Source: Candidatus Cloacimonadales bacterium
GTDB taxonomy: Bacteria > Cloacimonadota > Cloacimonadia > Cloacimonadales > DAONDQ01
Length of the DNA: 64,000 nt
Reading direction: 5' to 3'
Assembly (NCBI GenBank): GCA_963662275.1
Contig: OY759316.1
Span: forward strand, 1,152,001 to 1,216,000
Shown: positions 1 to 64,000 of the stretch, one piece after another
Layout: every line of letters starts with the position of its first letter
How positions within the stretch are numbered: the stretch's first letter is position 1
The notes under the pieces: model-generated
What the model was told of the DNA's origin: nothing
The model's input: only the letters and a program-made list of their open reading frames with translations
Databases searched by the model: none
Program-made: the position numbers and the translations under genes

Positions 1-990
1 ACTAATGGAACACTCTATATTGCTCCAATTACCCTGAATGCAAATACAATACTTAAAGTAATCGCCTTCAAGAATAATTGGGTGGATTCAGATCCAGCTC
101 AGGCAGCGTATAACTTCCAGACTGCTGATCCAGTACTTTCAAATACAAGTGGAATTTACTCTGAAGCATTTTCTCTTACTCTGTCTTGTACTACAGAAAA
201 TGCTGTGATTCACTATACAACCAATGGAACTGAACCGGATGCTTCTTCACCAATCTATACAGATGGAATCCCAATAGTTGATAATGTTCAGGGCTTTGTA
301 GTCAAAGGTAAAGCATTTAAAGATAATTGGCTCACAAGTACATCGGTTAGTGGTACTTATTCCGTACTTCTCTTACCAGTCAATGTGAGAGCCAATTCCT
401 ATGAGGGTTACATCCGAATCTCATGGAATTCTCCAATTGTAGGTCGAGCCTTAGATGGTTTCAATGTTTATCGCAAACAAGTAGGAGATCCGGGATTTAC
501 TAAGATCAATACTTCAGGTTTAGTGAACACCTATTCACCTCAGGATACTGTATATTACTTTGATGATTATACCATCCAGCAGACACAACCAGGTCAATCT
601 AATGAATCCTATCAGTATTATGTGACAGCGGTCTACAGCGGTGTAGAGAGTAATCCTAGTAATTACACTACCATTGAATATGTCACTCAAGGTCAGCTCA
701 TTAGTGCAGCAACTCATGTCTATCCAAATCCTGCCACAAATTCCTGTAAAATTCAATTGGTACTCAGTAGGAGGGATAATGTCCAACTGACAGTTACCAT
801 TTATGATTTTGCAGGGAAAAAAGTGCAGACTCTCATCGTGCCGATTTCTAATTCAAACAAGATAGAGATTCCTTGGGATCTGACAACTTCCGGTGGTGCG
901 AAGGTGGCGCGTGGTGCGTACTTTGCCAGGGTGGTAGCCAATAATGGCACAGACCGTTCCGAGAAAATCATCAAGATCGCAGTGAAGTAA
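1..990 (+). CDS. 5'-truncated secreted protein with chitobiase/Fn3-associated repeats, Fn3-like domain and C-terminal FlgD-Ig/T9SS-type sorting domain
   Basis: Frame open from base 1 (TNGTLYIAPITLNANT...); IHYTTNGTEP motif; C-terminus YPNP...IYDFAGKKV...WD...GAYFARV...KIAVK. Confidence 0.8.
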   Translation, partial: TNGTLYIAPITLNANTILKVIAFKNNWVDSDPAQAAYNFQTADPVLSNTSGIYSEAFSLTLSCTTENAVIHYTTNGTEPDASSPIYTDGIPIVDNVQGFVVKGKAFKDNWLTSTSVSGTYSVLLLPVNVRANSYEGYIRISWNSPIVGRALDGFNVYRKQVGDPGFTKINTSGLVNTYSPQDTVYYFDDYTIQQTQPGQSNESYQYYVTAVYSGVESNPSNYTTIEYVTQGQLISAATHVYPNPATNSCKIQLVLSRRDNVQLTVTIYDFAGKKVQTLIVPISNSNKIEIPWDLTTSGGAKVARGAYFARVVANNGTDRSEKIIKIAVK

Positions 991-1003
991 GGGGGAGGAT
1001 AAG

Positions 1004-1984
1004 ATGAGAACAATCATGATTAACCAAGTAAACGGTGTCACAATGAAAAAAATACTTATTATCACTCTGTTGCTGCTTGCGACAATATTACTGAATGCCC
1101 AGGATAACAATTCAGCCGCTGCTTATATCAGAATGGGAATTGGAGCTCGTATCATTGCCATGGGAGAAGCCGGAGCTGCCACAACTACTGGTATTACGTC
1201 TGCTCATTGGAATCCAGCAGGATTGTATAATATGAAGGGCATGGAATTTTCCACCATGTACAACATGAATATGGGACTTGATCGCAGCTACAAGTATGCT
1301 GCCTTTGGGAAAAGATATGAATTTGGAACCATTGCCCTATCTTGGGTAAATGCGTCAGTAGATGATTTTGAAGGTTTTACTGAAGCAAATCAGCCCACAG
1401 GATTTTTCAATGATAATGAACATAATATCAGTCTCAGTTATGCTGGGGAAATGAAGCACATCCAATATGGCATCACACCCAAAATCTATATGTCGAAGTT
1501 GGGCGATGATACAAAATCAGGTTTTGGATTGGATTTGGGACTCAAGTATGATATTAACCAATACCTGGTTGCCGGTATCATGATGCGTGATGCTTATGGT
1601 ACATTAGATGGAGATAAAATTCCTTACGAGTTTTCAGCAGGAGTTGCGGTATATCCATTTCTAGGAATTACCTTGGGAGCAGATGTTAAAATGGAACAGG
1701 ATATGGATCCTAAAGTAATCTTTGGTGCTGAATATTGGACATCGATAGGAAAGGATAATGAAGCTAATTCTCAGCTTTCAGTAATTTCTGTTAATGAACA
1801 CAATACTTGGCAGGATATTTTAGCTAATTCTCAAACAGGTCTTAGAGTTGGATTTAACGATGGTCGTGTCTCAGTGGGAACCGGAATCAAACTGCATAAC
1901 CTGGAAATCGATTATGCCTACAGAATCAATAACCATGACATCTTCAATGATGACCACGTAATTTCGCTGGTTCTCAGGTTTTAA
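1004..1984 (+). CDS. PorV/PorQ-like (UPF0164) outer-membrane beta-barrel protein
   Basis: GARIIAMGEA...WNPAGL motif, signal peptide, DYAY near the end and terminal F; GGAGG upstream; alternative start at 1043. Confidence 0.75.
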   Translation: MRTIMINQVNGVTMKKILIITLLLLATILLNAQDNNSAAAYIRMGIGARIIAMGEAGAATTTGITSAHWNPAGLYNMKGMEFSTMYNMNMGLDRSYKYAAFGKRYEFGTIALSWVNASVDDFEGFTEANQPTGFFNDNEHNISLSYAGEMKHIQYGITPKIYMSKLGDDTKSGFGLDLGLKYDINQYLVAGIMMRDAYGTLDGDKIPYEFSAGVAVYPFLGITLGADVKMEQDMDPKVIFGAEYWTSIGKDNEANSQLSVISVNEHNTWQDILANSQTGLRVGFNDGRVSVGTGIKLHNLEIDYAYRINNHDIFNDDHVISLVLRF

Positions 1985-2011
1985 CCTGGAAACTTCAGAA
2001 ACAAAGGAGTT

Positions 2012-3859
2012 ATGGAGATGAAAATAATATCTATCAGCATCTGTTTACTTTGTATCATGGTCAGCTTAATGGGCATTGGGCTCAAGGGCGAACGTTATGC
2101 CACTGATGGTATTGAGTACTATCAGCATGGAGATTATCACAACGCTATCCTGATGTTTAAAGCTGCTGATGAAGCTGCCCAAGGCAGTAAACCAGAATAT
2201 TTCTACTGGCTGGGTCGGCTGCATATCGCACTTGCTGATACTTCAAAGGCAAAATACTGGCTGAAGCGATATATTGATTCTCACGATACTGCTAATCTTA
2301 CCCAGGTTCAAGATTACTTGGAGATCATTAATCGCCAAACACTGATTTTTGAAAGCATCACCATGCGGGAAATGCCTTCCTATATTAATAGCCGTAACTC
2401 GGATTACGGTGCTGTGGCTTCTCCTAAGGGAAATTACCTCTATTTCAATTCCCTGCGTCCTGCTCCTTATGGAAAAGAAAACATCTGGCGCGCTGAAAGG
2501 CTAAACACTCTTTGGGGTAATCCGGAACTAGTCACGGAACTCTGTACGGATAAAAATGAAGCGATTGGTTCATTTTCTGCGAACGGTGATATTGCCTATC
2601 TATCCGGAAATTATGAAAAAGGAAAGATAGATGGTGATATATACTCAAGTAAACATAACGGTTCCTGGCAAAAACCACTGGATTTGAAGGACGTAAATAG
2701 TGACCAGGTTGACGTACACCCATCAGTCTATAACGATAACCTTTTATTCTTTACATCATCCAGGAAAGGAGGTTTTGGAGGTACTGATATCTATGTGAGT
2801 ATCAAAGATGGAGATACTTGGCAAACTCCAATTAACCTCGGATCAGCAATTAATTCTTCTGACAACGAGCAAACTCCTTTTTTAGACTGGGATGGGAAAA
2901 CCCTCTTTTTTGCATCTTCCGGTCATGTTGGTTTTGGTGGTTATGATATTTTCAAATCTGTAAAAGTTGGTAATAGCTGGACTGAATGGTCTGTACCGGA
3001 AAACTTAGGTCTTCCGATTAATTCTATCAATGATGAACGCTATTATTATCATCTCAAGAACACGAATGAAGCTTTTATCAGTTCAAATCGAGGTGTGGAT
3101 GGATTCGAAAATATGTTTGCTCTCAATCTTGTCTATGCCCCTCGCGAATTCCAAATAGCCGATAGTACCGGCACAAAAATAACTGTCTTTGATGAAGACA
3201 AAACTTCTCCGATTTCAGGAAAAGTAGAAGAAATTGATTTATCATCGAAACCAATCGTATTTTCCGGTCAACTTACTGATGAAGATGGTAGTCCGGTATC
3301 AGCAGATATCCAATTTAATTATGATCGAAATGGTAATCAATTTAGAGATATTACTGCTTCAAATGATAATGGAGATTTTCAAATTACAGTACCTCGTGCC
3401 GAAAAATACACTGTTGTTATCAATGATGATGGATATTTTCTCTATTCTCAGGAGATCACACCTGCTCCCACAGATACCACATTTAGTTTGAATATCACTC
3501 TTAAAAAAATGGAAGCCAAAAAGGTCTTTGTCTTTGATAATATCCAGTTTAAATTTAACAGCTCCATGCTGGTACAAGAATACAACCCTGTTATTAACGA
3601 GATCGTACTGACACTTCTCAATAACCCGGATATCAAAGTGGAAATCTCTGGTCATACATGCAATATGGGTAAAGCATCCTATAATATGTGGCTTTCTGAG
3701 AGACGTGCAAAAAGAGTTATGGATTATTTGATTGCTAAAGGTGTTGATCCTTCCAGGCTCACTTCCATAGGTTTTGGTCTTACAAAGCCATTGAATGATA
3801 ACAGTACAAATGCCCTCAGAATCAAAAACCGCAGAGTTGAAATCAAAGTTATGGACTAA
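2012..3859 (+). CDS. OmpA-family protein with TPR, PD40 repeats and carboxypeptidase-regulatory-like domain (PorE-like architecture)
   Basis: FTSSRKGGFGGTDIY PD40 repeats; C-terminal ISGHT...LSERRA...NRRVE OmpA motif. Confidence 0.85.
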   Translation: MEMKIISISICLLCIMVSLMGIGLKGERYATDGIEYYQHGDYHNAILMFKAADEAAQGSKPEYFYWLGRLHIALADTSKAKYWLKRYIDSHDTANLTQVQDYLEIINRQTLIFESITMREMPSYINSRNSDYGAVASPKGNYLYFNSLRPAPYGKENIWRAERLNTLWGNPELVTELCTDKNEAIGSFSANGDIAYLSGNYEKGKIDGDIYSSKHNGSWQKPLDLKDVNSDQVDVHPSVYNDNLLFFTSSRKGGFGGTDIYVSIKDGDTWQTPINLGSAINSSDNEQTPFLDWDGKTLFFASSGHVGFGGYDIFKSVKVGNSWTEWSVPENLGLPINSINDERYYYHLKNTNEAFISSNRGVDGFENMFALNLVYAPREFQIADSTGTKITVFDEDKTSPISGKVEEIDLSSKPIVFSGQLTDEDGSPVSADIQFNYDRNGNQFRDITASNDNGDFQITVPRAEKYTVVINDDGYFLYSQEITPAPTDTTFSLNITLKKMEAKKVFVFDNIQFKFNSSMLVQEYNPVINEIVLTLLNNPDIKVEISGHTCNMGKASYNMWLSERRAKRVMDYLIAKGVDPSRLTSIGFGLTKPLNDNSTNALRIKNRRVEIKVMD

Positions 3860-3863
3860 TATT

Positions 3864-3888
3864 GTAGAGTAGGACGCCGTTCCTGCTG
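3864..3888 (+). repeat. GTAG-type REP-like palindrome
   Basis: gtagagtaggacgccgttcctgctg; identical copy at 51425-51449 and reverse-strand variants near 31965 and 32072. Confidence 0.75.
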
Positions 3889-4033
3889 AATAAAGTTATT
3901 AATGAAATGGGATTGAACATATGTTCAATCCCATTTCTCTATTGTAGGGATAGACCCATGTGTCTGTCCTCTGATCCTTCCATATCAGGCTGCAACACCC
4001 CAACCTTGTTATCATCAGTAAACCAAAGAGCAC

Positions 4034-4094
4034 TACGGTACCAATACGGTAGCAATACGGTAGCATTACGGTAAAAAACCGTAATGCTACCGTA
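4034..4094. repeat. 11-bp tandem units plus perfect 17-bp inverted repeat (copy 1)
   Basis: tacggtagcattacggt-aaaaa-accgtaatgctaccgta; second copy at 43668-43734. Confidence 0.85.
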
Positions 4095-4299
4095 ATAGTA
4101 TCGTATTCCAACCCTAGTACGTTTCAATGCAAAGATGCTTGCTATCAATCTTGTTCATTTACTTTAGAATTGTGAGTTCTTTTTGCAAAAAGGGAGATGG
4201 GATGGCAATCTGTTAAACCCGGAGCTACTACAATTAACATAATCAAACTCTCCGACCTAAAGGTCACCTCCCTTCATCTGAAGGGAGGAATAGTACCTA

Positions 4300-4729
4300 G
4301 CACCTGGCATCTGAAGAAGAGCATCAAGAAACGCCTAGAGAAGAATGACTTAGTGGAGAAAGTTGATTTCAAAGTATTCGGTGTTCCCAATGATGTTCTT
4401 TCTGCTACCAAGCTGGCAGAACAGGCTCCTTTCCAGTTTGAAGTATGGGCTGTCAGTCAGTTGAATGCCACTCCTACCATTAAATCTGGTGAAAAGGGAG
4501 TGGATGGTGTGATAACTTTTATAGATCATACGAGAAAAGACAAAGTGGGGAAAGGGATTATCGCTATATGGAAGGTGTTACCCAAACAAAGATACCGAAG
4601 ATACAGATCCTGACAGTAGATGATTTATTCGCAGAACCGATTCGGGTAATCTTACCTCCCAATGTAATTGAACCATATAAGAAACCTTCGATGAAAGCCA
4701 AAGAGGATGAAGAAGAGTATTTGTTTTAA
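4300..4729 (+). pseudogene. Remnant of the C-terminal restriction-endonuclease-like part of a DNA methyltransferase fusion, frameshifted with an internal deletion
   Basis: FQFEVWAV...GEKGVDG in one frame, IPKIQILTVDDLF...EEYLF* in another after ~4560; the 5' part of ORF 4197 is repeat-derived. Confidence 0.6.
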
Positions 4730-4753
4730 TGGACTCAATGATTTGGATAGAGA

Positions 4754-4948
4754 ATGGAAAGATTAGTATTGTTTATTGAAGGTCTCGTTGTATTAGGGCT
4801 TATTGTTTTTGAAATTTTCATGGGCGATTTCATCCCTTTATTTGCTGCTGTTATGGTTTTAGCCTGTTTTATCTATTATGTCAGAAAGAAGCAAAGAGCA
4901 TTTCAACAAAAGTTAGAAGAACAGAAACGGAATAAAGAACTTAAGTAA
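4754..4948 (+). CDS. Small hypothetical membrane protein
   Basis: Two hydrophobic segments and a basic tail. Confidence 0.55.
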   Translation: MERLVLFIEGLVVLGLIVFEIFMGDFIPLFAAVMVLACFIYYVRKKQRAFQQKLEEQKRNKELK

Positions 4949-5021
4949 TCAGATACTTCATCTACAGAAATTACATCCGGAAAAGCTGAACGAAAGTAAA
5001 TTCGTTCTAAGGAAACTCAAG

Positions 5022-5300
5022 ATGTCGGATAAGTTCTTCAATGTATTTCTTATCACTTTTCTCATTCTGATTATAGCATATTGGATCCTGAGTAATTTCA
5101 GTAGTAAAACTCTCTGGTTTTGGATGAATTTTGTCTTGCTGCCAATTATTTATGTGCTAGTTTTAGAAATCATCTCTGCCGTATTTTTAGGGTGGGATGT
5201 CATCGAAGATCGGGAAACGGAGGTCGCAATTTTCGTGGGTATGATTGTCTCTGTGATCGCGGTTATGGTCTATAGGGGAGTTGTGCATTGGATGGTATGA
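5022..5300 (+). CDS. Small hypothetical membrane protein
   Basis: About three hydrophobic segments; AAGGA upstream. Confidence 0.55.
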   Translation: MSDKFFNVFLITFLILIIAYWILSNFSSKTLWFWMNFVLLPIIYVLVLEIISAVFLGWDVIEDRETEVAIFVGMIVSVIAVMVYRGVVHWMV

Positions 5301-5328
5301 CGTTTTAGCTATTTATTGATAAAATAGA

Positions 5329-5415
5329 AGTCCCCTACGGACGATAGATATTAACGCTCGGATTTTAATCCGGCGACCAGTGAAACGTAACTATCACCAA
5401 GTCAGGTACAGACGA
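5329..5415 (+). repeat. REP/REPIN-like element (ggattttaatcc family)
   Basis: Similar copy on the minus strand at 23168-23255 and a variant at 23050-23140. Confidence 0.7.
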
Positions 5416-5453
5416 AAGAGGATATTGCAGACTAAACAAATAGATTGTGCCTT

Positions 5454-6479
5454 CTATTTCATTAATTCTAGCATTGAATTAATGACTATTTGGGGTTCAA
5501 ATCTGTAAATATCATGTTCAGAGGTAGTAGCTGGTTTGAATATAGATTGGTTCGATAAATTCAGATATTGCTTTTGTTCTTCATTAAACAATTTCATCAG
5601 CAATTCAGAACTATTTTGTTTTAATTTATAGGATTTCGAGATAGTTTTAGCAATTTCAAACCAATTGGCTGTAATCAGAACCATTGGAATATTCGCAATT
5701 TGTTCCTTTTGTTTATCTGTAAAGTCGATGACTTCATTTTCTGATTCACTATTCATTGCCTTATAGTAATTCTTTGAAGCAGTATTAAGAACTACAGAAT
5801 AATTGCTATCTTTTTCGTTTCCGCCCTGCATTTTGTATAACCAAAAGATTAGTCCTATTGTACCCGCTTTTTGAATCGATGAACCGCCTTTCCCAGACAA
5901 AGTATTGATGGCGAATTTCTTTGTCTTGCCATCTAAATCCGGATTATGCTTAATTTCAGTTACGAAACTTTTTAAATCATATGGGGCGGGATCCAATAAA
6001 AGCAATCCTTTAACATTCTTGATTTTTAATGCATCATGAATGATCTGATTTGCCCCGAACGAATGACCCAAGAGATAAATTTGGTTAGCATCTAAATGTT
6101 CTTTGATTAGAAGTTCGTTAAGTTCATTACTTATCTGATCCGGTGTTCGGGGATAATTGTTTGTTGTACTGTACCCATAATCCCCCCTGTCATAAATGAG
6201 TACTTTAGCATATTTAGCAAGACTGTCCTGTAAAGGTATCCATTTGCTGTAAAGTGTTCCAAAACCTGTTTCAATAATGACTAATTTATCACCGCTCCCC
6301 TTGATCTTGTAGAATAGGGTTGCATTATTTATTGCGACGACTTTGCCATTTATATCCGGTTTGCTTTGCCATTTTCTTAAAGTTTTTTGTGTAGAACAAC
6401 CCGTTGTTATTGAAAAAACTAGGGAAAGAATAGTGATGAATCCGATGAATCTAGAATAATAGTGATGATTAACCGACAT
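5454..6479 (-). CDS. Alpha/beta hydrolase, probably exported or a lipoprotein
   Basis: YDRGDYGYS and GHSFG nucleophile elbow; AGGAG precedes ATG at 6479. Confidence 0.8.
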   Translation of the reverse strand: MSVNHHYYSRFIGFITILSLVFSITTGCSTQKTLRKWQSKPDINGKVVAINNATLFYKIKGSGDKLVIIETGFGTLYSKWIPLQDSLAKYAKVLIYDRGDYGYSTTNNYPRTPDQISNELNELLIKEHLDANQIYLLGHSFGANQIIHDALKIKNVKGLLLLDPAPYDLKSFVTEIKHNPDLDGKTKKFAINTLSGKGGSSIQKAGTIGLIFWLYKMQGGNEKDSNYSVVLNTASKNYYKAMNSESENEVIDFTDKQKEQIANIPMVLITANWFEIAKTISKSYKLKQNSSELLMKLFNEEQKQYLNLSNQSIFKPATTSEHDIYRFEPQIVINSMLELMK

Positions 6480-6694
6480 ATGACACTCCTTAATCTCTTT
6501 GGTCACTTTTAAGAATGAATACAATTAATGTATTCCTGTACAATCAGCAAGAGAAATATGCTTATTTATTTCAATAATGTCTAACTTCCCGAAAGGCTAA
6601 CGCGATTTGTTTGATTACAGTAATTATCATCTGAAGATGATACCCTGATTCGAGAAGAAATCACCAGACAAATAAACCTTGACTGATTAATGGC

Positions 6695-6716
6695 TATTTG
6701 GCAAAGTAGCCAAATA
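6695..6716. promoter_or_regulatory. Putative ArsR operator (8-6-8 inverted repeat) downstream of TTGACT
   Basis: tatttggc-aaagta-gccaaata, 30 bp upstream of arsR; TTGACT at 6679. Confidence 0.6.
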
Positions 6717-6746
6717 CTAGGTTGTAGGTTGTAATAAGAGGGAAAC

Positions 6747-7025
6747 ATGAAAGATATGTCAAAATACAATGAAATGGCTGCCACTATGAAGGCTTTAGCT
6801 CATCCCACACGATTACTCATTGTGGATACTTTAAACGAGCGAGAGCATTGCGTTTGCGAGTTACAGGAGATGATTGGGGCGGACATGTCAACGGTGTCTA
6901 AACATCTTTCTGTTTTACGGAATGCAGGTATCATAGATAGCCGGAAGCAGAACAACCAGGTTTACTATCGCCTGAAATGCCCTTGTGTGCTTGACATCTA
7001 TAATTGCATCATCAAAACGAAGTGA
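6747..7025 (+). CDS. arsR: ArsR/SmtB family transcriptional regulator
   Basis: KALAHPTRL...HCVCEL...STVSKHLSVL. Confidence 0.9.
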   Translation: MKDMSKYNEMAATMKALAHPTRLLIVDTLNEREHCVCELQEMIGADMSTVSKHLSVLRNAGIIDSRKQNNQVYYRLKCPCVLDIYNCIIKTK

Positions 7026-7033
7026 GTAATTAG

Positions 7034-7996
7034 ATGTTCACATGGTGGGAAAACATCACAAAATGGCTAGTTTACAGCGTTATTGGATTAGCAGATGGCA
7101 ATCGCTGGGCATCCGCATTACAGTTCTTTCTCTTTGATACGATCAAAATATTCATACTGCTCGCGGTTATAATTTTCGCAATTACATATATTCGAAGCTA
7201 CTTTCCGCCCGAAAGGACGAAGGCTTTATTAGCTAAACGGAAAGGCAGCACTTACATTGGGCATATCCTTGCAGCATTGTTGGGGATTGTAACACCTTTC
7301 TGTTCCTGTTCGGCAGTGCCGTTATTCATTGGTTTTGTTGAAGCAGGAATTCCTTTGGGTGTGACCTTCACATATCTTATCTCAGCTCCCATGGTGAATG
7401 AAGTGGCGTTGGGAATGCTGTGGGTTCTTTTCGGCTGGAAGATAGCTTTAATCTACATTGTGAGCGGTGAAGTCATCGCAATTGCGGCAGGAATTGTCCT
7501 CGGTCGCATGAAGTTGGAAATGTACATTGAAGAATCAGTCTTTGAAATGAAAGTCGGTGCAAGCTGTGAATGTACTCCTAAACAATCCGATCGTTTCATA
7601 GATGCCTGGCGCTTTACGATCGATTTGATCAAAAAAATATGGATATATGTAGCCATCGGTATCGGCATCGGCGGTATCATGCACGGCTGGGTTCCAGCGA
7701 ATGCTTTAGCTGTCTATGCGGGTAAAGATAATCCCTTTGCTGTGTTCATTGCTGTCTTGATCGGTATTCCGCTCTATTCCAATGCAGCCGGAGTGATCCC
7801 ATTGGTCAGTGAATTGACCCGTGCCGGTGTGGCGATGGGAACAGCCCTGGCTTTCATGATGGCTGTGACAGCGTTATCACTTCCCGAAGCAATCCTGTTG
7901 AGAAAAGTACTGAAACCAAAATTATTAGCTATCTTCATGGGCATCGTTGGATTGGGGATTGTGTTTACGGGGTATTTGTTCAACTGGATAATGTGA
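7034..7996 (+). CDS. ArsP/DUF318 family permease
   Basis: TPFCSCSAVP, ISAPMVNE and ALSLPE motifs; multiple TM segments. Confidence 0.85.
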   Translation: MFTWWENITKWLVYSVIGLADGNRWASALQFFLFDTIKIFILLAVIIFAITYIRSYFPPERTKALLAKRKGSTYIGHILAALLGIVTPFCSCSAVPLFIGFVEAGIPLGVTFTYLISAPMVNEVALGMLWVLFGWKIALIYIVSGEVIAIAAGIVLGRMKLEMYIEESVFEMKVGASCECTPKQSDRFIDAWRFTIDLIKKIWIYVAIGIGIGGIMHGWVPANALAVYAGKDNPFAVFIAVLIGIPLYSNAAGVIPLVSELTRAGVAMGTALAFMMAVTALSLPEAILLRKVLKPKLLAIFMGIVGLGIVFTGYLFNWIM

Positions 7997-8002
7997 TGCA
8001 AA

Positions 8003-8090
8003 AGGGAACAGGGTACAGCGTACAGGGTACAGGGTACAGAGAGCAGTCTGGTTCCCCTCCCATTTGTAAAGGGAGGGGTTAGGGGAGAGC
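8003..8090. repeat. Heptamer run (agggtac) followed by a cccctccc/gggagggg palindromic element
   Basis: Direct reading; the palindrome resembles 24497-24541. Confidence 0.7.
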
Positions 8091-8194
8091 TAGTTCTGAT
8101 CTGTCGTTTATGAAGTCCATTTGCCCTTTTAGACTGTGTTAATTAATAGCTTTATTTGGGAAATTGAACTCCAAAATCTTATCAGGAGTAAAAG

Positions 8195-8893
8195 ATGATA
8201 GGAAACATATTTAATGCATTGTATACAGCTTTGTATGGCAATATGGCATTAGCTATACTTGCAGCCTTTTTGTGGGGTCTGGCAAGTATCTTGCTCAGCC
8301 CCTGCCATCTATCCGGTATTCCACTGATGGTTGCCATGCTCACTGGAAAGAGAGTGCTGACGGTGAAACAAGCCCTGAAGCTTAGTACTTTATTTGCCAT
8401 AGGTGTATTATTCAGTTTTCTGATTATCGGGATTGTAACTGCATTATTGGGACGCATGATAGGTGATTTGGGCAGCCACGCCAATCTTATCTTTGGCATA
8501 GCCATGTGTATTGGCGGGATCCTTCTATTGGATGTCATTCCATTTGGCTCAGTTTCTCTGGTTTCCAAGGTTAAAATTGATGGCACCAAGCCATTCACCA
8601 TATTCCTGGTTGGTTTGTTATTCGGTATGGCATTGGGTCCATGCGCTTTTGCCTTCATGGCACCGGTATTGACATTAGTTTTCAGTTTGGCAGAAACCAA
8701 ACTCTTGGCAGCAATTGCTATTACTGTTTCCTACGCTATTGGGCATTGTCTGGTCATTGTCTTTGCAGGCACGTCAGTTGGTTTTGTGCAAAAATTATTG
8801 AATTGGAATGAAGGTTCCAAGGGGTTGAGTATGATGAAAAAAGTCTGCGCAGTCCTCGTGATTGCTGCAGGTATATATCTAATCTTTAAATAA
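8195..8893 (+). CDS. ccdA: Cytochrome c biogenesis CcdA family protein
   Basis: SILLSPC and ALGPC cysteine motifs, about six TMs. Confidence 0.8.
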   Translation: MIGNIFNALYTALYGNMALAILAAFLWGLASILLSPCHLSGIPLMVAMLTGKRVLTVKQALKLSTLFAIGVLFSFLIIGIVTALLGRMIGDLGSHANLIFGIAMCIGGILLLDVIPFGSVSLVSKVKIDGTKPFTIFLVGLLFGMALGPCAFAFMAPVLTLVFSLAETKLLAAIAITVSYAIGHCLVIVFAGTSVGFVQKLLNWNEGSKGLSMMKKVCAVLVIAAGIYLIFK

Positions 8894-8904
8894 AGGAGTT
8901 CATT

Positions 8905-9135
8905 ATGATTATCAAAGTATTGGGAAGCGGATGCAGTAAATGCAAGAAACTGGAAGAAAACGTACGCAAGGCTGTTGCAGAGAAAGGTCTGGAAGCAACT
9001 GTAGAAAAAGTCACTGATTTGAAAGTAATCATGAGCTATGGAGTGATGAGTACTCCGGCTCTGATCATCGATGAAAAAGTTGTTTCAGCAGGCAGATTGC
9101 TCAGTGTCTCTGACGTAGTTAAGTTACTAGGATAA
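8905..9135 (+). CDS. Small redox-active disulfide protein (thioredoxin_3 family)
   Basis: IKVLGSGCSKC...YGVMSTPAL. Confidence 0.9.
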   Translation: MIIKVLGSGCSKCKKLEENVRKAVAEKGLEATVEKVTDLKVIMSYGVMSTPALIIDEKVVSAGRLLSVSDVVKLLG

Positions 9136-9145
9136 AGGAGTCAAA

Positions 9146-9535
9146 ATGGCTAAATGTAATTGTGAAGGCGGCTGTGCTTCCAGTACATCGAACAAATCTG
9201 TCTTCGCCTGCTCCGGAGCGAGTAATGTTGGCAAGTTATCATATGACTTGGCAATCGAACTGCATAAGATAGATAAGTACAAAATCAGCTGTGCTATTGG
9301 AGTTGGAGCAGATATAGGTGGATTTATCAACGAAGCTAAATCTGATGATAATACTAATCTCTTGATCGATGGCTGTCCTGTTGGATGCTTGAAGCATATG
9401 TTCGATAATAAGGGCATAACAAATTATGACCATATTGTACTTACTGAAATGGGTATCAAAAAAGATGGTACGTTAAAGTATGATAGTGAAGTATTGCCAA
9501 GATTAATTAATGAAATTGAAGAGATGGGGTTATAA
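9146..9535 (+). CDS. DGC-domain putative zinc-binding protein
   Basis: ACSGASNVG and IDGCPVGC. Confidence 0.85.
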   Translation: MAKCNCEGGCASSTSNKSVFACSGASNVGKLSYDLAIELHKIDKYKISCAIGVGADIGGFINEAKSDDNTNLLIDGCPVGCLKHMFDNKGITNYDHIVLTEMGIKKDGTLKYDSEVLPRLINEIEEMGL

Positions 9536-9937
9536 ATGAAAAAACTAATGATCATATTAAGTGCGATCATGATAGTCGGTTCCTTGTTTTGTGTTACACC
9601 GACAGTTGTTAAAGCTAAAGTTAAAGCGAAAGCAAAGCCTCAGGTTACATTTATCGAACTTGGTTCCGTGAACTGTATCCCCTGTAAGCAAATGCAGCCT
9701 GTGATGAAGGAAATCGAAACAACATACGGAGATAAAGTGCAGGTCGTGTTTTATGATGTCTGGCAGCCGAAAGATAAGGATAAGGCTGCCAAATATAAGA
9801 TTAAACTGATACCTACTCAAGTCTTTCTGGATAAAGATGGTAAGGAATTTTCCAGGCATGAAGGTTTCTTTCCTAAAGAGGAGATCATGAAACTAATCGA
9901 TCCTAAACTTGGTATCAAGAGAACTGCAAAAAAGTAA
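9536..9937 (+). CDS. Exported thioredoxin family protein
   Basis: Signal peptide, CIPC, cis-Pro LIPTQVF, RHEGF. Confidence 0.85.
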   Translation: MKKLMIILSAIMIVGSLFCVTPTVVKAKVKAKAKPQVTFIELGSVNCIPCKQMQPVMKEIETTYGDKVQVVFYDVWQPKDKDKAAKYKIKLIPTQVFLDKDGKEFSRHEGFFPKEEIMKLIDPKLGIKRTAKK

Positions 9938-9959
9938 GATATAACATATAGATGGGTAT

Positions 9960-10340
9960 ATGAAAAGGATATTGATAGTATTGAGTTTGCTCGTTATATT
10001 TCATGCTTTGTATGGTGTAAGCAAAACGGCACCCCAAAATACGAAGCAACCACAAGCTAAACCGCTAATTACATTCGTGGAAATTGGCTCTGTGAATTGC
10101 GTTCCCTGCCGACAGATGAAACCTGTGATGAAAGCAATCGAAGAGAAGTATACCGGTAAAGTGAAAGTTGTGTTCTATGATGTGAATAAACAAAGAGCAA
10201 AAGCAAATGAGTATTATATCAAACTCATACCAACCCAGGTATTTTTAGACGCTAAAGGAAAGGAATTCTGGAGGCATGAGGGCTTCTATCCACAAAAGGA
10301 TATAGAAAAGCTGATCGATGAGAAATTAGCAAAGAAATAA
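9960..10340 (+). CDS. Exported thioredoxin family protein (paralog of the preceding gene)
   Basis: Signal peptide, CVPC, LIPTQVF, RHEGF. Confidence 0.85.
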   Translation: MKRILIVLSLLVIFHALYGVSKTAPQNTKQPQAKPLITFVEIGSVNCVPCRQMKPVMKAIEEKYTGKVKVVFYDVNKQRAKANEYYIKLIPTQVFLDAKGKEFWRHEGFYPQKDIEKLIDEKLAKK

Positions 10341-10353
10341 ACTCGAGGTCATA

Positions 10354-11415
10354 ATGAAGAAGAATATCAAGAAGAACGAAGGGATAGGTTTTTTTGAAAA
10401 GTATTTAACGCTTTGGGTTATCCTATGTATGGCTGCGGGAGTACTAATTGGCAGATTCCTTCCGGGGATTCCCGCTTTCCTGGGACAGTTTGAATATGCC
10501 AAAGTATCTATTCCAATTGCCATCCTGATTTGGCTGATGATCTATCCTATGATGATGAAAGTGGACTTTGCCAGTATCAAAAATGTTGGAAAGAACCCCA
10601 AGGGATTGTATGTGACCTGGGTAACCAATTGGCTGATCAAGCCATTCACGATGTATGCCATTGCCTGGTTTTTCTTCTTTATCGTGTTTAAATCACTCAT
10701 ACCTGCCAATCTTGCGAAGGATTACCTGGCAGGAGCAATCTTACTCGGGGCAGCACCATGTACAGCGATGGTCTTTGTCTGGAGTCATTTGACAAAAGGT
10801 GATCCGGCTTATACAGTTGTACAGGTTGCAACCAATGATTTGATCATCCTGGTTGCTTTTACACCAATCGTAGCATTTTTGCTTGGTGTCAGTGGCATTA
10901 CCATTCCCTGGAATACATTGTTACTTTCTGTATTACTGTTTGTCGTTATTCCTCTTGCCGGTGGTATAATAACACGTATGATTGTTATCAAACGCAATGG
11001 TGAGGAATACTTCAATAAGAGCTTTATTACCAAATTCAATCATGTTACTGTTGGTGGGCTGCTATTGACACTGATCATCATATTTGCATTCCAGGGTGAT
11101 ATCATTCTTCATAATCCGCTGCATATTCTCCTGATCGCAGTGCCATTAACCATTCAAACCTTCCTAATCTTCTTCATAGCCTATCTGGCAAGCAGGAAAC
11201 TGAAACTTGCATACAGCATTGCAGCACCAGCAGGTATGATCGGCGCATCCAATTTCTTTGAATTATCTGTGGCAGTGGCAATTTCCCTGTTTGGACCCAC
11301 TTCTCCTGTTGCTCTGGCGACAATAGTGGGTGTTTTGGTGGAAGTACCTGTCATGCTAACGCTTGTAAAGATAGCGAATAGCACTCAACATTGGTTTCCT
11401 GCACTAAAACAGTAG
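10354..11415 (+). CDS. acr3: ACR3 family arsenite efflux transporter
   Basis: FFEKYLTLWV, GAAPCTAMVFVWS, SNFFELSVAVA, GVLVEVPVML. Confidence 0.95.
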   Translation: MKKNIKKNEGIGFFEKYLTLWVILCMAAGVLIGRFLPGIPAFLGQFEYAKVSIPIAILIWLMIYPMMMKVDFASIKNVGKNPKGLYVTWVTNWLIKPFTMYAIAWFFFFIVFKSLIPANLAKDYLAGAILLGAAPCTAMVFVWSHLTKGDPAYTVVQVATNDLIILVAFTPIVAFLLGVSGITIPWNTLLLSVLLFVVIPLAGGIITRMIVIKRNGEEYFNKSFITKFNHVTVGGLLLTLIIIFAFQGDIILHNPLHILLIAVPLTIQTFLIFFIAYLASRKLKLAYSIAAPAGMIGASNFFELSVAVAISLFGPTSPVALATIVGVLVEVPVMLTLVKIANSTQHWFPALKQ

Positions 11416-11615
11416 ATGAATCATGGTGAATGTGATTGAAGTTCTTATCAGAGAAAGGATACATTTTGGTGGCATCACATATCGGTGGAGTACTTGATTG
11501 GGAGAGTGATGGTATGCCTATTTGCATTAATACGGATAATGAATTGGTAGGAGGTTGTGCCTGCCAGTTAAGACCAAGAAAATCCTGGAAAACATAATAA
11601 ACTTATACATTAACA

Positions 11616-13476
11616 GAGACTGTTCATGAAGTTATTCATAATATTCAATAAGTTAGAAAGTAGCAAGTTGAAAAAAGTGGTCGAAACGGTCATAATTTAA
11701 CATACCTTCCAGAATTGACAGATAAGCTCTGCTAAGGACACCAAATCACAAGTTAAGCTTTTTGACTAAAATTGAAAAACACGCGATTATAAGTAATGTT
11801 TCGAAGCCGTTTCTGACTAAATGTGTAGTTAAAATCATATAAAATAGTTCTTTACAAGTTTTTTGCTATAGCTTCAATGGCATTTGTTACCTGGTAACAA
11901 AAGGGAGGATATTATGACAAAAAAACACTCCAATTCAAGAAGCGGTAAGTGTTAGTCATGAAAGTAACCAATACCATGTAAGTATTAACGTACCATTTTC
12001 ATTCACTTTGCCTGAGACAACATCAAACCACAAGTTCTTAATAGCGTTTCTACGCTTATTAGTAGGAATAGGCGGAGACAACCTCCTTACACTTCAGCAA
12101 ATAGCTGATCTGTTTAACTACGCAGACCGCAGGAATGTACATAATTTCTGGCAAGAGTTTGAGCAGCATGGTCATGATATCCTGGCATATTTAAGCCGGA
12201 AAGTTGACCTGCTGGAGTGTATTCCTCAGATCGAGAATTTTGTTATCAATAACCTGCTTTTACCTTTAAATGTCATGTATCAGGAGTTCATCAGCCATCA
12301 TGATTTTAAAATGTCCTATACCACTTTCTGCAAATATGCTTCTCAGGTCAATTCTCTGTCTGTAGTTAAGCAAGCTCAGAAGCTTCTTCTGAAAAAGACA
12401 GTAGGCGGTGATGCTGTACATCTGCTGAAACTGCTTGCCGGTCAGCAGAATACACCTGTTATCTGTGACAGACTCCTGGAACAAATGAAGACTGCTAAAG
12501 GCAATACATCCCATAGAACCGCCGATGCAAAGCCGTTCCATAGTCTGGAACGCAAGAACCTGTGTCTGCTGGTACATTACCTGGTTGGAAGCGGTATGAA
12601 CTTCGAGACGATAGCTTTGCTGCTCAACACCTGTAAAGCTACAGTCTCAAATCTCTGGCATGAAATCGCTGACCTGCAGAGCCTGATTCTGAACTCAATC
12701 GGTAAGTGGAGCGGAAAGATCAGCATTGATGAGAAATATGTGAAGATCAAAGGTATTCCGTACTATGTCATCAGTATTGTTGATTTTGTGACTCACATCC
12801 CTCTGTTTTGTGAGTTGTATCCTGACACAAAGAAAGAATCATTCGAAGCATGTTTCAGAACCTTCAGACAGCTCTACAGGAAAGATCCAACCCTGATTGT
12901 CAGTGATGGCAGTAAATCGTTAGCAGTTGCAAGAAAAACAGTGTTTCCAAAAGTCCATTACCAACTCTGTAAGTTCCATAAGATACGAAATCTCTTCAAA
13001 AGAATCAGTCAATGTCATCTCCCTGAAGACAGGGACAAGTTCTTTAAGAAGAGGATTATGAAAGCTTTCCGAAGAGAAACGGCGGGCGGAAGGAAAAAGG
13101 GTATCGCAAGCCTGACAGCTATTACTCCCCCAACCGCCGCCGAATACATCAAAAGCAATATCATTAGTGATTGGAGACACCTCAGCAAAGGTTTGACTTC
13201 CAATGTCTCTGAACGCTGGAACCGCAAAATCAAGAAGGTGACATCCGGTAGATTTGGACTAAAATCTGAAGAAACCACCCGCAACCTTGTGTTTTCGCTT
13301 TGGTTCAAAGAACTGGTCGATAAAGGTCAACCAATCATGCGTCAGGAATCACTTTTAGCAAGTTTAAATATCTCCCGCATATGTCAAGAAAATGTGGATT
13401 GGTCGCACTTAGACCACTTTTTCTCTGTCACTACCAATAAGGCTGCGTAAAATGGAGGTTAATTTTGAACAGTCTC
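11616..13476 (+). mobile_element. Insertion sequence, 1861 bp, DDE type (IS6/ISH6-like, family uncertain)
   Basis: 11-bp terminal inverted repeats GAGACTGTTCA (11616-11626) and TGAACAGTCTC (13466-13476); 8-bp direct repeat CATTAACA at 11608-11615 and 13477-13484. Confidence 0.9.
12008..13450 (+). CDS. DDE transposase; the true start is probably 11914 across a frameshift
   Basis: ISIDEKYVKIKG, IVSDG, YQLCKFH, TSNVSERWN. Confidence 0.85.
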   Translation: MPETTSNHKFLIAFLRLLVGIGGDNLLTLQQIADLFNYADRRNVHNFWQEFEQHGHDILAYLSRKVDLLECIPQIENFVINNLLLPLNVMYQEFISHHDFKMSYTTFCKYASQVNSLSVVKQAQKLLLKKTVGGDAVHLLKLLAGQQNTPVICDRLLEQMKTAKGNTSHRTADAKPFHSLERKNLCLLVHYLVGSGMNFETIALLLNTCKATVSNLWHEIADLQSLILNSIGKWSGKISIDEKYVKIKGIPYYVISIVDFVTHIPLFCELYPDTKKESFEACFRTFRQLYRKDPTLIVSDGSKSLAVARKTVFPKVHYQLCKFHKIRNLFKRISQCHLPEDRDKFFKKRIMKAFRRETAGGRKKGIASLTAITPPTAAEYIKSNIISDWRHLSKGLTSNVSERWNRKIKKVTSGRFGLKSEETTRNLVFSLWFKELVDKGQPIMRQESLLASLNISRICQENVDWSHLDHFFSVTTNKAA

Positions 13477-13572
13477 CATTAACATCTTTCTATTGTTTTC
13501 AGATTATCCTTGACATGATATTTTATCTTTTAGTTATTAACAATTCAAAATAATCAAGGAAAAGGATGTCTT

Positions 13573-15102
13573 ATGCTGAATATATCAATTGCTCCTGATG
13601 GAACCGAATATCCTTTGCCAGTTGCAGAGGATAGCGAGAAAGAAAAAGCGATTCTACTTAAAATAACGGATGAACAAAGAAAGCTTGGTCGAAAGATTGT
13701 AGCGGTTCAAGGATTGGGTTTCGTTGGCTGTGTCATGGCTACAGTTGTTGCAGATGCAACCGATGCCAATGGAAAACCTATCTATTATGTTCATGGTCAT
13801 CAAAGAGCCTCAAAGCGTTCCTATTGGAAAGTTCCCATGATAAATACAGGTATTCCACCTGTGAGTTCCTCAGATCCTGAAGTACCTGAAATCTTCCATC
13901 GCTGCGTGAATGAAAAGAAGAATTTTCGTGCCACTTGGGAAGATTCAGTATATGAAATGGCAGATGTTGTTGTTGTAGATATTCAACTTGATGCCACGAA
14001 ACCTGCATTTGGCGAAGCTGAGAAAGGCTATTGCGATCTTTCTGCATTCCGGGAAGGAATCCGTATGCTGGGAAGATATATTAAACCTGAATGCCTGATT
14101 CTTGTGGAAACAACTGTACCACCAGGAACTTGTGAGAAAGTTGTCAAACCTATCATAGAAGAAGAATTTAAGAAACGCGGGATTACCCAGCCTGCATTAA
14201 TTGCACATTCCTATGAACGTGTCATGCCAGGTGCAAAGTATGTTGCTTCTATCCGTGATTTCTGGCGTGTGTATTCAGGTGTAAACCAGAAAAGCATCGA
14301 TATGTGCCGTGCTTTCCTAACCGATGTTCTTGATACAAAGAATTTCCCTTTGACTGAATTGGATAACACAAATGCTTCAGAAATGTCTAAAGTGATGGAA
14401 AACTCTTACCGTGCAACCAACATTGCCCTGACCTTGGAATGGGCTAAATTTGCAGAGCAGATTGGTGTCGATTTGTTCAAAGTCCGTGATGCCATTCGTA
14501 AACGTAAAGGCACACATGACAACCTTCTTCGTCCAAGCCTTGGTGTGGGTGGATATTGTCTTACTAAAGACCCGGTTCTTGCTAATTGGGCGATGGGTGC
14601 CTTATTCAATTTGGAAGGTAAGCTTGATGTTGCTATTCGTTCGGTGAATATCAACGATACAATGCCTTTACATACGATTGAACTGATCAAACCTGAATTT
14701 GCAGGTCTGAAGGATGTGAAGATCGCTGTACTTGGTGTTTCCTATTTGGAAAACTTAGGTGATACTCGTCATTCACCTTCTAAGACACTAGTGGAATTTT
14801 TGAATAAGGAAAATGCCCTTGTTAGATGTCATGATCCTTATGTCGAATCCTGGGCTGAGATGGAAGAAGTGAGAGTCTATCGAGATATCGATGATGTACT
14901 TCCGGAAGCAGATGTAGTCGTTTTTGCAGTTGGGCACGATGAATATAGGAAAATATTACCTCGTGAACTCATTGAAATATGTGGAACGAGACCTCTGATC
15001 ATTGATTGCTCGAATTTACTTGATGATGATACAATTAAAAAGTATATTGCTCTTGGCTGCAAGGTCAAAGGTGTTGGAAAAGGACATATCAGTCGCTTAT
15101 AG
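13573..15102 (+). CDS. Nucleotide-sugar dehydrogenase (UDP-glucose/GDP-mannose dehydrogenase family)
   Basis: GLGFVG, ETTVPPGT, KVMENSYR, GVGGYCLTKDP, DTRHSP. Confidence 0.9.
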   Translation: MLNISIAPDGTEYPLPVAEDSEKEKAILLKITDEQRKLGRKIVAVQGLGFVGCVMATVVADATDANGKPIYYVHGHQRASKRSYWKVPMINTGIPPVSSSDPEVPEIFHRCVNEKKNFRATWEDSVYEMADVVVVDIQLDATKPAFGEAEKGYCDLSAFREGIRMLGRYIKPECLILVETTVPPGTCEKVVKPIIEEEFKKRGITQPALIAHSYERVMPGAKYVASIRDFWRVYSGVNQKSIDMCRAFLTDVLDTKNFPLTELDNTNASEMSKVMENSYRATNIALTLEWAKFAEQIGVDLFKVRDAIRKRKGTHDNLLRPSLGVGGYCLTKDPVLANWAMGALFNLEGKLDVAIRSVNINDTMPLHTIELIKPEFAGLKDVKIAVLGVSYLENLGDTRHSPSKTLVEFLNKENALVRCHDPYVESWAEMEEVRVYRDIDDVLPEADVVVFAVGHDEYRKILPRELIEICGTRPLIIDCSNLLDDDTIKKYIALGCKVKGVGKGHISRL

Positions 15103-15202
15103 GTGTTAGGTTCTAGGTTCTAGGTGTAAGGGGCAGAGAAGATTTTTTCCACCAAATACCGGAATACTATACTGAATATTAATATTGATTATTACTAAAG
15201 AT

Positions 15203-15229
15203 AAGCCCCGATAACGATCGGGGCTTTTT
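15203..15229 (+). terminator. Intrinsic terminator
   Basis: aagccccgat-aacg-atcggggctt followed by Ts. Confidence 0.7.
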
Positions 15230-15324
15230 CCATTGAAGAGTTAATTTCTGAACAAATTCTAAAAATACACATCCGAAGAATGAATACAGCTTGATTTCAT
15301 GAAAATGGATATTCTCAATCTGGA

Positions 15325-15389
15325 CTAGCACCTAGCACCTAGCACCTAACACCTAACACCTAGCACCTAGCACCTAGAACCTAAGACCT
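15325..15389. repeat. Heptamer tandem repeat (cctagca/cctaaca)
   Basis: About nine units; inverted counterpart at 15100-15130. Confidence 0.85.
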
Positions 15390-15428
15390 TCTGCTTGACA
15401 AAAACCTCATCATCACTGAAAAGGAATT

Positions 15429-15568
15429 CACGCCGAGTGGCAGGTTCTAAACTACATAGCATGAACTGTCACCGATAGGGTATAACGGGAAACGGTTATA
15501 CCTCCCTTTGGAAAGGCGGGACAGAAATAACAGGACTGTCTTGCCTCCACGCATAAACATGGAGGTAA
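15429..15568 (+). ncRNA. Moco/Tuco-type riboswitch (P3-less) with translational expression platform
   Basis: P1 cgcc/ggcg; P2 gtggcag/ctgtcac with a ctaa..atg receptor-like segment; P4 ggtataac/gttatacc capped by GAAA; cctccctttggaaagg 3' motif as in the E. coli moaA leader; anti-SD ttgcctcca/tggaggtaa; TTGACA at 15395. Confidence 0.8.
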
Positions 15569-15569
15569 C

Positions 15570-16403
15570 ATGAAAAAGCTACTATTACTAACTCTCACAA
15601 TTGCAATGCTCTTTGTGCTTTTCGGATGCAGCGAAAAGGATAAGAGTCCCACGAAGGTTTATGGCTATAAACTGGATCAGTTCATTTCAAAAACAGCAGT
15701 ATTTGATTCTACTACTCATTCAACTTCTATGGCTGATTCAGTCGAAATTCGTAATCTTTACGCTTATGAAATTGTCAGTGCTGATTCTGATCACTGGAGT
15801 CCTCGTACTGCTACTTCTACAGCAGGATATGATTTATCTTGGAACCAGTTTAAGAATGGATTCTATATGCCCTCAGATGCTAATCTGATATCGTGGTTTC
15901 CGAATACTACTCTCCCTGGAGCTTTTAAAGTTAAACGTGTCGGTTTCTTCAGATTATATCGAAAAATAGATGTAACTGCTTCTGACGGTTCAACAAAGAT
16001 GGTCGAATTGAAGAGTTTACCTTTGTTTCCCATCGATAATTGGAATCATGTACAGGAAAATGCGATTAAATTAAGTGATTTAGTACAGGGAATTGCAGCT
16101 TATGATTCACTGAAAATGGTGGGAGTAGATGGTTTTTCACGTACATATAGTTCTGCACAAATTGCGGATGGTTACTACTTGTTAGATTCAGAAGTAACTA
16201 CTTTCCCATTACTTAATGGAACTACACTCACTCCTGGAATATGGAAAGTAAAGAATCTGGCTTATATAGATGTTATAGGTGTCTCTTCACCTCAATCCTT
16301 TACATTCATCAATGCTCTTGAAGAAACAGCAGATATGATCTTTCTGATGCCTTCGAGCATGAATAGTTATACAACAACAGATGTTACCGGACTATCGAAG
16401 TAG
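15570..16403 (+). CDS. Lipoprotein with a degenerate molybdopterin-binding-like C-terminal domain
   Basis: Lipobox LFGC; IKLSDLV...VGVDGF...WKVKNLAYI. Confidence 0.7.
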   Translation: MKKLLLLTLTIAMLFVLFGCSEKDKSPTKVYGYKLDQFISKTAVFDSTTHSTSMADSVEIRNLYAYEIVSADSDHWSPRTATSTAGYDLSWNQFKNGFYMPSDANLISWFPNTTLPGAFKVKRVGFFRLYRKIDVTASDGSTKMVELKSLPLFPIDNWNHVQENAIKLSDLVQGIAAYDSLKMVGVDGFSRTYSSAQIADGYYLLDSEVTTFPLLNGTTLTPGIWKVKNLAYIDVIGVSSPQSFTFINALEETADMIFLMPSSMNSYTTTDVTGLSK

Positions 16404-16413
16404 TAAATCACTC

Positions 16414-16968
16414 ATGTGGGATAAATTCTTTCGCAGGTTCAGTACACATGATCTGCTTTTAATATCGTTATTCAGCGCTTTGGGATTGGCGATTAAACCA
16501 ATCGTCACTCCCTTGGTGCACTTGATCTCCATGCCGCTAATGATTCCAGGCGGTTCTCTTGCTGGCGGGTTTTATATGATGTGGCTGGCTATGGCAGTTG
16601 CTTTAATACCGAAATTTGGAACAGGGTTTCTTGTTGGAATCGTTCAAGCCCTTTCAATTCTGGTCTTAGGTATTACCGGAAGTCATGGGATAGTATCGAT
16701 CATCAGTTATTCTCTCCCAGGTTTATTGATAGACATTTGTGCTCTTATGATTAAACATAGAGCCTGTTTATGGGCACAAATTCTATTCGTGATCATCGCT
16801 AATGTAACAGGTACGATCATGGTGACGCTACTAATCATGCGATTATCAATCATACCGGCTATGATTGCTCTAACCAGTGCTGCTATATCCGGGTGTCTTG
16901 GTGGTTTGCTTTCTTTTTGGTTGATTAAAAAAATGATTGCATATCATTTAGTTACTATTGAGGATTGA
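16414..16968 (+). CDS. ECF transporter S component
   Basis: About 185 aa, six TMs, DLLLISLFSALG start and PKFGTG; ECF A and T genes nearby. Confidence 0.8.
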   Translation: MWDKFFRRFSTHDLLLISLFSALGLAIKPIVTPLVHLISMPLMIPGGSLAGGFYMMWLAMAVALIPKFGTGFLVGIVQALSILVLGITGSHGIVSIISYSLPGLLIDICALMIKHRACLWAQILFVIIANVTGTIMVTLLIMRLSIIPAMIALTSAAISGCLGGLLSFWLIKKMIAYHLVTIED

Positions 16969-16971
16969 ACT

Positions 16972-17940
16972 ATGCGTAATGTTGTTTTAAGTTTGATAAT
17001 AATACTTGCAATGTGTCTGCCATCCATTCTAATTGGCTGGGTAGTAACCAATTCAGATGGAGGTACGAAAGTGTTTACAAATGACAGCTTTTCTAAGCTG
17101 CCTATGATTGAAGTAAAGACAGAACGGGATAAGAAGGGACAGCATCTTTCTGATCAATGGAAAGGATTTCTTCTTCAGGATTGGCTGGAGAAGAATGGTT
17201 ATACTGATTTCGGTGAGATTATTTTGGAATCTTCAGATCATTACCAGGTTCGATTATCTAAAGATGATTTGGTCAAACAGGAAGCATTGATAGCGATATT
17301 CCAAAATAATCAGCCACTTGAGCAAAAGGATATACGCCTCATACTTCCCGCTATGCGAGATATGTACTGGATTACGAACATTTCAAAGATTACACTTCAG
17401 GATAAAGATCAAGCCAACATTCCCAGTTGCATATATTGGGCAGAACCGATTATTCATGCCAAACAGCTAAGAACTGATATCGTACCATTCAAGGATATGA
17501 AGGGTTATGCTTTTACGGATTTACTTGAACCCAATATTCCCTTCCCTGATGGCGATGTCTTAGTGATGGGCAAAGATGGAGTCAGGCATCTATTGGATTA
17601 TCGCAAATTCTTAAAAAAGGCAGTACTGGAAAAGACAGAAAGCGAAGGTTATTGGCTCAAAAGTCCGGATATGCCAGCAGGAATGTGGATTAAGAACATC
17701 GCTTATGTTCAATTCAGTAAAACAGGTATACTTTTCAAAGAGGCTTTTCAGAAGAAATCATTACAGGATTTAGCTGATATGCTTCTCTGGAAGAATGTGA
17801 CTGCCTTCATACCTATTGAAAAAGATACACCGGCTAATGAGATCAAGTCATGGGAAAACAAGGAATTAAAATTACAAATGATAAACTTGTCGAACGCTCT
17901 AATTACTCATTATCCATCGATTCAACTGAAGGTCAAATGA
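16972..17940 (+). CDS. Exported protein with two oxidoreductase-molybdopterin-binding-like repeats
   Basis: WKGFLLQDWL..SSDHY..RLILP..YWITNISKI and KGYAFTDLL..GKDG..MWIKNIAYV. Confidence 0.7.
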   Translation: MRNVVLSLIIILAMCLPSILIGWVVTNSDGGTKVFTNDSFSKLPMIEVKTERDKKGQHLSDQWKGFLLQDWLEKNGYTDFGEIILESSDHYQVRLSKDDLVKQEALIAIFQNNQPLEQKDIRLILPAMRDMYWITNISKITLQDKDQANIPSCIYWAEPIIHAKQLRTDIVPFKDMKGYAFTDLLEPNIPFPDGDVLVMGKDGVRHLLDYRKFLKKAVLEKTESEGYWLKSPDMPAGMWIKNIAYVQFSKTGILFKEAFQKKSLQDLADMLLWKNVTAFIPIEKDTPANEIKSWENKELKLQMINLSNALITHYPSIQLKVK

Positions 17941-18398
17941 AGAAATTAGTTGTGATTATTCTTATTACTTTCGCATTGCTCTTGTTGTGGTCGAAACCAT
18001 TGCCTTTGTATATAGATGGTTCTCAGAATCCTATGATCATTCATAATACGAATCTTGGTGACTTTGTTCAGACTCAAATACCTTTCGTGAAAGCTGCTCT
18101 TATCGTAGGTTCTGATTCAATAGCTGTTGGAGTAACTGCAGATGAATTCGGAATGATAAGTTTAAAGTATGAAAATAATGAGTGGTTTGTAGAAAACGAT
18201 TCCCTGCCTTCACCAGCCAATATCAGGGACATTTCTAAAATCTATTTGTATAATCCATTTGCTTCAGTTACATCATCCAGTGATTCAAATCGTTTTCAAT
18301 TCACGGACATAAGGAATAATGCAGATTTTCTCGGACAGGCAGAAAAGAATGGTTATATTATCTGGAAATATCGTATTCATCAAGGAGTTAATAAATGA
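17937..18398 (+). CDS. Exported hypothetical protein, weakly similar to the same domain
   Basis: ATGA overlap with the upstream gene; signal peptide; LIVGSD...NIRDISKIYL. Confidence 0.6.
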   Translation: MKKLVVIILITFALLLLWSKPLPLYIDGSQNPMIIHNTNLGDFVQTQIPFVKAALIVGSDSIAVGVTADEFGMISLKYENNEWFVENDSLPSPANIRDISKIYLYNPFASVTSSSDSNRFQFTDIRNNADFLGQAEKNGYIIWKYRIHQGVNK

Positions 18399-18835
18399 AA
18401 CCAATTCCCATATTACTTATCGGCCTTGTATTAATCCTGACAGCATTAGAGCTATGTTCCAAACAAATCATACCAAGTACAGGAATTATTCAAATCGTCA
18501 CCGAAAAGAAAACATACAATATAGCTGATCATATCTTTCAAAGACAAATGACCCAAAAAGTCAAAGCTAAACGAGGTTCGGTATGGCATGGAGTGTATCT
18601 TGCCAAATTCTTTACGGAGAATGGATTCGATGTTAAAAAATATCAGCAATGCACTTTGGTGGCAAAAGATGGAATGCGGATCACGATTCCGATGGATGAA
18701 ATTACCGATAACCAGGCATTTATTACTTTTGTGAAAGATAAGAAAAGCGGTAAGTATGATTTGAAACTTATCATGCTGCAGGACTCTTTTGAGCAGCGTT
18801 GGCTGAAATATATTGTTCAAATCATACTGGAATAA
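18395..18835 (+). CDS. Exported molybdopterin-binding-like domain protein
   Basis: WHGVYLAKFF..LVAKDG..LKLIM..RWLKYIVQI. Confidence 0.7.
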   Translation: MKPIPILLIGLVLILTALELCSKQIIPSTGIIQIVTEKKTYNIADHIFQRQMTQKVKAKRGSVWHGVYLAKFFTENGFDVKKYQQCTLVAKDGMRITIPMDEITDNQAFITFVKDKKSGKYDLKLIMLQDSFEQRWLKYIVQIILE

Positions 18836-19530
18836 GAGTGTCATCATCTTCTTCACTTGAACTGATTGATTTATCTTTCCAATATCACAAAGAATATGAC
18901 TGGTTATTCAGAAATCTGACATTTCAATTTGAAAAGGGCAGCATTACTGCAATAACCGGTCCCAATGGCAGTGGTAAAACAACGTTACTTTATACAATCT
19001 GCGGAATCATTCCGCTGTTGTTTAAAGGAAATCTGCAAGGTCAGGTGAATTACTCTGATAAGGACATTTCCAAATATTCTTTACCCCAACTTTCGAAATG
19101 GATGAATATACTGCTGCAAGACCCAAATTATCAATTAGTGTTTCCAATTGTTGAACAGGAAATTGCATTTGGAGCTGAGAACTTGTGTTTACCTGTTTCT
19201 CAAATCGAGAAAAGAATTTGTAGAAACCTCAATCTCCTGGGAATCGAGGATTTACGCTTTGCCCACACCGCTGAATTATCCTATGGTCAAAAAAAGATGG
19301 TTTCGCTTGCATCCTTATTAGTAATGGAAAGCCAGATTCTGATCCTGGATGAACCTTCAGCCGGATTGGATGAATATGCATGTGAACTGCTAAAGACTCT
19401 GCTGCTGAATTTATCCGCTGAGGGAAGAATCATTATCTTTGCAGATCATAATTCCGAATTAGTGCAAATTGCTCATCACCGGATTACTATGCCGTATTTT
19501 TTGAACAAGGTCGATACTGATGATCTATAA
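18799..19530 (+). CDS. ECF transporter ATPase (EcfA/CbiO-like); start uncertain
   Basis: GPNGSGKT, QDP..VEQEIAFGAEN, LSYGQ, LDEP. Confidence 0.9.
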   Translation: MAEIYCSNHTGIRVSSSSSLELIDLSFQYHKEYDWLFRNLTFQFEKGSITAITGPNGSGKTTLLYTICGIIPLLFKGNLQGQVNYSDKDISKYSLPQLSKWMNILLQDPNYQLVFPIVEQEIAFGAENLCLPVSQIEKRICRNLNLLGIEDLRFAHTAELSYGQKKMVSLASLLVMESQILILDEPSAGLDEYACELLKTLLLNLSAEGRIIIFADHNSELVQIAHHRITMPYFLNKVDTDDL

Positions 19531-20179
19531 TCTGCAAAATATCAGTTATGGCTATGTTCCTGGAAAGCTTATCCTGGATGAAATAAGCATGATTATCATG
19601 GAGAACGAGATCACTCTACTCACAGGAATCAATGGTTCGGGGAAAACAACTTTCTGCAGATTATTAACAGGTCTCATATCTGCTTATCAAGGAATAATCT
19701 CCTTGGAAAATAGTGATTTAAAGAACTATCAACCATATCAGATTGCTGAAAAAGTACTATATCTCAAACAGGAAGGTATTCAAAACATCGTTGCAGCTAC
19801 ACCTGGTGAAGACCTAATGATTCGACAAAGAAAATTCGTTCAGAAGGATAATACAACTTTTGAAAAAGCCAGGGAAGAGGCTCTTAAAAGTGTTGATCTT
19901 GTTCATCAAAAGAATATTCCAACCTGGGAAATGAGCGCAGGGCAGGTAAAACGGATTGGTCTTGCTACCTTATCGCTATTCACTTCATATTATTGGATAC
20001 TGGATGAGCCATATCTTGGTCTGGATACTAATTTGATAATGAAACTAAAGAAACAGCTTTCTGAGAGAAAAGAACAAGGATATGGAGCGATGATCGTTAA
20101 TCATTTGGATATTTCAGATGATTTTCAATACGATGCACACTATCATTTGAAAAATGGAAAGTTGATTAAAGTATGTTGA
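19520..20179 (+). CDS. Second ECF transporter ATPase
   Basis: GINGSGKT, MSAGQ, LDEP. Confidence 0.85.
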   Translation: MIYNLQNISYGYVPGKLILDEISMIIMENEITLLTGINGSGKTTFCRLLTGLISAYQGIISLENSDLKNYQPYQIAEKVLYLKQEGIQNIVAATPGEDLMIRQRKFVQKDNTTFEKAREEALKSVDLVHQKNIPTWEMSAGQVKRIGLATLSLFTSYYWILDEPYLGLDTNLIMKLKKQLSERKEQGYGAMIVNHLDISDDFQYDAHYHLKNGKLIKVC

Positions 20180-22098
20180 ATAACAACCTGTTTTTTCCGT
20201 TAATCTGTATTTTAACGATTTCATCACTTTATGCTGATACTATTGCAGGTAGAGATACGATAGCGAAGGATAGTTTACAAATCAGGCATTACACATTGGA
20301 TGCGCTGCGTGTTATTGGTGAGAAACCAAGTGAAACGATTGGGTCAGTCAATATTACTAATATTGATTATGCAAATCAACCCGGTCTGCAAAATGTGAAA
20401 GATGCTTTAACAAACTTACCCGGTATCAGTATGACTGTTGGTTCAAAGGATGAAAGTAATTTACGTATCCGGGGTTTTCGAAAGAACGAAGTGAAAATAT
20501 TGTTGGATGGAAGACCTCTCAATGCAGGATATTTCGGGAATGTTAATCTCCAAAACCTGCCAGTTTCAGGTATCAGTGAAATCCAGGTATTGAAAGGACC
20601 AGTTTCTTCGATGTATGGCAGTAATACTTTGGGTGGTGTTGTTAATTTAATTACCAGGGATCCTTCAACAAGAAAATGGTTCAAATTGGGCATGAGCGTT
20701 AAAAGGAATAATACAAATCATTTCGAGTTATCTACTTCTCATCGATTCGAAAATTGGAACTATTGGTTGTTTGCTTCTCTTGAGCACAGCGATGGCTTTC
20801 TTCTTCCAAAAGACTTTCAAGCAACTAATTCAGAGAATGGTGGTGTTCGTGATAATGCCAGCAAAACCCAAGAGCTTGTGGAAGTTAAAAGCACATGCAA
20901 TATCACTGATTTTCACATGATCACTTTTACCGCAGGGGTTGCCAGTATTCCTACAAAGTATTTGCCATCATCCATTTATGAAACTAAATATCGACTTTAT
21001 AAAGACTATCAACGCCTGGAAGGCACAATTCGCAGCAATCTTCAGCTTTCACCTGGTTGGAAGCTGGATTCCATGCTCTATTTGGATGGTGGAAAGGACA
21101 CATATCAAGAGTTTAATGACCCCAATTTCCATCATATGGCAATGGATTCTGATATGAAGAATTTCACTATTGGATTTACACACCGCGCTAATTTGCAGAT
21201 GCAGGATGGAAGCGAGTTGAGCATTGGATATCGGGGTGAAAGGCAATTCAGCAATCGGAAGGATAATGGAAACTACCCAACCTGGACAGATCATTCCACA
21301 ATGCTGCATAATCTCTTTTCCCAGGTGGAATGGAAAGTATCCCAGCCATTGACTGTTACTGGCAGTGCTGGGGCTTCCTATTTCTCAAAAGATGTTGAAA
21401 AAAGTAATGCCCTGTTATTCGAACCTTCCCTGGGGGTTTACTATGAGTTTCCAAATCACGCTTCATTATCTTTGGCTGCAGGTAGAAATACGGCTTTTGG
21501 AACGATGAGACAGTTATTTAGTGTAGAGAATGGCAACATCAATTTACGTCCCCAGGTTAGCATGAAATATGAAATTACTGGTAAAAAGCCATTCCTGCTG
21601 AATACTGCAAATGGACTTCTAAGCTTGAGTCTTTATTTGAATGATGTGAAAGACTTAATCGATATTCATGGAAATACCTATCAAAATATCTATAAAGTGC
21701 GTTCTTACGGTGGTGAATCGGATTTGGAAATAGCACCCTATTCCTGGTGGAATATGACTTATTCATATTGCTATCTCGATTATGCCGATTTAAGCAGCTA
21801 TCGTTTGACTGAAAGCCCCAGAAATACGGTTGGATTGAACTGGACTTTTCTTTTACCCGTAAGAACGAAAGTCACTGTTTCTTCAAATTGGGAAGATATG
21901 CGTTTCAGTGAAGATTCAAATTTCCAATATCATCATTTGGACTCATACTGGGTACATAATCTCGCGTTGAAAAAGGAATGGCGTGATTTTTCAATAACCT
22001 TTGGCTTAGAGAACTTCACAGATACTAATTACCAGGAAGAATACGGCTTCCCTGCACAGGGAATCAACTTCTGCTTTGGTTTAGAGAAGGAATTCTGA
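20173..22098 (+). CDS. TonB-dependent receptor
   Basis: Plug motifs IRGF..ILLDGRP, VLKGPVSSMYGSNTLGGVVNLIT; ENFTD..Y and terminal F. Confidence 0.92.
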   Translation: MLNNNLFFPLICILTISSLYADTIAGRDTIAKDSLQIRHYTLDALRVIGEKPSETIGSVNITNIDYANQPGLQNVKDALTNLPGISMTVGSKDESNLRIRGFRKNEVKILLDGRPLNAGYFGNVNLQNLPVSGISEIQVLKGPVSSMYGSNTLGGVVNLITRDPSTRKWFKLGMSVKRNNTNHFELSTSHRFENWNYWLFASLEHSDGFLLPKDFQATNSENGGVRDNASKTQELVEVKSTCNITDFHMITFTAGVASIPTKYLPSSIYETKYRLYKDYQRLEGTIRSNLQLSPGWKLDSMLYLDGGKDTYQEFNDPNFHHMAMDSDMKNFTIGFTHRANLQMQDGSELSIGYRGERQFSNRKDNGNYPTWTDHSTMLHNLFSQVEWKVSQPLTVTGSAGASYFSKDVEKSNALLFEPSLGVYYEFPNHASLSLAAGRNTAFGTMRQLFSVENGNINLRPQVSMKYEITGKKPFLLNTANGLLSLSLYLNDVKDLIDIHGNTYQNIYKVRSYGGESDLEIAPYSWWNMTYSYCYLDYADLSSYRLTESPRNTVGLNWTFLLPVRTKVTVSSNWEDMRFSEDSNFQYHHLDSYWVHNLALKKEWRDFSITFGLENFTDTNYQEEYGFPAQGINFCFGLEKEF

Positions 22099-22859
22099 TG
22101 CAGGAAGAAAAGGACAACCGGCTAAACCCGGAGCTACGACTAAATACCAGGACGAAAATACTGATGGTTGTCACCCTCTCTTTTCTTGCCCTACTATACA
22201 GCCAGGTTTGGATACTTGCCATATTGACCTGTATTTCCTTACTCCTTTACATCATTGGAAAAAGGCGATCTTCTTCTAATCATTCTAAAAGCAATTTCAA
22301 ATCTCTATTGATATTAATATTCAGTCTTATGTTCATTCAAATCCTATTCCGACCTGCAGGCACGTTATTATGGCATTGGGGAGTTGTTCGCATTTCAATG
22401 GAAGGAATCAACTATGGCGTTGCTGCTTCTTTCAGAATACTGATCATCTTCCTTTCTGCTGGATACTTGCTGAGTATTTCCTATTATGAATATCTAATGG
22501 CGTTCCGATCCTGGAGACTCCCGTATGAACTATCTTTCCTCATGGCTTCCGTGCTGCAATTCCTGCCTATTCTAAGAAGGGAATTTCAATTAGTGGGAGA
22601 AGCACTCACTTTACGCGGTATAGAATTGGGGAGATTACCTTTATTGAAGAGATTAAATGCCTACCAGGAGCTTGTTTTCCCAATACTGGCTAGAGCAGTT
22701 TCTTCACTAAAGTTTCGTGTAATCTCTCTCGAAATGAGAGGTTTCCGACTTTCTAATAAACGTACTGCATTGCATGAAGATCATTTGAAGATTATTGATT
22801 ACATGGTGCAGGGCGGTCTTGTATTTATCATCACAGTCTGTTTTTACCTGAAGATTTGA
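22098..22859 (+). CDS. ECF transporter transmembrane T component (EcfT/CbiQ-like)
   Basis: LNTRTK start, QFLPIL, LRG and LEMRGF motifs. Confidence 0.88.
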   Translation: MQEEKDNRLNPELRLNTRTKILMVVTLSFLALLYSQVWILAILTCISLLLYIIGKRRSSSNHSKSNFKSLLILIFSLMFIQILFRPAGTLLWHWGVVRISMEGINYGVAASFRILIIFLSAGYLLSISYYEYLMAFRSWRLPYELSFLMASVLQFLPILRREFQLVGEALTLRGIELGRLPLLKRLNAYQELVFPILARAVSSLKFRVISLEMRGFRLSNKRTALHEDHLKIIDYMVQGGLVFIITVCFYLKI

Positions 22860-22882
22860 TGATAATACTTAACTAAGTTTCT

Positions 22883-23022
22883 GGAGTTCACATGATAGCT
22901 AAAATTTTGAGTTCAATTGCCCAAGCAAAACTATCAATTACCACCTGGCTAGAAGGGAAAATGGACTTCAAACCGACCTTTCATCCCCGGTAGCAAAAAC
23001 TGCTTTCTGGGAAGTTCAAACC
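22883..23022 (+). repeat. Dispersed ~130-140 bp structured repeat, copy 1 (diverged)
   Basis: Aligns by eye with 24592-24735 (minus) and 27977-28106 (plus). Confidence 0.75.
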
Positions 23023-23049
23023 GGTAGTATGTCTGAAACATTTCTGATT

Positions 23050-23255
23050 CCCATCGGGAAGAAAGATACTAACACTGGATTTTAATCCGGTGATATGTAT
23101 GTGAAGAGTGACATAAATCCCATCGGGATGACAGATTGTAACTTACACCAGGCTTTATACCCATTATCTGTTCTTCATACTGGACTGATATAGGTAGGTG
23201 ATTCAGGTCGCCGGATTAAAATCCGAGTGTTAATATCTATCTTCCGTACCGGACT
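23050..23255. repeat. Two inverted REP/REPIN-like elements (ggattttaatcc family)
   Basis: cccatcggga units and ccggattaaaatccg; matches 5329-5415. Confidence 0.7.
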
Positions 23256-23559
23256 TGGCTTTGTAGCTTACATTGCCAATGTGTTGTGTCCAATTCCGCT
23301 GAGAATATCCAAAAGCGTGAAAATAAATGAAAACTTAGTACCATCCTAACAAAATCTAAGAAAGTCTAGATAATGCCTAGATGATTCCTAGATTATCCCT
23401 AGATGAAACATACATAATTTTATAGCTGGCTTCTTTGTTAACTATTAACTATCAGTTGCAACTTGGGAAGGGGGGAAGGGGGGTCTTAAGGCGTGTGAGA
23501 ACAATTCTTATTGCCTTCCTAAAACCGCACCCAAATAAGTATGTTACTAGAACACAAAA

Positions 23560-23662
23560 AGCTAGTACTCTGAAGCTAACCAAAATCTTAAATACTTTAG
23601 GAGCTGGTTAGGAGCTGACTAGGATCTGGTTAGTATCTGGTTACTATCTCATTTGAATGCCA
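23560..23662. repeat. 11-bp periodic element (taggagctggt), copy 1
   Basis: Second copy at ~56296-56395 sharing aaatactttaggagctggttag...tatctcattt. Confidence 0.75.
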
Positions 23663-23755
23663 TATGAGTGACTAAAAGGTTACTTCTTTTCGTACTATTA
23701 CAACGCACGGGGTGCGTTGTGCCACCTCACGGGGTGAGGCGTTCCTCTGTAATTT

Positions 23756-24472
23756 CTAATTTCCTATCAGTCTTCTCACATATCTTTGTCCATATTCATA
23801 TGCATCGGGGGTATCAATATCCAGCCATTGTAATGGATTTAGTATTTTCACAGCTTGCATTCGCTGATTTTGAATCAATACCTGGATAGCACCGCTGATT
23901 GATTCACTTCCTCTGGTTAGAGCTGATTCAACCGCTGTAAAGAAATCTTCTTCCAAGCGGAAAACTCCACAGTCTATGCCGTTGTAAACAGCAATTTCCT
24001 TACCGATATGAATGATTTTATTACCTTCACAGAAAACTTTAGTGGCATCGTCTATATCGTGAATGCTGTCACACCAGGGATCCACCAGGAGCAGGTTGAT
24101 CTTACCAGGGGCATTCACAATACTCTTCAGGGCATCAACAGCTACAATATGATCGGACATGGAAAGAATGAAACTTTCATCCTGTACGTAATCCCTTGCT
24201 TTATACACAGACAAGCCGTTACCGCGTTCCCATTCCAGGTTTTCGATGAATGTTATCGGTACTCCAAGATCAGTTTTTTCAATGTAGTCTCGGATATATC
24301 TCTGATTAAATCCCACTACAATCCCGAATTCAGTAACACCGGATAGTTTGAGCTGATGAATAATCGTGGAAAGAATCGAACCACCCGCATAGGGGAGAAG
24401 CGTTTTTGGAACTTGGTTACTGAGGTTCCACAAACGACTTCCGAAACCGGCTGCTATAATGACTGCTTTCAT
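23756..24472 (-). CDS. Nucleotidyltransferase, inositol-1-phosphate cytidylyltransferase (IPCT)-like
   Basis: AAGFGSRL..PK, GNGLS, FILSMSDH, DATKV, IGK, DCGVF, WLDIDT match the IPCT pattern as I recall it; ino1 upstream. Confidence 0.75.
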   Translation of the reverse strand: MKAVIIAAGFGSRLWNLSNQVPKTLLPYAGGSILSTIIHQLKLSGVTEFGIVVGFNQRYIRDYIEKTDLGVPITFIENLEWERGNGLSVYKARDYVQDESFILSMSDHIVAVDALKSIVNAPGKINLLLVDPWCDSIHDIDDATKVFCEGNKIIHIGKEIAVYNGIDCGVFRLEEDFFTAVESALTRGSESISGAIQVLIQNQRMQAVKILNPLQWLDIDTPDAYEYGQRYVRRLIGN

Positions 24473-24591
24473 GATATACCTCGAATTCTGGTAATTTTCC
24501 CTCCCTTTGGATAAAGGGAGGGATTAAGGGAGAGTTTGATTCTCTGCGAGGTTGGACTTCAACCCTAATAATAGCAACGTTGCAACATTCT

Positions 24592-24735
24592 GGTTTGTAC
24601 TTCCCTGAAAACTAGTTTTCGCTACCGATGATGAAAGATCGGGTTTGAAGTCCGAATGCCCTTTTAGTCAGGTATTCAATGATAACTTGTTTAGGGCATT
24701 TGAACTCCAAACTCCATAGCTTACATCTATACTCA
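24592..24735 (-). repeat. Dispersed structured repeat, copy 2, bracketed by inverted ctccctttatccaaagggag elements
   Basis: Reverse complement closely matches 27977-28106; flanks 24497-24541 and 24741-24790 are inverted partners. Confidence 0.8.
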
Positions 24736-24780
24736 AATGAATCAAACTCTCCGACCTGAAGGTCACCTCCCTTTATCCAA

Positions 24781-25010
24781 AGGGAGGAATGGGTCTGCTG
24801 ACGCGGACCCCTACAAGCTACAAGCTTCATCCGAAGGGAGGAATGGGTCTGCTGACGCGGACCCCTACAAGCTACAAGCTTCATCCGAAGGGAGGAATGG
24901 GTCTGCTGACGCGGACCCCTACAAGCTACAAGCTTCATCCGAAGGGAGGAATGGGTCTGCTGACGCGGACCCCTACGAGTTATAAGCTTCATCCAAAGGG
25001 AGGAATGGGT
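24781..25010. repeat. 54-bp tandem repeat (four full units plus a partial) containing a REP-like hairpin
   Basis: Units start at 24781, 24835, 24889, 24943, 24997; hairpin gggtctgc-tgac-gcggaccc followed by CTAC. Confidence 0.95.
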
Positions 25011-25081
25011 TTCATCGGTGTATCTCGAAATAATTTCTCAACCGTCTAAAGGCGGAGCTACAAATCATCCGTGAACCGTCT

Positions 25082-25474
25082 CCTATCACTAACACCTATC
25101 ACCTAACACCTATCACCTAACACCTATCACCTATCACCTAACACCTAACACCTAACCCCTAACACCTAACCCCTATCACCTAACCCCTATCACCTAACCC
25201 CTATCACCTAACACCTAACACCTAACACCTAACACCTATCACCTATCACCTAACACCTAACCCCTAACCCCTAACACCTAACCCCTATCACCTAACCCCT
25301 ATCACCTAACACCTAACACCTAACACCTAACACCTAGCACCTAGCACCTAACACCTAACACCTAACACCTAACACCTAACACCTAGCACCTAGCACCTAA
25401 CCCCTATCACCTATCACCTATCACCTAACACCTAGCACCTAACACCTAACACCTATCACCTAACACCTAACACC
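25082..25474. repeat. Long degenerate heptamer microsatellite (cctaaca/cctatca/cctagca/cctaacc)
   Basis: Roughly 55 units; supplies the last codons and stop of CDS 25460-26572. Confidence 0.95.
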
Positions 25475-26572
25475 TTCTGCAAAAAGTTCTTCCATTCTTT
25501 CTATAAAACGCTCGGATGCTTTACCATCTAATTTATAGAAGTACCTGCTTCGATATTCATTGGCTTTTTCTATCATTCCAGGAGTTGGATGCAGAGCAAT
25601 CTCGATAGCTTCAGCAATTTGTTTTCCGGATTGGATATGTGGAAAAGCCCCTTTCAGGAATTCACGATTATCAATTTCCAGTAGGGGTTGTCCATCGGAA
25701 TGCTTTAAATCATCACAGGGAAGATCATAGACAATACCGAATTTCTCAAAAGCAATAAAATCAAATACAGTGCTGGATGCTTCACTTAATATTGTATCAG
25801 CAGCGAAGTAATATGGAACGATGTTGTATTCATTGAAAGGCAGCAAGACAGCATGCATGTATTTTTTAACAAGTCTTTCGTAGATGGAGTGTTGTTTATG
25901 CGGTGCATATTTCCCCATCCAGCTATAAGGATGAAGCTTGATGATAAGGTTATAATCCTTCGTCTGCTCGAAAATATCCTTCCTGATATCATACAGGCAG
26001 GTGGGTTTATAGGTTGGAGCAAATAACACTGTCTTCTTGCCTGGATCAAGACCCCACTTATTCAGGATGGCATCACGATCGTAACGTCCCTGGAAATAGA
26101 AGTCCAGTTTTGGAAGACCAATCAATTGGACTTCACTCGTTCCCAGGTCAGGGCATTTCAGCAAAGAATCAACACGATGCTGACCTTCTACGAAGATTTG
26201 ATATCGAACTCCCTTCGACCTCGCAAGATTGCGGTAAAGGATGTTTTTGATACCTGTACCATGATTCAGGAAGATAAGGAGTGTCTTACCAAAGTCCTTG
26301 GCATTACGTATGGTATCACCGGAAATGACGATATCAAAGCCTTTTGTTTCCCTGGTGAATCGGTACCCCTGTTTCTTCCATGCTTTGATGATCTTGCTGC
26401 GATAGGGAAATTCAAAGAAAAAGTATTTTTTCTTTTCGATATCGAGAGAAAACCACACATCATACTTCGAATTATTCAATAATAATTCGATAATAGGATC
26501 AAAAGCAGCCTTGTGGTAAACGTATCCGATCTTAAAGAGAAGTTTGATTTTCTTCAAATGCTGCTTCTCCAA
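25460..26572 (-). CDS. CDP-glycerol glycerophosphotransferase (TagB/TagF-like) family protein
   Basis: FLNHG, GLPKLD, LFAPTY, IKLHP, SEASS..FDF, DGKASER. Confidence 0.85.
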   Translation of the reverse strand: MEKQHLKKIKLLFKIGYVYHKAAFDPIIELLLNNSKYDVWFSLDIEKKKYFFFEFPYRSKIIKAWKKQGYRFTRETKGFDIVISGDTIRNAKDFGKTLLIFLNHGTGIKNILYRNLARSKGVRYQIFVEGQHRVDSLLKCPDLGTSEVQLIGLPKLDFYFQGRYDRDAILNKWGLDPGKKTVLFAPTYKPTCLYDIRKDIFEQTKDYNLIIKLHPYSWMGKYAPHKQHSIYERLVKKYMHAVLLPFNEYNIVPYYFAADTILSEASSTVFDFIAFEKFGIVYDLPCDDLKHSDGQPLLEIDNREFLKGAFPHIQSGKQIAEAIEIALHPTPGMIEKANEYRSRYFYKLDGKASERFIERMEELFAEGVRC

Positions 26573-26575
26573 AAA

Positions 26576-27895
26576 CTACATGGAATCGTAATATTCCAGT
26601 CCGAGATGAGTGATTAGATCTTCCTTCATCATATAACGCAGCGTATTCTTCATCTTCGTTTGCTGGATGAAAAGATCGTTCTCTGGATGAAGATTTGGAG
26701 CAGCCATAGGACTCTTCCAATAGAAGGAAAGCCATTCCTGGACTCCGTACATATCGCAGCGACGTGCTAAGTCTGTGAAGAGAAGCAGGTCGAGCAGTAC
26801 CGGTGCTGCCAGGATGGAATCACGGCAGAGGAAGTTGATCTTAATCTGCATGGGGTAACCAAGCCAACCGAAGATATCGATGTTATCCCAGCTTTCCTTG
26901 TTGTCACCGCGTGGCGGATAATAATTGATTCTGACTTTATGATAGATATTACTGTAAAGTGCCGGGTATTGCTCAGGTTGCAGGATGTCTTCGATTACGG
27001 ATAATTTACTGACTTCCTTAGTTTTGAATGATTCTGGATCATCCAACACTTCACCATCACGATTACCAAGGATATTTGTGGAGAACCAGCCGTTCAAACC
27101 AAGCATGCGGGCTTTGAAACCCGGAGCAAGAATAGTCTTCATAAGAGTCTGACCAGTCTTGAAGTCCTTTCCGCCCACAGGACATTTGTTTTGTGCTGCT
27201 AATGCACGGAGGGCAGGAACTTCCAAGTTGAGATTCGGAGCACCATTGATGAACGGGATTCCCATTTTTAAGGCTGCATAGCAATAGATCATGGAGGGGG
27301 AGATGGCATGGTGGTTTTCCATCATTGCTTTTTCAAAAGTTTCTATTGTATCATGTATGGGGTCTGGTTTCATATAAATTTCAGTGGAAGCAACCCAAGC
27401 CATCATCACACGGTTGAGACCTTTTTCTTTTTTGAAGTTCTCGACATCAGCCATTAATTGTTTGGCAAATTCAAGCTTGTTAGGAGCTTCTTTCACATGT
27501 GTACCATGTAAGTTCTTACAATATTCAGGATTAAACACAGCTTTATGTGGTTTCAGTTTACGAAGTTCAGGTTCGATCTGATCAAGCAGTGTCTTTTCCA
27601 AAACACCGGCTTTCAAGGCAGCTTCATAAGCATCCGCTTCAAAGATATCCCAGGCTAAAAACTCAAGATCTTCAAGTTTTGCCAATGGCACAAAGTCCTT
27701 TATCATGGGGTGTCTGTCTTCTGTGCGTTTGCCCAATCGGATGGTTGCCATTTGAGTTACAGAACCGATGGGTTCAGAAATACCTTTTTTTATCGCTTCA
27801 ACACCGGCAATGAAAGTAGTTGTAACTGCACCAAGTCCAACAATTACGATACCAAGCTTGCCTTCAGCAGGTTTAATTTGATCACCACGTAACAT
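26576..27895 (-). CDS. ino1: myo-Inositol-1-phosphate synthase
   Basis: GLGAV, GKDFKTGQT, NILGNRDG, GDNKESWD, CRDSILAAP. Confidence 0.95.
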   Translation of the reverse strand: MLRGDQIKPAEGKLGIVIVGLGAVTTTFIAGVEAIKKGISEPIGSVTQMATIRLGKRTEDRHPMIKDFVPLAKLEDLEFLAWDIFEADAYEAALKAGVLEKTLLDQIEPELRKLKPHKAVFNPEYCKNLHGTHVKEAPNKLEFAKQLMADVENFKKEKGLNRVMMAWVASTEIYMKPDPIHDTIETFEKAMMENHHAISPSMIYCYAALKMGIPFINGAPNLNLEVPALRALAAQNKCPVGGKDFKTGQTLMKTILAPGFKARMLGLNGWFSTNILGNRDGEVLDDPESFKTKEVSKLSVIEDILQPEQYPALYSNIYHKVRINYYPPRGDNKESWDNIDIFGWLGYPMQIKINFLCRDSILAAPVLLDLLLFTDLARRCDMYGVQEWLSFYWKSPMAAPNLHPENDLFIQQTKMKNTLRYMMKEDLITHLGLEYYDSM

Positions 27896-27976
27896 TTGTA
27901 CTCCTTATCTAAGCTTGTATTTTGAAATATAGGTGAATGAGACCGACTCTTGAGTCAAGAAAAAAGTTTAAACTGG

Positions 27977-28106
27977 GGAGTTTACATGAAAGCTGAGGAT
28001 TTGGAGTTCAAATGCCCTAAACAAATTATCATTGAATACCGGATTAAAAGGGCATTCGGACTTCAAACCCGACCTTTCATCATCGGTAGCGTAACCTGCT
28101 GTCAGG
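27977..28106 (+). repeat. Dispersed structured repeat, copy 3
   Basis: tttggagttcaaatgccct...agggcattcggacttcaaa long stem. Confidence 0.8.
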
Positions 28107-28196
28107 TATATTCAGCGCACAGATGAATTCATTCTGTTCTCGCTCAGACGAGATACTATATGAATAAAGCGATACACTATATGAATAAAGCGTTAC

Positions 28197-28229
28197 AAAA
28201 CAGCCGGTAGGGGATACCCTGCCGGCTGT
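28197..28229 (-). terminator. Intrinsic terminator of the large secreted protein gene
   Basis: acagccggtaggg/ccctgccggctgt hairpin with a T tract on the minus strand. Confidence 0.65.
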
Positions 28230-28255
28230 ATGTTAGTATTGTTTGATTTGATTAT

Positions 28256-31200
28256 TTATTTCATCAGTAACATCTTCCGAGTTGAAGAGTATTTTCCTGC
28301 ATACATCTTGCAGTAGTATATACCACTAGATACCTGGTTTCCATTTTGGTCTTTACCGTTCCATAATACCTTGTAGGTACCTTTGCTCTTGGTATCATTA
28401 ACTAGTGTACGTACCAATTGACCTTTCATATTGTAGATTTCAACTTTCACAGGAGCAGCATCTTTGACAGAGAAAGACAAAAGAGTAGTACCCGTAAATG
28501 GATTTGGATAATTGCCAAGAAGTTTTGTAGCTGTAACTACTCCTGGGTCTGATGTGGAAGTAAGAATTAACAGGAAGTTCAATACCAATTGCTGTCCGGC
28601 AATAATAGTCACATTTTGGGTATCCGTTGGGTATCCCTGTACCATGCACTGGACAGTTTGTTCACCCTGGGGCAAAAGCAGTGAGTAATTCCCATCAGCA
28701 TTCGAGAAAGTGGAATAGCTGCCAGATGAAATCCTGGCGCCATTGATAGGTGTATTAGATGTTCCATCAGAGACAAACCCAGTTAATGTTCCGAAGACCA
28801 CAAGCGGGGTTTCCAGGATATTGGAAAAAGTGGGCTGAGATGGAATATTGCCTGTGTAGATTGCTTTGACAGCCCATTCATAGGTACCGGAAGGCTGAGT
28901 ACTCCAAGCTGTATCAGTGAAATTAAGTGTATTAATGGCATCTTGAGTAAGTAACACCCAAGTTCCTTCATTGCTTTCCTGACCTGAGTTGAGTCTCCAG
29001 ACCTGATAACCGATGAGAGATCGGGTAAGTGTCCCGGTCTTGTTAATCTGTAAACGGGAAGTAGCTTGTTTATTACTATCAGGAAGAATTGGAGCCAGCC
29101 ATGTGAGATTTACACTGGTATGGTCAAGGCTCTCTGATGCGCTTAGTCCTGCAGGTGTATAAGGAACCTCATTCAGATTGAAATCCTGTGTGAGAGTACT
29201 ATCCTGTATGATTATTACCGTAATCGTCTGGTCATGGAATCCAAAGTAACTGGCAGTTACCTGGTGTTCTCCTATGGGGATATTACTGATCATGTAGTTA
29301 CCTAGTTCATCCGTAATAGCTTGACCACCGTCAACAACTTGAACTGTAGCATTAGGCAGCGGTTGATTATCGATTCCATAGACATGCCCTTGTAATTGAC
29401 CTTCTTCAATAGGAATGGGAATGGTTTCTATGATTACATCGTCAACATACAATCCGCGGTAAGTTCCTCCCAGTCCATGCATAAAAGCAACATAATGACC
29501 GCTTTCGGTAGAGTCTGCAAGATGGACGGTGTATTCAGTCCAAGCTGCAGCCAGGGTGATGGATTGTAATTCCGTATATGTAGCTGGGTCAAAAGGAGTA
29601 CTAATTCGACCTACTGACAGAGTATAATTGTTTTGATAACCTCGTGCCCAGAACGTGATTTGTGTTGTATTCAGATTGATTGTATCCACCAAAGGCGGTG
29701 CAACCAGGAGGATAGTACCTGCATTGTCTGTATTATTATATAAGTCTGCACTATTGGGTGAACTATTTGGAGCTACGATTACAGATGTAACAGTAGTCAC
29801 AGAACCATTGGATGTTGTTGGTACATATTTCAGCCAGTCCAGTGGTAAGCCAGGAGTTGTGACTCCATCGAAGTTCTGTGAATAGGGAAGAGAGTATATG
29901 GTAGGGTCGTAGCATGAGCCTTGCAGCGGTATTAAGTGGATCGCTCTTTTCCAATTCAGGTTATCAGCGATGGTGATGACTGCATTGCTCAAACCGGCTG
30001 CTGTGGGTTGATATATACAACTAAAGGTACTAGTTTGTCCGGCTTCGATAACCAGAGGAAACACAGGTAATCCTGAAAGTGAATACATTTCGCTACCAGT
30101 CACAGCAATGCTGTTTATTGTCAGAGCAGTGCTTCCCGAATTAAATATGACAAATGATTGTGTATTGATGCTATTCATCAGGACACTGCCCCAGTCTTTG
30201 GCTGATGGGTTGATTCCAAAGACAGGATTGGGATTTACCGGGTAATACGTAAATGAGGTCTTTGGAAATTGTCCTGATAGAGTACTGCCAGTGGTTGGAG
30301 GACTGGTAGGATCATATGTGACTGTGCTGCTGTAAATGTTGCGTGAGCGGTTTGTTCCTACAGTTTGGCATTGGAAGAGATCACTGCTATTGTAGGAAAG
30401 AGCTTCAATTGGTCTGTTGACCATCATGACCAGGTTGCCGCCTGTATAAGTATAAGGAGTTGTGAAACTGACATGTACTATGTTTTGTCCTGTTGGATAA
30501 TTCACGGTACCATCATAAACCTGGGTGAGTAGGGTTGAAGCAATCCAGCCAGTACTCAGGTCTGATTGAGCTGTTGTTCCGAGCCAGATTTTGGTAGGCA
30601 TGGCTGCCAGGTTGGATACAAAATTATTGTAGAATGACACCTCTGTAATCATACCGAAGGTATCAATTTCTGTACTTTGAAAGACGGTTTCAAAGAGGCT
30701 ATTGCGGTAATACATATCCATCGGAATCATAGATGTTTGATTTCCACTACCAATTGTAATTAGATGAATCCCTGCTTCCTGTACAGTAAGATTAATTGAA
30801 GAACTCTGGTCGTTCACAGTAATTGTGTCTCCAACCAATATCACTTTACCGTAGATGGTTATATCACCTGTTGCAGAAGGTGTCCAGCTAACTGTGACAG
30901 TAGCCGAAGTCAAGGGTTGGATTGCAATGCCGGGAACAGAAGCCAGTTCCGTATCACCAGACATGATTTTTACTAAATAGTCAGACTGCGCAGCAGTTCC
31001 AGCATTACGAACTGTAATCCTGTACCTGGAAGGTATCCCCATGGTAGGTGTGATATTCCCGCTGATACTTAAGCAAGCCATATTACTGGGAACTTGTATA
31101 ACAGGATTGAAATTATAGATTACATTGCTGCCTGGAAACGCAGCAATCGTTGACATTTCAGTTGTGGATGAACTCGTTGCAGGTGAACCGGGGGTTACGC

Positions 31201-31774
31201 TGAGATAATTATCGCTTCCTCCAGTGCTCATATTGATTCCAATGGAAGCAGAAGGACTAGTTGGTGTCCCAGTGGCATTGCCATACACAAATTCGATCTT
31301 ACCATTTTCGTAGAGCTTTGCCTGGAAATCAAATGTCGAAGCTGAATTGTTATTCCATTTACAGGTTGACCATTGGCAGGTAAAAACCCGGTTAGGCTCT
31401 GTACCTTCCGTAATATAAGCAGCTCCGCCTCCCGTAAGGTTAAGGTTATCCCACAAGGGAGCGACAACCGGACATACTGTCGTGCTTACCAGGCTGTTGT
31501 TTTGTGAAGTACTGGTACCAATAGTGCCAAGGTACATGAATCCGTTGGATGACATCTTGATTTGAGTATAAGTGTTCAGTCCATAGGGAAAGGAAAAGCC
31601 GATATCCAAGGCACTGGAAAGGACATTGTCTCCCAGTATCGTGGTGATGGCAGTACCCGTTATCGCATTGTAATTCCCAGTTGTTGAACTGAATGTGTAG
31701 TAGTTGCTGATCTGTGCAGTGAGGCTGCTAATAGACAGAATGAGAATGAGCAGGGGCAATAGATAACTCTTCAT
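28256..31774 (-). CDS. Large secreted surface protein (CARDB/Ig-like, choice-of-anchor-like and carboxypeptidase-regulatory-like domains, FlgD-Ig/T9SS-type CTD)
   Basis: Signal peptide; APLWDNL; C-terminus NYPNPF..IYNMKGQLVRTL..WNGKD..SSGIYY..KMLLMK. Confidence 0.85.
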   Translation of the reverse strand: MKSYLLPLLILILSISSLTAQISNYYTFSSTTGNYNAITGTAITTILGDNVLSSALDIGFSFPYGLNTYTQIKMSSNGFMYLGTIGTSTSQNNSLVSTTVCPVVAPLWDNLNLTGGGAAYITEGTEPNRVFTCQWSTCKWNNNSASTFDFQAKLYENGKIEFVYGNATGTPTSPSASIGINMSTGGSDNYLSVTPGSPATSSSTTEMSTIAAFPGSNVIYNFNPVIQVPSNMACLSISGNITPTMGIPSRYRITVRNAGTAAQSDYLVKIMSGDTELASVPGIAIQPLTSATVTVSWTPSATGDITIYGKVILVGDTITVNDQSSSINLTVQEAGIHLITIGSGNQTSMIPMDMYYRNSLFETVFQSTEIDTFGMITEVSFYNNFVSNLAAMPTKIWLGTTAQSDLSTGWIASTLLTQVYDGTVNYPTGQNIVHVSFTTPYTYTGGNLVMMVNRPIEALSYNSSDLFQCQTVGTNRSRNIYSSTVTYDPTSPPTTGSTLSGQFPKTSFTYYPVNPNPVFGINPSAKDWGSVLMNSINTQSFVIFNSGSTALTINSIAVTGSEMYSLSGLPVFPLVIEAGQTSTFSCIYQPTAAGLSNAVITIADNLNWKRAIHLIPLQGSCYDPTIYSLPYSQNFDGVTTPGLPLDWLKYVPTTSNGSVTTVTSVIVAPNSSPNSADLYNNTDNAGTILLVAPPLVDTINLNTTQITFWARGYQNNYTLSVGRISTPFDPATYTELQSITLAAAWTEYTVHLADSTESGHYVAFMHGLGGTYRGLYVDDVIIETIPIPIEEGQLQGHVYGIDNQPLPNATVQVVDGGQAITDELGNYMISNIPIGEHQVTASYFGFHDQTITVIIIQDSTLTQDFNLNEVPYTPAGLSASESLDHTSVNLTWLAPILPDSNKQATSRLQINKTGTLTRSLIGYQVWRLNSGQESNEGTWVLLTQDAINTLNFTDTAWSTQPSGTYEWAVKAIYTGNIPSQPTFSNILETPLVVFGTLTGFVSDGTSNTPINGARISSGSYSTFSNADGNYSLLLPQGEQTVQCMVQGYPTDTQNVTIIAGQQLVLNFLLILTSTSDPGVVTATKLLGNYPNPFTGTTLLSFSVKDAAPVKVEIYNMKGQLVRTLVNDTKSKGTYKVLWNGKDQNGNQVSSGIYYCKMYAGKYSSTRKMLLMK

Positions 31775-31961
31775 AGTTAACTCCTTGTTTTAAACCTACA
31801 GATTGAAATAAGAGCATATTCAAGACTGTATGTCAGTTAACTCGTCCCCTAGCATATCTGACATGGATTTATAGCATTGCCTTGAAGACATATGCTTTTT
31901 TAAAACTTCTGAACTTCAATTTTTAGTCAAACTTTTTTTTATATCTGACAGCATGTTTACT

Positions 31962-32094
31962 TCAGTAGGATCTGCATCCTACTCTACGACCGAAGCGCAT
32001 ACTTTAGGAGGCTTTATATTTGAGACTCATATTTAATAAGATCGGAATCTTATTCTACAACGTTGATTCAGTAGGATCGGCGTCCTACTCTACA
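31962..32094 (-). repeat. Cluster of three GTAG REP-like palindromes
   Basis: gtaggatctgcatcctactctac, taagatcggaatcttattctac, gtaggatcggcgtcctactctac. Confidence 0.7.
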
Positions 32095-32164
32095 TTTACA
32101 TTCTCATTGACATATTCTCATACTTAATACCTCTAAGTCCATCATATGATTTTTAGGAGTTATC

Positions 32165-33403
32165 ATGCGGGAAGTAAGAAAATTAGAAAAGAATCAACTA
32201 AAAGATGCACTGAGTATTGCTGCAAAAGCTTATCCCATGATGGGATTAACATCTGAGTTAAAACTACAGGAATTTGAAACAAGAATACTGGAGGATTTCA
32301 ACCAGGAATCCGGTACATGGTATGGGCTTTTTGAAGATAGTATCTTACTGGGTTGCATGATATTGTATGACTTTGTAATTAACTATTATGGTCATGAGAT
32401 CAAAGCAAAGGGCATTGGGGCAGTGGCTGTGGAATTCCTGCATAAGAAGCAGAAAGTATGCAAGGAACTGCTGCACTGGTATTTGGAATATTCTCTTAAG
32501 CAGAAATATCCCCTTGCCATGCTGTATGCTTTCAAACCGGAGTTTTATTATAAAATGGGATTTGGATATGGTACAACCTGCTATAATTATGTTACCAAGC
32601 CCAATCTGATACCTAAATCAAATGAAAACTATAAGATGGATTATCTCAATCAATCTGATGTCGATGATATCTTGGCTTTTTATCATGAGATTTATCAAGG
32701 CATTCATGGAATGACCCCGAGAAAAGAGAAGAATATTGCTGCTTTATTAAAGACTCCCGGCTTGTATTTTGTCTGCTATCGGGAACAAGAAAAACTGACC
32801 GCATTATTGGTTTTTCGCCTGATATCAAATGATTCTACTAACAATGAAACAGATATGGAATTAGACCTGCTATTTACAACTCCAATAGGACTTAAAGCTG
32901 CTATGAACTTCCTAAACAGTCAATCTGACCAGGTGAGACAGATATCCATTTCTACTTTATACAAAGATTTCTTCTATAATTTCGCAGATATCCGGCATAT
33001 TGATCATAAGGTATTAAAACAACCAGGCTATCATCATACTTATGATGCCGGCATGGGCATTATGTATAGAAGCTTAAACTCGATAGAATTAATCACAAAA
33101 AGACCAAGTACATTAGATAACATCAAAATCCGATTTATCCTCAATGATTCTTTTGTGGAAGACTGCCCAAAGGATTTCGTCATGGAATGGAAAGCAGGCA
33201 AAGCCAGTTTATCTAAAAGCAAGAAATACGACCTCGAACTCAAGTTTGATGTCTCTGATTTCTCTTCCTGGATTCTGAATGCAATTGATATCACGACTCT
33301 CTATCAATATGGGTTGGTGGAGATATCAGATAAGAAATATATTCCTTTCTTGGAGCAGGCTTTCTATTATCAGCAGAAACCTACCTGCCTGGAAAGATTT
33401 TAG
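32165..33403 (+). CDS. Eis-like GNAT acetyltransferase
   Basis: GIGAVAV, LYAFKPEFYYKMGFG, about 410 aa with an SCP2-like C-terminus ending ERF. Confidence 0.8.
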   Translation: MREVRKLEKNQLKDALSIAAKAYPMMGLTSELKLQEFETRILEDFNQESGTWYGLFEDSILLGCMILYDFVINYYGHEIKAKGIGAVAVEFLHKKQKVCKELLHWYLEYSLKQKYPLAMLYAFKPEFYYKMGFGYGTTCYNYVTKPNLIPKSNENYKMDYLNQSDVDDILAFYHEIYQGIHGMTPRKEKNIAALLKTPGLYFVCYREQEKLTALLVFRLISNDSTNNETDMELDLLFTTPIGLKAAMNFLNSQSDQVRQISISTLYKDFFYNFADIRHIDHKVLKQPGYHHTYDAGMGIMYRSLNSIELITKRPSTLDNIKIRFILNDSFVEDCPKDFVMEWKAGKASLSKSKKYDLELKFDVSDFSSWILNAIDITTLYQYGLVEISDKKYIPFLEQAFYYQQKPTCLERF

Positions 33404-33622
33404 TCGTAGCACCTACTTCAGGAGGTAAATAATCGTAGCACTTACTTCAGTGGGTAATGTTTTTTGTGGCTACTGCTTCAGCATGTGGGTAATGTTCTTT
33501 AAGTCATTGTCGGCTCATTACAAAACAAGATAAATCATGTTGCCAAGTTACCTGAAGGAAACAACCACCAGATACTAAAACATCCTGAAATATGCGCTAC
33601 GTTACATCCTGAAGTAAGTAAT
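33404..33622. repeat. REP-like cluster (gtagc..tacttcag / ctgaa..gctac)
   Basis: Three direct units followed by inverted units between convergent genes. Confidence 0.55.
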
Positions 33623-33670
33623 ACACCTCACTGGTGCCTGATACCTGGGTTGTGTAGCAATAGTACATAT

Positions 33671-34474
33671 TTACTCAATTTCTGCAGTTCTCAAAATACG
33701 GACAAGTTCCGACATCCCCTCCTTAAAATGACCAGAACTGAGATCAAACCATTGCAACTTACTCAAAACATGCTCTTCATGATTTGGTAGCAACTCCATA
33801 ATCTCGTTAAGATCAACTAGCGATACTAGCAAAATACTCTGTCGTTGTGATTTTTGTATCGTTCCAATTGAGTCGACTATTTCCTTAAGACAAAATGGGT
33901 TTTCAAAAAATGCTCTGTTGATCAGTAATAAAACGTAGCCATTTTGGATGAAATATTCTAAAGTCATTGCAATTGAGTTAATCCAATCAGATTTTGTATG
34001 ATTATCGTGATTGTAATAGATACTAAAACCTTCATGAGAGAGGTAATCAATTATTTGATGGGCTATTTCGATATCTTGATTTGAGTAGGATAGAAATATG
34101 GTTGCACGTTTTGATAAGCGAGTGAGTTTGTATTGTTCGAACTGAAGACCTCTTTCTAGATTAATTGTTTCAACAACCTTTCCTTCCTTTTCCATCGACT
34201 TTACTAAGTTCATTTCTCTCATAACAGACTTAGAACTCTGAGCATCTGGACTATCACAGATTAAAAACCATTCACGAGCTCTGATTTCACGTTCAATAAG
34301 TTTCCAAAGCAATTCATCATCTGATTCTGTATCCTCCATGCATTTGAGGTAGAATAATACAGGGTTGTGACCTAAACTTTCAAGTTCGTTTCTTATCTCA
34401 CGAACCTTCTCAATATCCTTATTTGAATGAGAAACGAATATCCAAGCTCCTGAACCATTGTTTGGTGTATTCAT
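33671..34474 (-). CDS. Tandem TIR-TIR domain protein
   Basis: WIFVSHSNKD...VMRE and IFLSYSNQD...FCLKE. Confidence 0.8.
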   Translation of the reverse strand: MNTPNNGSGAWIFVSHSNKDIEKVREIRNELESLGHNPVLFYLKCMEDTESDDELLWKLIEREIRAREWFLICDSPDAQSSKSVMREMNLVKSMEKEGKVVETINLERGLQFEQYKLTRLSKRATIFLSYSNQDIEIAHQIIDYLSHEGFSIYYNHDNHTKSDWINSIAMTLEYFIQNGYVLLLINRAFFENPFCLKEIVDSIGTIQKSQRQSILLVSLVDLNEIMELLPNHEEHVLSKLQWFDLSSGHFKEGMSELVRILRTAEIE

Positions 34475-34520
34475 TTCAAATCTCCAATATCTTCACTAAA
34501 ACATATCCTGCCTAACTATC

Positions 34521-34775
34521 TTACAAAAAAAAAGGACGGCATTTGTTGATTTCATCCAGGCATAGCTTCAGTGTTTCTTTGCGAGTATTCTGTTCTTCAT
34601 TAATCCCCCAGCGCAAATCTACTTCAGTCAATTCCACATGTCGTTCTCTGCAGAAGCTACGCAGTTCCGGCCAACAGTGGCTCATGAGTTCATTACGCTC
34701 TTCCATCATATCACGGAAGGTGGAAGAGACAAAGATACGGATACTACGGTTATCGGATTTCAGGTTATCTGGCAT
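34521..34775 (-). pseudogene. Truncated DUF4062-domain gene
   Basis: IRIFVSSTFRDMMEER..VDLRWG..CLDEINKCRPFF, then a stop after a T9 run; the LLGxRYG motif is missing. Confidence 0.75.
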
Positions 34776-34799
34776 ATTGCCCTCCTTCAATGAATCGTA

Positions 34800-37556
34800 T
34801 TATTTCGGCTGAACAATCACAGTAACCTGCTCGGGGTTTTCCTTTATTTCAACTTGGAGTTTTGCCTTATCCTCTGTCGGTTTCTTAGATGTTGTAAGAT
34901 TAACCTCTTTTACCTTCTCTACTGTATAACCAGCTTCTGAAAGGAATTTAGGGATATTTTTCACTATTATTCTATCTTTATCCTTTTCTTCCTTAGAAAG
35001 TTCCGTTCTTCCCATCCTGGCAGCAATCCAAGGTTCAATGCCAGCCCATTCCTCCTCACTCATCACCCGCCAGGGAAGGAGGCAATTGTGATATAGTTTT
35101 TCCTCGTCTCTTACTTTGTTATATACCCAACCTCGACTGAGTTTGGATAAGCACCAGCGCCAGTGTTCCTTTTCTGCAAGAAACTCGATTTCTTCTTTGC
35201 TAAGACTAATGGATTTCTGATTAGCACGGGCTGGATAGAGAATGTAGCCAATTGATCGCAATTTCTCCACAATATCCTTCACATTTTGACGATTCTCTAT
35301 CTTGAAATCTTCTTTTAAACCTTCATAATCTTCGTTTGCCTTCGCTGAATTCACATTTGCACGATATACCGTGTGAACGCTTGCAGCAAGCTTTTCGAGC
35401 AATTCGTCCTTCAGCACCGGAGCTTGCACCAAAGCCAGGAACTCACGTCCATTCACATGGATATTCAATTGTTCTTCAGGAGGGAGGCAAGAACGCTCAT
35501 AATAGCCTTTTCCGTTTAATAAGCTGGAAGAAATGATAGACTCAATAGAACGTACCCCATGTTTATATTCGGAAATACAGAGAAAAGCATGAAGAACACC
35601 TGGATCGATCTTGACCTTATCAGTCTTTCCTTCCCGTTGAACGATCTTGGGTGCATGCCTGGTCAGTAATTCGCGAAGCAATATAGCTCTTCTAATGATA
35701 TAGTGAGAATCAGGAATGCCGTTCGTTGATAGAGGATTTGGACCAATAATATTGAGAAAGCCATGCAGACGACTTACGAAGTCAGGTCCTTTGACATTAC
35801 GGAATTCAGTGTTTGCTCTGCCTTTATCGAACTCAGTGATAGAACTTGCAGTACCACCTGCAAATACAAAGACAGCTTTACCGATATGATGAGTGACCTG
35901 TCCATCCTGGAATTCGCCATCCTGCATTGGGGAAAGAAAATAGCGAAGCCATTCTTTATCACCTGTGTCAAACTCATCCCAGAATACAAGAGGAATCTTT
36001 CCTGCCAATCCTATATCACGTACCTGGTGAAGTGCGCCTACCAATTCAGAAGAATCTCCAAACTGGGAGATATTAAAGGTGATATCGACTATTTTATCTT
36101 TCGCTATGGCACGTGCCACTTGTTTCACACCGAAAGATTTACCAGCACCAGGAGGTCCAAAGACAGCTAAACACAGGGGGCGATGTTTCGGTTCGCTGAC
36201 ATATTGCTTTATCAGGGCACTGATGCTTTGATATCCCTCGATTTCTCGACGATCTGCTGTTACAAAATCATTGAATATTCCTAAAGGTACATTCTTAAGT
36301 GCTGACTTGTATCCATCTGTCACAATCTGTTCAGCAATGGTTTCAAGACTGGGTTTGTCTTCGTCACCCAATACACCAGGCTGATCATACATCTCATCGA
36401 GAATTGTCCAGGTTCCGCTCCGATAACCAATTGGCAGGTGTAGAGGATCGAGATTCCTGACAGGATTCTGTACTTTAACTACAGATAAGTTCTCTTCGTT
36501 ATCTATCTGGGATGCTATCAAGTCTAATGGAAATACAGGTGGAGTGAGCTTGTCATTGCTTTTCTGCGGACCAAATCCTTCTTTTTGCAGATTTCTCATG
36601 GCATTCACACCACAACAGATCGCTGCGTTTAAGTCCGGAGCAGAGGATTTCATAAGCTCATTAACAACAGAAGCAGTTAAACAAACAGTATAACCTATCA
36701 TCATACCTGGATAGGGTTTTGCCCAAGTACCTTCATAATAATTTGGATCAAAGAATAACAGGCAATCCCAATCTTCAGGCTTGTTCTTCTTCAAAAGCAA
36801 GGCACCTTCCGGTCCGATGGAAACAATGACATAAGCACATTCAGACAAGCTGCTTACACATGGATTGTGGGTTAGTTCCCAAAACAAATCCTGAGCCATT
36901 CTCTCCCAGGAAAGTTCTCTGCTCACGTGGATGGAAGTACGGCGTAAATCTGTGAGTGTGAGTACCGCGATGGTTCGATCAGCATGATGTTTAACGATAT
37001 GATGCCATATTTTACCTTCTTTCATTTCCGCAACAGGACTGGCAGATTTGACAATAATCCAGCTTGGCTTTTTACCTTTTTGAATGGCTTTGGGCCATAA
37101 CTCCTGGTGATCTCTAAATCCTAAACCTGCATCATCAATAATGACAATATCTGCGGTTTCCGGGTTTTCGACAGGGGCAGTTATCTCACATGTATCTGGC
37201 GTATCACCGCCACAGAAACTGTCTAATCCAATGAATTCTGCAACTCTCCATACGAGATTATCCTTGTCTTTATCAGTCTTGTCTGAAGGTTCCCAAATGG
37301 CATAGGAATGATGGACTCTATGGTCATTGGGTAGCAGCGGTGTTGAAGGAAGTTCACTCTTTATTAAATGTATATCCATTCCCTTACTGGATTTGATTTC
37401 CTCAATCAAATCACTCAGCATGGCTGCACCACCAGATTGTAAACATGCCCGTGAAGTATCCACAGCATTCCATGCCTGACCACCGGTCTTTCCCTTCTTA
37501 ATCCGTGCAATGTTCCAATCTGCTGTGACATCACCCGTTATGATAATGTGTTTCAT
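34800..37556 (-). CDS. Multidomain protein: PfkB/ribokinase-like N-terminus, P-loop AAA-like ATPase, C-terminal RyR domain
   Basis: IIITGDVTADW..GGAA; GPPGAGKS, LVFWDEFD; LAEKEHWRW..GWVY..RD..HNCLLPW..EKDKDR. Confidence 0.75.
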   Translation of the reverse strand: MKHIIITGDVTADWNIARIKKGKTGGQAWNAVDTSRACLQSGGAAMLSDLIEEIKSSKGMDIHLIKSELPSTPLLPNDHRVHHSYAIWEPSDKTDKDKDNLVWRVAEFIGLDSFCGGDTPDTCEITAPVENPETADIVIIDDAGLGFRDHQELWPKAIQKGKKPSWIIVKSASPVAEMKEGKIWHHIVKHHADRTIAVLTLTDLRRTSIHVSRELSWERMAQDLFWELTHNPCVSSLSECAYVIVSIGPEGALLLKKNKPEDWDCLLFFDPNYYEGTWAKPYPGMMIGYTVCLTASVVNELMKSSAPDLNAAICCGVNAMRNLQKEGFGPQKSNDKLTPPVFPLDLIASQIDNEENLSVVKVQNPVRNLDPLHLPIGYRSGTWTILDEMYDQPGVLGDEDKPSLETIAEQIVTDGYKSALKNVPLGIFNDFVTADRREIEGYQSISALIKQYVSEPKHRPLCLAVFGPPGAGKSFGVKQVARAIAKDKIVDITFNISQFGDSSELVGALHQVRDIGLAGKIPLVFWDEFDTGDKEWLRYFLSPMQDGEFQDGQVTHHIGKAVFVFAGGTASSITEFDKGRANTEFRNVKGPDFVSRLHGFLNIIGPNPLSTNGIPDSHYIIRRAILLRELLTRHAPKIVQREGKTDKVKIDPGVLHAFLCISEYKHGVRSIESIISSSLLNGKGYYERSCLPPEEQLNIHVNGREFLALVQAPVLKDELLEKLAASVHTVYRANVNSAKANEDYEGLKEDFKIENRQNVKDIVEKLRSIGYILYPARANQKSISLSKEEIEFLAEKEHWRWCLSKLSRGWVYNKVRDEEKLYHNCLLPWRVMSEEEWAGIEPWIAARMGRTELSKEEKDKDRIIVKNIPKFLSEAGYTVEKVKEVNLTTSKKPTEDKAKLQVEIKENPEQVTVIVQPK

Positions 37557-40500
37557 AATTGCTCCTTATAGCTATATCCATTAGAGTTAAGCAACTCGAT
37601 TATCTTTCTATATTCCTGAATATCTTTAGGAGAGAAAGACATCTCCATCTTTTTCATATCATGAATAATACCCGCTACTTTCAGATAATCATCTAGATAA
37701 TCGTTCATATTATGTTTTCTCTTAAACTGAGCGATTTTATAAAGATAAATCCATAAATCCCTTTGCCATTCTGCATTAGAAGAGTCTCTTTTAACCAATT
37801 TTTCAATAATTCTAAGAGCTGCTTTTTTATGATTCAATGCATATGAGACTTTATTCTGGCTCTCATAGATTTCGCTTGTTATTTCATAAAAAACAGATAA
37901 ATCCCTCTGATATTCTGTATTTCTTTTGCTAAATATAATTAGCTTTTTGATAATTTTCTTTGCAATTTTTAATTCAGATAAAGAATCAGTTAAGTTCCCC
38001 TTTTCAAGGAATATTTCGCCCAACCTTCCATGAATGAGTGCTAAATCATAAAGAGAATTGGGATTATCAGGAAAAGATGTAACCAAATTATCCCTAATTT
38101 TCATACATTCATGATATATTTCAAGAGCTTCTGATAGACTACTTCTGCCTAGTTCTTGGTGGATTCCGCCTATTTTCATATATAATACAGATAAACCTCG
38201 TTGCCAATCTGCATTCTTTATATCATACTTGAGAAGATTTTCATAGATCTTAATACCTGCTTGGTATTTGTTTTGCGCTTGACGGAGTTTTCCTTCTGCT
38301 CTTAGGACATCTCCCAATTTCTCGTAACTAATACATAGTCGCTTCTGCCAGGTAGTATTATCTGGTTCAGAATCCGTTAATCTAATCATTATTTTCAAAC
38401 TAAGCTCATAATCCTCATGTGCTCTGGCATGTTTACCCTGTTGAAGATAGATTTCACCTATATTTTGGAGCCAGTCAGATAGGTCACATTGCACTACTAA
38501 GTTATCAGGTTCAATTTCTGTAATATCCCGAATTATTTCTATAAACTCTTGGTATTCAGTCAGTGCAGCAGGTAAATTACCTTCTTTCCTAAATACTATT
38601 CCAACAAATTGATGGCTGATTGCTAAATTCTTCTTATATTCTATATTTTTAGGATCTAAATCAAATAATGTTTTTGCTATCGATAATCCTTCCTGAAATT
38701 CTTGTAAGGATTTTTGTAATTTTTCTTGTCTTAAAAAACATTTGCCAACTCTATTAAAGCTGATACATAGATCGGATTTGTACTGTAGACTATCGGATTC
38801 AGATTTTGCTAATTGCTTAGCAATCATGAGACCCTTCTGATGTTCTTTTAGAGCGTCTTTTAGGTTATTTTGATATTCATAAATATCCCCTATGTTTTGA
38901 TAGCTTACTGATAACTCGAAAAGGAATTTGTTTTCATTCGGATTAGATGCTACAAGTTCACTTCTTAATTTCTCACTCTCCTTACAATCATTTAGAGCTT
39001 TATTAGTATATCCCAAAGCCCAGTGTATTTTCCCAAGACGATCATAAACAACTGCTGAAAATCTTTGCCTCTTAGTACTATCTTGAGCTTTCTTCATTTG
39101 TATTAATTCTCTGAGGACACTTTCAAGTATTACTTCTCGTATTTTGAATCTGCCAGTATGATTTAGAACATCATCAAGGTCTTGCAGGAATAATTTGTAC
39201 AAATTATAATACATATCCTCCGATTTAAGCTTTTGATCTAATAATTCACAAACCCAGTACAAAGATAGATTATCTGAACAAGTTTCACCAGATAGCAAGT
39301 AATCCAGAAGTGTTTTAAGGGAAGCATCATTGCTTTGTTCGGGTTGGGATCCACTTAAGTATTCTGCAGCTCTTTTCTTATCATCTGCTGCAATTAAATG
39401 CCACATAGTCTCGCTGACATGAATAGGATCGTCGCTTTTCAGCCTTAAAAGGTGGTCGCAAATCAAAGAATGCAGAGCTTTATTCATTTCAGTATCTGAT
39501 TGAATAAGATTCAAGACTTTCTGGATATGATATACAGCAGCTTCCTGCATCTGCTGATGCATAAATTTCCATCTTCCACTACTTCCGCTTTGGATTAATT
39601 GTCCTCGCAAACCACGTCGAATTACTGCAAACTTCAATGGATCCCAAACGATAGACAGAGAATCTGAAAAAAGCACTTTAGCTGCATTTGGAAGCATGGT
39701 TTCAAAATCCATCTCCCGCCAACCTTGACGACTGACAGCAACCAAAGATACAATAGATGCAACCCATTCTGTTCCATAAGTCTTTTCTAAGCGAGTTAGT
39801 ATCCATTCATATAATGCGGATACATCTCCTGGCACATTATTCGCAAGATGTTCAGAAGGATCATAACCAGCTTTGTTAGCCAATGAATAATCATCTTCGT
39901 CCAATAAATTCAATTGCTCTAAGGCAAGGCTCAACCAAAGAGGATTCATAAAAGCTTTTTCTTCTTTAAAATCAAGCTTTGTTAGAATAATAGATTTTGC
40001 TCCAAAACTTACTTTACGGTGATAACGTTCATATATAGCAGTGATAATTTCTACAGCATTTTTTTCTGTAAGACCTTCAAGTTCAAATTCTAAAACTCCT
40101 GCCCATTGAGCTAAGCCATCTGCCGCTTCTCCTTCTATTGCAGTTGCGATGATCCTTGCATTCAGAGGCCAGGGACGTTTCAGCCAGGTCATGTGCAAAC
40201 CACGGGTAGTAGGATTAAACTGATTCAAGGCATCGATTAGTACCACCACACGCTTTTTCACAGAAGAACGACTCAGTAACGATGCGAAAGTATTATCTAA
40301 ATCTTCTTCTGTATATTTCTCAGATAGTGGATTGGTAATTTCCAAGAATGATGAAAGCTCTGTTATCCACCTGAGGAGCATGGAATCTACATCACCGGAC
40401 TGCGGAGTGATCCCTGCTGCATGGGATAAGTGAAGGATACTTTCATCTTGTTCAAATTCACGATACAGCTTAGCAAAGAGAGCGCTTTTTCCTGTCCCCG

Positions 40501-41401
40501 GTCCGGCAGTGATACATGCTCCCCAATCTGCTCCTTCCTTTGCTTCAGAGTATGCAAAAGTGCGGAGTTCGGAGAGAATATCTTCACGTCCTACAAAGTT
40601 CCTGCTGCGATCTTGAACGAAGTCTTCAATTGCCTGTCTTTCTTCTTCTTCCCAGGATTTGGGGACTTTCTGTTCAATATCTTTGGTCTCTTCATCCAGA
40701 ATCTTCCAGATCTCTCCTTGTACCCAAACACCCCAATCTTTCAGACTTGTTTCTGTGATATGCTCAGTTTGCTCATCCCATTCCAAAGTATATGGTCGTA
40801 CCTGCTTACAAAGCACAGGGTCATCCATAATCTTCTGTTTGAGAGCTTTAAGGTTTTTTGCTTTCTCACTTGCATTCACTTCTTTTGAATACTCTTCACT
40901 GTAGTCTTCTGCCTTTTCCTTAGGCATTCTAGCATAGGGGAGAGGTTTACGAAAGAGGAAAAGGGAATTGGTACGCAGCCATGGATCTTTTTTAATCAGA
41001 CCATACTCAATTTCGAGAGCCGTGACACTTTTCCCTTCTACTTCAAACTGAAAGCCTTTTTCATTTGCTGCAGCTTCCAACCGCTGTTTGGGAGGTGTCC
41101 AGCCATAGCGGTCACCGAGAAGCACTATTAATAGCGGACGGCTTTTATCTATTTCATCCAGGCATACTTTCAAGGTTAGAAGCTCACGTGCTTCAATATC
41201 TATTTCATTCGCAACTTCCACACCTTGTCTGAGGTCGATGGGCTCGAGTAAGACATGCCGTGCCCTCAAGCGTTCTGCCAGTTCAGGGAAGACAACCTTG
41301 TTGAGATGATCTCTTTCTGCCTGCATATCTTTGAATGTGGAGCTTAAGAAAACAGGACGGGATACCCAGGAAGTAAACGTGGAAGCTTCTTTCTCACTCA
41401 T
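37553..41401 (-). CDS. DUF4062 + STAND/NACHT-like NTPase + TPR repeats
   Basis: VFLSSTFKDMQAER..DLRQG..LLGDRYGW..SVTALEIEYG; GPGTGKS, VLIDALNQ; repeated WQRxLxxxY TPRs. Confidence 0.88.
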   Translation of the reverse strand: MSEKEASTFTSWVSRPVFLSSTFKDMQAERDHLNKVVFPELAERLRARHVLLEPIDLRQGVEVANEIDIEARELLTLKVCLDEIDKSRPLLIVLLGDRYGWTPPKQRLEAAANEKGFQFEVEGKSVTALEIEYGLIKKDPWLRTNSLFLFRKPLPYARMPKEKAEDYSEEYSKEVNASEKAKNLKALKQKIMDDPVLCKQVRPYTLEWDEQTEHITETSLKDWGVWVQGEIWKILDEETKDIEQKVPKSWEEEERQAIEDFVQDRSRNFVGREDILSELRTFAYSEAKEGADWGACITAGPGTGKSALFAKLYREFEQDESILHLSHAAGITPQSGDVDSMLLRWITELSSFLEITNPLSEKYTEEDLDNTFASLLSRSSVKKRVVVLIDALNQFNPTTRGLHMTWLKRPWPLNARIIATAIEGEAADGLAQWAGVLEFELEGLTEKNAVEIITAIYERYHRKVSFGAKSIILTKLDFKEEKAFMNPLWLSLALEQLNLLDEDDYSLANKAGYDPSEHLANNVPGDVSALYEWILTRLEKTYGTEWVASIVSLVAVSRQGWREMDFETMLPNAAKVLFSDSLSIVWDPLKFAVIRRGLRGQLIQSGSSGRWKFMHQQMQEAAVYHIQKVLNLIQSDTEMNKALHSLICDHLLRLKSDDPIHVSETMWHLIAADDKKRAAEYLSGSQPEQSNDASLKTLLDYLLSGETCSDNLSLYWVCELLDQKLKSEDMYYNLYKLFLQDLDDVLNHTGRFKIREVILESVLRELIQMKKAQDSTKRQRFSAVVYDRLGKIHWALGYTNKALNDCKESEKLRSELVASNPNENKFLFELSVSYQNIGDIYEYQNNLKDALKEHQKGLMIAKQLAKSESDSLQYKSDLCISFNRVGKCFLRQEKLQKSLQEFQEGLSIAKTLFDLDPKNIEYKKNLAISHQFVGIVFRKEGNLPAALTEYQEFIEIIRDITEIEPDNLVVQCDLSDWLQNIGEIYLQQGKHARAHEDYELSLKIMIRLTDSEPDNTTWQKRLCISYEKLGDVLRAEGKLRQAQNKYQAGIKIYENLLKYDIKNADWQRGLSVLYMKIGGIHQELGRSSLSEALEIYHECMKIRDNLVTSFPDNPNSLYDLALIHGRLGEIFLEKGNLTDSLSELKIAKKIIKKLIIFSKRNTEYQRDLSVFYEITSEIYESQNKVSYALNHKKAALRIIEKLVKRDSSNAEWQRDLWIYLYKIAQFKRKHNMNDYLDDYLKVAGIIHDMKKMEMSFSPKDIQEYRKIIELLNSNGYSYKEQL

Positions 41402-41474
41402 AACAGCTCCTTTTAAATCTAATACACAGGTGGATAATTAATATAAAAGTAACGTAGCGCATACTTTAGGATTG

Positions 41475-41606
41475 GATTCAGTAAGATCGGAATCTTACTC
41501 CACGACTTCTGAATGAATATTTATTGATTCAGTAAGATCGGAATCTTACTCCACGACTTCTGAATGAATATTTATTGATTCAGTAAGATCGGAATCTTAC
41601 TCCACA
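41475..41606. repeat. 51-bp tandem repeat (~2.6 units) of a REP-like hairpin
   Basis: Units at 41475, 41526, 41577; agtaagat-cgga-atcttact hairpin; identical intervening sequence. Confidence 0.9.
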
Positions 41607-41722
41607 ACGTTTCGAATATTTAAATACAGATGTCTTTTTAATGTATTGGAGAGATTGGTGTCAATGGTTTTATGAAGCAGAGCTGTCAGCTTACACTAAC
41701 AGCTCAGGTAAGAATTGAAGAA

Positions 41723-43528
41723 TCACTCGTCTTGTGAGAATATTACTACGGAGTATGGTCCAATGCTAATTTTTCCTGAAAATGGCAAATCATCGTATGG
41801 TATATCAGAAGTCTGCACATCGGGAGAGTGATGTGTTTCGAAGTTCGGGTCATATTTATAAGAATCGCTGTTAAATCTCATTTTCCATATTCCGGCTCGA
41901 GGAAATCCAATTACATAATCATCATGATCATGGTTATAATTCTTCAGATTAACAACAACAACGACGCTATCTTTTGGGCATTGTTCCATCCATCTATGAT
42001 AAGCGATAATCTTACTAGCATCTTCATAATGATACATATGCGTATATTGACCACCCAAGCCTTTTGTCACACCTGAAACATTTCTGCGTAATGCTATCAA
42101 ATCCTTATACATTCTGAATATTCCGTGTTCGTCTTCCAGCCTTGACCAGTCGATTGGGTCTCTATCCTGGAACCAGCGGTCTTCCAGAAATTCCTGACCT
42201 TGAAATATCATGGGAATACCGGGAGATGTCATAACAAGGGCACCACCTAAGGTTGAACGTTTCCTGGAAAACCAGTTGTCCACATTACCGGGCCAGATCT
42301 GTTCTGGAATACGTTTTTTACCATTTGCGACTTCATCATGCGATTCCGTGAAGATAATACGCCGAAAAGCATCTAAGTCGTAACGATATTGAATAGCATC
42401 ACAGACTGCCCCCAGGTCACGTGATGAATCATCTACATCAATGATAGCTTGCCTGATGGGTGCTACAAATTCAATGTCCCATTGCGCATCATAACCAGCC
42501 CCACCGATCTCTTCATTTTTGGTGACCCAGGCATTATTCTGCATTCCTTCAGCAATACTGATCTTACCCTGGAAACGTTTCTTAATCTCTTCATTGATCC
42601 ACTGCATCAAGCTCCAGCCGTTGGGAATATCATCTGCGCTATCTCCATCTCTACCGGCGATATTGCCTATGAAGGGAACTGCATCCCAACGCAAGCCATC
42701 TGCATGGAATTCCTCCAGCCACATCAATGCATTATCGCATAAATACTGTCTTACTTCACCACGACCATAATCGGGACGTGTATCTCCCCAGGGCGTAAAA
42801 GAACGGTTATCATTATAGAAGTATATCCCTCCTTTGCCATTTTCACTCCAACCATCAAATCTCCATAAATCCAGATCTTCCGGTCCAAAATGGTTGTAAA
42901 CAACATCCACGATAACGGCAATTCCATGCTCATGAGCAGCTTTAATAAATTGTTTGAAGGCATCAGGTCCGCCATAGATACTCTCTACAGCAAAAGGATG
43001 AGAAGGATTATAGCCCCACGAAAAGTCTTCTGGAAACTCTGCGATAGGCATAACTTCAATTGCATTGATACCTAATTTTTGCAGATAGTCCATTTTCTCT
43101 ATCGCACTGGTAAACGTTCCAGGCTTTCCTTCCTCTTTAACATGAAATGTTCCAATATGCAATTCATAAATCACAAGATCATTCCATGTGGGAATCGTAA
43201 AGCTATCATTACCCCAATCAAAGACATCAGGAGCATAGATGATACTATTACCGATTGAGTTAGTCACCTTCCTGGCATAAGGATCATTACGTGATAAAGT
43301 ACCCTCGGAACTTTCAATCAGAAATCTATATTCATCGCCTATCTTAGCTTTCAAAATTCTTGCTGACCATAAGTCGTTTCCTTCATTTTTCAATGGAGTT
43401 GAACCCCATTGATTGAAAGCTCCAGTGACAGATACTTTTTGAGCAAAAGGAGTCCAAACCCGAAAAGTGACTCCGGTTTTACCGGGAATTGCACCAAGAT
43501 ATTTTTTAGTTGCAGATCTATCTTGCAT
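41723..43528 (-). CDS. GH13 alpha-amylase family enzyme with CBM48 (branching enzyme/trehalohydrolase-like)
   Basis: FRVWTP, IYELHIGTF, SWGYNP, DVVYNH, DGLRWDAV, ESHDE. Confidence 0.9.
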   Translation of the reverse strand: MQDRSATKKYLGAIPGKTGVTFRVWTPFAQKVSVTGAFNQWGSTPLKNEGNDLWSARILKAKIGDEYRFLIESSEGTLSRNDPYARKVTNSIGNSIIYAPDVFDWGNDSFTIPTWNDLVIYELHIGTFHVKEEGKPGTFTSAIEKMDYLQKLGINAIEVMPIAEFPEDFSWGYNPSHPFAVESIYGGPDAFKQFIKAAHEHGIAVIVDVVYNHFGPEDLDLWRFDGWSENGKGGIYFYNDNRSFTPWGDTRPDYGRGEVRQYLCDNALMWLEEFHADGLRWDAVPFIGNIAGRDGDSADDIPNGWSLMQWINEEIKKRFQGKISIAEGMQNNAWVTKNEEIGGAGYDAQWDIEFVAPIRQAIIDVDDSSRDLGAVCDAIQYRYDLDAFRRIIFTESHDEVANGKKRIPEQIWPGNVDNWFSRKRSTLGGALVMTSPGIPMIFQGQEFLEDRWFQDRDPIDWSRLEDEHGIFRMYKDLIALRRNVSGVTKGLGGQYTHMYHYEDASKIIAYHRWMEQCPKDSVVVVVNLKNYNHDHDDYVIGFPRAGIWKMRFNSDSYKYDPNFETHHSPDVQTSDIPYDDLPFSGKISIGPYSVVIFSQDE

Positions 43529-43667
43529 TCTCTTCTCCTAGGAACAATACGATTGTTTATCGAATCAAAAACCAAATTTAAAGAATCAGCAAAGTCATTT
43601 TTTTAAATACGGGATATCATCTAACAACAATGTAAAGCACTTAGCAGAAAGTCAAAGCCCTAAATCG

Positions 43668-43734
43668 CATTACGGTAGCAATACGGTAGCAATACGGTAG
43701 CATTACGGTAAAAAACCGTAATGCTACCGTATTG
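43668..43734. repeat. 11-bp tandem units plus inverted repeat (copy 2)
   Basis: Core identical to 4056-4094. Confidence 0.85.
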
Positions 43735-43841
43735 ATATAGTAATGGAATAGTAGATCATTCAAGAGGAGAAGAAATCAGAAGTTGGTACTAGAATGGAGA
43801 AGTCTGATTTGTTTTCGTAGAGACGCCGAAGTTGAGTTTTC

Positions 43842-43870
43842 GTAGAGACGCCCAAGTTGGGCGTCTCTAC
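43842..43870. repeat. Perfect GTAG REP palindrome, possibly acting as operon terminator
   Basis: gtagagacgccc-aagtt-gggcgtctctac. Confidence 0.75.
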
Positions 43871-43878
43871 ATGATAAT

Positions 43879-44685
43879 TTATTTTGCTTGATAAGCGTCT
43901 TTGATTTCCTGGGTGAGTTTATTCAATTCATCGAGTTGTTCTTTCGTATAAGAACCGGCAGTCGGGGCATAGATGACTTGTTTGATTTTGGCATAGTTTG
44001 TTTTCGAAACGATATAGTAATCAGATTTAATGATATTTTCGTTAGTCAGTTTGTTCATATTGTCGATGAGTTCATTCAGGATGCCTTTCTGGTCAACGAT
44101 CGTCGATTTGTCTGCTTTATAGTTGGTATTGACAAGGTAAGACATGCGATTCAAACCTTCAGTCCATCCGCCTAACTGCATGAGCGTAAACAAATCATAA
44201 CGTTTGGTCTCAAAAAGAGATGATTCGACATCAATCTTATATTTATCCAGAGCAAGTTCCAGGTTTTTCCAATCTTCAGATTTCACATAACCTTGCAGTT
44301 CATCAGCAAATTTCAGGATATTTTCATCGATACCGATAAATTTTGAATCTTCGATCATGGCTGTGGAAATCGCCATAAGTTTGGTCTTATTCTTCGCTTT
44401 TACAGCGAGAACACCATCAGCAGTCAGCACTCCGAGAGCGAAAGATGTTTTATAGACTTCTTTTTCGGATTGATAGATGTCTTTGCTGACAGCTTTGTCA
44501 TAATCAGCATTTTTAAGAAAATCAAGCCCAGATAAGATAGATGAAAGGCTTGGAAGTGGTACAAGGTAATAATCTGTTACTTCTTCAGCAGTTTTAGGGG
44601 GTAGTTTTTGTTTGTTCTTGCAACCAACGATAAGAGTGGAGATAACCACCAATATTAGTGTTACAATTAAGAATCTCTTCATCAT
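43879..44685 (-). CDS. Hypothetical lipoprotein
   Basis: Lipobox IVGC; GGAGGA before ATG 44685. Confidence 0.75.
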   Translation of the reverse strand: MMKRFLIVTLILVVISTLIVGCKNKQKLPPKTAEEVTDYYLVPLPSLSSILSGLDFLKNADYDKAVSKDIYQSEKEVYKTSFALGVLTADGVLAVKAKNKTKLMAISTAMIEDSKFIGIDENILKFADELQGYVKSEDWKNLELALDKYKIDVESSLFETKRYDLFTLMQLGGWTEGLNRMSYLVNTNYKADKSTIVDQKGILNELIDNMNKLTNENIIKSDYYIVSKTNYAKIKQVIYAPTAGSYTKEQLDELNKLTQEIKDAYQAK

Positions 44686-44740
44686 TTCCTCCATATTAAT
44701 AAACAAAGATGTTAATTTTAGCTTCCTTAAATCTAATTCG

Positions 44741-47700
44741 TTATTCCTTGAAGTAGTACTTCAGTTTCACTAATGTCGCAGCTTGAAAGAACAAGGCATA
44801 AAGAATTACGATCCAAAGATCCAGGTAATAGGTTCTGTATTTATGGTTAAATACATGTATATACGATGATAGAAACACATTCTGATTTGTATTCAGAAAA
44901 TGACCATCCATCATATTCACAGCATTATTAATATTACGGTTTGAGAATTTCTCCAAAGGATAATTCCTAGCAATGATAGCTTTTTCAGAATATAGCCTAT
45001 CTGTGCCTTTCTGAAATACATCAAATCCAATATATCCTTTTCTATAGTTTTTTTCCAATGTCAATCTTTTTTTCTCCTGCTTGTCTAAGAGACGGTCATA
45101 AGTATTCAGATTTGCCTGTGCTGTCAACATCCCTTCAAATAACCAGCGGGATGGAATGACTTGTACAATTTCAGGGATTGGGCTTTTTTTCAGGACTTTC
45201 AGGTCCTGGTTCATTTTCTCATATTGGATGATGGCACCGCCGAAGATGATCTGGGGTATCAGTACTAACGGAAGGATGTTGATGATTGCCCTGTTGTCAT
45301 TTAGGAATGTGGAGATAAACAGTCCCATGGAAAAACCAATGAAGGAGGAGGCGAAATAATACATGATGCTGGGCAGCATAATTCCCTTCATATCTAAGAT
45401 AGATGCTGAGACTCCATAATACAGAAGTACTTGTACCAGGGCAAAGAGAGAAAGGACAATCACTTTAGCACCCAGGTAATCACTGGGATGCATATTCATC
45501 ATTTTCTCCCTCAGGATCATACGTCTTTCTTCCAATATTTCCTGGATACTGGATGACATGCCAAGAAAGATGAACACAATGATGGAAACGAAGATATATA
45601 CTCCAATGTTTGTGTTTTTATAGTAACTGTATTTATCTGCTTCCGGTGCCAGCCTTAAGATATATCCCACTATCAGCCCCAGGATTGGAGCTTCCAGGAA
45701 AGTAATGATGATATTGGTTCGATTACGTATTTTTAACTGGAAACTACGCTTGATATAAAGTAAGAAGAGTTTGAATCTGCCAAGGAGAGTAAGTTTCTTC
45801 TGTTTCACTTGTTTTGCCGGTAAATCTCCAAAATCATTCGGCATTTCATTACTGATGATTTCAAACAGCATCTTTCTTTTATAACGGTCTCTCCAGTATT
45901 CGGGAGGAAATTTGCGTTTTACTGCAATACGCTGGTTGACCTGCTCATAGGCAATTTCACCATTTTCACGATATTCCGGATAAGAGATTACATCATAAAC
46001 ATAATCAGGCGTTTTTAAAGAACGTTTCTTTTCGATGTCACTCTTCTTGAAAGTGGTTTGTGCTAATTCAATATCGAAATAGGAGAAAGTATCATCGGGA
46101 GAGCCATAATAGACTTGTTTTCCACCCATATCCATCAGCAGGACTTTATCGAATTTCGCATAAATATCCGCATTAGGCTGATGAATTGTGCATAAGACTA
46201 TCTTTCCCTGGATCGTCAATTCCTTCAGCATATCTATGACTTGTTCAGCATCACTTGAAGATAAACCGGATGTAGGTTCATCACAGATAATGAGAGTTGG
46301 TTCGAACAGCATTTCCAAAGCGATATTCAATCTTTTCCGTTCACCACCGCTCATGAATTTGTTCTTAACATCACCAACCGGCGAGTACTTACGCTGCATC
46401 AGATTTGTCTGGTTGAGAATGATGCTGATTTTCTGATCAAGTTGTTCATTAGAAATTGTGGGCATACGCATTTTGCCCCTGTACATGAGATTCTCATAAA
46501 CAGTCAGATTACTGAATAATAGATCTTCCTGAGGTACATAACCAAAATGTTCCGTAAAATACATAAGATTACGATTGAGGTTTTTCCCATCGATTTTGAT
46601 TGTGCCATAGGTTGGATGTATTTCAGCACTGATTGTTTTCAAAAGAGTTGATTTTCCACATCCGCTTTGTCCCAGGATGCCTATGAAGTTTCCTTTATTC
46701 ATGCTGAAAGAGATACTGTCCAGGGCAAGAGTATTATCCTTGAAAAAGTGTTTGATATCCATGATTTCAATATGATTGATTTCAAAGGGAACTTCCACAA
46801 AATCGTAAAAACTGTTGATTCGATAATTTCGTTTCTGAATAGATAAAACGTCTGTATTCAGATGAAAAGGAGAAGGCTGGCTGATGATACTTCCATTGAC
46901 TGAAAATGAAAATCCTTTTTTCACAGGATAAATCATCAGTTGAGCATCAGTTACCGTAAAACGAATCACAGTTTTCGTACTCGCTGTCCTGGATAGAGTA
47001 TAATACTCTCCTTCGTGGTTAATAAAGAGTTCATTGGGGATTATGCTTTCAACACCAATATCCGATCTTTCATGAATTACATCCTGGAGTGTGAAAGATC
47101 CATAGTCACCTTTGATCTGCATGATATCATCATAGGCGATAGACCATTCATGATTATGAGGAACACTCTTGCCATTCCGATAGACAGCCCCCTGGTTGAG
47201 AATGACAGAATAGTGGTTTTTGTTATTAATAATCCGAAAATCGTAGTCTTGCTTATGGAAATAGATGATATCATAAGTTTCTTGAGCCATATACATTTTG
47301 CTCATAATATCATGCTCAAAATTGATATTTCCAACTGTTAAGACGCTGTCTTTGGGCAGATAATAGATCACATTGGCGTTCAAAGGATTCCCGTTGATTT
47401 GCGAGGTTGTTTTGGCGGAAGTCAGGACAAACATGTATTTATCGATGAGAATGAGTAGTAATTCCCGATCGGCAACGTTTTTATTCTTAAATATGATATC
47501 GTTTTCCTTCTCTCTGCCGAATGTTAAATAATCATAAAAGAGCGAAGTATGAGCTGAAGAGAATAGATTTCCATGTTCGATTATTATCAGATTATCATTC
47601 TTTGTCTCGAAGGAATTGATAAGAGACATGAACCCTTCAGTATCTAAACTGAAAAGTTTGCTTAACTCGAGGATCGTGGTAATTTCAGAGATGACTAAAT

Positions 47701-48016
47701 TATTATTAGAATTTGCCATAATCACGATACTCAAGAGAATCCGAATCTTATCCAGGCGAGTCAGGTGAATGTTCAGATAGGATATTACTTGTTCTACGGG
47801 AATATCGTTTTCTAATACCTGGCGCAAATAGACTTCCCAGGAAACGTCCACTTTATGAAACAGATTCACTAATACTGAATAGAGAATGGCAACTTCATCA
47901 GAACTGACACGTATATCAGATTTCAGTAAATGAACATATAATCGAGTGACCATGTCGATTGTTTTCTTATGTTCTCTTTGTGACGTTCGTGAGCTTTGTA
48001 CCATTCCAGGCTTCAT
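44741..48016 (-). CDS. Fused ABC transporter (TerB-like and FHA-like N-terminal region, ATPase, ABC-2/ABCG-type permease)
   Basis: GQSGCGKS, MSGGERKR, CDEPTSGL, TIHQP, LVLIPQIIFGG; the N-terminal domain calls are weaker. Confidence 0.85.
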   Translation of the reverse strand: MKPGMVQSSRTSQREHKKTIDMVTRLYVHLLKSDIRVSSDEVAILYSVLVNLFHKVDVSWEVYLRQVLENDIPVEQVISYLNIHLTRLDKIRILLSIVIMANSNNNLVISEITTILELSKLFSLDTEGFMSLINSFETKNDNLIIIEHGNLFSSAHTSLFYDYLTFGREKENDIIFKNKNVADRELLLILIDKYMFVLTSAKTTSQINGNPLNANVIYYLPKDSVLTVGNINFEHDIMSKMYMAQETYDIIYFHKQDYDFRIINNKNHYSVILNQGAVYRNGKSVPHNHEWSIAYDDIMQIKGDYGSFTLQDVIHERSDIGVESIIPNELFINHEGEYYTLSRTASTKTVIRFTVTDAQLMIYPVKKGFSFSVNGSIISQPSPFHLNTDVLSIQKRNYRINSFYDFVEVPFEINHIEIMDIKHFFKDNTLALDSISFSMNKGNFIGILGQSGCGKSTLLKTISAEIHPTYGTIKIDGKNLNRNLMYFTEHFGYVPQEDLLFSNLTVYENLMYRGKMRMPTISNEQLDQKISIILNQTNLMQRKYSPVGDVKNKFMSGGERKRLNIALEMLFEPTLIICDEPTSGLSSSDAEQVIDMLKELTIQGKIVLCTIHQPNADIYAKFDKVLLMDMGGKQVYYGSPDDTFSYFDIELAQTTFKKSDIEKKRSLKTPDYVYDVISYPEYRENGEIAYEQVNQRIAVKRKFPPEYWRDRYKRKMLFEIISNEMPNDFGDLPAKQVKQKKLTLLGRFKLFLLYIKRSFQLKIRNRTNIIITFLEAPILGLIVGYILRLAPEADKYSYYKNTNIGVYIFVSIIVFIFLGMSSSIQEILEERRMILREKMMNMHPSDYLGAKVIVLSLFALVQVLLYYGVSASILDMKGIMLPSIMYYFASSFIGFSMGLFISTFLNDNRAIINILPLVLIPQIIFGGAIIQYEKMNQDLKVLKKSPIPEIVQVIPSRWLFEGMLTAQANLNTYDRLLDKQEKKRLTLEKNYRKGYIGFDVFQKGTDRLYSEKAIIARNYPLEKFSNRNINNAVNMMDGHFLNTNQNVFLSSYIHVFNHKYRTYYLDLWIVILYALFFQAATLVKLKYYFKE

Positions 48017-48027
48017 TGTTTCCTCAT

Positions 48028-49332
48028 TTATAAATGGGCTAATAATTTGTGTTTATGCTGCTGGCAGGATTCGCAATCATGAATCATACAGAATTCACGA
48101 TAGAGTTGCTGCAAACCCAGTTGACGGAGGGCAGAACCCCTAAGCTGAGATGACTGGCTGATCGTCATAAAACGCTTCATATCCCTGATATGGGCATTTT
48201 CAGGTAACCCGGGATAAATGATATAGAGATGTTCCAATTGTTTGCTTAAGTCTGCATTTTTGAGTTTTTTAGCGTAGATCATCTCGATGGGTAGCAAGGC
48301 ATTGATAATGAATAAACGCAGCATGTTCCTGCCCCAGGTTTGATGAACGGAATGGAGAGGAGACCCTGCATTTAAGAGATCATTTAATGCCATCTCAAGC
48401 GATTTTGCTGATTTATTGCTATAATTTTGGAATATCTGATGAATTTGCTCTTGCAATTGATGATCTAGAGAGCGATATAGAAAATTCCTGGTAACCTGTA
48501 TTCTTTTTAGTGGATGATGGGCTGGTCTGATACGGAAATGATTCCATTCACAGGGAATTTGCTGTTGAAAGTACTTTTGTTTCTTATACGTTGTCAGCCA
48601 ATATTGGGCTTCTTCCGTGTTTTTAATGGAAGTAATCAATCCGGAACTGCACAGAAAGATCGCAGTCATCTCATCCATAGTCATACCGGCTTTTTTCCAA
48701 ACCTGTAATTGATGATAGGGGAGCTGTTCTGCCAGGATGAGGAAGGGAAACTGGTTCTGCCGATATCCCATAGCTTCCATCAAGGATTGAAAGATGATTT
48801 GATTCATATCATTGAAATGTAATTCAGCCTGGAACCTGGCTATTCGCCTGTGTAAGCGTTCCATTCCATATTGATTTAAAAGTATTTTGACTTGTTCCGG
48901 CTGCAGACCTGCGAAGAAATGACACAATGGTTCCCGGTTCGGAATAGGTATGGCAGGTGGTGTTAGTTGAGATATCTCATTATCCAGGAAATTCTTCAAT
49001 TCCAGGATATCGATGATACTGCCATTTTCCGCAATCGTGAATTGCTGTTTTAAATTATGTTCAAAAACCACATGCATGATAACATGATTATAAACCGGGT
49101 CTTCATGATGCCGATGTGCAATCCAATCTGATGTTTTAAGGTGAATTTCAATATCTCCACGTTTGATTACACCATTTATTTCCAAAACAGCGTGATGATA
49201 ATCAGGTCCAACGTTGGTGTTGAAATGTCCGGGGAAGAGTATTTTTATGTGTTTGTGAGTGACCGTTGCCATTTCTGGAATGAAATGCCGTGCATCCCAA
49301 ATGTGATAGAGATATCTCTCTGGCAAATTCAT
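48028..49332 (-). CDS. DUF2851 family protein
   Basis: ERYLYHIW, GPDY, GDIEIH..SDWIAHRHHEDPVY, RIRPAHHP. Confidence 0.85.
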   Translation of the reverse strand: MNLPERYLYHIWDARHFIPEMATVTHKHIKILFPGHFNTNVGPDYHHAVLEINGVIKRGDIEIHLKTSDWIAHRHHEDPVYNHVIMHVVFEHNLKQQFTIAENGSIIDILELKNFLDNEISQLTPPAIPIPNREPLCHFFAGLQPEQVKILLNQYGMERLHRRIARFQAELHFNDMNQIIFQSLMEAMGYRQNQFPFLILAEQLPYHQLQVWKKAGMTMDEMTAIFLCSSGLITSIKNTEEAQYWLTTYKKQKYFQQQIPCEWNHFRIRPAHHPLKRIQVTRNFLYRSLDHQLQEQIHQIFQNYSNKSAKSLEMALNDLLNAGSPLHSVHQTWGRNMLRLFIINALLPIEMIYAKKLKNADLSKQLEHLYIIYPGLPENAHIRDMKRFMTISQSSQLRGSALRQLGLQQLYREFCMIHDCESCQQHKHKLLAHL

Positions 49333-49333
49333 C

Positions 49334-50002
49334 TTAATAATAGGTCTTCAGCACTGAATAACGGTGACGCAGGATGCGATTGCGATTGAAGTTATTGACG
49401 TTATACCGAATCGGATTAGGGACTATCGTCACAAGCCGAATTGATTGTTCCCGATTCAGCTTTGAAACACTTTTCCCATAATACTGAAGAGAAGCTTGTT
49501 CAATGCCGAAGGTACCCTTACCCCATTCGATGTAATTCAGGTACAATTCAAGTATTCTTCGTTTCGGCATGAGAAGTTCGAGTTCACCGGATATCCAGAA
49601 CTCCATGTATTTCCGCAGGTAGTTACGATCAGTTGTCAGGAATAAGGTTCGAGCCAATTGATTTGTGATCGTACTACCTCCCAGCTTTATCTTGTGTCGG
49701 CGTTTGTTGACTTTATAGGCATGTTTGATCTGGTCGATATTAAATCCCCAGTGTTCAGCAAAATTACTGTCTTCCAGGTTCACCAGCATGGAATATGTTT
49801 TCTTGGGTATACTTCCGAGGGGGATGAATTTGACCCATTTCACAGGATAACCGCGTATGATCTTACGTTGAATCATCAAAGTTGTGATGGGTGGGTTGAT
49901 AAAATTATACAGCATGATCAGGATGAAGATAATTCCCAAGAACCAAAGATGCAGTTTTAGAATGAAAATTCCAATACGCTTCAATAGACTATTTTTTTTC
50001 AT
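49334..50002 (-). CDS. mtgA: Monofunctional peptidoglycan transglycosylase
   Basis: EDSNFAEHWGF, GGSTITNQLAR, RKYME, YLNYIEWG. Confidence 0.85.
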   Translation of the reverse strand: MKKNSLLKRIGIFILKLHLWFLGIIFILIMLYNFINPPITTLMIQRKIIRGYPVKWVKFIPLGSIPKKTYSMLVNLEDSNFAEHWGFNIDQIKHAYKVNKRRHKIKLGGSTITNQLARTLFLTTDRNYLRKYMEFWISGELELLMPKRRILELYLNYIEWGKGTFGIEQASLQYYGKSVSKLNREQSIRLVTIVPNPIRYNVNNFNRNRILRHRYSVLKTYY

Positions 50003-50003
50003 T

Positions 50004-50810
50004 TTATGCTCTTTCTTCATGATCAGTAATTGCATCCATATCTTTTTCAATATGTTTCTTGTGGGTTGAATACTGATAACCAGTCGCGATATTTCGTATA
50101 ATATAGGAGGCTGCCCACATTCCCATGATGGCAGGCATGTAACCGACAGAACCAATGGTTACGCGTGATCTGCCCCGAGCAGAAATGGTTTCATCCAAGG
50201 GGATTGAATCTTCGGCAAATTCCCTAATAGGAAATTCAGATGAATAAATGACAGGTATTCCTGATGCAATTCCTCTTCGCTTCAGGAATTTCCTTACCCT
50301 TCTTGCTAATGGGCAACGGCTGGTTTCAGAGATATCAGCTAAATGTATCTGGGAAGGATCCATTCGATTACCTGCACCCAGGATGGAGATGATGGGAATC
50401 TTCCTGTGATAGGCATCTTCCATTAAACCTACTTTAGGTCCAAGACCATCAATGGCGTCTACAATGAAGTCCACATTCTGGAGAAGCTGGTCTCGGCTTT
50501 CTATCGCACAGAAATCTGCAAAGATATCTACTTCTGCCTCAGGATTGATATCCAGGATTCGGTCTCGCATAACTTCAGCTTTCATTTTCCCAACTGTACT
50601 ATGCAATGCGATAATCTGCCTGTTAAGGTTTGTTGCCCCGATCGTATCAAAATCAACTAGCAGAAAGCGTCCGATACCACTTCGTGCTAATCCTTCACAG
50701 GTATAACCACCGACTCCACCAAGACCGATAACTGCAACACGGCATTCGTGAAGACGCTGTACAGCTTCGTTGCCTAATAATAATTCAGTGCGATTAAATT
50801 GATCTTTCAT
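50004..50810 (-). CDS. tcdA: tRNA threonylcarbamoyladenosine dehydratase (ThiF family)
   Basis: GLGGVG, TNLNRQ, GAGNRMDP, CPLARRVR. Confidence 0.88.
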   Translation of the reverse strand: MKDQFNRTELLLGNEAVQRLHECRVAVIGLGGVGGYTCEGLARSGIGRFLLVDFDTIGATNLNRQIIALHSTVGKMKAEVMRDRILDINPEAEVDIFADFCAIESRDQLLQNVDFIVDAIDGLGPKVGLMEDAYHRKIPIISILGAGNRMDPSQIHLADISETSRCPLARRVRKFLKRRGIASGIPVIYSSEFPIREFAEDSIPLDETISARGRSRVTIGSVGYMPAIMGMWAASYIIRNIATGYQYSTHKKHIEKDMDAITDHEERA

Positions 50811-50817
50811 GTGTTTC

Positions 50818-51690
50818 CTAAACCGTTTTCATGGTTCCGGTAAATCCTAATTCATCCAAACTTTTCCAAGTCAATGCTCGTAAAGATAAAGTATCGACTG
50901 CTCCTGCTTCTGCAAGTTTTTCTGCAATTTGAGGTAAGTATCTGAGTTTGTTGCATTCTGTTTCAGCAAAATATGGCTTTTGTGCAGGAGCATCGGTTTC
51001 TATCACAATTAAGCCCCAATCGAGTATGTTTTTGAGTACTTTCTCATGATTTTTGGATAACAGTATGGAAGCTCCTAAAGAGAAGCCAAAACGCAAGGAT
51101 TTAAAGATTTGAACTACTTCCTCTGAACTGGCAAAACTATGTAAAATTCCCCTGGTCTTTGGGAAGTTGTTCTTAATCAATTTATATAGGTCGTAATACC
51201 TACCGACAGAATGAAATACGACTGGCAGGTCATATGTTTTAGCCATTTCCAATTGAGTAAGAAGCAGCTTTTCTTGTAATTTCTGGTTATCATAGCGGGA
51301 ATCAAATCCTATCTCACCAATGGCTATGATCTTTCCCTGCTGTGCAAGTCCCGCTACCAAATCAATATCACCTTTTGTCTCTTCCACAAACATGGGGTGG
51401 ATGCCTGCATACCATTCCATATTTGTAGAGTAGGACGCCGTTCCTGCTGTCTTCGTAATTTGCTGCATTGTAGAGCAAGACGCCGATCCTGCTGTATTCA
51501 CATTCTTCTGCTGGTAGTTCAAATGCCATTCGAATTGCTCTTTATTATAGGCACTGGAGAAGAATTTAACAACTCCCACTTTCTCTGCTTCGAGGACTTC
51601 TTCAGCAATATCAGCTTGATCGAATTCAATAATATCACAGAAATGGCAATGGAAATCAAACCAACCGGTTGGGTAATGTCCAATATCCAT
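50818..51690 (-). CDS. tatD: TatD family hydrolase carrying an in-frame REP-derived insertion
   Basis: DFHCH, GIHP, IGEIGFD, ILHSF, ETDAP. Confidence 0.85.
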   Translation of the reverse strand: MDIGHYPTGWFDFHCHFCDIIEFDQADIAEEVLEAEKVGVVKFFSSAYNKEQFEWHLNYQQKNVNTAGSASCSTMQQITKTAGTASYSTNMEWYAGIHPMFVEETKGDIDLVAGLAQQGKIIAIGEIGFDSRYDNQKLQEKLLLTQLEMAKTYDLPVVFHSVGRYYDLYKLIKNNFPKTRGILHSFASSEEVVQIFKSLRFGFSLGASILLSKNHEKVLKNILDWGLIVIETDAPAQKPYFAETECNKLRYLPQIAEKLAEAGAVDTLSLRALTWKSLDELGFTGTMKTV

Positions 51691-51698
51691 ATTTAGCC

Positions 51699-52721
51699 CT
51701 ATATCCTTTCTATCGGATAGTGTTTTCTGATCTCATTCACAACAGCTTCGGGATTGATTAATTTCATGCAATTATGATGACCTTCAGGACATACTCTTGC
51801 TCCATGGCTACCGCACGGGCGGCAGGGAAGATCAACTTCGAAGATCTTATCATTCTTACGATATGGATAATACCCGATACGCCTTACGGTAGGTCCAAAG
51901 AAGGCATATACGTCAGTTTTCATTGCATTTGCCAAGTGGAGAGCACCACTGTCATTGCAGATCAATAAACGACAGCGGTGAATGATTTCAGCGGATTCCA
52001 GGATACTGGTCTTTCCGGCTAGATTAATAGCAGAAATTCCCGCAGAAGTAATGATTCTATCGCATAATGCCCTTTCATCGGGGCTTCCTGTAAAAATGAG
52101 TGTATAACCTGAATCCGCTAGATCTTTGGTTAATTGAACATAAGAAGATTCTTCCCAGCATTTGGTCTTCCAGACTGAACCTGGTGCAATGGCAAGCATT
52201 GTTGTATGCTTCTTGATTCCTTCAAGCAGATGATTCACGTGCATTTTGTCTTTCTCGGAAGGGAATAATTCAGTCTGCATATCCCATTTCCGTTCAGATA
52301 AGATGGAAAGAAGATTCAGGTTGTTCAGGATACGATGTTGTCCAGATATCCAGGGGACTCTTTTTGATAGATTATACCTGGCAATATACCGGTCAAAACC
52401 AATCCTTTCCGGTATTCCTGCAAGTTTGAGTAATACAGAAGTAGTGAAGGAGCTATGGGGTGTAAGTACCATATCATACTGATTTTTACGCAGTTTAAAA
52501 ACCAGGTTGATGAGTGAGAATAGTTTGTTCTTCCTTTTATCGAATACAAGAATCGCATTCAAATACGGATTATTTGAAAGAATTGACTTGGTTTCCTTGA
52601 TAACCATCGCATCGATTTTAGCATTTGGGAATAACTGGTTTATAGCTCGTATCAATGGTGTGATAAGGATGACATCTCCCACAAATGCAGTCTGTACGAC
52701 GAGAATTCTTTTATCATTCAT
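51699..52721 (-). CDS. GT9 LPS heptosyltransferase (WaaF-like)
   Basis: VGDVIL, APGSVWKTKCW, NDSGALHLA, FGPT. Confidence 0.88.
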   Translation of the reverse strand: MNDKRILVVQTAFVGDVILITPLIRAINQLFPNAKIDAMVIKETKSILSNNPYLNAILVFDKRKNKLFSLINLVFKLRKNQYDMVLTPHSSFTTSVLLKLAGIPERIGFDRYIARYNLSKRVPWISGQHRILNNLNLLSILSERKWDMQTELFPSEKDKMHVNHLLEGIKKHTTMLAIAPGSVWKTKCWEESSYVQLTKDLADSGYTLIFTGSPDERALCDRIITSAGISAINLAGKTSILESAEIIHRCRLLICNDSGALHLANAMKTDVYAFFGPTVRRIGYYPYRKNDKIFEVDLPCRPCGSHGARVCPEGHHNCMKLINPEAVVNEIRKHYPIERI

Positions 52722-52728
52722 AATGCTA

Positions 52729-53772
52729 TTACTCTTGATCCAGAAGCTTCAGACATTGAGTTGCCATTTTAGGTAAATCGATTGTAGTAAAGCAATCATA
52801 TACGGGACAATGTTTTCGACATCCGTATTTAAAGGAACAGTTCACATCAGGTTGGACATATTGAACCTGGGAATTATTAATGATACCCCATCGTATCGGC
52901 GATTGAATGAGTATCTTGGGATACACAGCAACGATCTTTTTTTGCATACATCCGGCAACATGTGTTGGTCCTGTTGAAGCTCCGATGTATAAATTAATAT
53001 ACTGTAACAAAGCAGCAAAATCAAGTATAGAACCGTCATTAATGAAAGTATGAAGTCTTTCAGCTTTCATATCGAAGTACTTATGTAATAAAGGTTCATC
53101 ATTGCGAACAGAGGATATGATGATGTGAACATCCTGGTCTTGCTCCAGGATTATTTTTACTAAAGATACGTATTGTTCCAAGCTGAGATTCTTAGTGGAA
53201 CCCCCGGTAAAAGGATGAACCAGGATTACTTTAGCAACTGGAGGGATGCCCATTTTTGAGAAATTAGCAGCAGCATGATCTTGATATTCAGGAGGGAAAA
53301 ACAGTTCTGAATCGCAATCCTTGAATTTATCAAATAGGGAAGGATTTAGATGTCGTACTAAATCAAGATTGTACATAGCTTCATTCTTTTTTGCCTGGGA
53401 GCGATGTTGAATTACACCTTGGGGATACGAAAAGAATGAGCTCAGTTTTGATAAGGGTCCAATCTTTATTTTTGCTCTACTCTTTTTTGCTAAACGGCTG
53501 ATGAAAGAGTCCGTAAATAAGGCAATAAAGACATCCGGATGCTCTTGAAGTAATAGTTTCAGTAATGCATCATAACTCAATGTGTCTATTGTAATTATCA
53601 AATCAATATATGGATTAAAACGAACCAGGTCAAACGTATATTGCTTGACTAGTAATATGAGTTTACAGTGAGGATACATCAGGCGTAATCTCTTAATTGA
53701 TGGAAAGCTAAGAACTAAATCACCCATTCGATCCGTGCGTGAGAGTATGATTGTGGGATTATCCTTGAGCAT
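52729..53772 (-). CDS. GT9 family glycosyltransferase
   Basis: RTDRMGDLV, STGPTHVA. Confidence 0.85.
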   Translation of the reverse strand: MLKDNPTIILSRTDRMGDLVLSFPSIKRLRLMYPHCKLILLVKQYTFDLVRFNPYIDLIITIDTLSYDALLKLLLQEHPDVFIALFTDSFISRLAKKSRAKIKIGPLSKLSSFFSYPQGVIQHRSQAKKNEAMYNLDLVRHLNPSLFDKFKDCDSELFFPPEYQDHAAANFSKMGIPPVAKVILVHPFTGGSTKNLSLEQYVSLVKIILEQDQDVHIIISSVRNDEPLLHKYFDMKAERLHTFINDGSILDFAALLQYINLYIGASTGPTHVAGCMQKKIVAVYPKILIQSPIRWGIINNSQVQYVQPDVNCSFKYGCRKHCPVYDCFTTIDLPKMATQCLKLLDQE

Positions 53773-54520
53773 GCTTTTCCCAGAGCTTTAAATATTTCAA
53801 ATATACCGAGAAAGAGGAATTGATTGAAAGAACCAGCCCCACTTTGCCATCCAGGAAGCCTTTTTTTATAAAATACATCTGCAAAAACTTGGAAATGGAA
53901 TGAAATACAGCATCATGAATTTGGGCTCTCTTGCCGTTTCTGAACTGATCTTCTGCCCAATAATCCGCATAGGAATTCATCTTATGTATGTATGAAGTTA
54001 AATCAGGATACGTATAATGCTTGAGCAGTTCATTAATATGACCGGTTCTACCTGTGACGAGAATGGATTCATGAACCAGCTTATCGTTGAAATGACCTTT
54101 TCCTTTTCGGAATAAACGTAGAGGTGAGTCTTTATCCCATCCTGAATGACGTATCCATTTTGTTAAATAAAAGGAAATACGATTGATATGATATCCGTCT
54201 AGAGCATTCGGATCTACAATTACCGATTCAATTCTTTTCGCAAGTTCTGGAGTGACTTCCTCATCTGCATCAATGGATAATATCCAGTCAGAAGTAGCTT
54301 TGTCAATAGCCATCTGTTTTGATTTGCTAAAACCATACCAGTCAATAGTAGTAACATTGCATGTGTATTCCTTACAGATATCAACCGTATGATCTTCTGA
54401 GCCTGTGTCTAAAACGATGATTTCATCAGCCCATTTTACCGATTCCAGGCAACGCCTGATATTATGTTCCTCATTTTTGGTAATGATGGTGACGCTTAAC
54501 TTAGGACTTCTGCTGGTCAT
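53759..54520 (-). CDS. GT2 glycosyltransferase (LPS core beta-glucosyltransferase-like)
   Basis: IITKNEE, DTGSED, SIDADE, VHE, GFLDG. Confidence 0.88.
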   Translation of the reverse strand: MTSRSPKLSVTIITKNEEHNIRRCLESVKWADEIIVLDTGSEDHTVDICKEYTCNVTTIDWYGFSKSKQMAIDKATSDWILSIDADEEVTPELAKRIESVIVDPNALDGYHINRISFYLTKWIRHSGWDKDSPLRLFRKGKGHFNDKLVHESILVTGRTGHINELLKHYTYPDLTSYIHKMNSYADYWAEDQFRNGKRAQIHDAVFHSISKFLQMYFIKKGFLDGKVGLVLSINSSFSVYLKYLKLWEKHAQG

Positions 54521-55565
54521 GTTGATCTGATTCCAAGTAGATAGCTGATTGTTCTTGTGACAAATCAATATTTAAGATAGACATAACTTTAGCATAAGCT
54601 TCTTCCTCGGGGATTCCAAAGGAAAAGTCAGTTTTATTGTATTTCTCTCGATTTGACAGGCAATAATGTTCCGGGAAAACAGAATGCGGACACCAATTCA
54701 AAGGATTCGTGGGTCCAAAGAAAGCCAGTGAGGGTGTTTTTGTGACAATGGAAATGTGATTTAATCCTCCATCATTGCAGACCAGGAGTGAACAATGAGT
54801 CAGGAGAGCAGCCCCTTGGTTCAAAGTCGTCTGGGGAGCTAAGATAGGCTTATTTTCCATTAACGAAATAAGTTTCTTCACGTCCGCTTCTTCTGACTTA
54901 GCCCACAGGATAATGACTTGATAAGATGTTGAAGACAGGATTCTATCTGCAAGTTGCGCATAGTATTGGATACCCCATTTCTTTTTCAGCGAAGGACTGC
55001 CAGGTGAAAAACAAATCAGCTTTTCATTTAAGAGATCCTCTTTTTCTAACCATTCTCTGATGTAAGAGTAAGATTCCTTTTTGATATGATAATATAATTC
55101 GAATGGTTCTTCTTTGATTCCCAGCGGTTGGAGAAGATCAAAACGCATTGATGCACTGTAACGCTCAATAGCTCGGTTAGCTTTAAGATTATAAATCCAG
55201 CTCCATTTCAGATGCCCGAAGCCTAAACGATATTTAGCACCACTAAAGAAGACGATTTGTGCAGTTCCAACTCCAGATTGCTGGTCAATTACCAATGAAT
55301 ATCTGCGACTCCAGATAAGGGAGAATATGCGACAGCGTTCAACAGAATATCGAATGTTCTTATATCGCTTGAAAGTGATCACTTTTGAAATGATGGGATT
55401 ATCTTCAAGAATTGAATCAAAAGGCTTGGATACCAGGAAGTCTATCCGAGCCTTGGGAAACTTTTTTTGAAGAGCAGCCAGGTAGGATGTATTCAGCAAT
55501 ACATCACCAAAAGGTTCTAACTGGATAATTAAGATAGTTTTGATTTTCTGATCATCAATTTTCAT
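54501..55565 (-). CDS. GT9 family glycosyltransferase
   Basis: FGDVLL, KKW, NDGGLNH, FGPT. Confidence 0.85.
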   Translation of the reverse strand: MKIDDQKIKTILIIQLEPFGDVLLNTSYLAALQKKFPKARIDFLVSKPFDSILEDNPIISKVITFKRYKNIRYSVERCRIFSLIWSRRYSLVIDQQSGVGTAQIVFFSGAKYRLGFGHLKWSWIYNLKANRAIERYSASMRFDLLQPLGIKEEPFELYYHIKKESYSYIREWLEKEDLLNEKLICFSPGSPSLKKKWGIQYYAQLADRILSSTSYQVIILWAKSEEADVKKLISLMENKPILAPQTTLNQGAALLTHCSLLVCNDGGLNHISIVTKTPSLAFFGPTNPLNWCPHSVFPEHYCLSNREKYNKTDFSFGIPEEEAYAKVMSILNIDLSQEQSAIYLESDQHDQQKS

Positions 55566-55573
55566 AATTATTA

Positions 55574-55951
55574 CTACCTATATTTTACATATTCCTTTTC
55601 TTCAATCACAGTGGAACCGGTCTCAACATTAATAAGCTTTTTGATTTCAGATCGTATATCATTTTCAAAATAGACGCAACGAGCCAATTGAATGAACTCA
55701 TCATCAAATTCCTGTTTTGATTCCTTGATTCTTAACTTGTCTTCAATATCCCATAAGCGCATATTTACTGCTAATAAATCCTGATAATGCTTGGAATTAT
55801 CATCAATACCGATGTCCTGCATGGATTGGTTTAAAAAGTCGTATTCAAGTTTAATATTTGCAAGCTTTTCCGTTGATTTGATCCTGTTCAGCTTAATATA
55901 CAGGATCGTCACTTTATCGACAATTTCGCCATTTGCTACTTCAATTTTCAT
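55574..55951 (-). CDS. DUF6165-like protein
   Basis: GEIVDKVTIL, LWDIED, FIQLAR.VY..ND.R, EEKEY. Confidence 0.75.
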   Translation of the reverse strand: MKIEVANGEIVDKVTILYIKLNRIKSTEKLANIKLEYDFLNQSMQDIGIDDNSKHYQDLLAVNMRLWDIEDKLRIKESKQEFDDEFIQLARCVYFENDIRSEIKKLINVETGSTVIEEKEYVKYR

Positions 55952-56295
55952 TACGATTACACCTCATAGTTAATATCGAAAAATGTAGTTGATAACCTGG
56001 CAAATATTACTCTCTGTGATATTCAGTCAAGAGTTAAATCAGACCGGAATTATCATATGCTTTCGGTAGTTCACCCTTTAGGCTTGGTGGAAACTCCTTC
56101 AGGTGTTTTCTTCTCTTCTCTTCTCTTCCACTTTTAGTTTTTAGTTATTAGCTTTTAGTCTTTTATGACAGACAGATCTAATTGTTCTGTCTTTTTGTAA
56201 TTTGGAATTCGTATTGATTATTCTCATCTTGCCTTCTTGCCTTCCCCCCTTCTTCAAATGACCCTTAAATGACCAATACATGTGAGATTAAAAAC

Positions 56296-56395
56296 CAGGT
56301 AATCTGGAGCTAATCAGAAACTAAAATACTTTAGGAGCTGGTTAGTATCTGACTAGTACCTGATTAGTAGCTGGTTATTATCTCATTTTGGTGCC
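56296..56395. repeat. 11-bp periodic element, copy 2
   Basis: Matches 23560-23662. Confidence 0.7.
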
Positions 56396-56667
56396 AATAG
56401 AGTATCATAAGGTCATAATCATGTTATCCTAGACTTATCGTAGATCACATAATCTACTCTGTTGCTACAAGCGACAAGCTACAATCTACAAGCGTATGTC
56501 ATTCTCGAGGAATCGGGAATCCAGGACTACTTTACACATGGAACCTTATGCCAATTCATAATTCTTAATTTTTAATTCTTAATTGGCGTAGCCTGTCACC
56601 TTCTGTCTTTTCTGTTGACAGGAAAAAGAATGATTGCAATGAATAAATTCATAAGAGGGATAAATGA

Positions 56668-57138
56668 ATGGATAATACAAGTTTAGATTTTAACTCCCGG
56701 AAGCATGACGTTTTGAGTAAAGCAGTAATAAATCAATTCGTTCCAAAGTTTATGCCGGATGCGGTTTTAGTTTATTCCACTCTAGCAATTGATTCTCCTG
56801 AGCTCGATAAAAATCTTCAAGTTAAGTTATGTATTCCAACTGACAATTCTCAGACATTACCTGATATTATTTTATATAAATCTGATTCCAACTGGCTAGT
56901 ATTAATCGATTTGATTACCAAGCATGGAACAATGGATAGTAATCGATGCAATGAACTGATTGAAGTGTTTAAAGATACTCCTGCAGAATTGGTTTTGGTA
57001 AATGCATATCGTAATAAAAAGGAAATGAATGAGTCTCAAACTGATTTAGCCTGGGGAACAAATGCCTGGTTTGCCGAAGAACCGGAACATATGATACATT
57101 TTGATGGAAATCACGTTGTAGAACCGTACAAGAAGTGA
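56668..57138 (+). CDS. Stand-alone BsuBI/PstI restriction-endonuclease C-terminal domain
   Basis: H..L.KAVI..FVPKF, LPDIILY, WLVLIDLITKHG, AWGTNAWFAEEPEHMIHFDG. Confidence 0.75.
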   Translation: MDNTSLDFNSRKHDVLSKAVINQFVPKFMPDAVLVYSTLAIDSPELDKNLQVKLCIPTDNSQTLPDIILYKSDSNWLVLIDLITKHGTMDSNRCNELIEVFKDTPAELVLVNAYRNKKEMNESQTDLAWGTNAWFAEEPEHMIHFDGNHVVEPYKK

Positions 57139-57294
57139 CTATTCAGTAATTTCTTCTTTTTTACTTCTTGACGTTTTTTTCCTATAGTTCGATTTGTTTA
57201 AAAATTCTTTTGATAGATTTACAGGCAATGAATATGATATAAAATCGGTGGGAGGATAAAATGCAGTTCATTACAATCAATAATCTTAATCACA

Positions 57295-58242
57295 ATGAGT
57301 ATAAAAATGAAGAAAACTAAAGATCAGGTCAGCGAACAGGAGCCAAGCTTAAAGTCGTATTATGTCGCTCCCAATATATCCAAGAAATTGGCTATAGGAA
57401 GCAAAAGAATCTGTGATTGCGGTCCGACAAATATCAATTGCATGACTCCTAAGGAATGGATGAAATCCCAAATCGGTGTTTGGCAATTTACCTATGATAA
57501 ACGTGATGTTAGAGATAAAACAGTTCATCCTGCTACGTTTCCTATTAATTTATCGAACAAGATTGTTAGTTTATTTACCCATAGAGGTCAGCTTGTCATT
57601 GATCCTTTTGTTGGAAGTGGAACTACCATGCTTTCATGTTTAGAATTACATCGTAATTGTGTCGGTTTTGATTTAAATGAAGCCTATATCGAAGTCTGTC
57701 GAACAAGAGTAGCCCAAGAGCTTTCTTTTTCAGATACAAAACAGATTGGAATATGCAATGATGCTCGTAATATCAATCAATATATTGAAGATAATACCGT
57801 GAGTTTAGTCTGGACATCTCCTCCATACGCTAATCTTCTCAATCGTAAAAGACAAAACAAATCACGCAGAGACAGGCTGAATGATCAATTTGATAAGGTG
57901 GAGCAATACTCACAGGATGAAAGAGATTTAGGAACCTATGATATTGAGAAATGGACAAAGGAAATGGGAGATATCTTTGAAGCTCTATTGCCTCTAATGA
58001 AAACAAAAGCTCATTGTGTCATTAATGTACCTGATTTTTGGTGGGAGAATAAGAGGATAGTTCTGCATGTTTTCCTGATTGAAGAATTGCATAGAAGAGG
58101 TTTTGAACTTCGTAACACGATTATCTGGGATAGAACCAATATCGTCAATAATATTGGCATCTTCGGTTGGCCTAGTAATTACATCACCATGGGAACTACT
58201 TTTGAATATCTTTTAGATTTTTGGAAACCACCCAAATCCTGA
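57295..58242 (+). CDS. Amino-type DNA methyltransferase (likely m4C)
   Basis: HPATFP, DPFVGSGTT, TSPPY. Confidence 0.88.
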   Translation: MSIKMKKTKDQVSEQEPSLKSYYVAPNISKKLAIGSKRICDCGPTNINCMTPKEWMKSQIGVWQFTYDKRDVRDKTVHPATFPINLSNKIVSLFTHRGQLVIDPFVGSGTTMLSCLELHRNCVGFDLNEAYIEVCRTRVAQELSFSDTKQIGICNDARNINQYIEDNTVSLVWTSPPYANLLNRKRQNKSRRDRLNDQFDKVEQYSQDERDLGTYDIEKWTKEMGDIFEALLPLMKTKAHCVINVPDFWWENKRIVLHVFLIEELHRRGFELRNTIIWDRTNIVNNIGIFGWPSNYITMGTTFEYLLDFWKPPKS

Positions 58243-58255
58243 TAAAGGAGCTTGC

Positions 58256-59041
58256 ATGTTAGAAGTCTATTCTAAAGAAGAGATTATTGCAAAGCTGAAA
58301 GAGATTAAAAACCTGGGCTGGGTTAAGAATACCAGGCAAGGGAATGACGGCTCAGTTGGTAATATGCTAGAAGATTTACTCGGTATTCCTGAGAATAACT
58401 TTGCCGTTGCTAATTCAGGTGAATGGGAAATCAAAGCCAAAAGAAAGAATTCTTCATCGTTAATGACACTCCTACATAATGAACCATCTCCCAGGAATGC
58501 AGACCTCGTTTCTAAATTACTTTTACCATGTTATGGCTGGAAACACCAACAAGCTGGAATTAAATATCCAGAACATGAAATGAGTTTTCGGCAGACGATA
58601 TATTGTAAAAGATACAGCGACAGAGGTTTTACGGTTTTATTAGATAGGAAAGAAGAAAAGATAACTATCAAATTCGATTACACAAAGGTTGATGAACGTC
58701 ATTCGGTATGGTTAAATGAAGTTAAAAATAGAATTGGTTTAGCAGATATTAATCCTGTTCCGTATTGGGGCTTTCGTGATGTCGGGGCACATATCGGAGC
58801 AAAGCTAATCAATTGCTTTTATGTAGCTGCTGAAGTGAAGAAAGAAGATGGGCAAGAGTATTTCCAATATTCTGATATAAAGATGCTCAGTACTTTCTCA
58901 TTAGAAAAATTCATTGATGCCCTTGAACATGATCTGATCTATGTGGATTTCGATGCCAGAACCGGTCATAATCATGGTACTAAATTTAGAATCAAAGAGA
59001 ATTATATCCATTTGCTGTATGCGAATGTGAGGGAGATATAG
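58256..59041 (+). CDS. MvaI/BcnI family restriction endonuclease
   Basis: [37 protein letters not shown]. Confidence 0.85.
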
Positions 59042-59045
59042 ATTA

Positions 59046-59126
59046 TGGGAAACAGAAGTCAGGATTGCTGATAATCCTGATCATATGATACACTTTAATG
59101 GAAGTAAGTTTATGGGACCGTATTAG
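59046..59126 (+). pseudogene. 3' scar of a BsuBI/PstI-type endonuclease gene
   Basis: Translates to [26 protein letters not shown]. Confidence 0.7.
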
Positions 59127-59336
59127 AGGTGATTAAGGTTTGTTAATATCGTTTAAACTTAAATAAAATGTACTGTACAGTACTGTACTTGTTACTTAAG
59201 TATTTTAGAATTAATAAAAGAGGTGTTATGTGAAATTTTATACACTTTACAGCTATCCTTAGTACTTTCCCACCCTTTTCTTGACATATAAAATCAAATA
59301 TTTTTCTATTTCTGATACAACACAAAGGAGGATATC

Positions 59337-60130
59337 ATGCGTTGGATTTGTATAATTTCATTGATTTTTACTTTTTGCTTTTCGCTGTTTGCTTCCAGTA
59401 CCCCTCCTGGCTCAATAGACATGGTCTATGTGGAAGGCAGTTCTTTCACCATGGGCGATACAGCCGGTGGAGGATCAAGCGATGAAAAGCCCACTCACCA
59501 AGTTACGCTTTCATCTTTTTATATCGGTAAATATGAAGTAACGCAAAAACAATGGCAGGAAGTCATGGGTAATAATCCATCATATTTCAAAGGCGATGAT
59601 CTACCTGTAGAACAGGTTAGCTGGTATGACTGTGTGGATTTCTGCAATAAACTGAGCCAAAAAGAAGATTTAACACCCTGCTACAGTGGAAGCGGAGCAA
59701 AAATCACCTGCAATTGGAATGCAAATGGTTATAGACTTCCTACGGAAGCAGAATGGGAATATGCTGCTAAAGGCGGTAATAAAAGTAAAGGTTTAAGATT
59801 TTCTGGAAGCAAAAAACTTCGTAGCGTGGCATGGTATTATGGTAACTCTTCCAAAACCAACCAGGTTGGACAGAAGCAGGCGAATGAACTTGGCATATAT
59901 GATATGACGGCAATGTCTGGGAATGGTGCTGGGACTGGTATGATAAAAGCTATTACAGTAAGAGCACTGCATCCAACCCGCAGGGTGCAGATGCGGGCTC
60001 GTACAGAGTCTTGCGGGGCGGTTCGTGGAACAGCTTCGGCTTCAACTGCCGTGTTTCCTGCCGCCCCGACTATTTCTCTCCCGACTGCGGGTACTTCTTC
60101 ATTGGGTTCCGTTTGTTTAGGGCTAAATGA
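59337..60130 (+). pseudogene. FGE-sulfatase (SUMF1/CLec-fold) exported protein with a 1-bp frameshift at ~59908
   Basis: KYEVTQ, LPVEQVSW, RLPTEAEWEYAA; after GIYDM the shifted frame reads [11 protein letters not shown]...RGGSW...IGFRL..* ending at 60130. Confidence 0.85.
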
Positions 60131-60405
60131 TTGGGTTTTGAGTTTTTGTTCTTTGGGCTTTCTTCAAGCTTTTAGCTTTCTGTGACATAAGATTGTATCT
60201 TGTTATAACCTGAAGTTTGCAACTGTAGGAGTCTCGTAACATAGAGTGGTACTCTGTTGTATGAGCGGATTGGTAATCCCCGATGGAAGTACAATTCGAC
60301 AATACCATTATCGATTACAACACATTGCCAATGTTAGTTACAAGATTGTCGTCCTGAAGGGCTCCAAGATTCCTGAAGTAATCTTTACGTTTCCTGAAGA
60401 AAACA

Positions 60406-61659
60406 CTACAAGCTAGAGGAAGTGAATAATTCTGCCAATTGCTTTGTCCTGTTCTTTGCTTCATATTTCTGAATTTCTTCCCAATTTGGATTGTGAATGA
60501 ATGACTTGGACTTAAAAGCAGCCTGGAAATCTAAAAGAGCTTGCATGATTTCTTTCTTATCATCAATATCAACTGTAATCCCTGTTTGCGTCTTAGAAAT
60601 GAATTGAGCTAAATCACTGTGCTTGTCGTTTAACAGGAGAATTGGGCGATTCGATCGAATACATTCGAATGCTTTCCCTGGAAATGTCCCATTCAGTTCT
60701 TTATTTTTTAACAGCATAATTAACAGAACATGAGAATTCATGAGGTTTTCAAGGCTCTGTTTGTGGGGGAGAAAACCGTGGAAAAGGAGTAATTTATGAT
60801 CGATGAGTTCTTTAAACTTTTTGCTGAATGTTTTATAGGGATATTTTGTTGAAAGATTTAATTGAATCCTAATCGAATGCTGCTTATAAATCTCCAGAAT
60901 CGCATCTGCGATTGGATCAAGCGGAACTAGTGAACTGACACTCCCTGAATAACCGATGGTTAAAACATCAAGATCTAAATCATTCACATCAGTATTCGTG
61001 GAGGGAAAATCAGCATCATCATATCCATTATAGAGAAATTCGAATTTATCCTGGAATTGAGGGTATCTTTCTTGATATATCTTCGCAATCGATTCAGATA
61101 CCTGGATGATGTGATCTGCATCACTAAAGCAGGTTTTCTCTAAATCACACTTTCTTTGATATAAATCGTTATGATAATTTCTATCGCTATAGATATTCAA
61201 GGTAAATGGATCCCTAAAATCAATGATGATCGGTATTCCGAACTTTCTTTTCAGTGTTGATACGATAGCCATCAGGGAAAAGCTGGGTACGGTCATATAT
61301 ATGGCTTCTATTTTCATTTGTTTCGTGATCCTGTCTATTTCCTTGATAAGGTAAGGAAGCCAGAGGATATATTCATCAGGTAAATAATTCAATAATCCCA
61401 TGCTGCGCAGCATCTTTTTTACTTCACCAGGCAAGAATTTCGGGAAATTTGGGAAGAAAGGTCTGATTATTTGAATATCACTCGGGATTTCCTCTAGCAT
61501 GGAAGGATCTTTTATCATTTTTGAAGACCATGTGGGAGGAGTTAAGACAATTGGATTCCAACCAACCTGGGGTAAGTATTTAACAAATTTGGTAACTCTC
61601 TGGACACCAATCCCTCCAATTGGAGGAAAAGAGGTTGATATGATAATGCAGTTCTTCAT
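60406..61659 (-). CDS. GT4 family glycosyltransferase
   Basis: FPPIGGIGVQRV.KFVKYL, DFRDP, NGYD, PGKAFE. Confidence 0.85.
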   Translation of the reverse strand: MKNCIIISTSFPPIGGIGVQRVTKFVKYLPQVGWNPIVLTPPTWSSKMIKDPSMLEEIPSDIQIIRPFFPNFPKFLPGEVKKMLRSMGLLNYLPDEYILWLPYLIKEIDRITKQMKIEAIYMTVPSFSLMAIVSTLKRKFGIPIIIDFRDPFTLNIYSDRNYHNDLYQRKCDLEKTCFSDADHIIQVSESIAKIYQERYPQFQDKFEFLYNGYDDADFPSTNTDVNDLDLDVLTIGYSGSVSSLVPLDPIADAILEIYKQHSIRIQLNLSTKYPYKTFSKKFKELIDHKLLLFHGFLPHKQSLENLMNSHVLLIMLLKNKELNGTFPGKAFECIRSNRPILLLNDKHSDLAQFISKTQTGITVDIDDKKEIMQALLDFQAAFKSKSFIHNPNWEEIQKYEAKNRTKQLAELFTSSSL

Positions 61660-61676
61660 GGTTGAACTACACTCTC

Positions 61677-62789
61677 TTATTGGGATTTTGACAAGCGATG
61701 CTGATGAGGAATGTATTCATTGATCAATCCTTCGAGTTTATCGATCATAATATCTTCTGTAAATTTGTCCTGAATTGTCTGCAAGGCATTAACACCCATT
61801 TCCAAGCGTAATTTATGATCTTCTATCACCTGGTTCATATCTCGAACTAAGGATTGAATATCGCCGGCTCTAAATAGAAATCCGTTGTGTTCATGTTTCA
61901 CGATTTCAGCTACACCGCCCACATTGGAGGATATCACGGGTATTCCCGCAGCCATATACTCTACGATCGTATTAGGGAAGCCTTCATCATAGGAAGCCAA
62001 CATCCCGACATTATACATGGATGACCACTCCAGGACATTCTTCTGGAATCCGGGAGTGATAATTCTATCTTCCATTCTCATTTGCCTTCTATTATGATTG
62101 ATCTCTTCCTTCAAATTACCATCGCCGCATATGATTAGATAGCATTCAGGATGTTTGATGATCACAAGACCAAAAGCGCGTATCACATCTCCAATTCCTT
62201 TTGCTCGAACTAATTGTACATTCATTCCGAACACAAATGCACCAGGAGGTATCCTGTTATCTTCCTTTAATTGCAGAACTGAGTCCGGATCAACGGGAAC
62301 CGGATTCCTACCGTTATAAATCACGGAATACATTTCCGGCTTTAGCCAATGATAAGTATTTTGAGCCTTGTCGAGAATTGCTTGACATGGTGCAATTGTA
62401 TGGGTAACAAAGTGCTTGGAAAGAAATCTATTCTTCTTCGAATTATTGAGATCAGTATAGTTCCCGACTCGACGGATATTGGGAATACCGGCTAATTTCG
62501 CAGCAACTCCGCCCACCGTTATTTCTTTGGTTGTATTTGTGAATACTACATCGATCTTATTCTTTTTAATGAACTGATAGATGAAGGAAATGATGATGGG
62601 GCTATAATCACTAACGGAATTGATTTCAACGATCTTGATATTCTTAGGTGCATATTGGTTTAATTCAGATTTTTTAGTGGAAATAATCCAGCAGTGATGA
62701 CCCCGTTTTTCCAGGGCTTCCACTGCTCTGCACATCCATCCGACGACTCCGCCAAATTTCCCTTTTGTATTGATAAACAGAATATTCAT
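61677..62789 (-). CDS. GT4 family glycosyltransferase
   Basis: IYNG, KG, EGFPNTIVEYMAAG. Confidence 0.9.
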   Translation of the reverse strand: MNILFINTKGKFGGVVGWMCRAVEALEKRGHHCWIISTKKSELNQYAPKNIKIVEINSVSDYSPIIISFIYQFIKKNKIDVVFTNTTKEITVGGVAAKLAGIPNIRRVGNYTDLNNSKKNRFLSKHFVTHTIAPCQAILDKAQNTYHWLKPEMYSVIYNGRNPVPVDPDSVLQLKEDNRIPPGAFVFGMNVQLVRAKGIGDVIRAFGLVIIKHPECYLIICGDGNLKEEINHNRRQMRMEDRIITPGFQKNVLEWSSMYNVGMLASYDEGFPNTIVEYMAAGIPVISSNVGGVAEIVKHEHNGFLFRAGDIQSLVRDMNQVIEDHKLRLEMGVNALQTIQDKFTEDIMIDKLEGLINEYIPHQHRLSKSQ

Positions 62790-64000
62790 TACTTCCCAAA
62801 CTGCAATTTATATAATTGCTGATATCTCTGGCAAGATTGAAGTAACTCTTCATGTTTACCGATTCCAACAATTTTACCATGTTCTAATACTACGATCTTA
62901 TCAGCAGTCAGGATTGTAGATAGCCGATGGGCAATGACAACAACTGTCCGATTTGCCGTAGCTTTATCAATAGCATCCTGGACTTTTCTTTCTGAATCTG
63001 TATCAAGAGCGCTGGTAGCTTCATCAAAAATCAGGATTGGAGGATCACCAACAATTGCACGAGCAATACAAAGACGCTGTTTTTGCCCACCGGAAAGATT
63101 GGAACCTTTTGTTTGAAGAAGTTCATCATATTGCCCAGGGAAATGAATAATGAATTCTGAAGCGCTGGCGATGTCACATGCCGTCTGTACCTGTTCATCT
63201 GAAACAGGAACCGAACTGCCGTAACTGATGTTATTCCTGACAGTATCCGTAAACAGCACTGAATCCTGGGTCACAACGCCATATAGGTTTCGGAGATCGA
63301 TCAGTTTTATTTTTTGGATAGGAATTGAATCAACTAGTATCTGTCCCGAATTATAATCATACATGCGGTTCAGTAAGTTCGCAATCGTTGTTTTTCCTGA
63401 CCCGCTGCTGCCGATAATGGCAACTTTTTCACCTTTCACGATATCGAAGCTGATATGTGAGAGTACATCCTTTGTTCCTGTATAAGAAAACGAAACATCC
63501 TGGAAGGAGATTCTATCTGTAAAACCGGTCTTTTCTATGGGGTTTGGATCTTCAGCAATTTCGCTTTGCCGGTTCAGGATCACAGAGATTCTTTCCAATG
63601 AAACCAACGCACGTTTAATGTCATTGTATGCTTTGGTAACAGCTTTTGTGGGTTGAAGCATGGAAAAGACAGCAAAAAGGAAGGCTGTAAATTCACCAAA
63701 GGAAAAAGTACTGGTCTTGCCAATGATCTGAGTACCGCCCATAAAAACGATCAGGACTCCAATGATCACAGTATTCATCTCTGCGATGGGTATATTCAGT
63801 CCATCTAACAGATCTGATACCCGCCAAAGGTGGAAATACCTGTTATTGATCTTATTAAACTTCTTATACTCAAATTCTTCATGCGAAAAAGCTTTCACAA
63901 TTCGCATACTGTTAAGTGCTTCTTCTACATTGCTGAACATGGAAGAGAACTGTGATTGTATCTTTTTAGAGTTCCTTTTCAGCTTTTTGCCGATATACGT
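62789..64000 (-). CDS. ABC exporter ATP-binding/permease (MsbA-like), 5'-truncated by the window edge
   Basis: Frame open to 64000; GSSGSGKT, LSGGQKQR, DEATSALD, IAHRL. Confidence 0.9.
   Translation of the reverse strand, partial: TYIGKKLKRNSKKIQSQFSSMFSNVEEALNSMRIVKAFSHEEFEYKKFNKINNRYFHLWRVSDLLDGLNIPIAEMNTVIIGVLIVFMGGTQIIGKTSTFSFGEFTAFLFAVFSMLQPTKAVTKAYNDIKRALVSLERISVILNRQSEIAEDPNPIEKTGFTDRISFQDVSFSYTGTKDVLSHISFDIVKGEKVAIIGSSGSGKTTIANLLNRMYDYNSGQILVDSIPIQKIKLIDLRNLYGVVTQDSVLFTDTVRNNISYGSSVPVSDEQVQTACDIASASEFIIHFPGQYDELLQTKGSNLSGGQKQRLCIARAIVGDPPILIFDEATSALDTDSERKVQDAIDKATANRTVVVIAHRLSTILTADKIVVLEHGKIVGIGKHEELLQSCQRYQQLYKLQFGK

Follow-up and report, generated by a model that had tools for sequence, protein, structure and literature searches.

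The nine-gene operon described here is best read, with a probability of about 0.7, as a two-membrane salvage system for preformed molybdenum/tungsten-pyranopterin cofactor (Moco/Tuco), shut off by a riboswitch at high cofactor. It lies in a 64,000-nucleotide stretch of a Candidatus Cloacimonadales genome (contig OY759316.1), hereafter the window. The case is built on computation of RNA family, protein families and folds, gene order, unsuccessful searches for biosynthesis genes, and phyletic and regulon patterns. If it is correct, a bacterium without detected pterin-cofactor synthesis genes supplies its tungsten and molybdenum enzymes by uptake, via a route for which no bacterial report was found. 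An earlier, sequence-only reading knew of no characterised bacterial importer of Moco or its tungsten counterpart, and the literature searched here likewise yielded no description of a bacterial importer of ready-made Mo/W cofactor.

The operon comprises nine plus-strand ORFs (15570-22859) directly 3' of an RF01055 aptamer, in the order lipoprotein p1, ECF S, p3, p4, p5, two ECF ATPases, TonB-dependent receptor and ECF T. All junctions are overlaps or gaps of at most 4 bases; tight, co-oriented packing of nine genes had been noted earlier. A terminator-like hairpin (15203-15226) closes the gene upstream of the operon, and no terminator-like site was found between the aptamer and the ATG of p1. 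The span initially proposed, 15429-22859, ends with the T-gene stop codon, and its start falls 10 nt inside the aptamer. The features are as follows:

15419..15534, + strand: Moco/Tuco riboswitch aptamer (RF01055), P3-less type (cmscan)
15510..15548, + strand: predicted anti-sequestor helix; the P1 3' strand (15515-15524) pairs with 15536-15545
15542..15567, + strand: predicted hairpin that sequesters the Shine-Dalgarno sequence GGAGG (15561-15565) by pairing with CCUCC; ATG at 15570
15570..16403, + strand: p1, lipoprotein with two PruR-like domains (lipobox, hhalign)
16381..16968, + strand: ECF substrate-specific (S) component (PF09819, 40 bits)
16972..17940, + strand: p3, exported and membrane-anchored, with pterin-binding domains of PruR/SUOX type in tandem (PF00174, structure match)
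17937..18398, + strand: p4, small exported protein (hydrophobic N-terminus)
18395..18835, + strand: p5, exported single PruR-like pterin-binding domain (hhalign)
18799..19530, + strand: ECF ATPase A (ABC_tran, 92.5 bits)
19520..20179, + strand: ECF ATPase A' (ABC_tran, 74.7 bits; ECF/CbiO-type best in NCBIfam)
20173..22098, + strand: TonB-dependent outer-membrane receptor (Plug, 81 bits, and OMP_b-brl_3)
22098..22859, + strand: ECF T (transmembrane coupling) component (CbiQ, PF02361, 69.4 bits)

The leader matches RF01055 over the full model (positions 1-135) with 67.7 bits against a gathering score of 36 (E 3.6e-14, cmscan), and the columns of the P3 stem are deleted in the alignment. No other Rfam family reached its gathering score in the whole window, which upholds the Moco RNA motif claimed for this leader. 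The genome, a single contig of 4.38 Mb, has this one RF01055 copy only. Left unconstrained, the minimum free energy fold of 15419-15590 (-50.4 kcal/mol, z -4.2) leaves the Shine-Dalgarno sequence open, and the predicted anti-sequestor helix competes with aptamer closure. When P1 is forced, RNA folding predicts formation of the masking hairpin; the segment that contains it (15535-15585) folds alone at -12.3 kcal/mol. These predicted folds suggest a switch that is off when cofactor is bound: the P3-less riboswitch would sense intracellular cofactor, P1 would close upon binding, the CCUCC/GGAGG hairpin would mask the ribosome-binding site, and importer synthesis would stop.

Moco RNAs have been described ahead of genes whose enzymes use Moco (PMC2408646), and they control members of the ModABC/TupABC/WtpABC class of molybdate/tungstate importers (PMC2408646, PMC11725836); the operon shares a physiological area with these importers. 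For Eubacterium limosum, PMC11725836 describes P3-less riboswitches ahead of tupABC and of two ABC systems with an iron-transporter annotation; hence, the cargo is not identifiable from riboswitch control alone. One may imagine that a metal is imported, be it as tungstate or molybdate, within a metallophore complex, or as iron for Fe-S-rich tungstoenzymes, with the riboswitch merely matching metal supply to cofactor status. Besides the E. limosum arrangement, it is established that Ni and Co can enter through ECF systems and metal chelates through TonB receptors, and Pfam calls PF09819 a 'cobalt' permease component. We consider metal import distinctly unlikely, as three or four proteins of the operon have a pterin-binding fold, not a metal- or siderophore-binding one.

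The fold of the exported proteins was examined in sequence and structure. p3 scores 31.2 bits with PF00174 (Oxidored_molyb; cut-off 24). In its AF2 model (pLDDT 89), the N-terminal domain matches PruR (7kom) with Z 15.9 and an rmsd of 2.2 A over 120 residues, and SUOX Moco domains and enzymes with Z 13-15.6; Foldseek gives E 2.7e-8 and TM 0.75 for p3 against 7kom. By hhalign, the p5 family, in which D130, W136 and K138 are invariant, aligns with the p3 N-terminal domain at 99% (E 5.6e-18, 130 columns), and p1 aligns with the p3 family at 93% (E 3e-7, 229 columns). The lipobox Cys20 of p1 is invariant in 23 homologues, and the best Foldseek match of its model (pLDDT 88.6) is PruR 7kp2, a weak one (E 0.035). 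Judged from these comparisons, p1, p3 and p5 are homologous to each other and carry PruR/SUOX-type pterin-binding domains, an assignment that is new in this follow-up. The lipoprotein and the three exported proteins had been listed as separate items; at least two of these three now join the lipoprotein in one PruR-like family.

In the PruR-DcpA biofilm pathway, PruR binds pterins in the periplasm (PDB 7kos, 7kom, 7kp2, 7rkb), and PMC11194511 describes this binding, shown crystallographically, with an N-x-Y motif that hydrogen-bonds and stacks the pterin. Like PruR, p3 is exported and cysteine-less and has a degenerate SUOX fold. Its D89 and Y91, which are invariant in the family together with W133, align to the N-x-Y motif, so that the pterin-stacking Tyr is kept and an Asp stands where PruR has the hydrogen-bonding Asn. 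Unlike PruR, the proteins have several domains and a lipid or membrane anchor, no DcpA-type partner accompanies them, and their genes belong to a transporter operon controlled by a Moco riboswitch; the role proposed here is that of a carrier and not of a signal receptor. According to PMC11194511 and PMC13259868, Moco would not fit the PruR pocket, which is too short for it, and this counts against salvage. A long beta-hairpin (46-67), truncated in PruR, appears to be kept in the p3 model. The chemical lability of free Moco also counts against salvage.

A very unlikely possibility is that p1, p3 and p5 are true periplasmic molybdoenzymes (SUOX/MsrP-like) under a Moco riboswitch, and that the ECF transporter and the receptor carry an unrelated vitamin. 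The Pfam placement of p3, the NCBI name of its homologues ('molybdopterin-dependent oxidoreductase') and the known position of Moco RNAs upstream of Moco-using enzyme genes (PMC2408646) speak in its favour. The p3 family alignment, however, has no conserved Cys anywhere, so the Mo-ligating cysteine is absent; the sequence match to SorA (chain residues 123-225) begins past the Mo-binding region of that enzyme; and no twin-arginine (RR) signal is present in p1, p3 or p5. Without the conserved Cys and the twin-arginine motif, these proteins cannot be exported preloaded with cofactor, and are not enzymes. Furthermore, Pfam searches found no heme or electron-transfer partner in the window operon, S neighbours p3 at 31 of the 38 loci fetched from the phylum, and S-A-A'-T operons without p3 are under the riboswitch as well.

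Like p3 and p5, p4 has a hydrophobic N-terminus. No Pfam family was found for it, and hhalign relates it only weakly to p3 (16.7%). It is a short form of its family (homologues of 146-456 aa), many members of which carry a nucleotide pyrophosphatase/phosphodiesterase domain: PF01663 is present in 8/8 long forms tested and in 16 of the 38 operon loci. This accessory domain fits cofactor chemistry, and so does another locus (L150), where the T gene is directly followed by an AOR gene that has a separate riboswitch.

The S component probably starts at 16414, giving 184 aa; its homologues, named 'ECF transporter S component', have 176-190 aa, and 21 columns are invariant among 31 aligned sequences. 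The best NCBIfam families of ATPase A are cbiO and ECF_ATPase_1 (E about 1e-40, under curated cut-offs). The receptor is small and BtuB-sized (641 aa), and in NCBIfam it scores best with the TonB-hemin and TonB-B12 types, under their cut-offs. Because JGI labels several S homologues 'ABC-type thiamin/hydroxymethylpyrimidine transport system permease subunit', one could propose that S, like YkoE-type PF09819 proteins, is still specific for thiamine/hydroxymethylpyrimidine and that the Moco RNA link is secondary. This is extremely unlikely: an NCBIfam scan gave S no family, its partner proteins have a pterin-binding fold, and RF01055 is the only riboswitch found in the window and in the homologous loci scanned, with no TPP riboswitch. 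Regulation of homologous operons by B12, TPP or other riboswitches was found at none of the scanned loci; the sequence-only reading had named consistent B12, TPP or Fur control as evidence against itself.

Joint occurrence of S (in PF09819), T and two ATPase genes resembles group I ECF systems (CbiMNQO, NikMNQO, BioMNY and YkoEDC-type PF09819). Unlike those, this operon adds a TonB-dependent receptor, and its substrate is predicted to be new. To our knowledge, ECF transporters are defined by the absence of a separate solute-binding protein; here, in contrast, one to three exported proteins of pterin-binding fold are conserved beside S (p3 as given above, p5 in 23 of the 38 loci). Vitamin B12 uptake under cobalamin riboswitches, where the BtuB receptor works with the surface lipoprotein BtuG in Bacteroides, offers a parallel: a cofactor riboswitch over a TonB-dependent receptor, a lipoprotein and an ATP-driven inner-membrane importer. 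The differences are RF01055 as riboswitch, a pyranopterin instead of a corrinoid as cargo, a PruR-like lipoprotein instead of a beta-propeller, and, where B12 uptake uses BtuFCD, an ECF transporter accompanied by additional exported binding proteins.

From this evidence we infer what is carried and in which chemical form, how it is handed from protein to protein, the switch polarity and the direction of transport. p1, a proposed surface or periplasmic capture partner of the receptor, would take up cofactor released by other microbes and hand it over to the receptor. Sec-exported PruR-like proteins (p3, p5, perhaps p4) would hold the labile cofactor in the periplasm, where the pyrophosphatase domain of p4 in many relatives may trim dinucleotide forms. 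The dedicated ECF transporter (S, A, A', T) would then carry it into the cytoplasm for AOR- and xanthine-dehydrogenase-family enzymes. Import across both membranes with periplasmic carriers, as first suggested, is supported by RNA, fold, neighbourhood and genome-content evidence; each computational check named in the sequence-only reading favoured it.

The own genome of the window is 99.97% complete. It encodes a 720-aa AOR adjoining a ferredoxin gene, a 634-aa GAPOR-like protein of the AOR family, and three xanthine-dehydrogenase (XDH)-family enzymes with FAD and 2Fe-2S partners. As W-type (AOR) and Mo-type (XDH) enzymes coexist with a single P3-less riboswitch, the cargo may contain either metal. 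The biosynthesis search covered MoaA, MoaC, MoaE and MoeA, and no match to the MoaA C-domain (Mob_synth_C), MoaC, MoaE or MoeA_N was obtained; the sole MoCF_biosynth match is CinA. A ModA/TupA-type binding protein was not found either, PBP_like_2 and SBP_bac_11 matching only PstS and a thiamine/iron-type binding protein. Hence, the oxyanion route of ModABC/TupABC/WtpABC (type I ABC importers with a periplasmic binding protein) lacks a detected binder and the MoeA insertase, and without MoeA and molybdopterin synthesis genes W/Mo oxyanions would not be convertible to cofactor, a further argument against metal import.

The same absences bear on an unlikely variant in which the cargo is an unfinished pterin (metal-free molybdopterin, cPMP, or a monapterin/neopterin-type compound) completed or used by further cytoplasmic steps. 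PruR relatives of the carrier domain bind small non-Moco pterins, with the short cleft reported in the sources cited above. However, cPMP needs MoaD/MoaE, and MoaE was not found; metal-free molybdopterin needs MoeA and a molybdate/tungstate supply, and MoeA_N was found in only 12 of 151 phylum genomes; and the controlling RNA is of a class linked with Moco/Tuco rather than with folate or other pterins. The cargo had been proposed to be intact cofactor or a precursor; as MoeA and oxyanion-binding proteins were not found, the intact form is favoured, most likely metal-loaded molybdopterin.

The 151 genomes of the phylum sample are related, so that the following counts overstate independence. The 12 genomes that have MoaC are also the 12 that have MoeA_N. 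AOR-positive, MoaC/MoeA-negative genomes number 97, and 92 of these, across 34 genera, carry S, in contrast with 2/12 cofactor makers; the transporter thus tracks users that do not make the cofactor, against metal import. Carriers have pterin-cofactor enzymes, while moaA, moaC, moaE and moeA were not found by the searches. Of the 151 genomes, 27 have none of AOR, MoaC and S. Several observations count against salvage: the two cofactor makers with S; the five AOR-positive, MoaC-negative genomes without detected S, all of them fragmented (86-96% completeness); 15 genomes with S and neither AOR nor MoaC, in a survey in which AOR stood for the cofactor-using enzymes; and a family (f13, genus g48) in which S is present without riboswitch, p1 or clear AOR.

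The neighbourhood is conserved in the 38 fetched loci and in a second, Bacillota-like lineage, where the same inner-membrane module is under riboswitch control (RF01055 upstream on the same strand in 14/15 scanned loci). Exceptions that count against salvage are an S-p3-A-T locus with no riboswitch (G003) and an Oscillospiraceae MAG whose 49%-identical S gene stands alone, without riboswitch. Dependence on external, probably protein-bound, Moco has a precedent in nematodes: C. elegans acquires dietary Moco and Haemonchus contortus is without Moco synthesis, as described in PMC7849362, PMC9793310 and PMC7619442. These are animals, whose transport machinery is unknown according to the same texts, whereas a concrete bacterial machinery is proposed here.

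A receptor orthologue (E<=1e-50) is present in 82/151 genomes, and p1 lies directly upstream in 51 of 83 receptor matches; lipoprotein and receptor are a separable outer-membrane module. A riboswitch is found within 600 nt upstream of p1 in 78 of its 85 matches. Among the 150 RF01055 copies listed, these 78 and a further 22 upstream of S make up 100 located directly before p1 or S, and at least 11 stand before AOR genes. At the remaining riboswitch loci, the first gene encodes a PF00171 aldehyde dehydrogenase, a cofactor-independent substitute for AOR, in 18 of 20 fetched. The cobalamin riboswitch regulon includes B12-independent isozymes such as MetE, and the relatives' riboswitch similarly controls a cofactor-independent substitute, aldehyde dehydrogenase instead of AOR.

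We propose, with a probability of roughly 60%, that the operon listed below is the first dedicated bacterial uptake path for the intact Mo/W pyranopterin cofactor, working through a PruR-like relay into an ECF transporter. PruR is a periplasmic pterin-binding protein with a fold like that of sulfite oxidase (SUOX). The Mo/W pterin cofactor is generally regarded as self-made by each cell, because it is very labile.

Leader and operon
15419-15534, + strand: RF01055 riboswitch, 67.7 bits against a gathering score of 36, E 3.6e-14, model positions 1-135 (cmscan)
15570-22859, + strand: nine ORFs without gaps, from ATG 15570, in the order p1 (lipoprotein), ECF S component, p3, p4 and p5 (exported proteins), ATPases A and A', TonB-dependent receptor, ECF T component

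RF01055, the Moco RNA motif or Moco/Tuco riboswitch, is the sole Rfam family above gathering score when the whole 64-kb window is scanned with covariance models, and the Moco RNA leader named by the sequence-only reading was thus recovered. The genome from which the window comes (a single contig of 4,378,784 bases, 99.97% complete) has this one copy only. In the alignment to the model the columns of the P3 stem are deleted, so the RNA is of the P3-less form; according to Regulski et al. 2008 (PMC2408646), such Moco RNAs correlate with tungsten-cofactor metabolism. Motif spacing, a rough proxy, is 67-76 nt in 29 of the 31 copies that fit a strict core pattern and 68 in the window, which suggests that relatives share the same compact P3-less form.

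A terminator-like hairpin lies at 15203-15226, 3' of the upstream UDP-glucose-dehydrogenase-type gene, and no terminator-like site was found between the aptamer and the first ATG. A sigma-70 promoter scan gave 33 matches compared with 26.7 ± 5 in shuffles, which is not above background, and no promoter is claimed. In the unconstrained fold the 3' strand of aptamer stem P1 (15515-15524) pairs with 15536-15545, and the GGAGG at 15561-15565 stays open. When P1 is forced, as a mimic of the ligand-bound aptamer, a hairpin forms at 15542-15567 and CCUCC pairs with GGAGG. These modelled alternative folds predict translational repression by the cofactor, in agreement with the RBS-sequestor logic that PMC11725836 describes for P3-less riboswitches of E. 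limosum. Two arrays of tandem heptamers, TAGGTTC x2.7 (15107-15125) and CTAGCAC x8.4 (15325-15383), flank the 15203-15226 hairpin in the intergenic stretch 5' of the riboswitch; by eye, they are roughly inverted versions of one another.

ORFs, Pfam and NCBIfam confirmed the nine packed genes predicted earlier (lipoprotein, S, three exported proteins, two ATPases, receptor and T). The S component belongs to PF09819, the T component is CbiQ, and both ATPases match ABC_tran, with ECF/CbiO types as their best NCBIfam families. A single operon with S, T and two ABC ATPases has the make-up of a dedicated (group I) ECF transporter. The TonB-dependent receptor combines a Plug domain (81.2 bits) with an OMP_b-brl_3 barrel (37.5 bits). 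The lipobox cysteine of p1 is Cys20, and p3, p4 and p5 have hydrophobic N-termini. No SBP_bac_11- or PBP_like_2-type binding protein for oxyanions was found in the operon. To our knowledge, dedicated ECF transporters are by definition devoid of an extracytoplasmic solute-binding protein. Exported proteins of a pterin-binding fold are nevertheless kept beside S in relatives, and they are putative carriers that deliver to S. One could also suppose that S keeps the thiamine/HMP specificity of YkoE-type S components. This is highly improbable, as neither a TPP riboswitch nor a homologous operon under the control of one was found in the window or at the scanned loci.

The product of 16972-17940, p3, matches PF00174, the sulfite-oxidase-type molybdopterin-binding domain, with 31.2 bits (cut-off 24). 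An alignment of 26 p3 orthologues from fetched loci yielded an AlphaFold model with a mean pLDDT of 89. Compared with PruR (PDB 7kom), the N-terminal domain of the model gave a Foldseek E of 2.7e-8 and a TM of 0.75, and a VIA-align Z of 15.9 with an rmsd of 2.2 Å over 120 residues; compared with the Moco domains of sulfite oxidases and YedY, Z was 11-15.6. The HMM match of p3 to SorA covers chain residues 123-225 only. As described in PMC11194511, PruR has a SUOX fold without cysteine, and holds the pterin ring between Tyr and Trp with a hydrogen bond from Asn. Across the 26 sequences of the p3 family, residues D89, Y91 and W133 never vary, and there is no invariant or near-invariant Cys. By HMM alignment, D89 and Y91 correspond to the N-x-Y of V. 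cholerae PruR, with Asp where PruR has Asn.

The p5 family consists of a single PruR-like domain (hhalign to p3 99%, E 5.6e-18), and the p1 lipoprotein family is homologous to p3 across both domains (hhalign 93%, E 3e-7). The link between p1 and p3 rests on hhalign because Foldseek with the p1 model returned nothing at E<=0.001, with PruR at the top at E 0.035. The p5 profile found chance-level matches only among PDB sequences. The structural comparison proposed by the sequence-only reading for the four exported proteins was therefore favourable for p3, p5 and p1; p4 gave a weak hhalign match to p3 (16.7% probability, E 0.0015), and a PruR-like domain is not claimed for it.

As a rule, periplasmic enzymes of the SUOX family undergo Tat export after cofactor loading. 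No RR was found within the first 35 residues of p1, p3, p4 and p5; hence, export as cofactor-loaded enzymes is impossible for them, and any ligand must be met outside the cytoplasm. That p1, p3 and p5 are genuine periplasmic molybdoenzymes is accordingly very unlikely: as enzymes they would lack the cysteine, a Tat signal and a redox partner in the window operon. The p3 family has neither the conserved Mo-ligating Cys nor the Tat motif of SUOX enzymes, and has the cysteine-less SUOX-like fold and the hydrophobic N-terminus without RR of PruR-type proteins. The reading of p3 as a carrier protein corrects a systematic annotation error, as its homologues are currently named ‘molybdopterin-dependent oxidoreductase’. 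Differences from PruR are also found. Both p3 (322 aa) and p1 (277 aa) have two domains, whereas PruR is a single domain of ~170 aa, and the operon partner of PruR is a DcpA-type diguanylate cyclase/phosphodiesterase, whereas the neighbours here are transporter genes. Thus p3 is a relative of the PruR fold, not a member of the PruR-DcpA system.

Enzymes that use the cofactor are present in the own genome: a 720-aa enzyme of the tungsten-type aldehyde oxidoreductase (AOR) family (AFOR_N 161 bits, AFOR_C 327 bits) encoded directly after a 4Fe-4S ferredoxin gene, a 634-aa GAPOR-like protein of the same family, and three enzymes of the xanthine dehydrogenase (XDH) family with FAD and 2Fe-2S partners, in purine-type catabolic clusters. 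Family searches for Moco synthesis found no MoaC, MoaA C-terminal domain, MoaE or MoeA N-domain in this complete genome, while matches were obtained in 11 of 14 control genomes; its single MoCF_biosynth match is CinA. The expectation that carriers of the operon have Mo/W enzymes and are devoid of moaA and moaC was therefore borne out here. No ModA-, TupA- or WtpA-type protein was found in the genome, and its only SBP_bac_11/PBP_like_2 matches are a thiamine/iron-type binding protein and a PstS beside PstC. As neither MoeA nor an oxyanion importer was found, the cargo is probably metal-loaded.

These absences bear on two further explanations. The cargo might be a pterin other than the finished cofactor, such as cPMP, metal-free molybdopterin or a simple pterin, since small pterins are what the PruR relatives of known structure bind, in a cleft described as too short for Moco (PMC11194511, PMC13259868). 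However, cPMP or metal-free molybdopterin would require MoaE or MoeA, and we consider this explanation unlikely. Less likely still is a metal species as cargo. It can be entertained because E. limosum has P3-less riboswitches ahead of tupABC and of annotated iron transporters as well (PMC11725836), but metals would be unusable without the cofactor pathway, and the fold of the accessory proteins is a pterin-binding one. Import of the intact cofactor is retained as the main reading.

Other observations were made in the own genome. The XDH clusters (1770001-1790000 and 3916001-3930000 of the genome contig, loci L133 and L134) encode amidohydrolases and AllG/AllH oxamate carbamoyltransferase subunits, together with a protein that has pyridine-nucleotide-disulphide oxidoreductase and Fer4_20 domains and is reminiscent of YgfK. 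A group II intron reverse transcriptase (RVT_1 and GIIM) lies at L133:1673-3040. A PF00384 match (37.8 bits) was discarded as a Moco enzyme: it sits in a GltD/NuoG-like fusion, and the genome has no Molydop_binding domain.

The survey covered 151 genomes of the phylum, the own genome included; as they are related, the counts are descriptive and no statistical test was applied.

Occurrence of marker families in the phylum sample
S component: 109/151 genomes
RF01055: 104/150 genomes
AOR N-domain: 107/151 genomes
MoaC: 12/151 genomes
MoeA_N: the same 12 genomes as MoaC

AOR without MoaC was found in 97 genomes, and 92 of these, across 34 genera, have S; the five without S are all fragmented MAGs. 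Only two of the 12 MoaC-positive genomes have S. In one family (f12) MoaC is present in 6/6 genomes and S in 0/6, and in another (f6) S, riboswitch, AOR and MoaC are all absent in nine genomes. None of AOR, MoaC and S was detected in 27 genomes, and 15 have S without AOR or MoaC. S homologues come almost entirely from Cloacimonadota MAGs; the only locus obtained by searching genome contigs with the single S protein, from an Oscillospiraceae MAG (L006), has neither a riboswitch nor a p3 neighbour. Genus g48 of family f13 (e.g. G053, G055, G078, G100, G102 and G144) shows an S homologue of ~46-48% identity without RF01055 or p1, and one weak AOR match only (G062). A second specificity of the S family may exist in this genus, or other cofactor enzymes may be in use.

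Thirty-eight loci were fetched around riboswitch-adjacent S genes, several of which end at contig ends. They repeatedly show the same gene order, p1, S, p3, p4, p5, A, A', receptor and T, with p3 adjoining S in 31/38, a receptor orthologue in 22/38 and p1 in 21/38. The neighbourhood survey suggested by the sequence-only reading thus found the arrangement conserved in the phylum, and the S-centred module also in Bacillota-like contigs. The system divides into two modules, p1 plus receptor and S-p3-A-(A')-T. G003, a complete genome, has p1 and the receptor behind the riboswitch (L106) and a separate S-p3-A-T locus that lacks one (L105). G012 and G149 each have a divergent pair of riboswitches, one for p1 with the receptor and the other for S-p3-A-A'-T. 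In the phylum sample 81 genomes have p1, 82 a receptor orthologue and 78 both, and p1 is directly upstream in 51 of 83 receptor matches and further upstream in a long operon in 22.

At the p4 position, 16 of the 38 loci (among L068-L104) encode a protein of 416-491 aa, and with L135-L151 included, an exported protein of 416-504 aa is often found there; the window (153 aa) and a congener have a short form. The long form carries at its C-terminal end a domain of the type I phosphodiesterase/nucleotide pyrophosphatase kind (PF01663 in 8/8 tested), and no tblastn match to this NPP domain was found in the own genome at 1e-3. Long p4 might be the enzyme that trims molybdopterin dinucleotides ahead of uptake.

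The S-centred module is also found in a second lineage. When the p3 profile was run against 1.84 billion representatives, 984 proteins matched at E<=1e-3 and 96 at E<=1e-30; one multi-domain relative is named from a Bacillota MAG, and 17 metagenome contigs encode relatives of that form. Neither receptor nor p1 is encoded in their operon; its members are an FMN_bind protein, a lipoprotein resembling p3 (PF00174 at 85.9 bits), S, the long p4, p5, both ATPases (A and A') and T. RF01055 lies upstream on the same strand at 14 of the 15 loci scanned, and the exception starts at a contig end. T-box leaders nearby at two loci fit a Firmicutes-like origin of the contigs. Locus L150 has a second riboswitch and a 614-aa AOR gene directly after the T gene. 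In this lineage the small exported FMN_bind protein (PF04205; L135:236-757, L147:778-1305) is the product of the first gene after the riboswitch; it might serve as a redox partner outside the cytoplasm and maintain the pterin in its reduced state.

The genes controlled by the riboswitch were classified from the 150 RF01055 copies listed in the phylum survey. Copies lie at most 600 nt upstream of p1 in 78/150 cases, upstream of S in 22 and elsewhere in 39; at least 11 are upstream of an AOR gene, with 54 of the listed AOR places entered. Among 20 of the 39 copies located elsewhere (L110-L129), the first gene is an NAD(P)-type aldehyde dehydrogenase (PF00171) in 18, directly behind a second RF01055 copy of the same genomes (e.g. 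L110:4376-6001 and L111:437-1984); eight were checked by Pfam and all 18 by phmmer. The enzyme of a relative had no tblastn match in the own genome at 1e-20. This aldehyde dehydrogenase has the appearance of an isozyme that does without the Mo/W cofactor, in analogy to metE under B12 riboswitches. Judging from coordinates, RF01055 shares the strand of moeA and moaC in three MoaC-positive genomes (G054, G127 and G108) and lies a few kb 5' of them. The targets of the RNA thus comprise the transport modules, an enzyme that uses the cofactor, a substitute that does without it and, where present, biosynthesis. Regulons of B12 riboswitches have the same pattern, which is expected if the cofactor level in the cell depends on supply.

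In the mechanism that we envisage, p1 would pick up the cofactor at the outer membrane or the cell surface and hand it to the TonB-dependent receptor, PruR-like carriers would protect it during its passage through the periplasm and deliver it to S, and the ECF module would bring it into the cell. In relatives, the pyrophosphatase may strip guanine or cytosine dinucleotide forms down to plain molybdopterin. If this is true, an ECF system works with extracytoplasmic binding proteins, the PruR fold gains a second role as carrier, and the same inner-membrane module is in use by a Bacillota-like lineage. Most of the sampled phylum would be auxotrophic (139/151 genomes without MoaC/MoeA, 97 of these with AOR), which would explain the use of tungsten AORs without cofactor genes across a phylum of anaerobic-digester bacteria. 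Moco/Tuco would join the cross-fed cofactors as a traded ‘vitamin’ of anaerobic communities. Clonable binding proteins, a transporter and a sensor RNA would also become available for study and delivery of an unstable cofactor, with a bearing on Moco deficiency.

How pterins cross membranes is given as unknown in a 2026 review (PMC13259868). The coenzyme-uptake classes listed in a riboswitch-regulon survey (Sun et al. 2013, PMC3766115) are limited to B12, thiamin, riboflavin, queuosine and folate, with no Moco transporter, and dietary acquisition of Moco is described in work on nematodes (PMC7849362, PMC9793310, PMC7619442). In a literature search that left most subscription journals outside its scope, no paper was found that ties the Moco riboswitch to ECF or TonB systems or describes bacterial Moco uptake. 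Among the terms looked for in PMC13144720, Moco scavenging or transport is not mentioned. A Geotalea paper (PMC13119186) concerns CbiMNQO and B12 and is not relevant. A Cloacimonadota preprint (10.1101/2021.10.08.463351) gives the distribution of AOR, and the words ‘molybd’, ‘tungsten’, ‘cofactor’ and ‘ECF’ are absent from its text.

Other loci of the window deserve mention. A MULE/Mutator-family transposase gene (12008-13450) lies two genes upstream of the operon. Genes for an ArsP_1-type permease, a DsbD_TM protein, a DGC-domain protein, two thioredoxins and an SBF-family transporter (7034-11415, + strand) look like a thiol/redox or metalloid-handling unit. At 33671-41401 (− strand), adjacent genes for a TIR_2 protein (267 aa), a 918-aa RyR-domain protein and a 1282-aa STAND-like protein (DUF4062, AAA_16 and TPR) look like a defence or signalling island.

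Follow-up and report, generated by a model that had tools for sequence, protein, structure and literature searches.

A nine-gene transport operon of Candidatus Cloacimonadales is preceded by a P3-less Moco/Tuco riboswitch, which very probably acts as a translational OFF switch. The locus lies within the 64,000-nucleotide stretch of DNA that was analysed here (the window). We consider it likely that the OFF switch and the salvage of a pterin cofactor together explain the locus. For the cargo taken by itself, chances are about even that the operon takes up the cofactor, either as tungsten cofactor or as some form of molybdopterin.

The Rfam covariance model RF01055 matched positions 15419-15534 of the forward strand, on which all features described below are located, at 67.7 bits (gathering threshold 36; E 3.6e-14; model positions 1-135). 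This is a full-length aptamer, and it is the only RF01055 copy in the 4.38 Mb genome. In the Rfam alignment, P1, P2, P4, P5, the GAAA on P4 and the CCGAG / CCUCCC / GGAAAGG core are all present. P1 pairs 15429-15434 with 15515-15520 over six positions, with one A.G mismatch. P2 is a hairpin at 15437-15473 with a CUAA receptor-like bulge. The P4 hairpin (15478-15503), found in both the Rfam alignment and the minimum free energy fold, has one G.G mismatch and bears its GAAA tetraloop at 15489-15492. The P5 mini-stem (15504-15511) pairs CC at 15504-15505 with GG at 15510-15511 within the conserved CCUCCC...GGAAAGG core. The P3 columns are deleted, so that P2 and P4 are spaced by 4 nt only, in agreement with the P3-less variant that had been proposed. 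The fold of 15419-15590 has a z-score of -4.21, and none of 200 shuffles reached equal stability. The RNA is thus a further member of an already known riboswitch class, with a platform type that has been published for E. limosum.

The annotation had also linked P3-less RNAs to tungsten-cofactor genes. That link appears as a correlation in Regulski 2008 (PMC2408646), where, as far as the text available to us goes, P3 was missing in 58 of 176 Moco RNAs and Tuco genes were present in 17 of 19 such organisms. The organism studied here has tungsten-cofactor genes as well, in the form of two genes of the AOR family. One orthologous leader, L015, has P3 present with the same operon type downstream.

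Downstream of the aptamer core, P1 competes with two further helices, and a base-by-base check found the three to be mutually exclusive. The anti-sequestor pairs 15515-15524 with 15536-15545 (10 bp, two of them G-U), while the sequestor pairs 15541-15549 with 15560-15568 (9 bp, one G-U), a region that contains the SD sequence GGAGG at 15561-15565, just ahead of the ATG at 15570. All three pairings had been pointed out in the first-pass annotation; they are present in the sequence and exceed chance, in that 8 linker nucleotides are common to both alternative helices, compared with a mean of 1.72 in dinucleotide shuffles, and none of 100 shuffles reached 8. Constrained folding, which had been suggested as a check, gave the expected contrast. 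When P1 was enforced (-43.7 kcal/mol), the sequestor formed unprompted and the unpaired probability of the SD was 0.00. In the unconstrained fold (-50.4 kcal/mol), the anti-sequestor was present and the SD was unpaired at just 0.63, in an energy model that leaves out the ligand and tertiary contacts. The ensemble gap between the P1-enforced and free states is 5.7 kcal/mol, which could be paid by ligand binding.

The anti-sequestor is present as originally drawn, but freeing the SD in the energy model needs it to extend 5' into the aptamer core, where 15509-15512 pairs with 15546-15549 in competition with P5. Its 5' arm then covers 15509-15524 and runs from UGGA of the core across a bulge of 2 nt into the 3' strand of P1 and four nucleotides more. 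The 3' arm covers 15536-15549 and ends in the anti-SD (15541-15549). The extended hairpin has a free energy of -18.0 kcal/mol, and the sequestor hairpin, with the SD region 15560-15568 as its 3' arm, one of -11.7 kcal/mol. A construct that starts at 15515, without the GGAAA core, kept the sequestor, with an unpaired probability of 0.10 for the SD versus 0.63 in the full leader. In mimics of the "ON state" that start at the P1 3' strand, the SD likewise stayed largely paired for many leaders; the mimic was dropped as a model because the full leader shows the anti-sequestor reaching into GGAAA.

The following mechanism can be proposed from these helices. At low cofactor levels, both P1 and the core of the aptamer would be open, and the core's 3' half, which runs from GGA into the 3' strand of P1, would pair with the 3' arm of the anti-sequestor. 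The anti-SD would be tied up, leaving the GGAGG and the start codon within reach of the ribosome. When the cofactor is bound, P1 and P5 would form and 15536-15549 would be let go. The released CCUCCA would then pair with the SD and shut down the first gene's translation, probably together with that of the whole translationally coupled operon. The analysis shows the aptamer and the helices, together with how stable, conserved and covarying these are, in line with the translational OFF switch of the first-pass annotation; ligand binding and the OFF logic itself are what we infer. To our knowledge, direct binding with purified ligand has never been shown for this riboswitch class, E. coli included.

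If this platform is functional, it should recur in relatives. In the order (Candidatus Cloacimonadota), there were 78 RF01055 matches in 44 of the 61 genomes, and 63 leaders with a linker of 30-120 nt were analysed. At least five of six P1 3'-strand nucleotides were paired downstream in 47 of these leaders, the SD was sequestered once P1 was blocked in 55, and the two helices overlapped by at least 4 nt in 46. All three properties were found together in 39 of the 63, and 24 lacked at least one. The mean helix overlap was 4.67 across the leaders versus 2.12 in shuffles.

Covariation was inspected in two alignments. In 20 MAFFT-aligned leaders, the anti-sequestor was 85.4% paired, versus 50-60% when the register was slid, and 7 of its 13 pairs were compensatory. 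In 37 model-aligned leaders, it was 86.3% paired versus 47-71% slid, with 9 of 13 compensatory pairs; this alignment is fitted to the model and its counts therefore lean towards structure. In neither case did any of 500 shuffles reach the score. The 37 leaders are the matches at E <= 0.001 in a model search of 57 of the 78 loci; the other 21 loci were omitted, and none of them had a match at E <= 0.001 in a search run at E <= 1. That search also brought in spurious low-score rows; the count was limited to the 37 matches at E <= 0.001. The covariation across homologous leaders that had been named as a further check is thus seen in the anti-sequestor.

It could be argued that the downstream helices are incidental, with the SD hairpin serving as a constitutive damper and an aptamer that acts through P1 alone or not at all. 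The truncated construct, which keeps the sequestor in both states, is in line with this, as are the weak per-leader shuffle tests, in which only 15 of the 63 leaders individually beat at least 95 of 100 shuffles on overlap. Nevertheless, we regard this explanation as highly improbable, given the compensatory pairs of the anti-sequestor, the specificity of its register relative to the slid controls and the recurrence of the two-helix overlap.

The sequestor behaves differently in the alignments. Its register was 73.9-79.2% paired versus 41-60% slid, whereas pairs in which both partners had changed were no more frequent than in shuffles (448/500, 346/500 and 321/500), so its covariation is weak. 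The sequestor core is fixed by the SD. The 5 bp of this core were paired in 29-33 of the 37 relatives, or 33-37 when wobble pairs are counted. The outer three pairs (15541-15543 with 15566-15568) were unpaired in 18-23 of the 37. The 9-bp sequestor of the first-pass annotation is therefore present in the window with a conserved core, but as a family-wide feature the 9-bp register was rejected, the outer 3 bp being unconserved. What is conserved is CCUCC/GGAGG with an A/U-rich inner extension.

Another possibility is that transcription or mRNA life is the main target, through Rho-dependent termination or decay after ribosome exclusion, with SD occlusion as a trigger or a secondary effect. Control of nine genes from one SD would be easier with polarity, and terminator-type platforms are described on other E. 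limosum Tuco riboswitches in the part of that report available to us (PMC11725836). However, the leader contains no intrinsic terminator, the only terminator-like sites being upstream at 15203-15226, and there is no U-run after either hairpin in the window sequence. Moreover, the conserved element is the anti-SD/SD helix, located 4-10 nt ahead of the start codon in most relatives. We therefore consider this alternative improbable and retain translation as the target. A promoter scan found no sigma-70-like promoter before the aptamer, and its sole match was inside the upstream gene. A TTGACA at 15396 has no -10 partner.

Two characterized systems serve for comparison with the RNA. The E. coli moaA Moco riboswitch belongs to the same Rfam family and shares the P1-P2-P4-P5 core, the GAAA tetraloop and a proposed OFF logic. 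According to the sections of Regulski 2008 (PMC2408646) at hand, the E. coli RNA has P3 and hides the RBS within P1, unlike the P3-less window RNA with its separate downstream sequestor and anti-sequestor, and it regulates biosynthesis genes rather than transport genes. The E. limosum Tuco riboswitches before tupABC and wor1 are closer. In the available text of the PNAS 2024 report (PMC11725836), these are P3-less, translational and associated with AOR-type tungstoenzymes, and combine an RBS-sequestor with a complementary segment, which overlaps this sequestor as well as a conserved helix of the aptamer. The genes are different, however, since those listed for E. limosum are TupABC, WOR1 and FocA, plus two ABC systems with an iron-transporter annotation, in an organism that makes its own cofactor. 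In the window, the riboswitch precedes a TonB/ECF/pterin-fold system, in a genome without cofactor biosynthesis.

The first gene of the operon (15570-16403) encodes a 277-aa lipoprotein with a PruR/sulfite-oxidase-like pterin-binding-fold domain at residues ~84-238 of a model with pLDDT 90.3. It is followed by an ECF S-component-like membrane protein (16381-16968; PF09819, E 5.1e-10), which probably starts in fact at its second Met (16414), where its relatives begin. A 322-aa exported protein with an Oxidored_molyb/PruR-like domain (16972-17940; PF00174, 31.2 bits) comes next, then a 182-aa ORF without a family match (17850-18398, likely start 17937) and a 146-aa protein (18395-18835) that shares homology with the PruR-like domain in the 322-aa protein (hhalign 92%, E 5.7e-7). 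The remaining genes encode two ABC ATPases, ECF A and A' (18799-20179; PF00005, 92.5 and 74.7 bits), a TonB-dependent receptor of the outer membrane with a Plug match of 81.2 bits and a beta-barrel (20173-22098), and an ECF T component of the CbiQ family (22098-22859; PF02361, 69.4 bits). An ECF-type transporter is thus encoded in one operon, with S, T and two ABC ATPases. Searches of the TonB receptor against named receptor families gave scores below cut-off in all cases, and NCBIfam gave no name for the small proteins of the operon or the S component. The operon contains no SBP_bac_11 or PBP_like_2 binding protein by family search, and no Mop, ModA, TupA or WtpA-like protein; its content differs from modABC, tupABC and wtpABC. 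The "uptake operon" of the first-pass annotation thus holds up with respect to its importer genes (TonB receptor, ECF), with a cargo that is probably other than tungstate.

Three of the exported proteins share the pterin-binding fold of PruR and sulfite oxidase. The lipoprotein aligned with PruR (7kom) at Z 11.2 and with the Moco domains of sulfite oxidases and dehydrogenases at Z 9-10.8 via re-alignment. Its first 32 structural neighbours all belong to the PruR/sulfite-oxidase family except the one at rank 12 (9a64, an integrative model), and the values then drop to Z ~5. Foldseek alone gave no match for the lipoprotein at E <= 0.001 and was weak there (E 0.018). For the 322-aa protein, Foldseek matched PruR at E 3e-8 (TM 0.74), as well as sulfite dehydrogenase/oxidase and YedY, and a profile search against the PDB gave PruR at E 0.006-0.014; the match to PF00174 takes in only 60-166 of the profile's 169 positions. 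Besides the one in the lipobox, no Cys is invariant in either family. Judged by their sequences, the pterin-fold proteins would fall outside the full sulfite-oxidase-family molybdoenzymes, as a conserved metal-ligating Cys was not found. They have signal or lipobox N-termini and a small, exported sulfite-oxidase-fold domain as in PruR, and are candidate pterin binders.

PruR itself is a periplasmic pterin-binding protein with PDB entries 7kom, 7kp2, 7rkb (with neopterin) and 7kos (PNAS 2024, PMC11194511). It is the best structural neighbour of both the 322-aa protein and the lipoprotein, and likewise has a small exported domain of this fold without a conserved metal-ligating Cys. In the available portion of that report, PruR is a ~140-aa partner of a c-di-GMP enzyme in signalling. 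In contrast, the window has the domain in proteins of 146-322 aa, whose genes lie with those of a transporter behind a cofactor riboswitch, at 10-18% identity to PruR. A path for import can be envisaged in which the cofactor would pass from the TonB receptor to PruR-like periplasmic pterin carriers and on to the ECF importer (S, T, A, A').

The genome is 99.97% complete in a single contig. It has two AOR-family tungstoenzyme genes, and profile searches gave no match for MoaC, the MoaA C-domain, MoaE or MoeA_N. Several candidates were rejected. For example, the sole MoCF_biosynth (PF00994) match, a candidate MogA/MoaB, was CinA, and a PF00384 match was a truncated domain within a fused GltD/NuoG-like protein of 1149 aa. 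Candidates for TupA/ModA (PF12849, PF13531) turned out to be PstS of a pstSCAB system and a thiamine/iron-type binding protein, leaving no ModA/TupA/WtpA-type binding protein in the genome. For MobA (TIGR02665), the best score was 28.7 bits versus a cut-off of 151.85, in a test that discriminates poorly, as the control matched in 14 of 14 genomes and exceeded the cut-off in one. Cofactor salvage is what we infer from AOR tungstoenzymes with no recognisable MoaA, MoaC, MoaE, MoeA or ModA/TupA/WtpA, next to an importer with pterin-fold proteins.

Among the 61 genomes of the order, MoaC was found in 5, MoeA in 4, AOR in 40 and the S component in 41. The S component was present in 33 of the 35 AOR-positive, MoaC-negative genomes, and the two genomes without it have a completeness of 82% and 91%. 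It was also present in 5 AOR-negative genomes and in 3 of the 5 MoaC-positive ones. Two MoaC-positive relatives instead have the riboswitch ahead of an ABC binding protein of the oxyanion type, in one case with moeA and moaC downstream. The S-component family extends over more than 522 loci, of which 80 were taken. In Bacillota, RF01055 was found upstream on the same strand at 5 of the 17 loci with an S-component homologue; the five genomes concerned have AOR in 5/5 and MoaC in 4/5. The only Bacillota operon inspected, that of Alkaliphilus, has two Oxidored_molyb proteins, a nucleotide-pyrophosphatase-family protein and an FMN_bind protein. A strict rule of salvage only in auxotrophs was rejected, since those four Bacillota genomes and the three MoaC-positive relatives carry the system.

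An unlikely alternative keeps the same RNA mechanism and has the importer carry tungsten, as tungstate or a tungsten-chelate, with the pterin-fold proteins in another role. The system tracks AOR rather than the loss of biosynthesis, with AOR in 36 of the 41 S-positive genomes of the order and the Bacillota counts given above; this pattern also fits a tungsten species as cargo. Metal-ion ECF transporters exist (Ni/Co, as in the Pfam names of PF09819 and PF02361), and P3-less RNAs are tied to tungstate transporters in the text at hand of Regulski 2008 (PMC2408646). Against this, the 33 AOR-positive genomes with the system and no MoaC, and the additional absence of MoaA C-domain, MoaE and MoeA matches in the genome studied here, mean that AOR could not be matured there with tungstate alone. 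The pterin-binding fold occurs in three of the operon's proteins, the operon contains nothing that resembles Mop, ModA, TupA or WtpA, and biosynthesis-competent relatives place the riboswitch before classical oxyanion ABC binding proteins instead.

The direction of transport could also be the reverse, with the ECF module exporting or trafficking the cofactor to Sec-exported Oxidored_molyb-type enzymes. The signal or lipobox N-termini of the pterin-fold proteins would suit this, as would the Alkaliphilus FMN_bind protein, which is typical of extracytoplasmic redox modules. By the profile searches, though, this organism cannot make the cofactor, and being OFF when the cofactor is high suits an import system. 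The TonB receptor likewise implies that transport runs inward, and neither protein family has an invariant Cys able to ligate a metal. Export is accordingly hard to credit, and salvage of the pterin cofactor by import is the reading that we prefer. The Mo/W cofactor is labile, and we know of no environmental pool of it.

Riboswitch-importer pairs are familiar for vitamins: B12 with BtuB or ECF-CbrT, TPP with ThiT, FMN with RibU and THF with FolT. By analogy, the window would hold the same arrangement, a cofactor-sensing OFF riboswitch before a TonB receptor, an ECF S component or both, for the same cofactor. The "coenzyme uptake" riboswitch classes surveyed by Sun et al. 2013 (PMC3766115) include no Mo/W cofactor pair. 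In the prevailing view, as stated in the available text of PMC9026282, the cofactor is synthesised in each user cell, without uptake. Our literature search found no bacterial Moco/Tuco importer, and the uptake papers that it did find concern nematodes only. The evidence is evenly poised on whether a first recognisable system for bacterial uptake of the Mo/W pterin cofactor is encoded here, such that most of the order would be auxotrophs running AOR on the cofactor of their neighbours, while the Bacillota modules would supplement synthesis.

The RNA provides a clean, covariation-supported three-helix platform, useful for tests of Mo versus W selectivity. The genomic context is weightier than the RNA alone and names concrete genes. 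Tungstoenzymes without MoaC or MoeA, a cofactor riboswitch and a TonB/ECF/pterin-fold system together point to cofactor cross-feeding in anaerobic communities. If this is true, the missing importer slot would be filled for the last major riboswitch-sensed coenzyme, a route for cofactor delivery into cells would be available, and the maturation of AOR in the uncultured syntrophs of this order would be explained.

A single match to the Moco/Tuco riboswitch aptamer (RF01055) was found by cmscan at 15419-15534 on the + strand. It spans the full model at 67.7 bits (gathering score 36; E 3.6e-14), and there is no second match elsewhere in the window or in the 4.38-Mb single-contig genome. The first-pass annotation had classed this RNA as a P3-less variant, and in the RF01055 alignment the P3 columns are indeed deleted, with only 4 nt between P2 and P4. 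The upstream neighbour, a UDP-glucose dehydrogenase-family ORF, is closed by a terminator-like hairpin at 15203-15226, and no terminator-like site was detected in the riboswitch leader. After this terminator and before the riboswitch, 15322-15388 is a series of some nine imperfect repeats of 7 nt (cacctag / cacctaa), and a 480-aa ORF with MULE / Mutator-family transposase domains (12008-13450) lies two genes upstream of the riboswitch.

The helix coordinates proposed earlier for a translational OFF-switch all agree with the bases as read on the + strand. P1 pairs 15429-15434 with 15515-15520 (one A.G mismatch). In the anti-sequestor, 15515-15524 pairs instead with 15536-15545 in the linker (10 bp, two G-U), while the sequestor pairs 15541-15549 with 15560-15568 (9 bp, one G-U) and so covers the SD, GGAGG at 15561-15565, ahead of the ATG at 15570. 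The segment 15419-15590 was folded with ViennaRNA. Without constraints, the minimum-energy fold (-50.4 kcal/mol; ensemble -52.8) includes the anti-sequestor, and the SD is 0.63 unpaired. Enforcing the five canonical pairs of P1 gives a best structure of -43.7 (ensemble -47.1), in which P2, P4 and P5 are restored and the sequestor arises unprompted, with the SD 0.00 unpaired. In this energy model, the 5.7 kcal/mol gap would be the cost to be covered by the ligand and tertiary contacts. The 10 bp first described for the anti-sequestor are present, but in the full leader the helix is longer, since beyond a 2-nt bulge U15509-A15512 is also paired to U15546-A15549 (-18.0 kcal/mol for the hairpin in isolation, vs -14.0 without the extension). 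As a result, the anti-sequestor is in competition with both P1 and P5 and spans the entire anti-SD. A construct starting at 15515 retains the sequestor (SD 0.10 unpaired), so the 5' extension matters in the energy model. The two helices have 8 nucleotides in common, vs a mean of 1.72 in dinucleotide shuffles of the linker, none of which (0/100) reached 8.

Leaders of relatives were taken for comparison from all 78 RF01055 matches in the same order, where 44 of the 61 genomes surveyed carry the aptamer; these genomes are kin and not independent. Homologues of the window operon lie within 1.5 kb downstream of 47 of the 78, three of which show ABC ATPases alone. An anchor and start codon could be assigned in 76 leaders, and the 63 with a linker of 30-120 nt were analysed; those outside this set are mostly of a "direct" type, where the P1 3' strand is itself GGAG a few bases before the ATG. 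At least five of the six P1 3'-strand bases pair with downstream sequence in 47/63, the SD core is sequestered once the P1 strand is blocked in 55/63, and the two helices share at least 4 nt in 46/63, with all three features together in 39/63. The mean overlap over the 63 leaders is 4.67, vs 2.12 in shuffles, and only 15 leaders singly beat 95 of 100 shuffles.

Covariation was assessed in a MAFFT alignment of 20 leaders (A1), a subset selected by eye for similar length, in which 85.4% of anti-sequestor cells are paired, vs 50-60% with the 3' partner slid; both sides change in 7/13 pairs, and 0/500 shuffles reached the covariation score. A covariance model from A1 was then run on all 78 loci and afterwards, with a threshold of E <= 0.001, on 57 of them, and the model-based alignment holds 37 leaders, 17 of them outside the A1 seed. 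In this alignment, which is biased in favour of the structure by being fitted to the model, 86.3% of anti-sequestor cells are paired, vs 47-71% slid, 9/13 pairs are compensatory (38 cells vs 15.2 expected), and again 0/500 shuffles reached the score. The sequestor is also register-specific (73.9-79.2% paired vs 41-60% slid). Its core, CCUCC/GGAGG, is nearly invariant, and pairs with changes on both sides show no excess over shuffles; compensatory changes fall in an inner A/U extension (10 cells at the first inner pair, 6 at the second). The 9-bp sequestor holds in the window, but in 18-23 of the 37 relatives its outermost three pairs do not form. The RNA is a well-supported predicted ligand-OFF translational switch.

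Other arrangements occur among the relatives. Riboswitches directly upstream of aldehyde-oxidoreductase-family (AOR) genes (L021, L036, L050 and L040) have a short linker and a GGAG in the P1 3' strand followed by a second GGAGG; these may have a different mode of action, because a client enzyme of the cofactor would be an unexpected target for an OFF switch. P3-less riboswitches with sequestor-type platforms also stand before genes for aldehyde dehydrogenases of the NAD(P) type (PF00171, 308 bits; L030:1597-3123 and L067:3-1421), found by N-terminal similarity downstream of about 18 of the 78 leaders and with no such copy in the source genome. By analogy with B12 riboswitches and metE, this looks like a cofactor-independent isozyme switched off when the AOR cofactor is plentiful. 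In one genome the system is divided into two divergent operons, one for the lipoprotein and the receptor and one for the S component and the 322-aa protein, both with a riboswitch of their own (L048 and L061, ~230 nt apart on opposite strands).

In Regulski et al. 2008 (PMC2408646), Moco RNAs are classed by the presence or absence of P3, 58 of 176 lacking it. Of 19 organisms whose RNAs are P3-less, 17 are reported to have Tuco-related genes, and the platforms described either place the RBS within P1 or use a terminator. A study of Eubacterium limosum (PMC11725836) gives RBS-sequestors for the P3-less riboswitches before tupABC and wor1, with complementary segments overlapping the sequestor and a conserved aptamer helix. 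This is the same design as in the window RNA, whose platform type is already in print for those riboswitches. Among seven alignments examined from the order's longer Moco matches, one (L015, 1501-1646) has a genuine P3 hairpin, five have additional length in P2 or P5 loops, and the last, a same-genus leader (L031), is P3-less and of ordinary length. The L015 riboswitch precedes an orthologous lipoprotein-S-component operon and its neighbours are P3-less; therefore P3 does not strictly track the regulated system.

The operon opens with the gene for a 277-aa lipoprotein, followed by those for an ECF S-component-like protein (PF09819) and an exported protein of 322 aa that carries part of an Oxidored_molyb domain (PF00174, 31.2 bits). 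Next come two proteins of 182 and then 146 aa that belong to no family, a pair of ABC ATPases, a TonB-dependent receptor (Plug and barrel, under the cut-off of every named receptor family) and, last, a CbiQ-type T component. No ModA-, TupA- or WtpA-type binding protein is present in it. The S component ORF (16381) and the 182-aa ORF (17850) are probably over-extended, with likely starts at 16414, where relatives begin, and at an ATG at 17937 that overlaps the preceding stop.

AlphaFold models made from relatives' alignments (29 and 21 sequences) were confident (pLDDT 90.3 and 84.6). Among solved structures, the 322-aa protein is closest to PruR pterin-binding proteins (TM 0.74 on the target, E 3e-8), including a neopterin complex; sulfite dehydrogenase/oxidase Moco domains and YedY come next. 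Its family profile recovers SorA and PruR by sequence (E 0.004-0.014). For the lipoprotein, Foldseek was weak (E 0.018), and VIA-align matched it to PruR (Z 11.2, rmsd 2.5 Å over 106 residues), rows 1-32 all being PruR or sulfite-oxidase family except the integrative model 9a64 (rank 12), with Z about 5 thereafter. The lipoprotein and 322-aa families match mutually (hhalign 89%, E 2.3e-6), and the 146-aa protein matches the same PruR-like domain (92%, E 5.7e-7). Neither the lipoprotein nor the 322-aa family has an invariant Cys apart from the lipobox Cys; both look like binders, not sulfite-oxidase-type enzymes.

The source genome is 99.97% complete. It has two AFOR_N matches, one a protein of 720 aa in which the AFOR_N and AFOR_C domains are both complete and the other a divergent 634-aa relative, and no match to MoaC, the MoaA C-terminal domain, MoaE or MoeA_N, searches that gave matches in 11 of 14 control genomes. 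Its one MoCF_biosynth match is CinA, its one PF00384 match is a truncated domain inside a 1149-aa fusion protein, and its SBP_bac_11 and PBP_like_2 matches are a thiamine-type binding protein and the PstS of a pstSCAB operon. For MobA (TIGR02665) the best score is 28.7 bits, with a cut-off of 151.85; all 14 control genomes give a hit to this profile but a single one passes the cut-off, so the search separates genomes poorly. None of the known routes to the pterin, metal insertion or oxyanion uptake is visible in this genome, which nevertheless has a cofactor-sensing-type riboswitch and predicted cofactor-dependent enzymes.

The pattern extends across the order, with MoaC in 5 and MoeA_N in 4 of the 61 genomes, and AOR in 40, the S component in 41 and the 322-aa protein in 42. 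The 35 genomes with AOR but no MoaC include 33 with the S component (the two misses are 82% and 91% complete) and 34 with the riboswitch. The S component occurs in 5 of 21 AOR-negative genomes and in 3 of the 5 MoaC-positive ones, and 14 genomes have none of the surveyed features. Two relatives that have MoaC carry the riboswitch ahead of an SBP_bac_11 protein and ABC ATPase (L005) or a PBP_like_2 protein and permease (L016), the latter with MoeA and MoaC 3-5 kb downstream on the same contig.

With one genome per species scanned, at least 522 loci encode S-component relatives; the 80 kept are mostly Candidatus Cloacimonadota, with Bacillota and Thermoleophilia at 40-48% identity. Of about 25 non-Cloacimonadota loci, 17 were put through cmscan, which placed RF01055 1-2 kb upstream, in the same orientation, in five of them; one of these five has a P3. 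The Alkaliphilus peptidifermentans locus, for example, runs from the riboswitch through an FMN_bind protein and an Oxidored_molyb protein to the S component; a protein of the Phosphodiest/Metalloenzyme family, another Oxidored_molyb protein and two ATPases follow. This Bacillota version of the operon (L164:2320-6108) has as additions the FMN_bind protein and a nucleotide pyrophosphatase/phosphodiesterase-family protein of 503 aa; speculatively, the latter could shorten dinucleotide forms of the cofactor ahead of their uptake. AOR is present in all five of these riboswitch-bearing genomes and MoaC in four, so across phyla the module goes with AOR and the cofactor but not with auxotrophy.

The coenzyme-uptake classes in a survey of riboswitch regulons (PMC3766115) are only those for B12, thiamin, riboflavin, queuosine and folate, and no bacterial Moco/Tuco importer was found in the literature searched. 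The main rival to a pterin cargo is a tungsten species, which accords with the AOR linkage and with the coexistence of the system and MoaC elsewhere, but would not account for the maturation of AOR in 33 genomes. Salvage of the pterin cofactor is favoured because of the pterin-fold proteins, the vitamin-type ECF architecture and the TonB receptor, and because MoaC and MoeA are missing order-wide beside AOR. The E. limosum account (PMC11725836) also places two ABC systems annotated as iron transporters behind Tuco riboswitches; in view of the window operon, what they carry may be worth reconsidering. For the importer of the window operon, a salvaged pterin cofactor appears the most economical explanation of the cargo.

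Follow-up and report, generated by a model that had tools for sequence, protein, structure and literature searches.

The operon at positions 15570-22859 of the window analysed here, a 64,000-nt stretch of DNA from Candidatus Cloacimonadales bacterium (GCA_963662275.1 OY759316.1:1152001-1216000), probably encodes an importer that spans the cell envelope and salvages the pyranopterin cofactor of molybdenum and tungsten enzymes (Tuco/Moco or a close derivative), a reading to which we assign a probability of roughly 60%. Its nine genes encode, in this order, the exported protein A, the S component of an ECF transporter, the exported proteins B, C, and D, the ATPases EcfA and EcfA', a TonB-dependent receptor, and EcfT. 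Directly computed results are the modelled folds of two domains (B domain 1 and the C-terminal domain of A), the homology of D and B, the riboswitch, the conservation of the operon, and the gene-content pattern across the phylum, and from these we infer all binding and transport steps as well as the identity of the cargo.

Operon organization and the upstream riboswitch

All nine genes lie on the plus strand of the window, whose genome is complete (1 contig, 99.97%, 4.38 Mb). Gene A (15570..16403) encodes a 277-aa lipoprotein with a C-terminal half (about residues 127-238) that is modelled with a PruR/sulfite-oxidase-like fold, and is followed by S (16381..16968), a 195-aa membrane protein assigned to PF09819 as the substrate-capture component of the ECF system. 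B (16972..17940) is a putative exported protein of 322 aa in which two tandem Cys-less domains, the first of the cofactor fold (about residues 22-148) and the second a candidate for it (about 149-258), are followed by a short C-terminal part, while the putative exported proteins C (17937..18398; 153 aa) and D (18395..18835; 146 aa) are weakly like B domain 2 and a single domain homologous to B domain 1, respectively. The ECF-module ATPase EcfA (18799..19530) and a second ATPase, EcfA' (19520..20179), match the Pfam family ABC_tran with 92.5 and 74.7 bits. They precede the outer-membrane receptor (20173..22098), in which a Plug domain (81.2 bits) is followed by a beta-barrel (OMP_b-brl_3, 37.5 bits) as in TonB-dependent receptors, and EcfT (22098..22859), the transmembrane coupling component (PF02361 CbiQ, 69.4 bits versus a cut-off of 25). 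An NTP_transferase/MobA-like gene at 23756-24472 was left outside the operon, being encoded on the opposite strand amid sugar-nucleotide genes.

The S component scores 40 bits against PF09819 (cut-off 25.2), of which YkoE is presumably also a member, and has 20 invariant columns among 37 homologues; no solved S component was matched at E values up to 10, either by the protein or by its 37-row profile. The best NCBIfam matches of EcfA are cbiO and ECF_ATPase models, all under their equivalog cut-offs, and those of the receptor are heme and B12 receptor families at sub-threshold scores, with no substrate-specific NCBIfam model reaching its cut-off for this protein. The presence of S, two ATPases, and T in one operon is shared with the dedicated (group I) ECF importers CbiMNQO/NikMNQO and YkoEDC as outlined in PMC5037267. 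Unlike these, the operon described here also comprises additional exported proteins with a binding fold and a TonB-dependent receptor. Soluble binding proteins are not known as part of classic ECF systems. The ECF gene order is conserved in relatives, and S directly neighbours B in 19 of the 20 loci retrieved from the phylum.

A Mo/W-cofactor riboswitch aptamer of the P3-lacking form (RF01055; 15419..15534, plus strand) sits in the 5' leader, its end lying 35 nt away from the start codon of A. It matches the Rfam covariance model over its full length (positions 1-135) with 67.7 bits (gathering score 36; E 6.7e-15), the P3 hairpin of the model being deleted in the alignment, and is the sole RF01055 match in the 4.38 Mb genome. 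The probable expression platform (15535..15569, plus strand) contains CCTCCA (15544-15549), which can pair with TGGAGG (15560-15565), and the latter holds the ribosome-binding site 4 nt 5' of the ATG of A. In the predicted fold of 15415-15585 (-50.4 kcal/mol, z -4.2), the segment immediately 5' of CCTCC is base-paired with the 3' side of the aptamer, an arrangement consistent with a translational OFF switch. The P3-lacking variant has been linked to tungsten-cofactor metabolism by correlation (Regulski et al. 2008, PMC2408646). The same work describes a regulon of biosynthesis genes, oxyanion transporters, and cofactor-using enzymes, names no cofactor importer in this description, and records P3-lacking RNAs upstream of "putative sulphite oxidase" genes of Syntrophomonas wolfei as an unexplained exception.

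This RNA accompanies the operon well beyond the window: it was found 5' of the operon in 7 of 9 loci scanned in relatives and in all 10 metagenome loci scanned, and position listings inspected by eye place it no more than 3.5 kb 5' of B, in the same orientation, in at least 39 genomes. No adjoining riboswitch was seen for the minimal S-B-EcfAA'-EcfT operons of one family (one locus, L043, scanned; positions in two further genomes), and locus L037, one of those scanned in relatives, has a full operon yet no RF01055 match at the gathering score. Relatives carry the same riboswitch also upstream of AOR genes (10 genomes) and of NAD-type aldehyde dehydrogenases (4 loci), which suggests a single regulon around cofactor supply for aldehyde oxidation. 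At locus L146, the operon is followed by a second riboswitch and an AOR gene, and a different family of the phylum carries A with the TonB-dependent receptor as a separate riboswitch-led unit of two genes.

Folds and kinship of the exported proteins

The original prediction had seen four exported, molybdopterin-binding-like proteins with a recurring WxG/WxxN pattern in this region. In its literal form (WxGxxLxDxL plus WxxN[IVL]xx[IVL]), the pattern is confined to B (WKGFLLQDWL at residue 63, WITNISKI at 133, and WIKNIAYV at 239), whereas A, C, and D have loose versions only, although the underlying kinship holds for most of the proteins. The predicted signal peptides are matched by a hydrophobic N-terminal segment at the start of each of the four proteins and, in A, by an apparent LFGC lipobox whose Cys is invariant in 19 of 19 homologues. 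The proposed lack of a Cys upstream of WxG extends to the mature parts of A, B, C, and D, none of which contains a Cys in the stretch from the signal region to the W-x-G position. Cysteines as such are rare, with C20 of the lipobox in A, C15 (signal region) and C153 in B, C21 and C86 in D, and none in C, and no invariant or nearly invariant Cys exists among 23 homologues of B.

Among profile searches, only B matches PF00174 Oxidored_molyb (31.2 bits versus a cut-off of 24), with its residues 52-148 covering profile positions 60-166 of 169. Positions 1-59, which would hold the Cys, are unmatched, and the Mo-ligating Cys hairpin is absent. PF00174 is not matched by A, C, or D at E values up to 1, and C and D lack Pfam matches altogether. 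None of A, B, C, D, and S reaches the cut-off of an NCBIfam family, and BLASTP of the five proteins against one another was uninformative for A-D (best E 0.05).

The predicted models of B domain 1 and of the C-terminal half of A both align with the fold of PruR and the sulfite oxidases. The model of B (pLDDT 80.6) superimposes with its residues 17-145 on PruR (7kom) at Z 15.2 and an rmsd of 2.3 over 120 of 134 residues and on sulfite oxidases at Z 13-14.5 (residues 17-210 versus 1sox, 3hbg, 2xts, and 1ogp: Z 13.2-14.5), with unrelated rows at 5.7 or below, so that B domain 1 scores as near to PruR as to the enzymes. In the model of A (pLDDT 84.5), residues of about 127-238 align with PruR at Z 11.0 (7kom) and 10.6 and with SoxCD at 10.5, and residues 129-238 align with 1sox, 3hbg, 2xts, and 1ogp at Z 9.1-10.5, as compared to about 4 for unrelated rows. 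Foldseek alone gave no match of the A model at E 1e-3 or better, and the fold showed only by VIA. D is connected to B domain 1 by hhalign (98.8%, E 1.1e-16, 109 columns). By the same method, B domain 2 versus domain 1 (66.7%, E 5e-5) and C versus B domain 2 (62.7%, E 7e-5) scored above controls with the S protein (0.1-0.2%), and the membership of B domain 2 and C in the cofactor fold is only suggestive. The ESM Atlas gave no usable match for C. An iterated jackhmmer search on a small ORF set merged B, C, and D, but this merger was set aside because of possible profile drift and hhalign of separate alignments was used instead.

PruR, the best structural match to B domain 1 as well as to the C-terminal domain of A, is likewise small and exported, and its degenerate sulfite-oxidase fold lacks the Mo-ligating Cys (PDB 7kom, 7kp2, 7rkb, and 7kou/7kos; PMC11194511). 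However, PruR is described there as a single domain encoded beside the diguanylate cyclase-phosphodiesterase (DcpA-type GGDEF/EAL) that it regulates and as a binder of monapterin-type pterins, whereas the domains described here are multiplied (A, B twice, D, and perhaps C) and lie in an ECF/TonB operon under a Mo/W-cofactor riboswitch. The sequence likeness to PruR is marginal (profile E 0.007). Members of the sulfite-oxidase family (sulfite oxidase/dehydrogenase, SoxCD, MsrP/YedY; PF00174) share the fold (Z 11-14.5 for B and 7-10.5 for A) and, with B, an RLVxPG...W motif, but no dimerization or haem domain like theirs was found here. In PruR of A. tumefaciens, the pterin is sandwiched by Y104 and W160 and hydrogen-bonded by N102 (PMC11194511). 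In a profile alignment to 7kom that stops short of the Trp, two invariant residues of B, D89 and Y91, fall opposite the Asn and the Tyr, respectively, of the PruR LNxY motif, and W133 of B aligns with the Trp in the RLVVPG...YW motif of a sulfite dehydrogenase. By eye, the position of the PruR Tyr is taken by Met in D and by Val in B domain 2. Some distant relatives are fused to FMN_bind domains.

Probable cofactor need and distribution of the operon

The window genome has two AFOR_N matches, one of which is a 720-aa gene with AFOR_N and AFOR_C behind a ferredoxin gene, and these AFOR genes are of the tungsten-type aldehyde:ferredoxin oxidoreductase. MoaC, MoeA_N, MoaE, and the C-terminal domain of MoaA were not found by Pfam profiles over six-frame translations of this genome, so that a replacement pathway unrelated to these genes is conceivable. 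The only MoCF_biosynth domain is that of CinA, and no molybdate/tungstate binding protein of the ModA, TupA, or WtpA type was recognized, the SBP_bac_11 and PBP_like_2 matches being a thiamine-type binding protein and PstS. A weak N-terminal PF00384 match (37.8 bits) in a NuoG/GltD-like frame of 1156 aa was not counted as a molybdoenzyme. Elsewhere, the genome encodes a MobB-like protein with 38-42% full-length identity to the MobB-like proteins of metagenome operons and, beside it, a kinase-like protein without BLASTP match to the kinase-like genes of loci L111, L129, and L149. A second SUOX-like lipoprotein, also encoded elsewhere, has a Ser at the position of the Mo-ligating Cys of YedY.

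Across 232 genomes of the phylum, which are related and hence not independent samples, AFOR_N occurs in 166, MoaC in 15, MoeA_N in 12, B in 152, and S in 167, and 154 genomes have the enzyme family without MoaC. S or B is present in 146 of the 166 AFOR-positive genomes but in only 4 of the 15 genomes positive for MoaC, i.e., the distributions of transporter and MoaC are largely complementary. Exceptions in both directions are 11 AFOR-positive genomes without S, B, and MoaC, three of them 95-96% complete, and 27 genomes with S or B that show no AFOR_N.

In metagenomes, 45 loci of at least 6 kb were compared; a B-like gene is present in 43 of them and an S homologue in 32, with the two side by side in 28. 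Further genes of the Pfam-scanned metagenome operons encode a phosphodiesterase (PF01663), an FMN_bind protein, and, after EcfT, a protein with a MobB domain. In other lineages the C domain is fused to the phosphodiesterase (423-430 aa with PF01663 at L042, L046, and L051; fused forms of 460-510 aa in metagenomes), whereas C of the window has no such domain. At some metagenome loci, among them the Pfam-scanned L117, the cluster also encodes a DUF364 protein ("heavy-metal chelation") and a FecCD/Peripla_BP_2 importer.

A proposed salvage route for the cofactor and its alternatives

We propose that lipoprotein A and the TonB-dependent receptor would capture the cargo and carry it across the outer membrane, that Cys-less B, D, and possibly C would bind it in the periplasm and hand it on, and that S with EcfA, EcfA', and EcfT would move it into the cytoplasm. 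The MobB-like protein encoded elsewhere may then handle the cargo for the aldehyde:ferredoxin oxidoreductases, and plentiful cofactor would shut off translation via the riboswitch. The more specific version, to which we give slightly less than an even chance, is that the majority of the phylum and the anaerobes sharing the operon are Mo/W-cofactor auxotrophs that have given up biosynthesis and import the finished, metal-bearing cofactor through the lipoprotein and TonB receptor, a relay of Cys-less carriers, and the ECF transporter. The idea of Cys-less binding proteins serving an ECF cofactor importer, already part of the original prediction, has gained from the upstream riboswitch, from cofactor-dependent enzymes in a genome without de novo pathway matches, from the complementarity of transporter and MoaC, and from the MobB-like and phosphodiesterase genes of metagenome operons. 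It is weakened by the PruR proteins, the only Cys-less relatives studied so far, whose truncated cleft accommodates small non-Moco pterins and is devoid of MoCo determinants (PMC11194511), which makes a smaller pterin a conceivable cargo. Two points of general background likewise count against it: free cofactor is very labile, and AOR enzymes contain a bis-pterin tungsten centre, into which an imported unit would have to be assembled without MoeA.

It is conceivable, yet in our view unlikely, that the system takes up a precursor, or a pterin fragment that is metal-free or dephosphorylated, which would be trimmed outside by the phosphodiesterase known from other lineages, imported, and then re-phosphorylated and metallated inside. 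Vitamin salvage usually follows this logic of dephosphorylation outside and re-phosphorylation inside, which is matched by the exported alkaline-phosphatase-superfamily phosphodiesterase fused to the C domain in many versions of the operon and by the kinase-like gene beside the MobB-like gene; a PruR-type cleft described as too short for MoCo (PMC11194511) points the same way. However, C of the window lacks the phosphodiesterase domain, the kinase-like protein is unmatched at the three metagenome loci compared, and the window genome has neither MoeA_N, MoaE, or MoaA/MoaC matches nor a recognizable tungstate/molybdate binding protein, so that precursor conversion and metal insertion would have to proceed without known catalyst.

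The same missing genes bear on the improbable case that the system imports tungstate or molybdate, free or chelated, as an ECF-type replacement for ModABC, TupABC, or WtpABC. The regulon of the Mo/W-cofactor riboswitch classically includes oxyanion transporters (PMC2408646), their binding proteins were not found in the window genome, and the FecCD/Peripla_BP_2 importer and DUF364 protein of some clusters would suit such a role, but the metal would be useless with neither pterin synthesis nor metal insertase found. Furthermore, the fold of the accessory proteins is pterin-binding rather than oxyanion-binding, a small anion should on general grounds need no TonB-dependent receptor, and the transporter is distributed in a manner largely complementary to MoaC and MoeA instead of being coupled with them. 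We regard it as very improbable that the Cys-less domains are no transport accessories at all but periplasmic PruR-like pterin sensors, as PruR of the same fold is (PMC11194511), or redox enzymes with a non-Cys cofactor ligand, as the FMN_bind fusions and the Ser of the second SUOX-like lipoprotein might hint. A GGDEF/EAL partner is absent from the operon, where the neighbours are ECF components and the TonB-dependent receptor, S and B adjoin each other in nearly all retrieved loci of the phylum and most metagenome loci compared, and B is devoid of the N-terminal third of the enzyme domain that bears the Cys hairpin.

The preferred reading, salvage of the Mo/W cofactor itself, has its nearest known parallel in nematodes, which live on finished Moco made by others (PMC7849362, PMC9793310). 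These are animals for which no transporter is known according to these reports, and the bioavailable form is protein-bound cofactor. No bacterial Moco importer or ECF-Moco link is described among the literature matches listed, and three phylum-wide Cloacimonadota papers show 0 occurrences of "molybd" among the matches listed. The listed work on Moco uptake consists of four nematode papers, two reviews, and one preprint, in which T11SS is mentioned in a single speculative sentence.

The usual view of the Mo/W pyranopterin cofactor is that each cell has to make its own, and according to a review most organisms are unable to take it up as a nutrient (PMC9026282). If the more specific version above is true, no prokaryotic uptake system for Mo/W at the level of the cofactor would have been known before, and the ECF transporter would be the first of its class to work with soluble binding proteins. 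A dedicated bacterial importer would bring a new cargo and a mode assisted by binding proteins to ECF transport. As an annotation rule, it would mean that many "molybdopterin-dependent oxidoreductase" labels are wrong for Cys-less exported proteins, and it would account for the oddity, noted in 2008, of tungsten-type riboswitches upstream of "sulphite oxidase" genes. It would also make the self-synthesis view untenable for an entire phylum of bacteria from anaerobic digesters and sediments, explain how their tungsten enzymes are run without a biosynthetic pathway, and expose a hidden cross-feeding dependency in syntrophic communities.

Operon layout, riboswitch and surroundings

The operon comprises nine tightly packed or overlapping genes at 15570-22859 (+) that encode a 277-aa lipoprotein (A, 15570-16403), a 195-aa membrane protein matching PF09819 at 40 bits (S, the substrate-capture component of the ECF transporter, 16381-16968), three proteins of 322, 153 and 146 aa (B, 16972-17940; C, 17937-18398; D, 18395-18835), two ABC ATPases (EcfA, 18799-19530; EcfA', 19520-20179), a TonB-dependent receptor with plug and barrel (20173-22098) and, by Pfam, an EcfT/CbiQ component (22098-22859). 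A full-length aptamer of the Mo/W-cofactor riboswitch (RF01055) at 15419-15534 scores 67.7 bits in the Rfam scan against a gathering score of 36, ends 35 nt upstream of the start codon of A and has no second RF01055 match beside it anywhere in the source genome (one contig of 4.38 Mb with a completeness rating of 99.97%). The P3 hairpin is deleted in its alignment. According to Regulski et al. (PMC2408646), P3-lacking riboswitches track tungsten-cofactor metabolism, with P3-lacking RNAs upstream of "putative sulphite oxidase" genes of Syntrophomonas wolfei as an unexplained exception. Downstream of the aptamer, CCTCCA (15544-15549) is complementary to TGGAGG containing the ribosome-binding site, and the stretch ahead of it pairs with the 3' side of the aptamer in the computed fold; a translational OFF switch is plausible.

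A terminator-like hairpin (15203-15226) lies upstream, just before the riboswitch. Heptamer tandem repeats on either side of it (TAGGTTC x2.7 at 15107-15125 and CTAGCAC x8.4 at 15325-15383) are, as judged by eye, approximate mutual reverse complements. The upstream region also holds a UDP-glucose-dehydrogenase-like gene and, two genes from the operon, a 480-aa Mutator/MULE-type transposase gene (12008-13450, +). Elsewhere, a cluster at 7034-11415 (+) encodes an ArsP-type permease, a DsbD-like membrane protein, a DGC-domain protein, two thioredoxins and an SBF/ACR3-like carrier. Three consecutive genes at 33671-41401 (-), encoding a 267-aa TIR-domain protein, a 918-aa RyR-domain protein and a 1282-aa DUF4062/AAA_16/TPR protein, look like a defence-type island, and restriction-modification genes are found at 56668-59041.

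Fold of the exported proteins

The original prediction read one literal sequence motif into several of the exported proteins, a form that we find in B only, and pairwise BLASTP among these proteins was uninformative. B exceeds the Pfam threshold for Oxidored_molyb (PF00174) with a match that leaves the first third of the domain uncovered. In a structure model built with 23 homologues (pLDDT 80.6), domain 1 of B (residues ~22-148) is closest to PruR, a Cys-less periplasmic pterin-binding protein (Foldseek E 5.6e-8; VIA Z 15.2, rmsd 2.3, 120/134 residues). Sulfite oxidases and dehydrogenases are nearly as close (Z 13-14.5, with unrelated chains at 5.7 or below). When separate family alignments built from fetched loci were compared with hhalign, D matched B domain 1 at 98.8% (E 1e-16), B domain 2 (residues ~149-258) matched domain 1 at 66.7%, C matched B domain 2 at 62.7% and residues 133-235 of A matched D at 68.6%, against 0.1-0.2% for controls with S. 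The model of A (pLDDT 84.5, pTM 0.80) found no Foldseek match at E 1e-3 or better; a second structural comparison aligned its residues ~127-238 with PruR (Z 11.0 and 10.6) and SoxCD (Z 10.5), unrelated rows reaching ~4.

Structure comparison and hhalign together establish the cofactor-type fold for B domain 1, D and the C-terminal domain of A. On sequence grounds, B domain 2 probably shares it, and C, at the hhalign value of 62.7%, may do so. Mature A, B, C and D all lack a Cys ahead of the W-x-G position, as the original prediction had noted for B and D, and a search of the B family alignment revealed no conserved Cys. The pterin-binding fold has lost its catalytic Cys hairpin and occurs in several copies among the exported proteins. 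The genome also encodes a second exported SUOX-like protein outside the window (P0174; L001 1387-2079, -), a 230-aa lipoprotein with a 94-bit match to PF00174 (profile positions 5-169) and a Ser at the position of the Mo-ligating Cys of YedY; its gene has smpB and a thiol peroxidase gene as neighbours, with no adjoining MsrQ partner.

Cofactor demand and conservation of the operon

The source genome has two AFOR_N matches (tungsten-type aldehyde:ferredoxin oxidoreductase), one of them a 720-aa AFOR_N+AFOR_C gene preceded by a 4Fe-4S ferredoxin gene. Profiles for MoaC, MoeA_N, MoaE and the MoaA C-terminal domain, each positive in 11 of 14 control genomes, found no match in it. By profile search, the host keeps cofactor-dependent enzymes without a recognisable cofactor pathway. 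Its sole MoCF_biosynth domain was rejected as a cofactor gene since it belongs to CinA, and its sole PF00384 match was rejected as a weak N-terminal match in a NuoG/GltD-like protein. Matches to SBP_bac_11 and PBP_like_2 proved to be a thiamine-type binding protein and PstS/PstC and were rejected as oxyanion binders; these searches brought up no ModA-, TupA- or WtpA-type protein in the source genome.

Across 232 genomes of the phylum, AFOR_N occurs in 166, MoaC in 15 and MoeA_N in 12 (all within the MoaC set), and 154 genomes have AFOR_N without MoaC. S or B is present in 146/166 AFOR_N genomes and in 4/15 MoaC genomes, raw counts from related and hence non-independent genomes. Eleven AFOR_N genomes lack S, B and MoaC; eight of them are at most 86% complete, and G152, G162 and G170 are 95-96% complete. 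In 27 genomes, S or B is present without AFOR_N.

Overall, B is matched in 152 and S in 167 of the 232 genomes, and the order A-S-B-C-D-EcfA-EcfA'-receptor-EcfT recurs among 20 fetched loci. S adjoins B in all of these except L040 (16 adjacencies from the ORF table; L047, L048 and L049 from match coordinates). In one family the operon is minimal, S-B-EcfAA'-EcfT (L043, L044, L050), with A and the receptor in a two-gene unit of their own directly 3' of a riboswitch (L093, L095), which argues for a functional pairing of A and receptor. The C gene of L042, L046 and L051 is extended to 423-430 aa by a C-terminal type I phosphodiesterase/nucleotide pyrophosphatase domain. Of 9 relatives' loci scanned, 7 have the riboswitch ahead of the operon (the misses being L037 and minimal L043). 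Among the 138 genomes of the order with a completeness of 90% or more, 106 contain it. Comparison of positions by eye puts it no more than 3.5 kb 5' of B, on the same strand, in 39 genomes or more. In three genomes it is also found ahead of genes for NAD-type aldehyde dehydrogenases (PF00171, 515-556 aa; L094 11376-13001, -; L096 7537-9207, -; L097 837-2384, +; L098 11522-13150, -). These enzymes may stand in for the tungsten aldehyde oxidoreductase without needing its cofactor, resembling the B12-independent isozymes behind B12 riboswitches.

Beyond the phylum, a profile search of 1.84 billion representatives retrieved 742 clusters with E values up to 1e-3, 76 of them with values up to 1e-30, including mostly PF00174-positive proteins of 350-674 aa with two to four repeats; named examples in Bacillota and Clostridium are labelled "molybdopterin-dependent oxidoreductase", and some distant multi-repeat relatives are fused to FMN_bind. 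Four multi-repeat proteins inspected by sequence have N-terminal lipoprotein signals. A metagenome scan with four such queries gave 71 loci. Among the 45 of at least 6 kb, 43 have a B-like gene, 32 each an S homologue (E 1e-46 to 1e-62) and a D homologue, and 20 EcfT, with B directly adjoining S in 28; RF01055 lies directly upstream of the operon in 10/10 loci scanned. Pfam-scanned loci often begin with an FMN_bind protein, encode a 460-510 aa PF01663 phosphodiesterase-domain protein directly 3' of S and continue from EcfT to a ~250-aa MobB-domain protein and a kinase-like gene. Outside the window, the source genome has consecutive MobB-domain (246 aa), ThiF-family (203 aa) and kinase-like (237 aa) genes (L172 4320-6908, +), its MobB-like product being 38-42% identical over full length to the operon-linked metagenome proteins; in L074 and L079 of the phylum, a MobB homologue and B share one fetched locus. 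In L146, the operon is followed by a second riboswitch and an AOR gene. The Pfam-scanned L117 adds a FecCD permease, an ATPase, a Peripla_BP_2 binding protein and a DUF364/DUF4213 "heavy-metal chelation" protein. In L117 these genes sit between two B-like genes and S. L115, L118, L120 and L133 share the gene lengths and order of L117, the contigs of L118 and L133 also being long enough to include S, which suggests that another importer, of BtuCDF-like type, belongs to the riboswitch regulon.

Cargo and proposed route

Taken jointly, a predicted Mo/W-cofactor-sensing RNA, a pterin-binding fold, a vitamin-type importer with outer-membrane receptor, a MobB-like partner and a pathway-less host argue that the operon salvages the pyranopterin cofactor of Mo/W enzymes, which fits better than the alternatives considered and to which we assign a probability of roughly 0.6. 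A trimmed pterin as cargo is an unlikely competitor, favoured by the genes for phosphodiesterase and kinase-like proteins that other lineages carry and by the cleft of PruR, described as short (PMC11194511); the lack of MoeA and of any oxyanion transporter among our findings argues instead for a metal-bearing species. Import of an oxyanion fits the data less well and appears improbable, and a role of the exported Cys-less proteins as sensor or enzyme, likewise the poorer fit, is very improbable.

For cofactor salvage, gene order and fold suggest that the cargo would first be handled by A and the TonB-dependent receptor, would then pass via B, D and perhaps C and would finally reach S and the ECF module. 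What the original prediction observed in the exported proteins holds in substance, with its details partly confirmed. Its reading of them as binding proteins for a cofactor-importing ECF system finds support in its main thrust from riboswitch, gene loss and conserved operon, with binding and cargo predicted from sequences and models. PruR-type proteins (PMC11194511), group I ECF transporters (PMC5037267) and the riboswitch (PMC2408646) are each already described. We found no literature, supplements aside, that joins the three or that treats bacterial uptake of the Mo/W pyranopterin cofactor. The operon would represent an ECF importer with a new class of predicted cargo, equipped with exported accessory proteins of a binding fold that are predicted to bind it.
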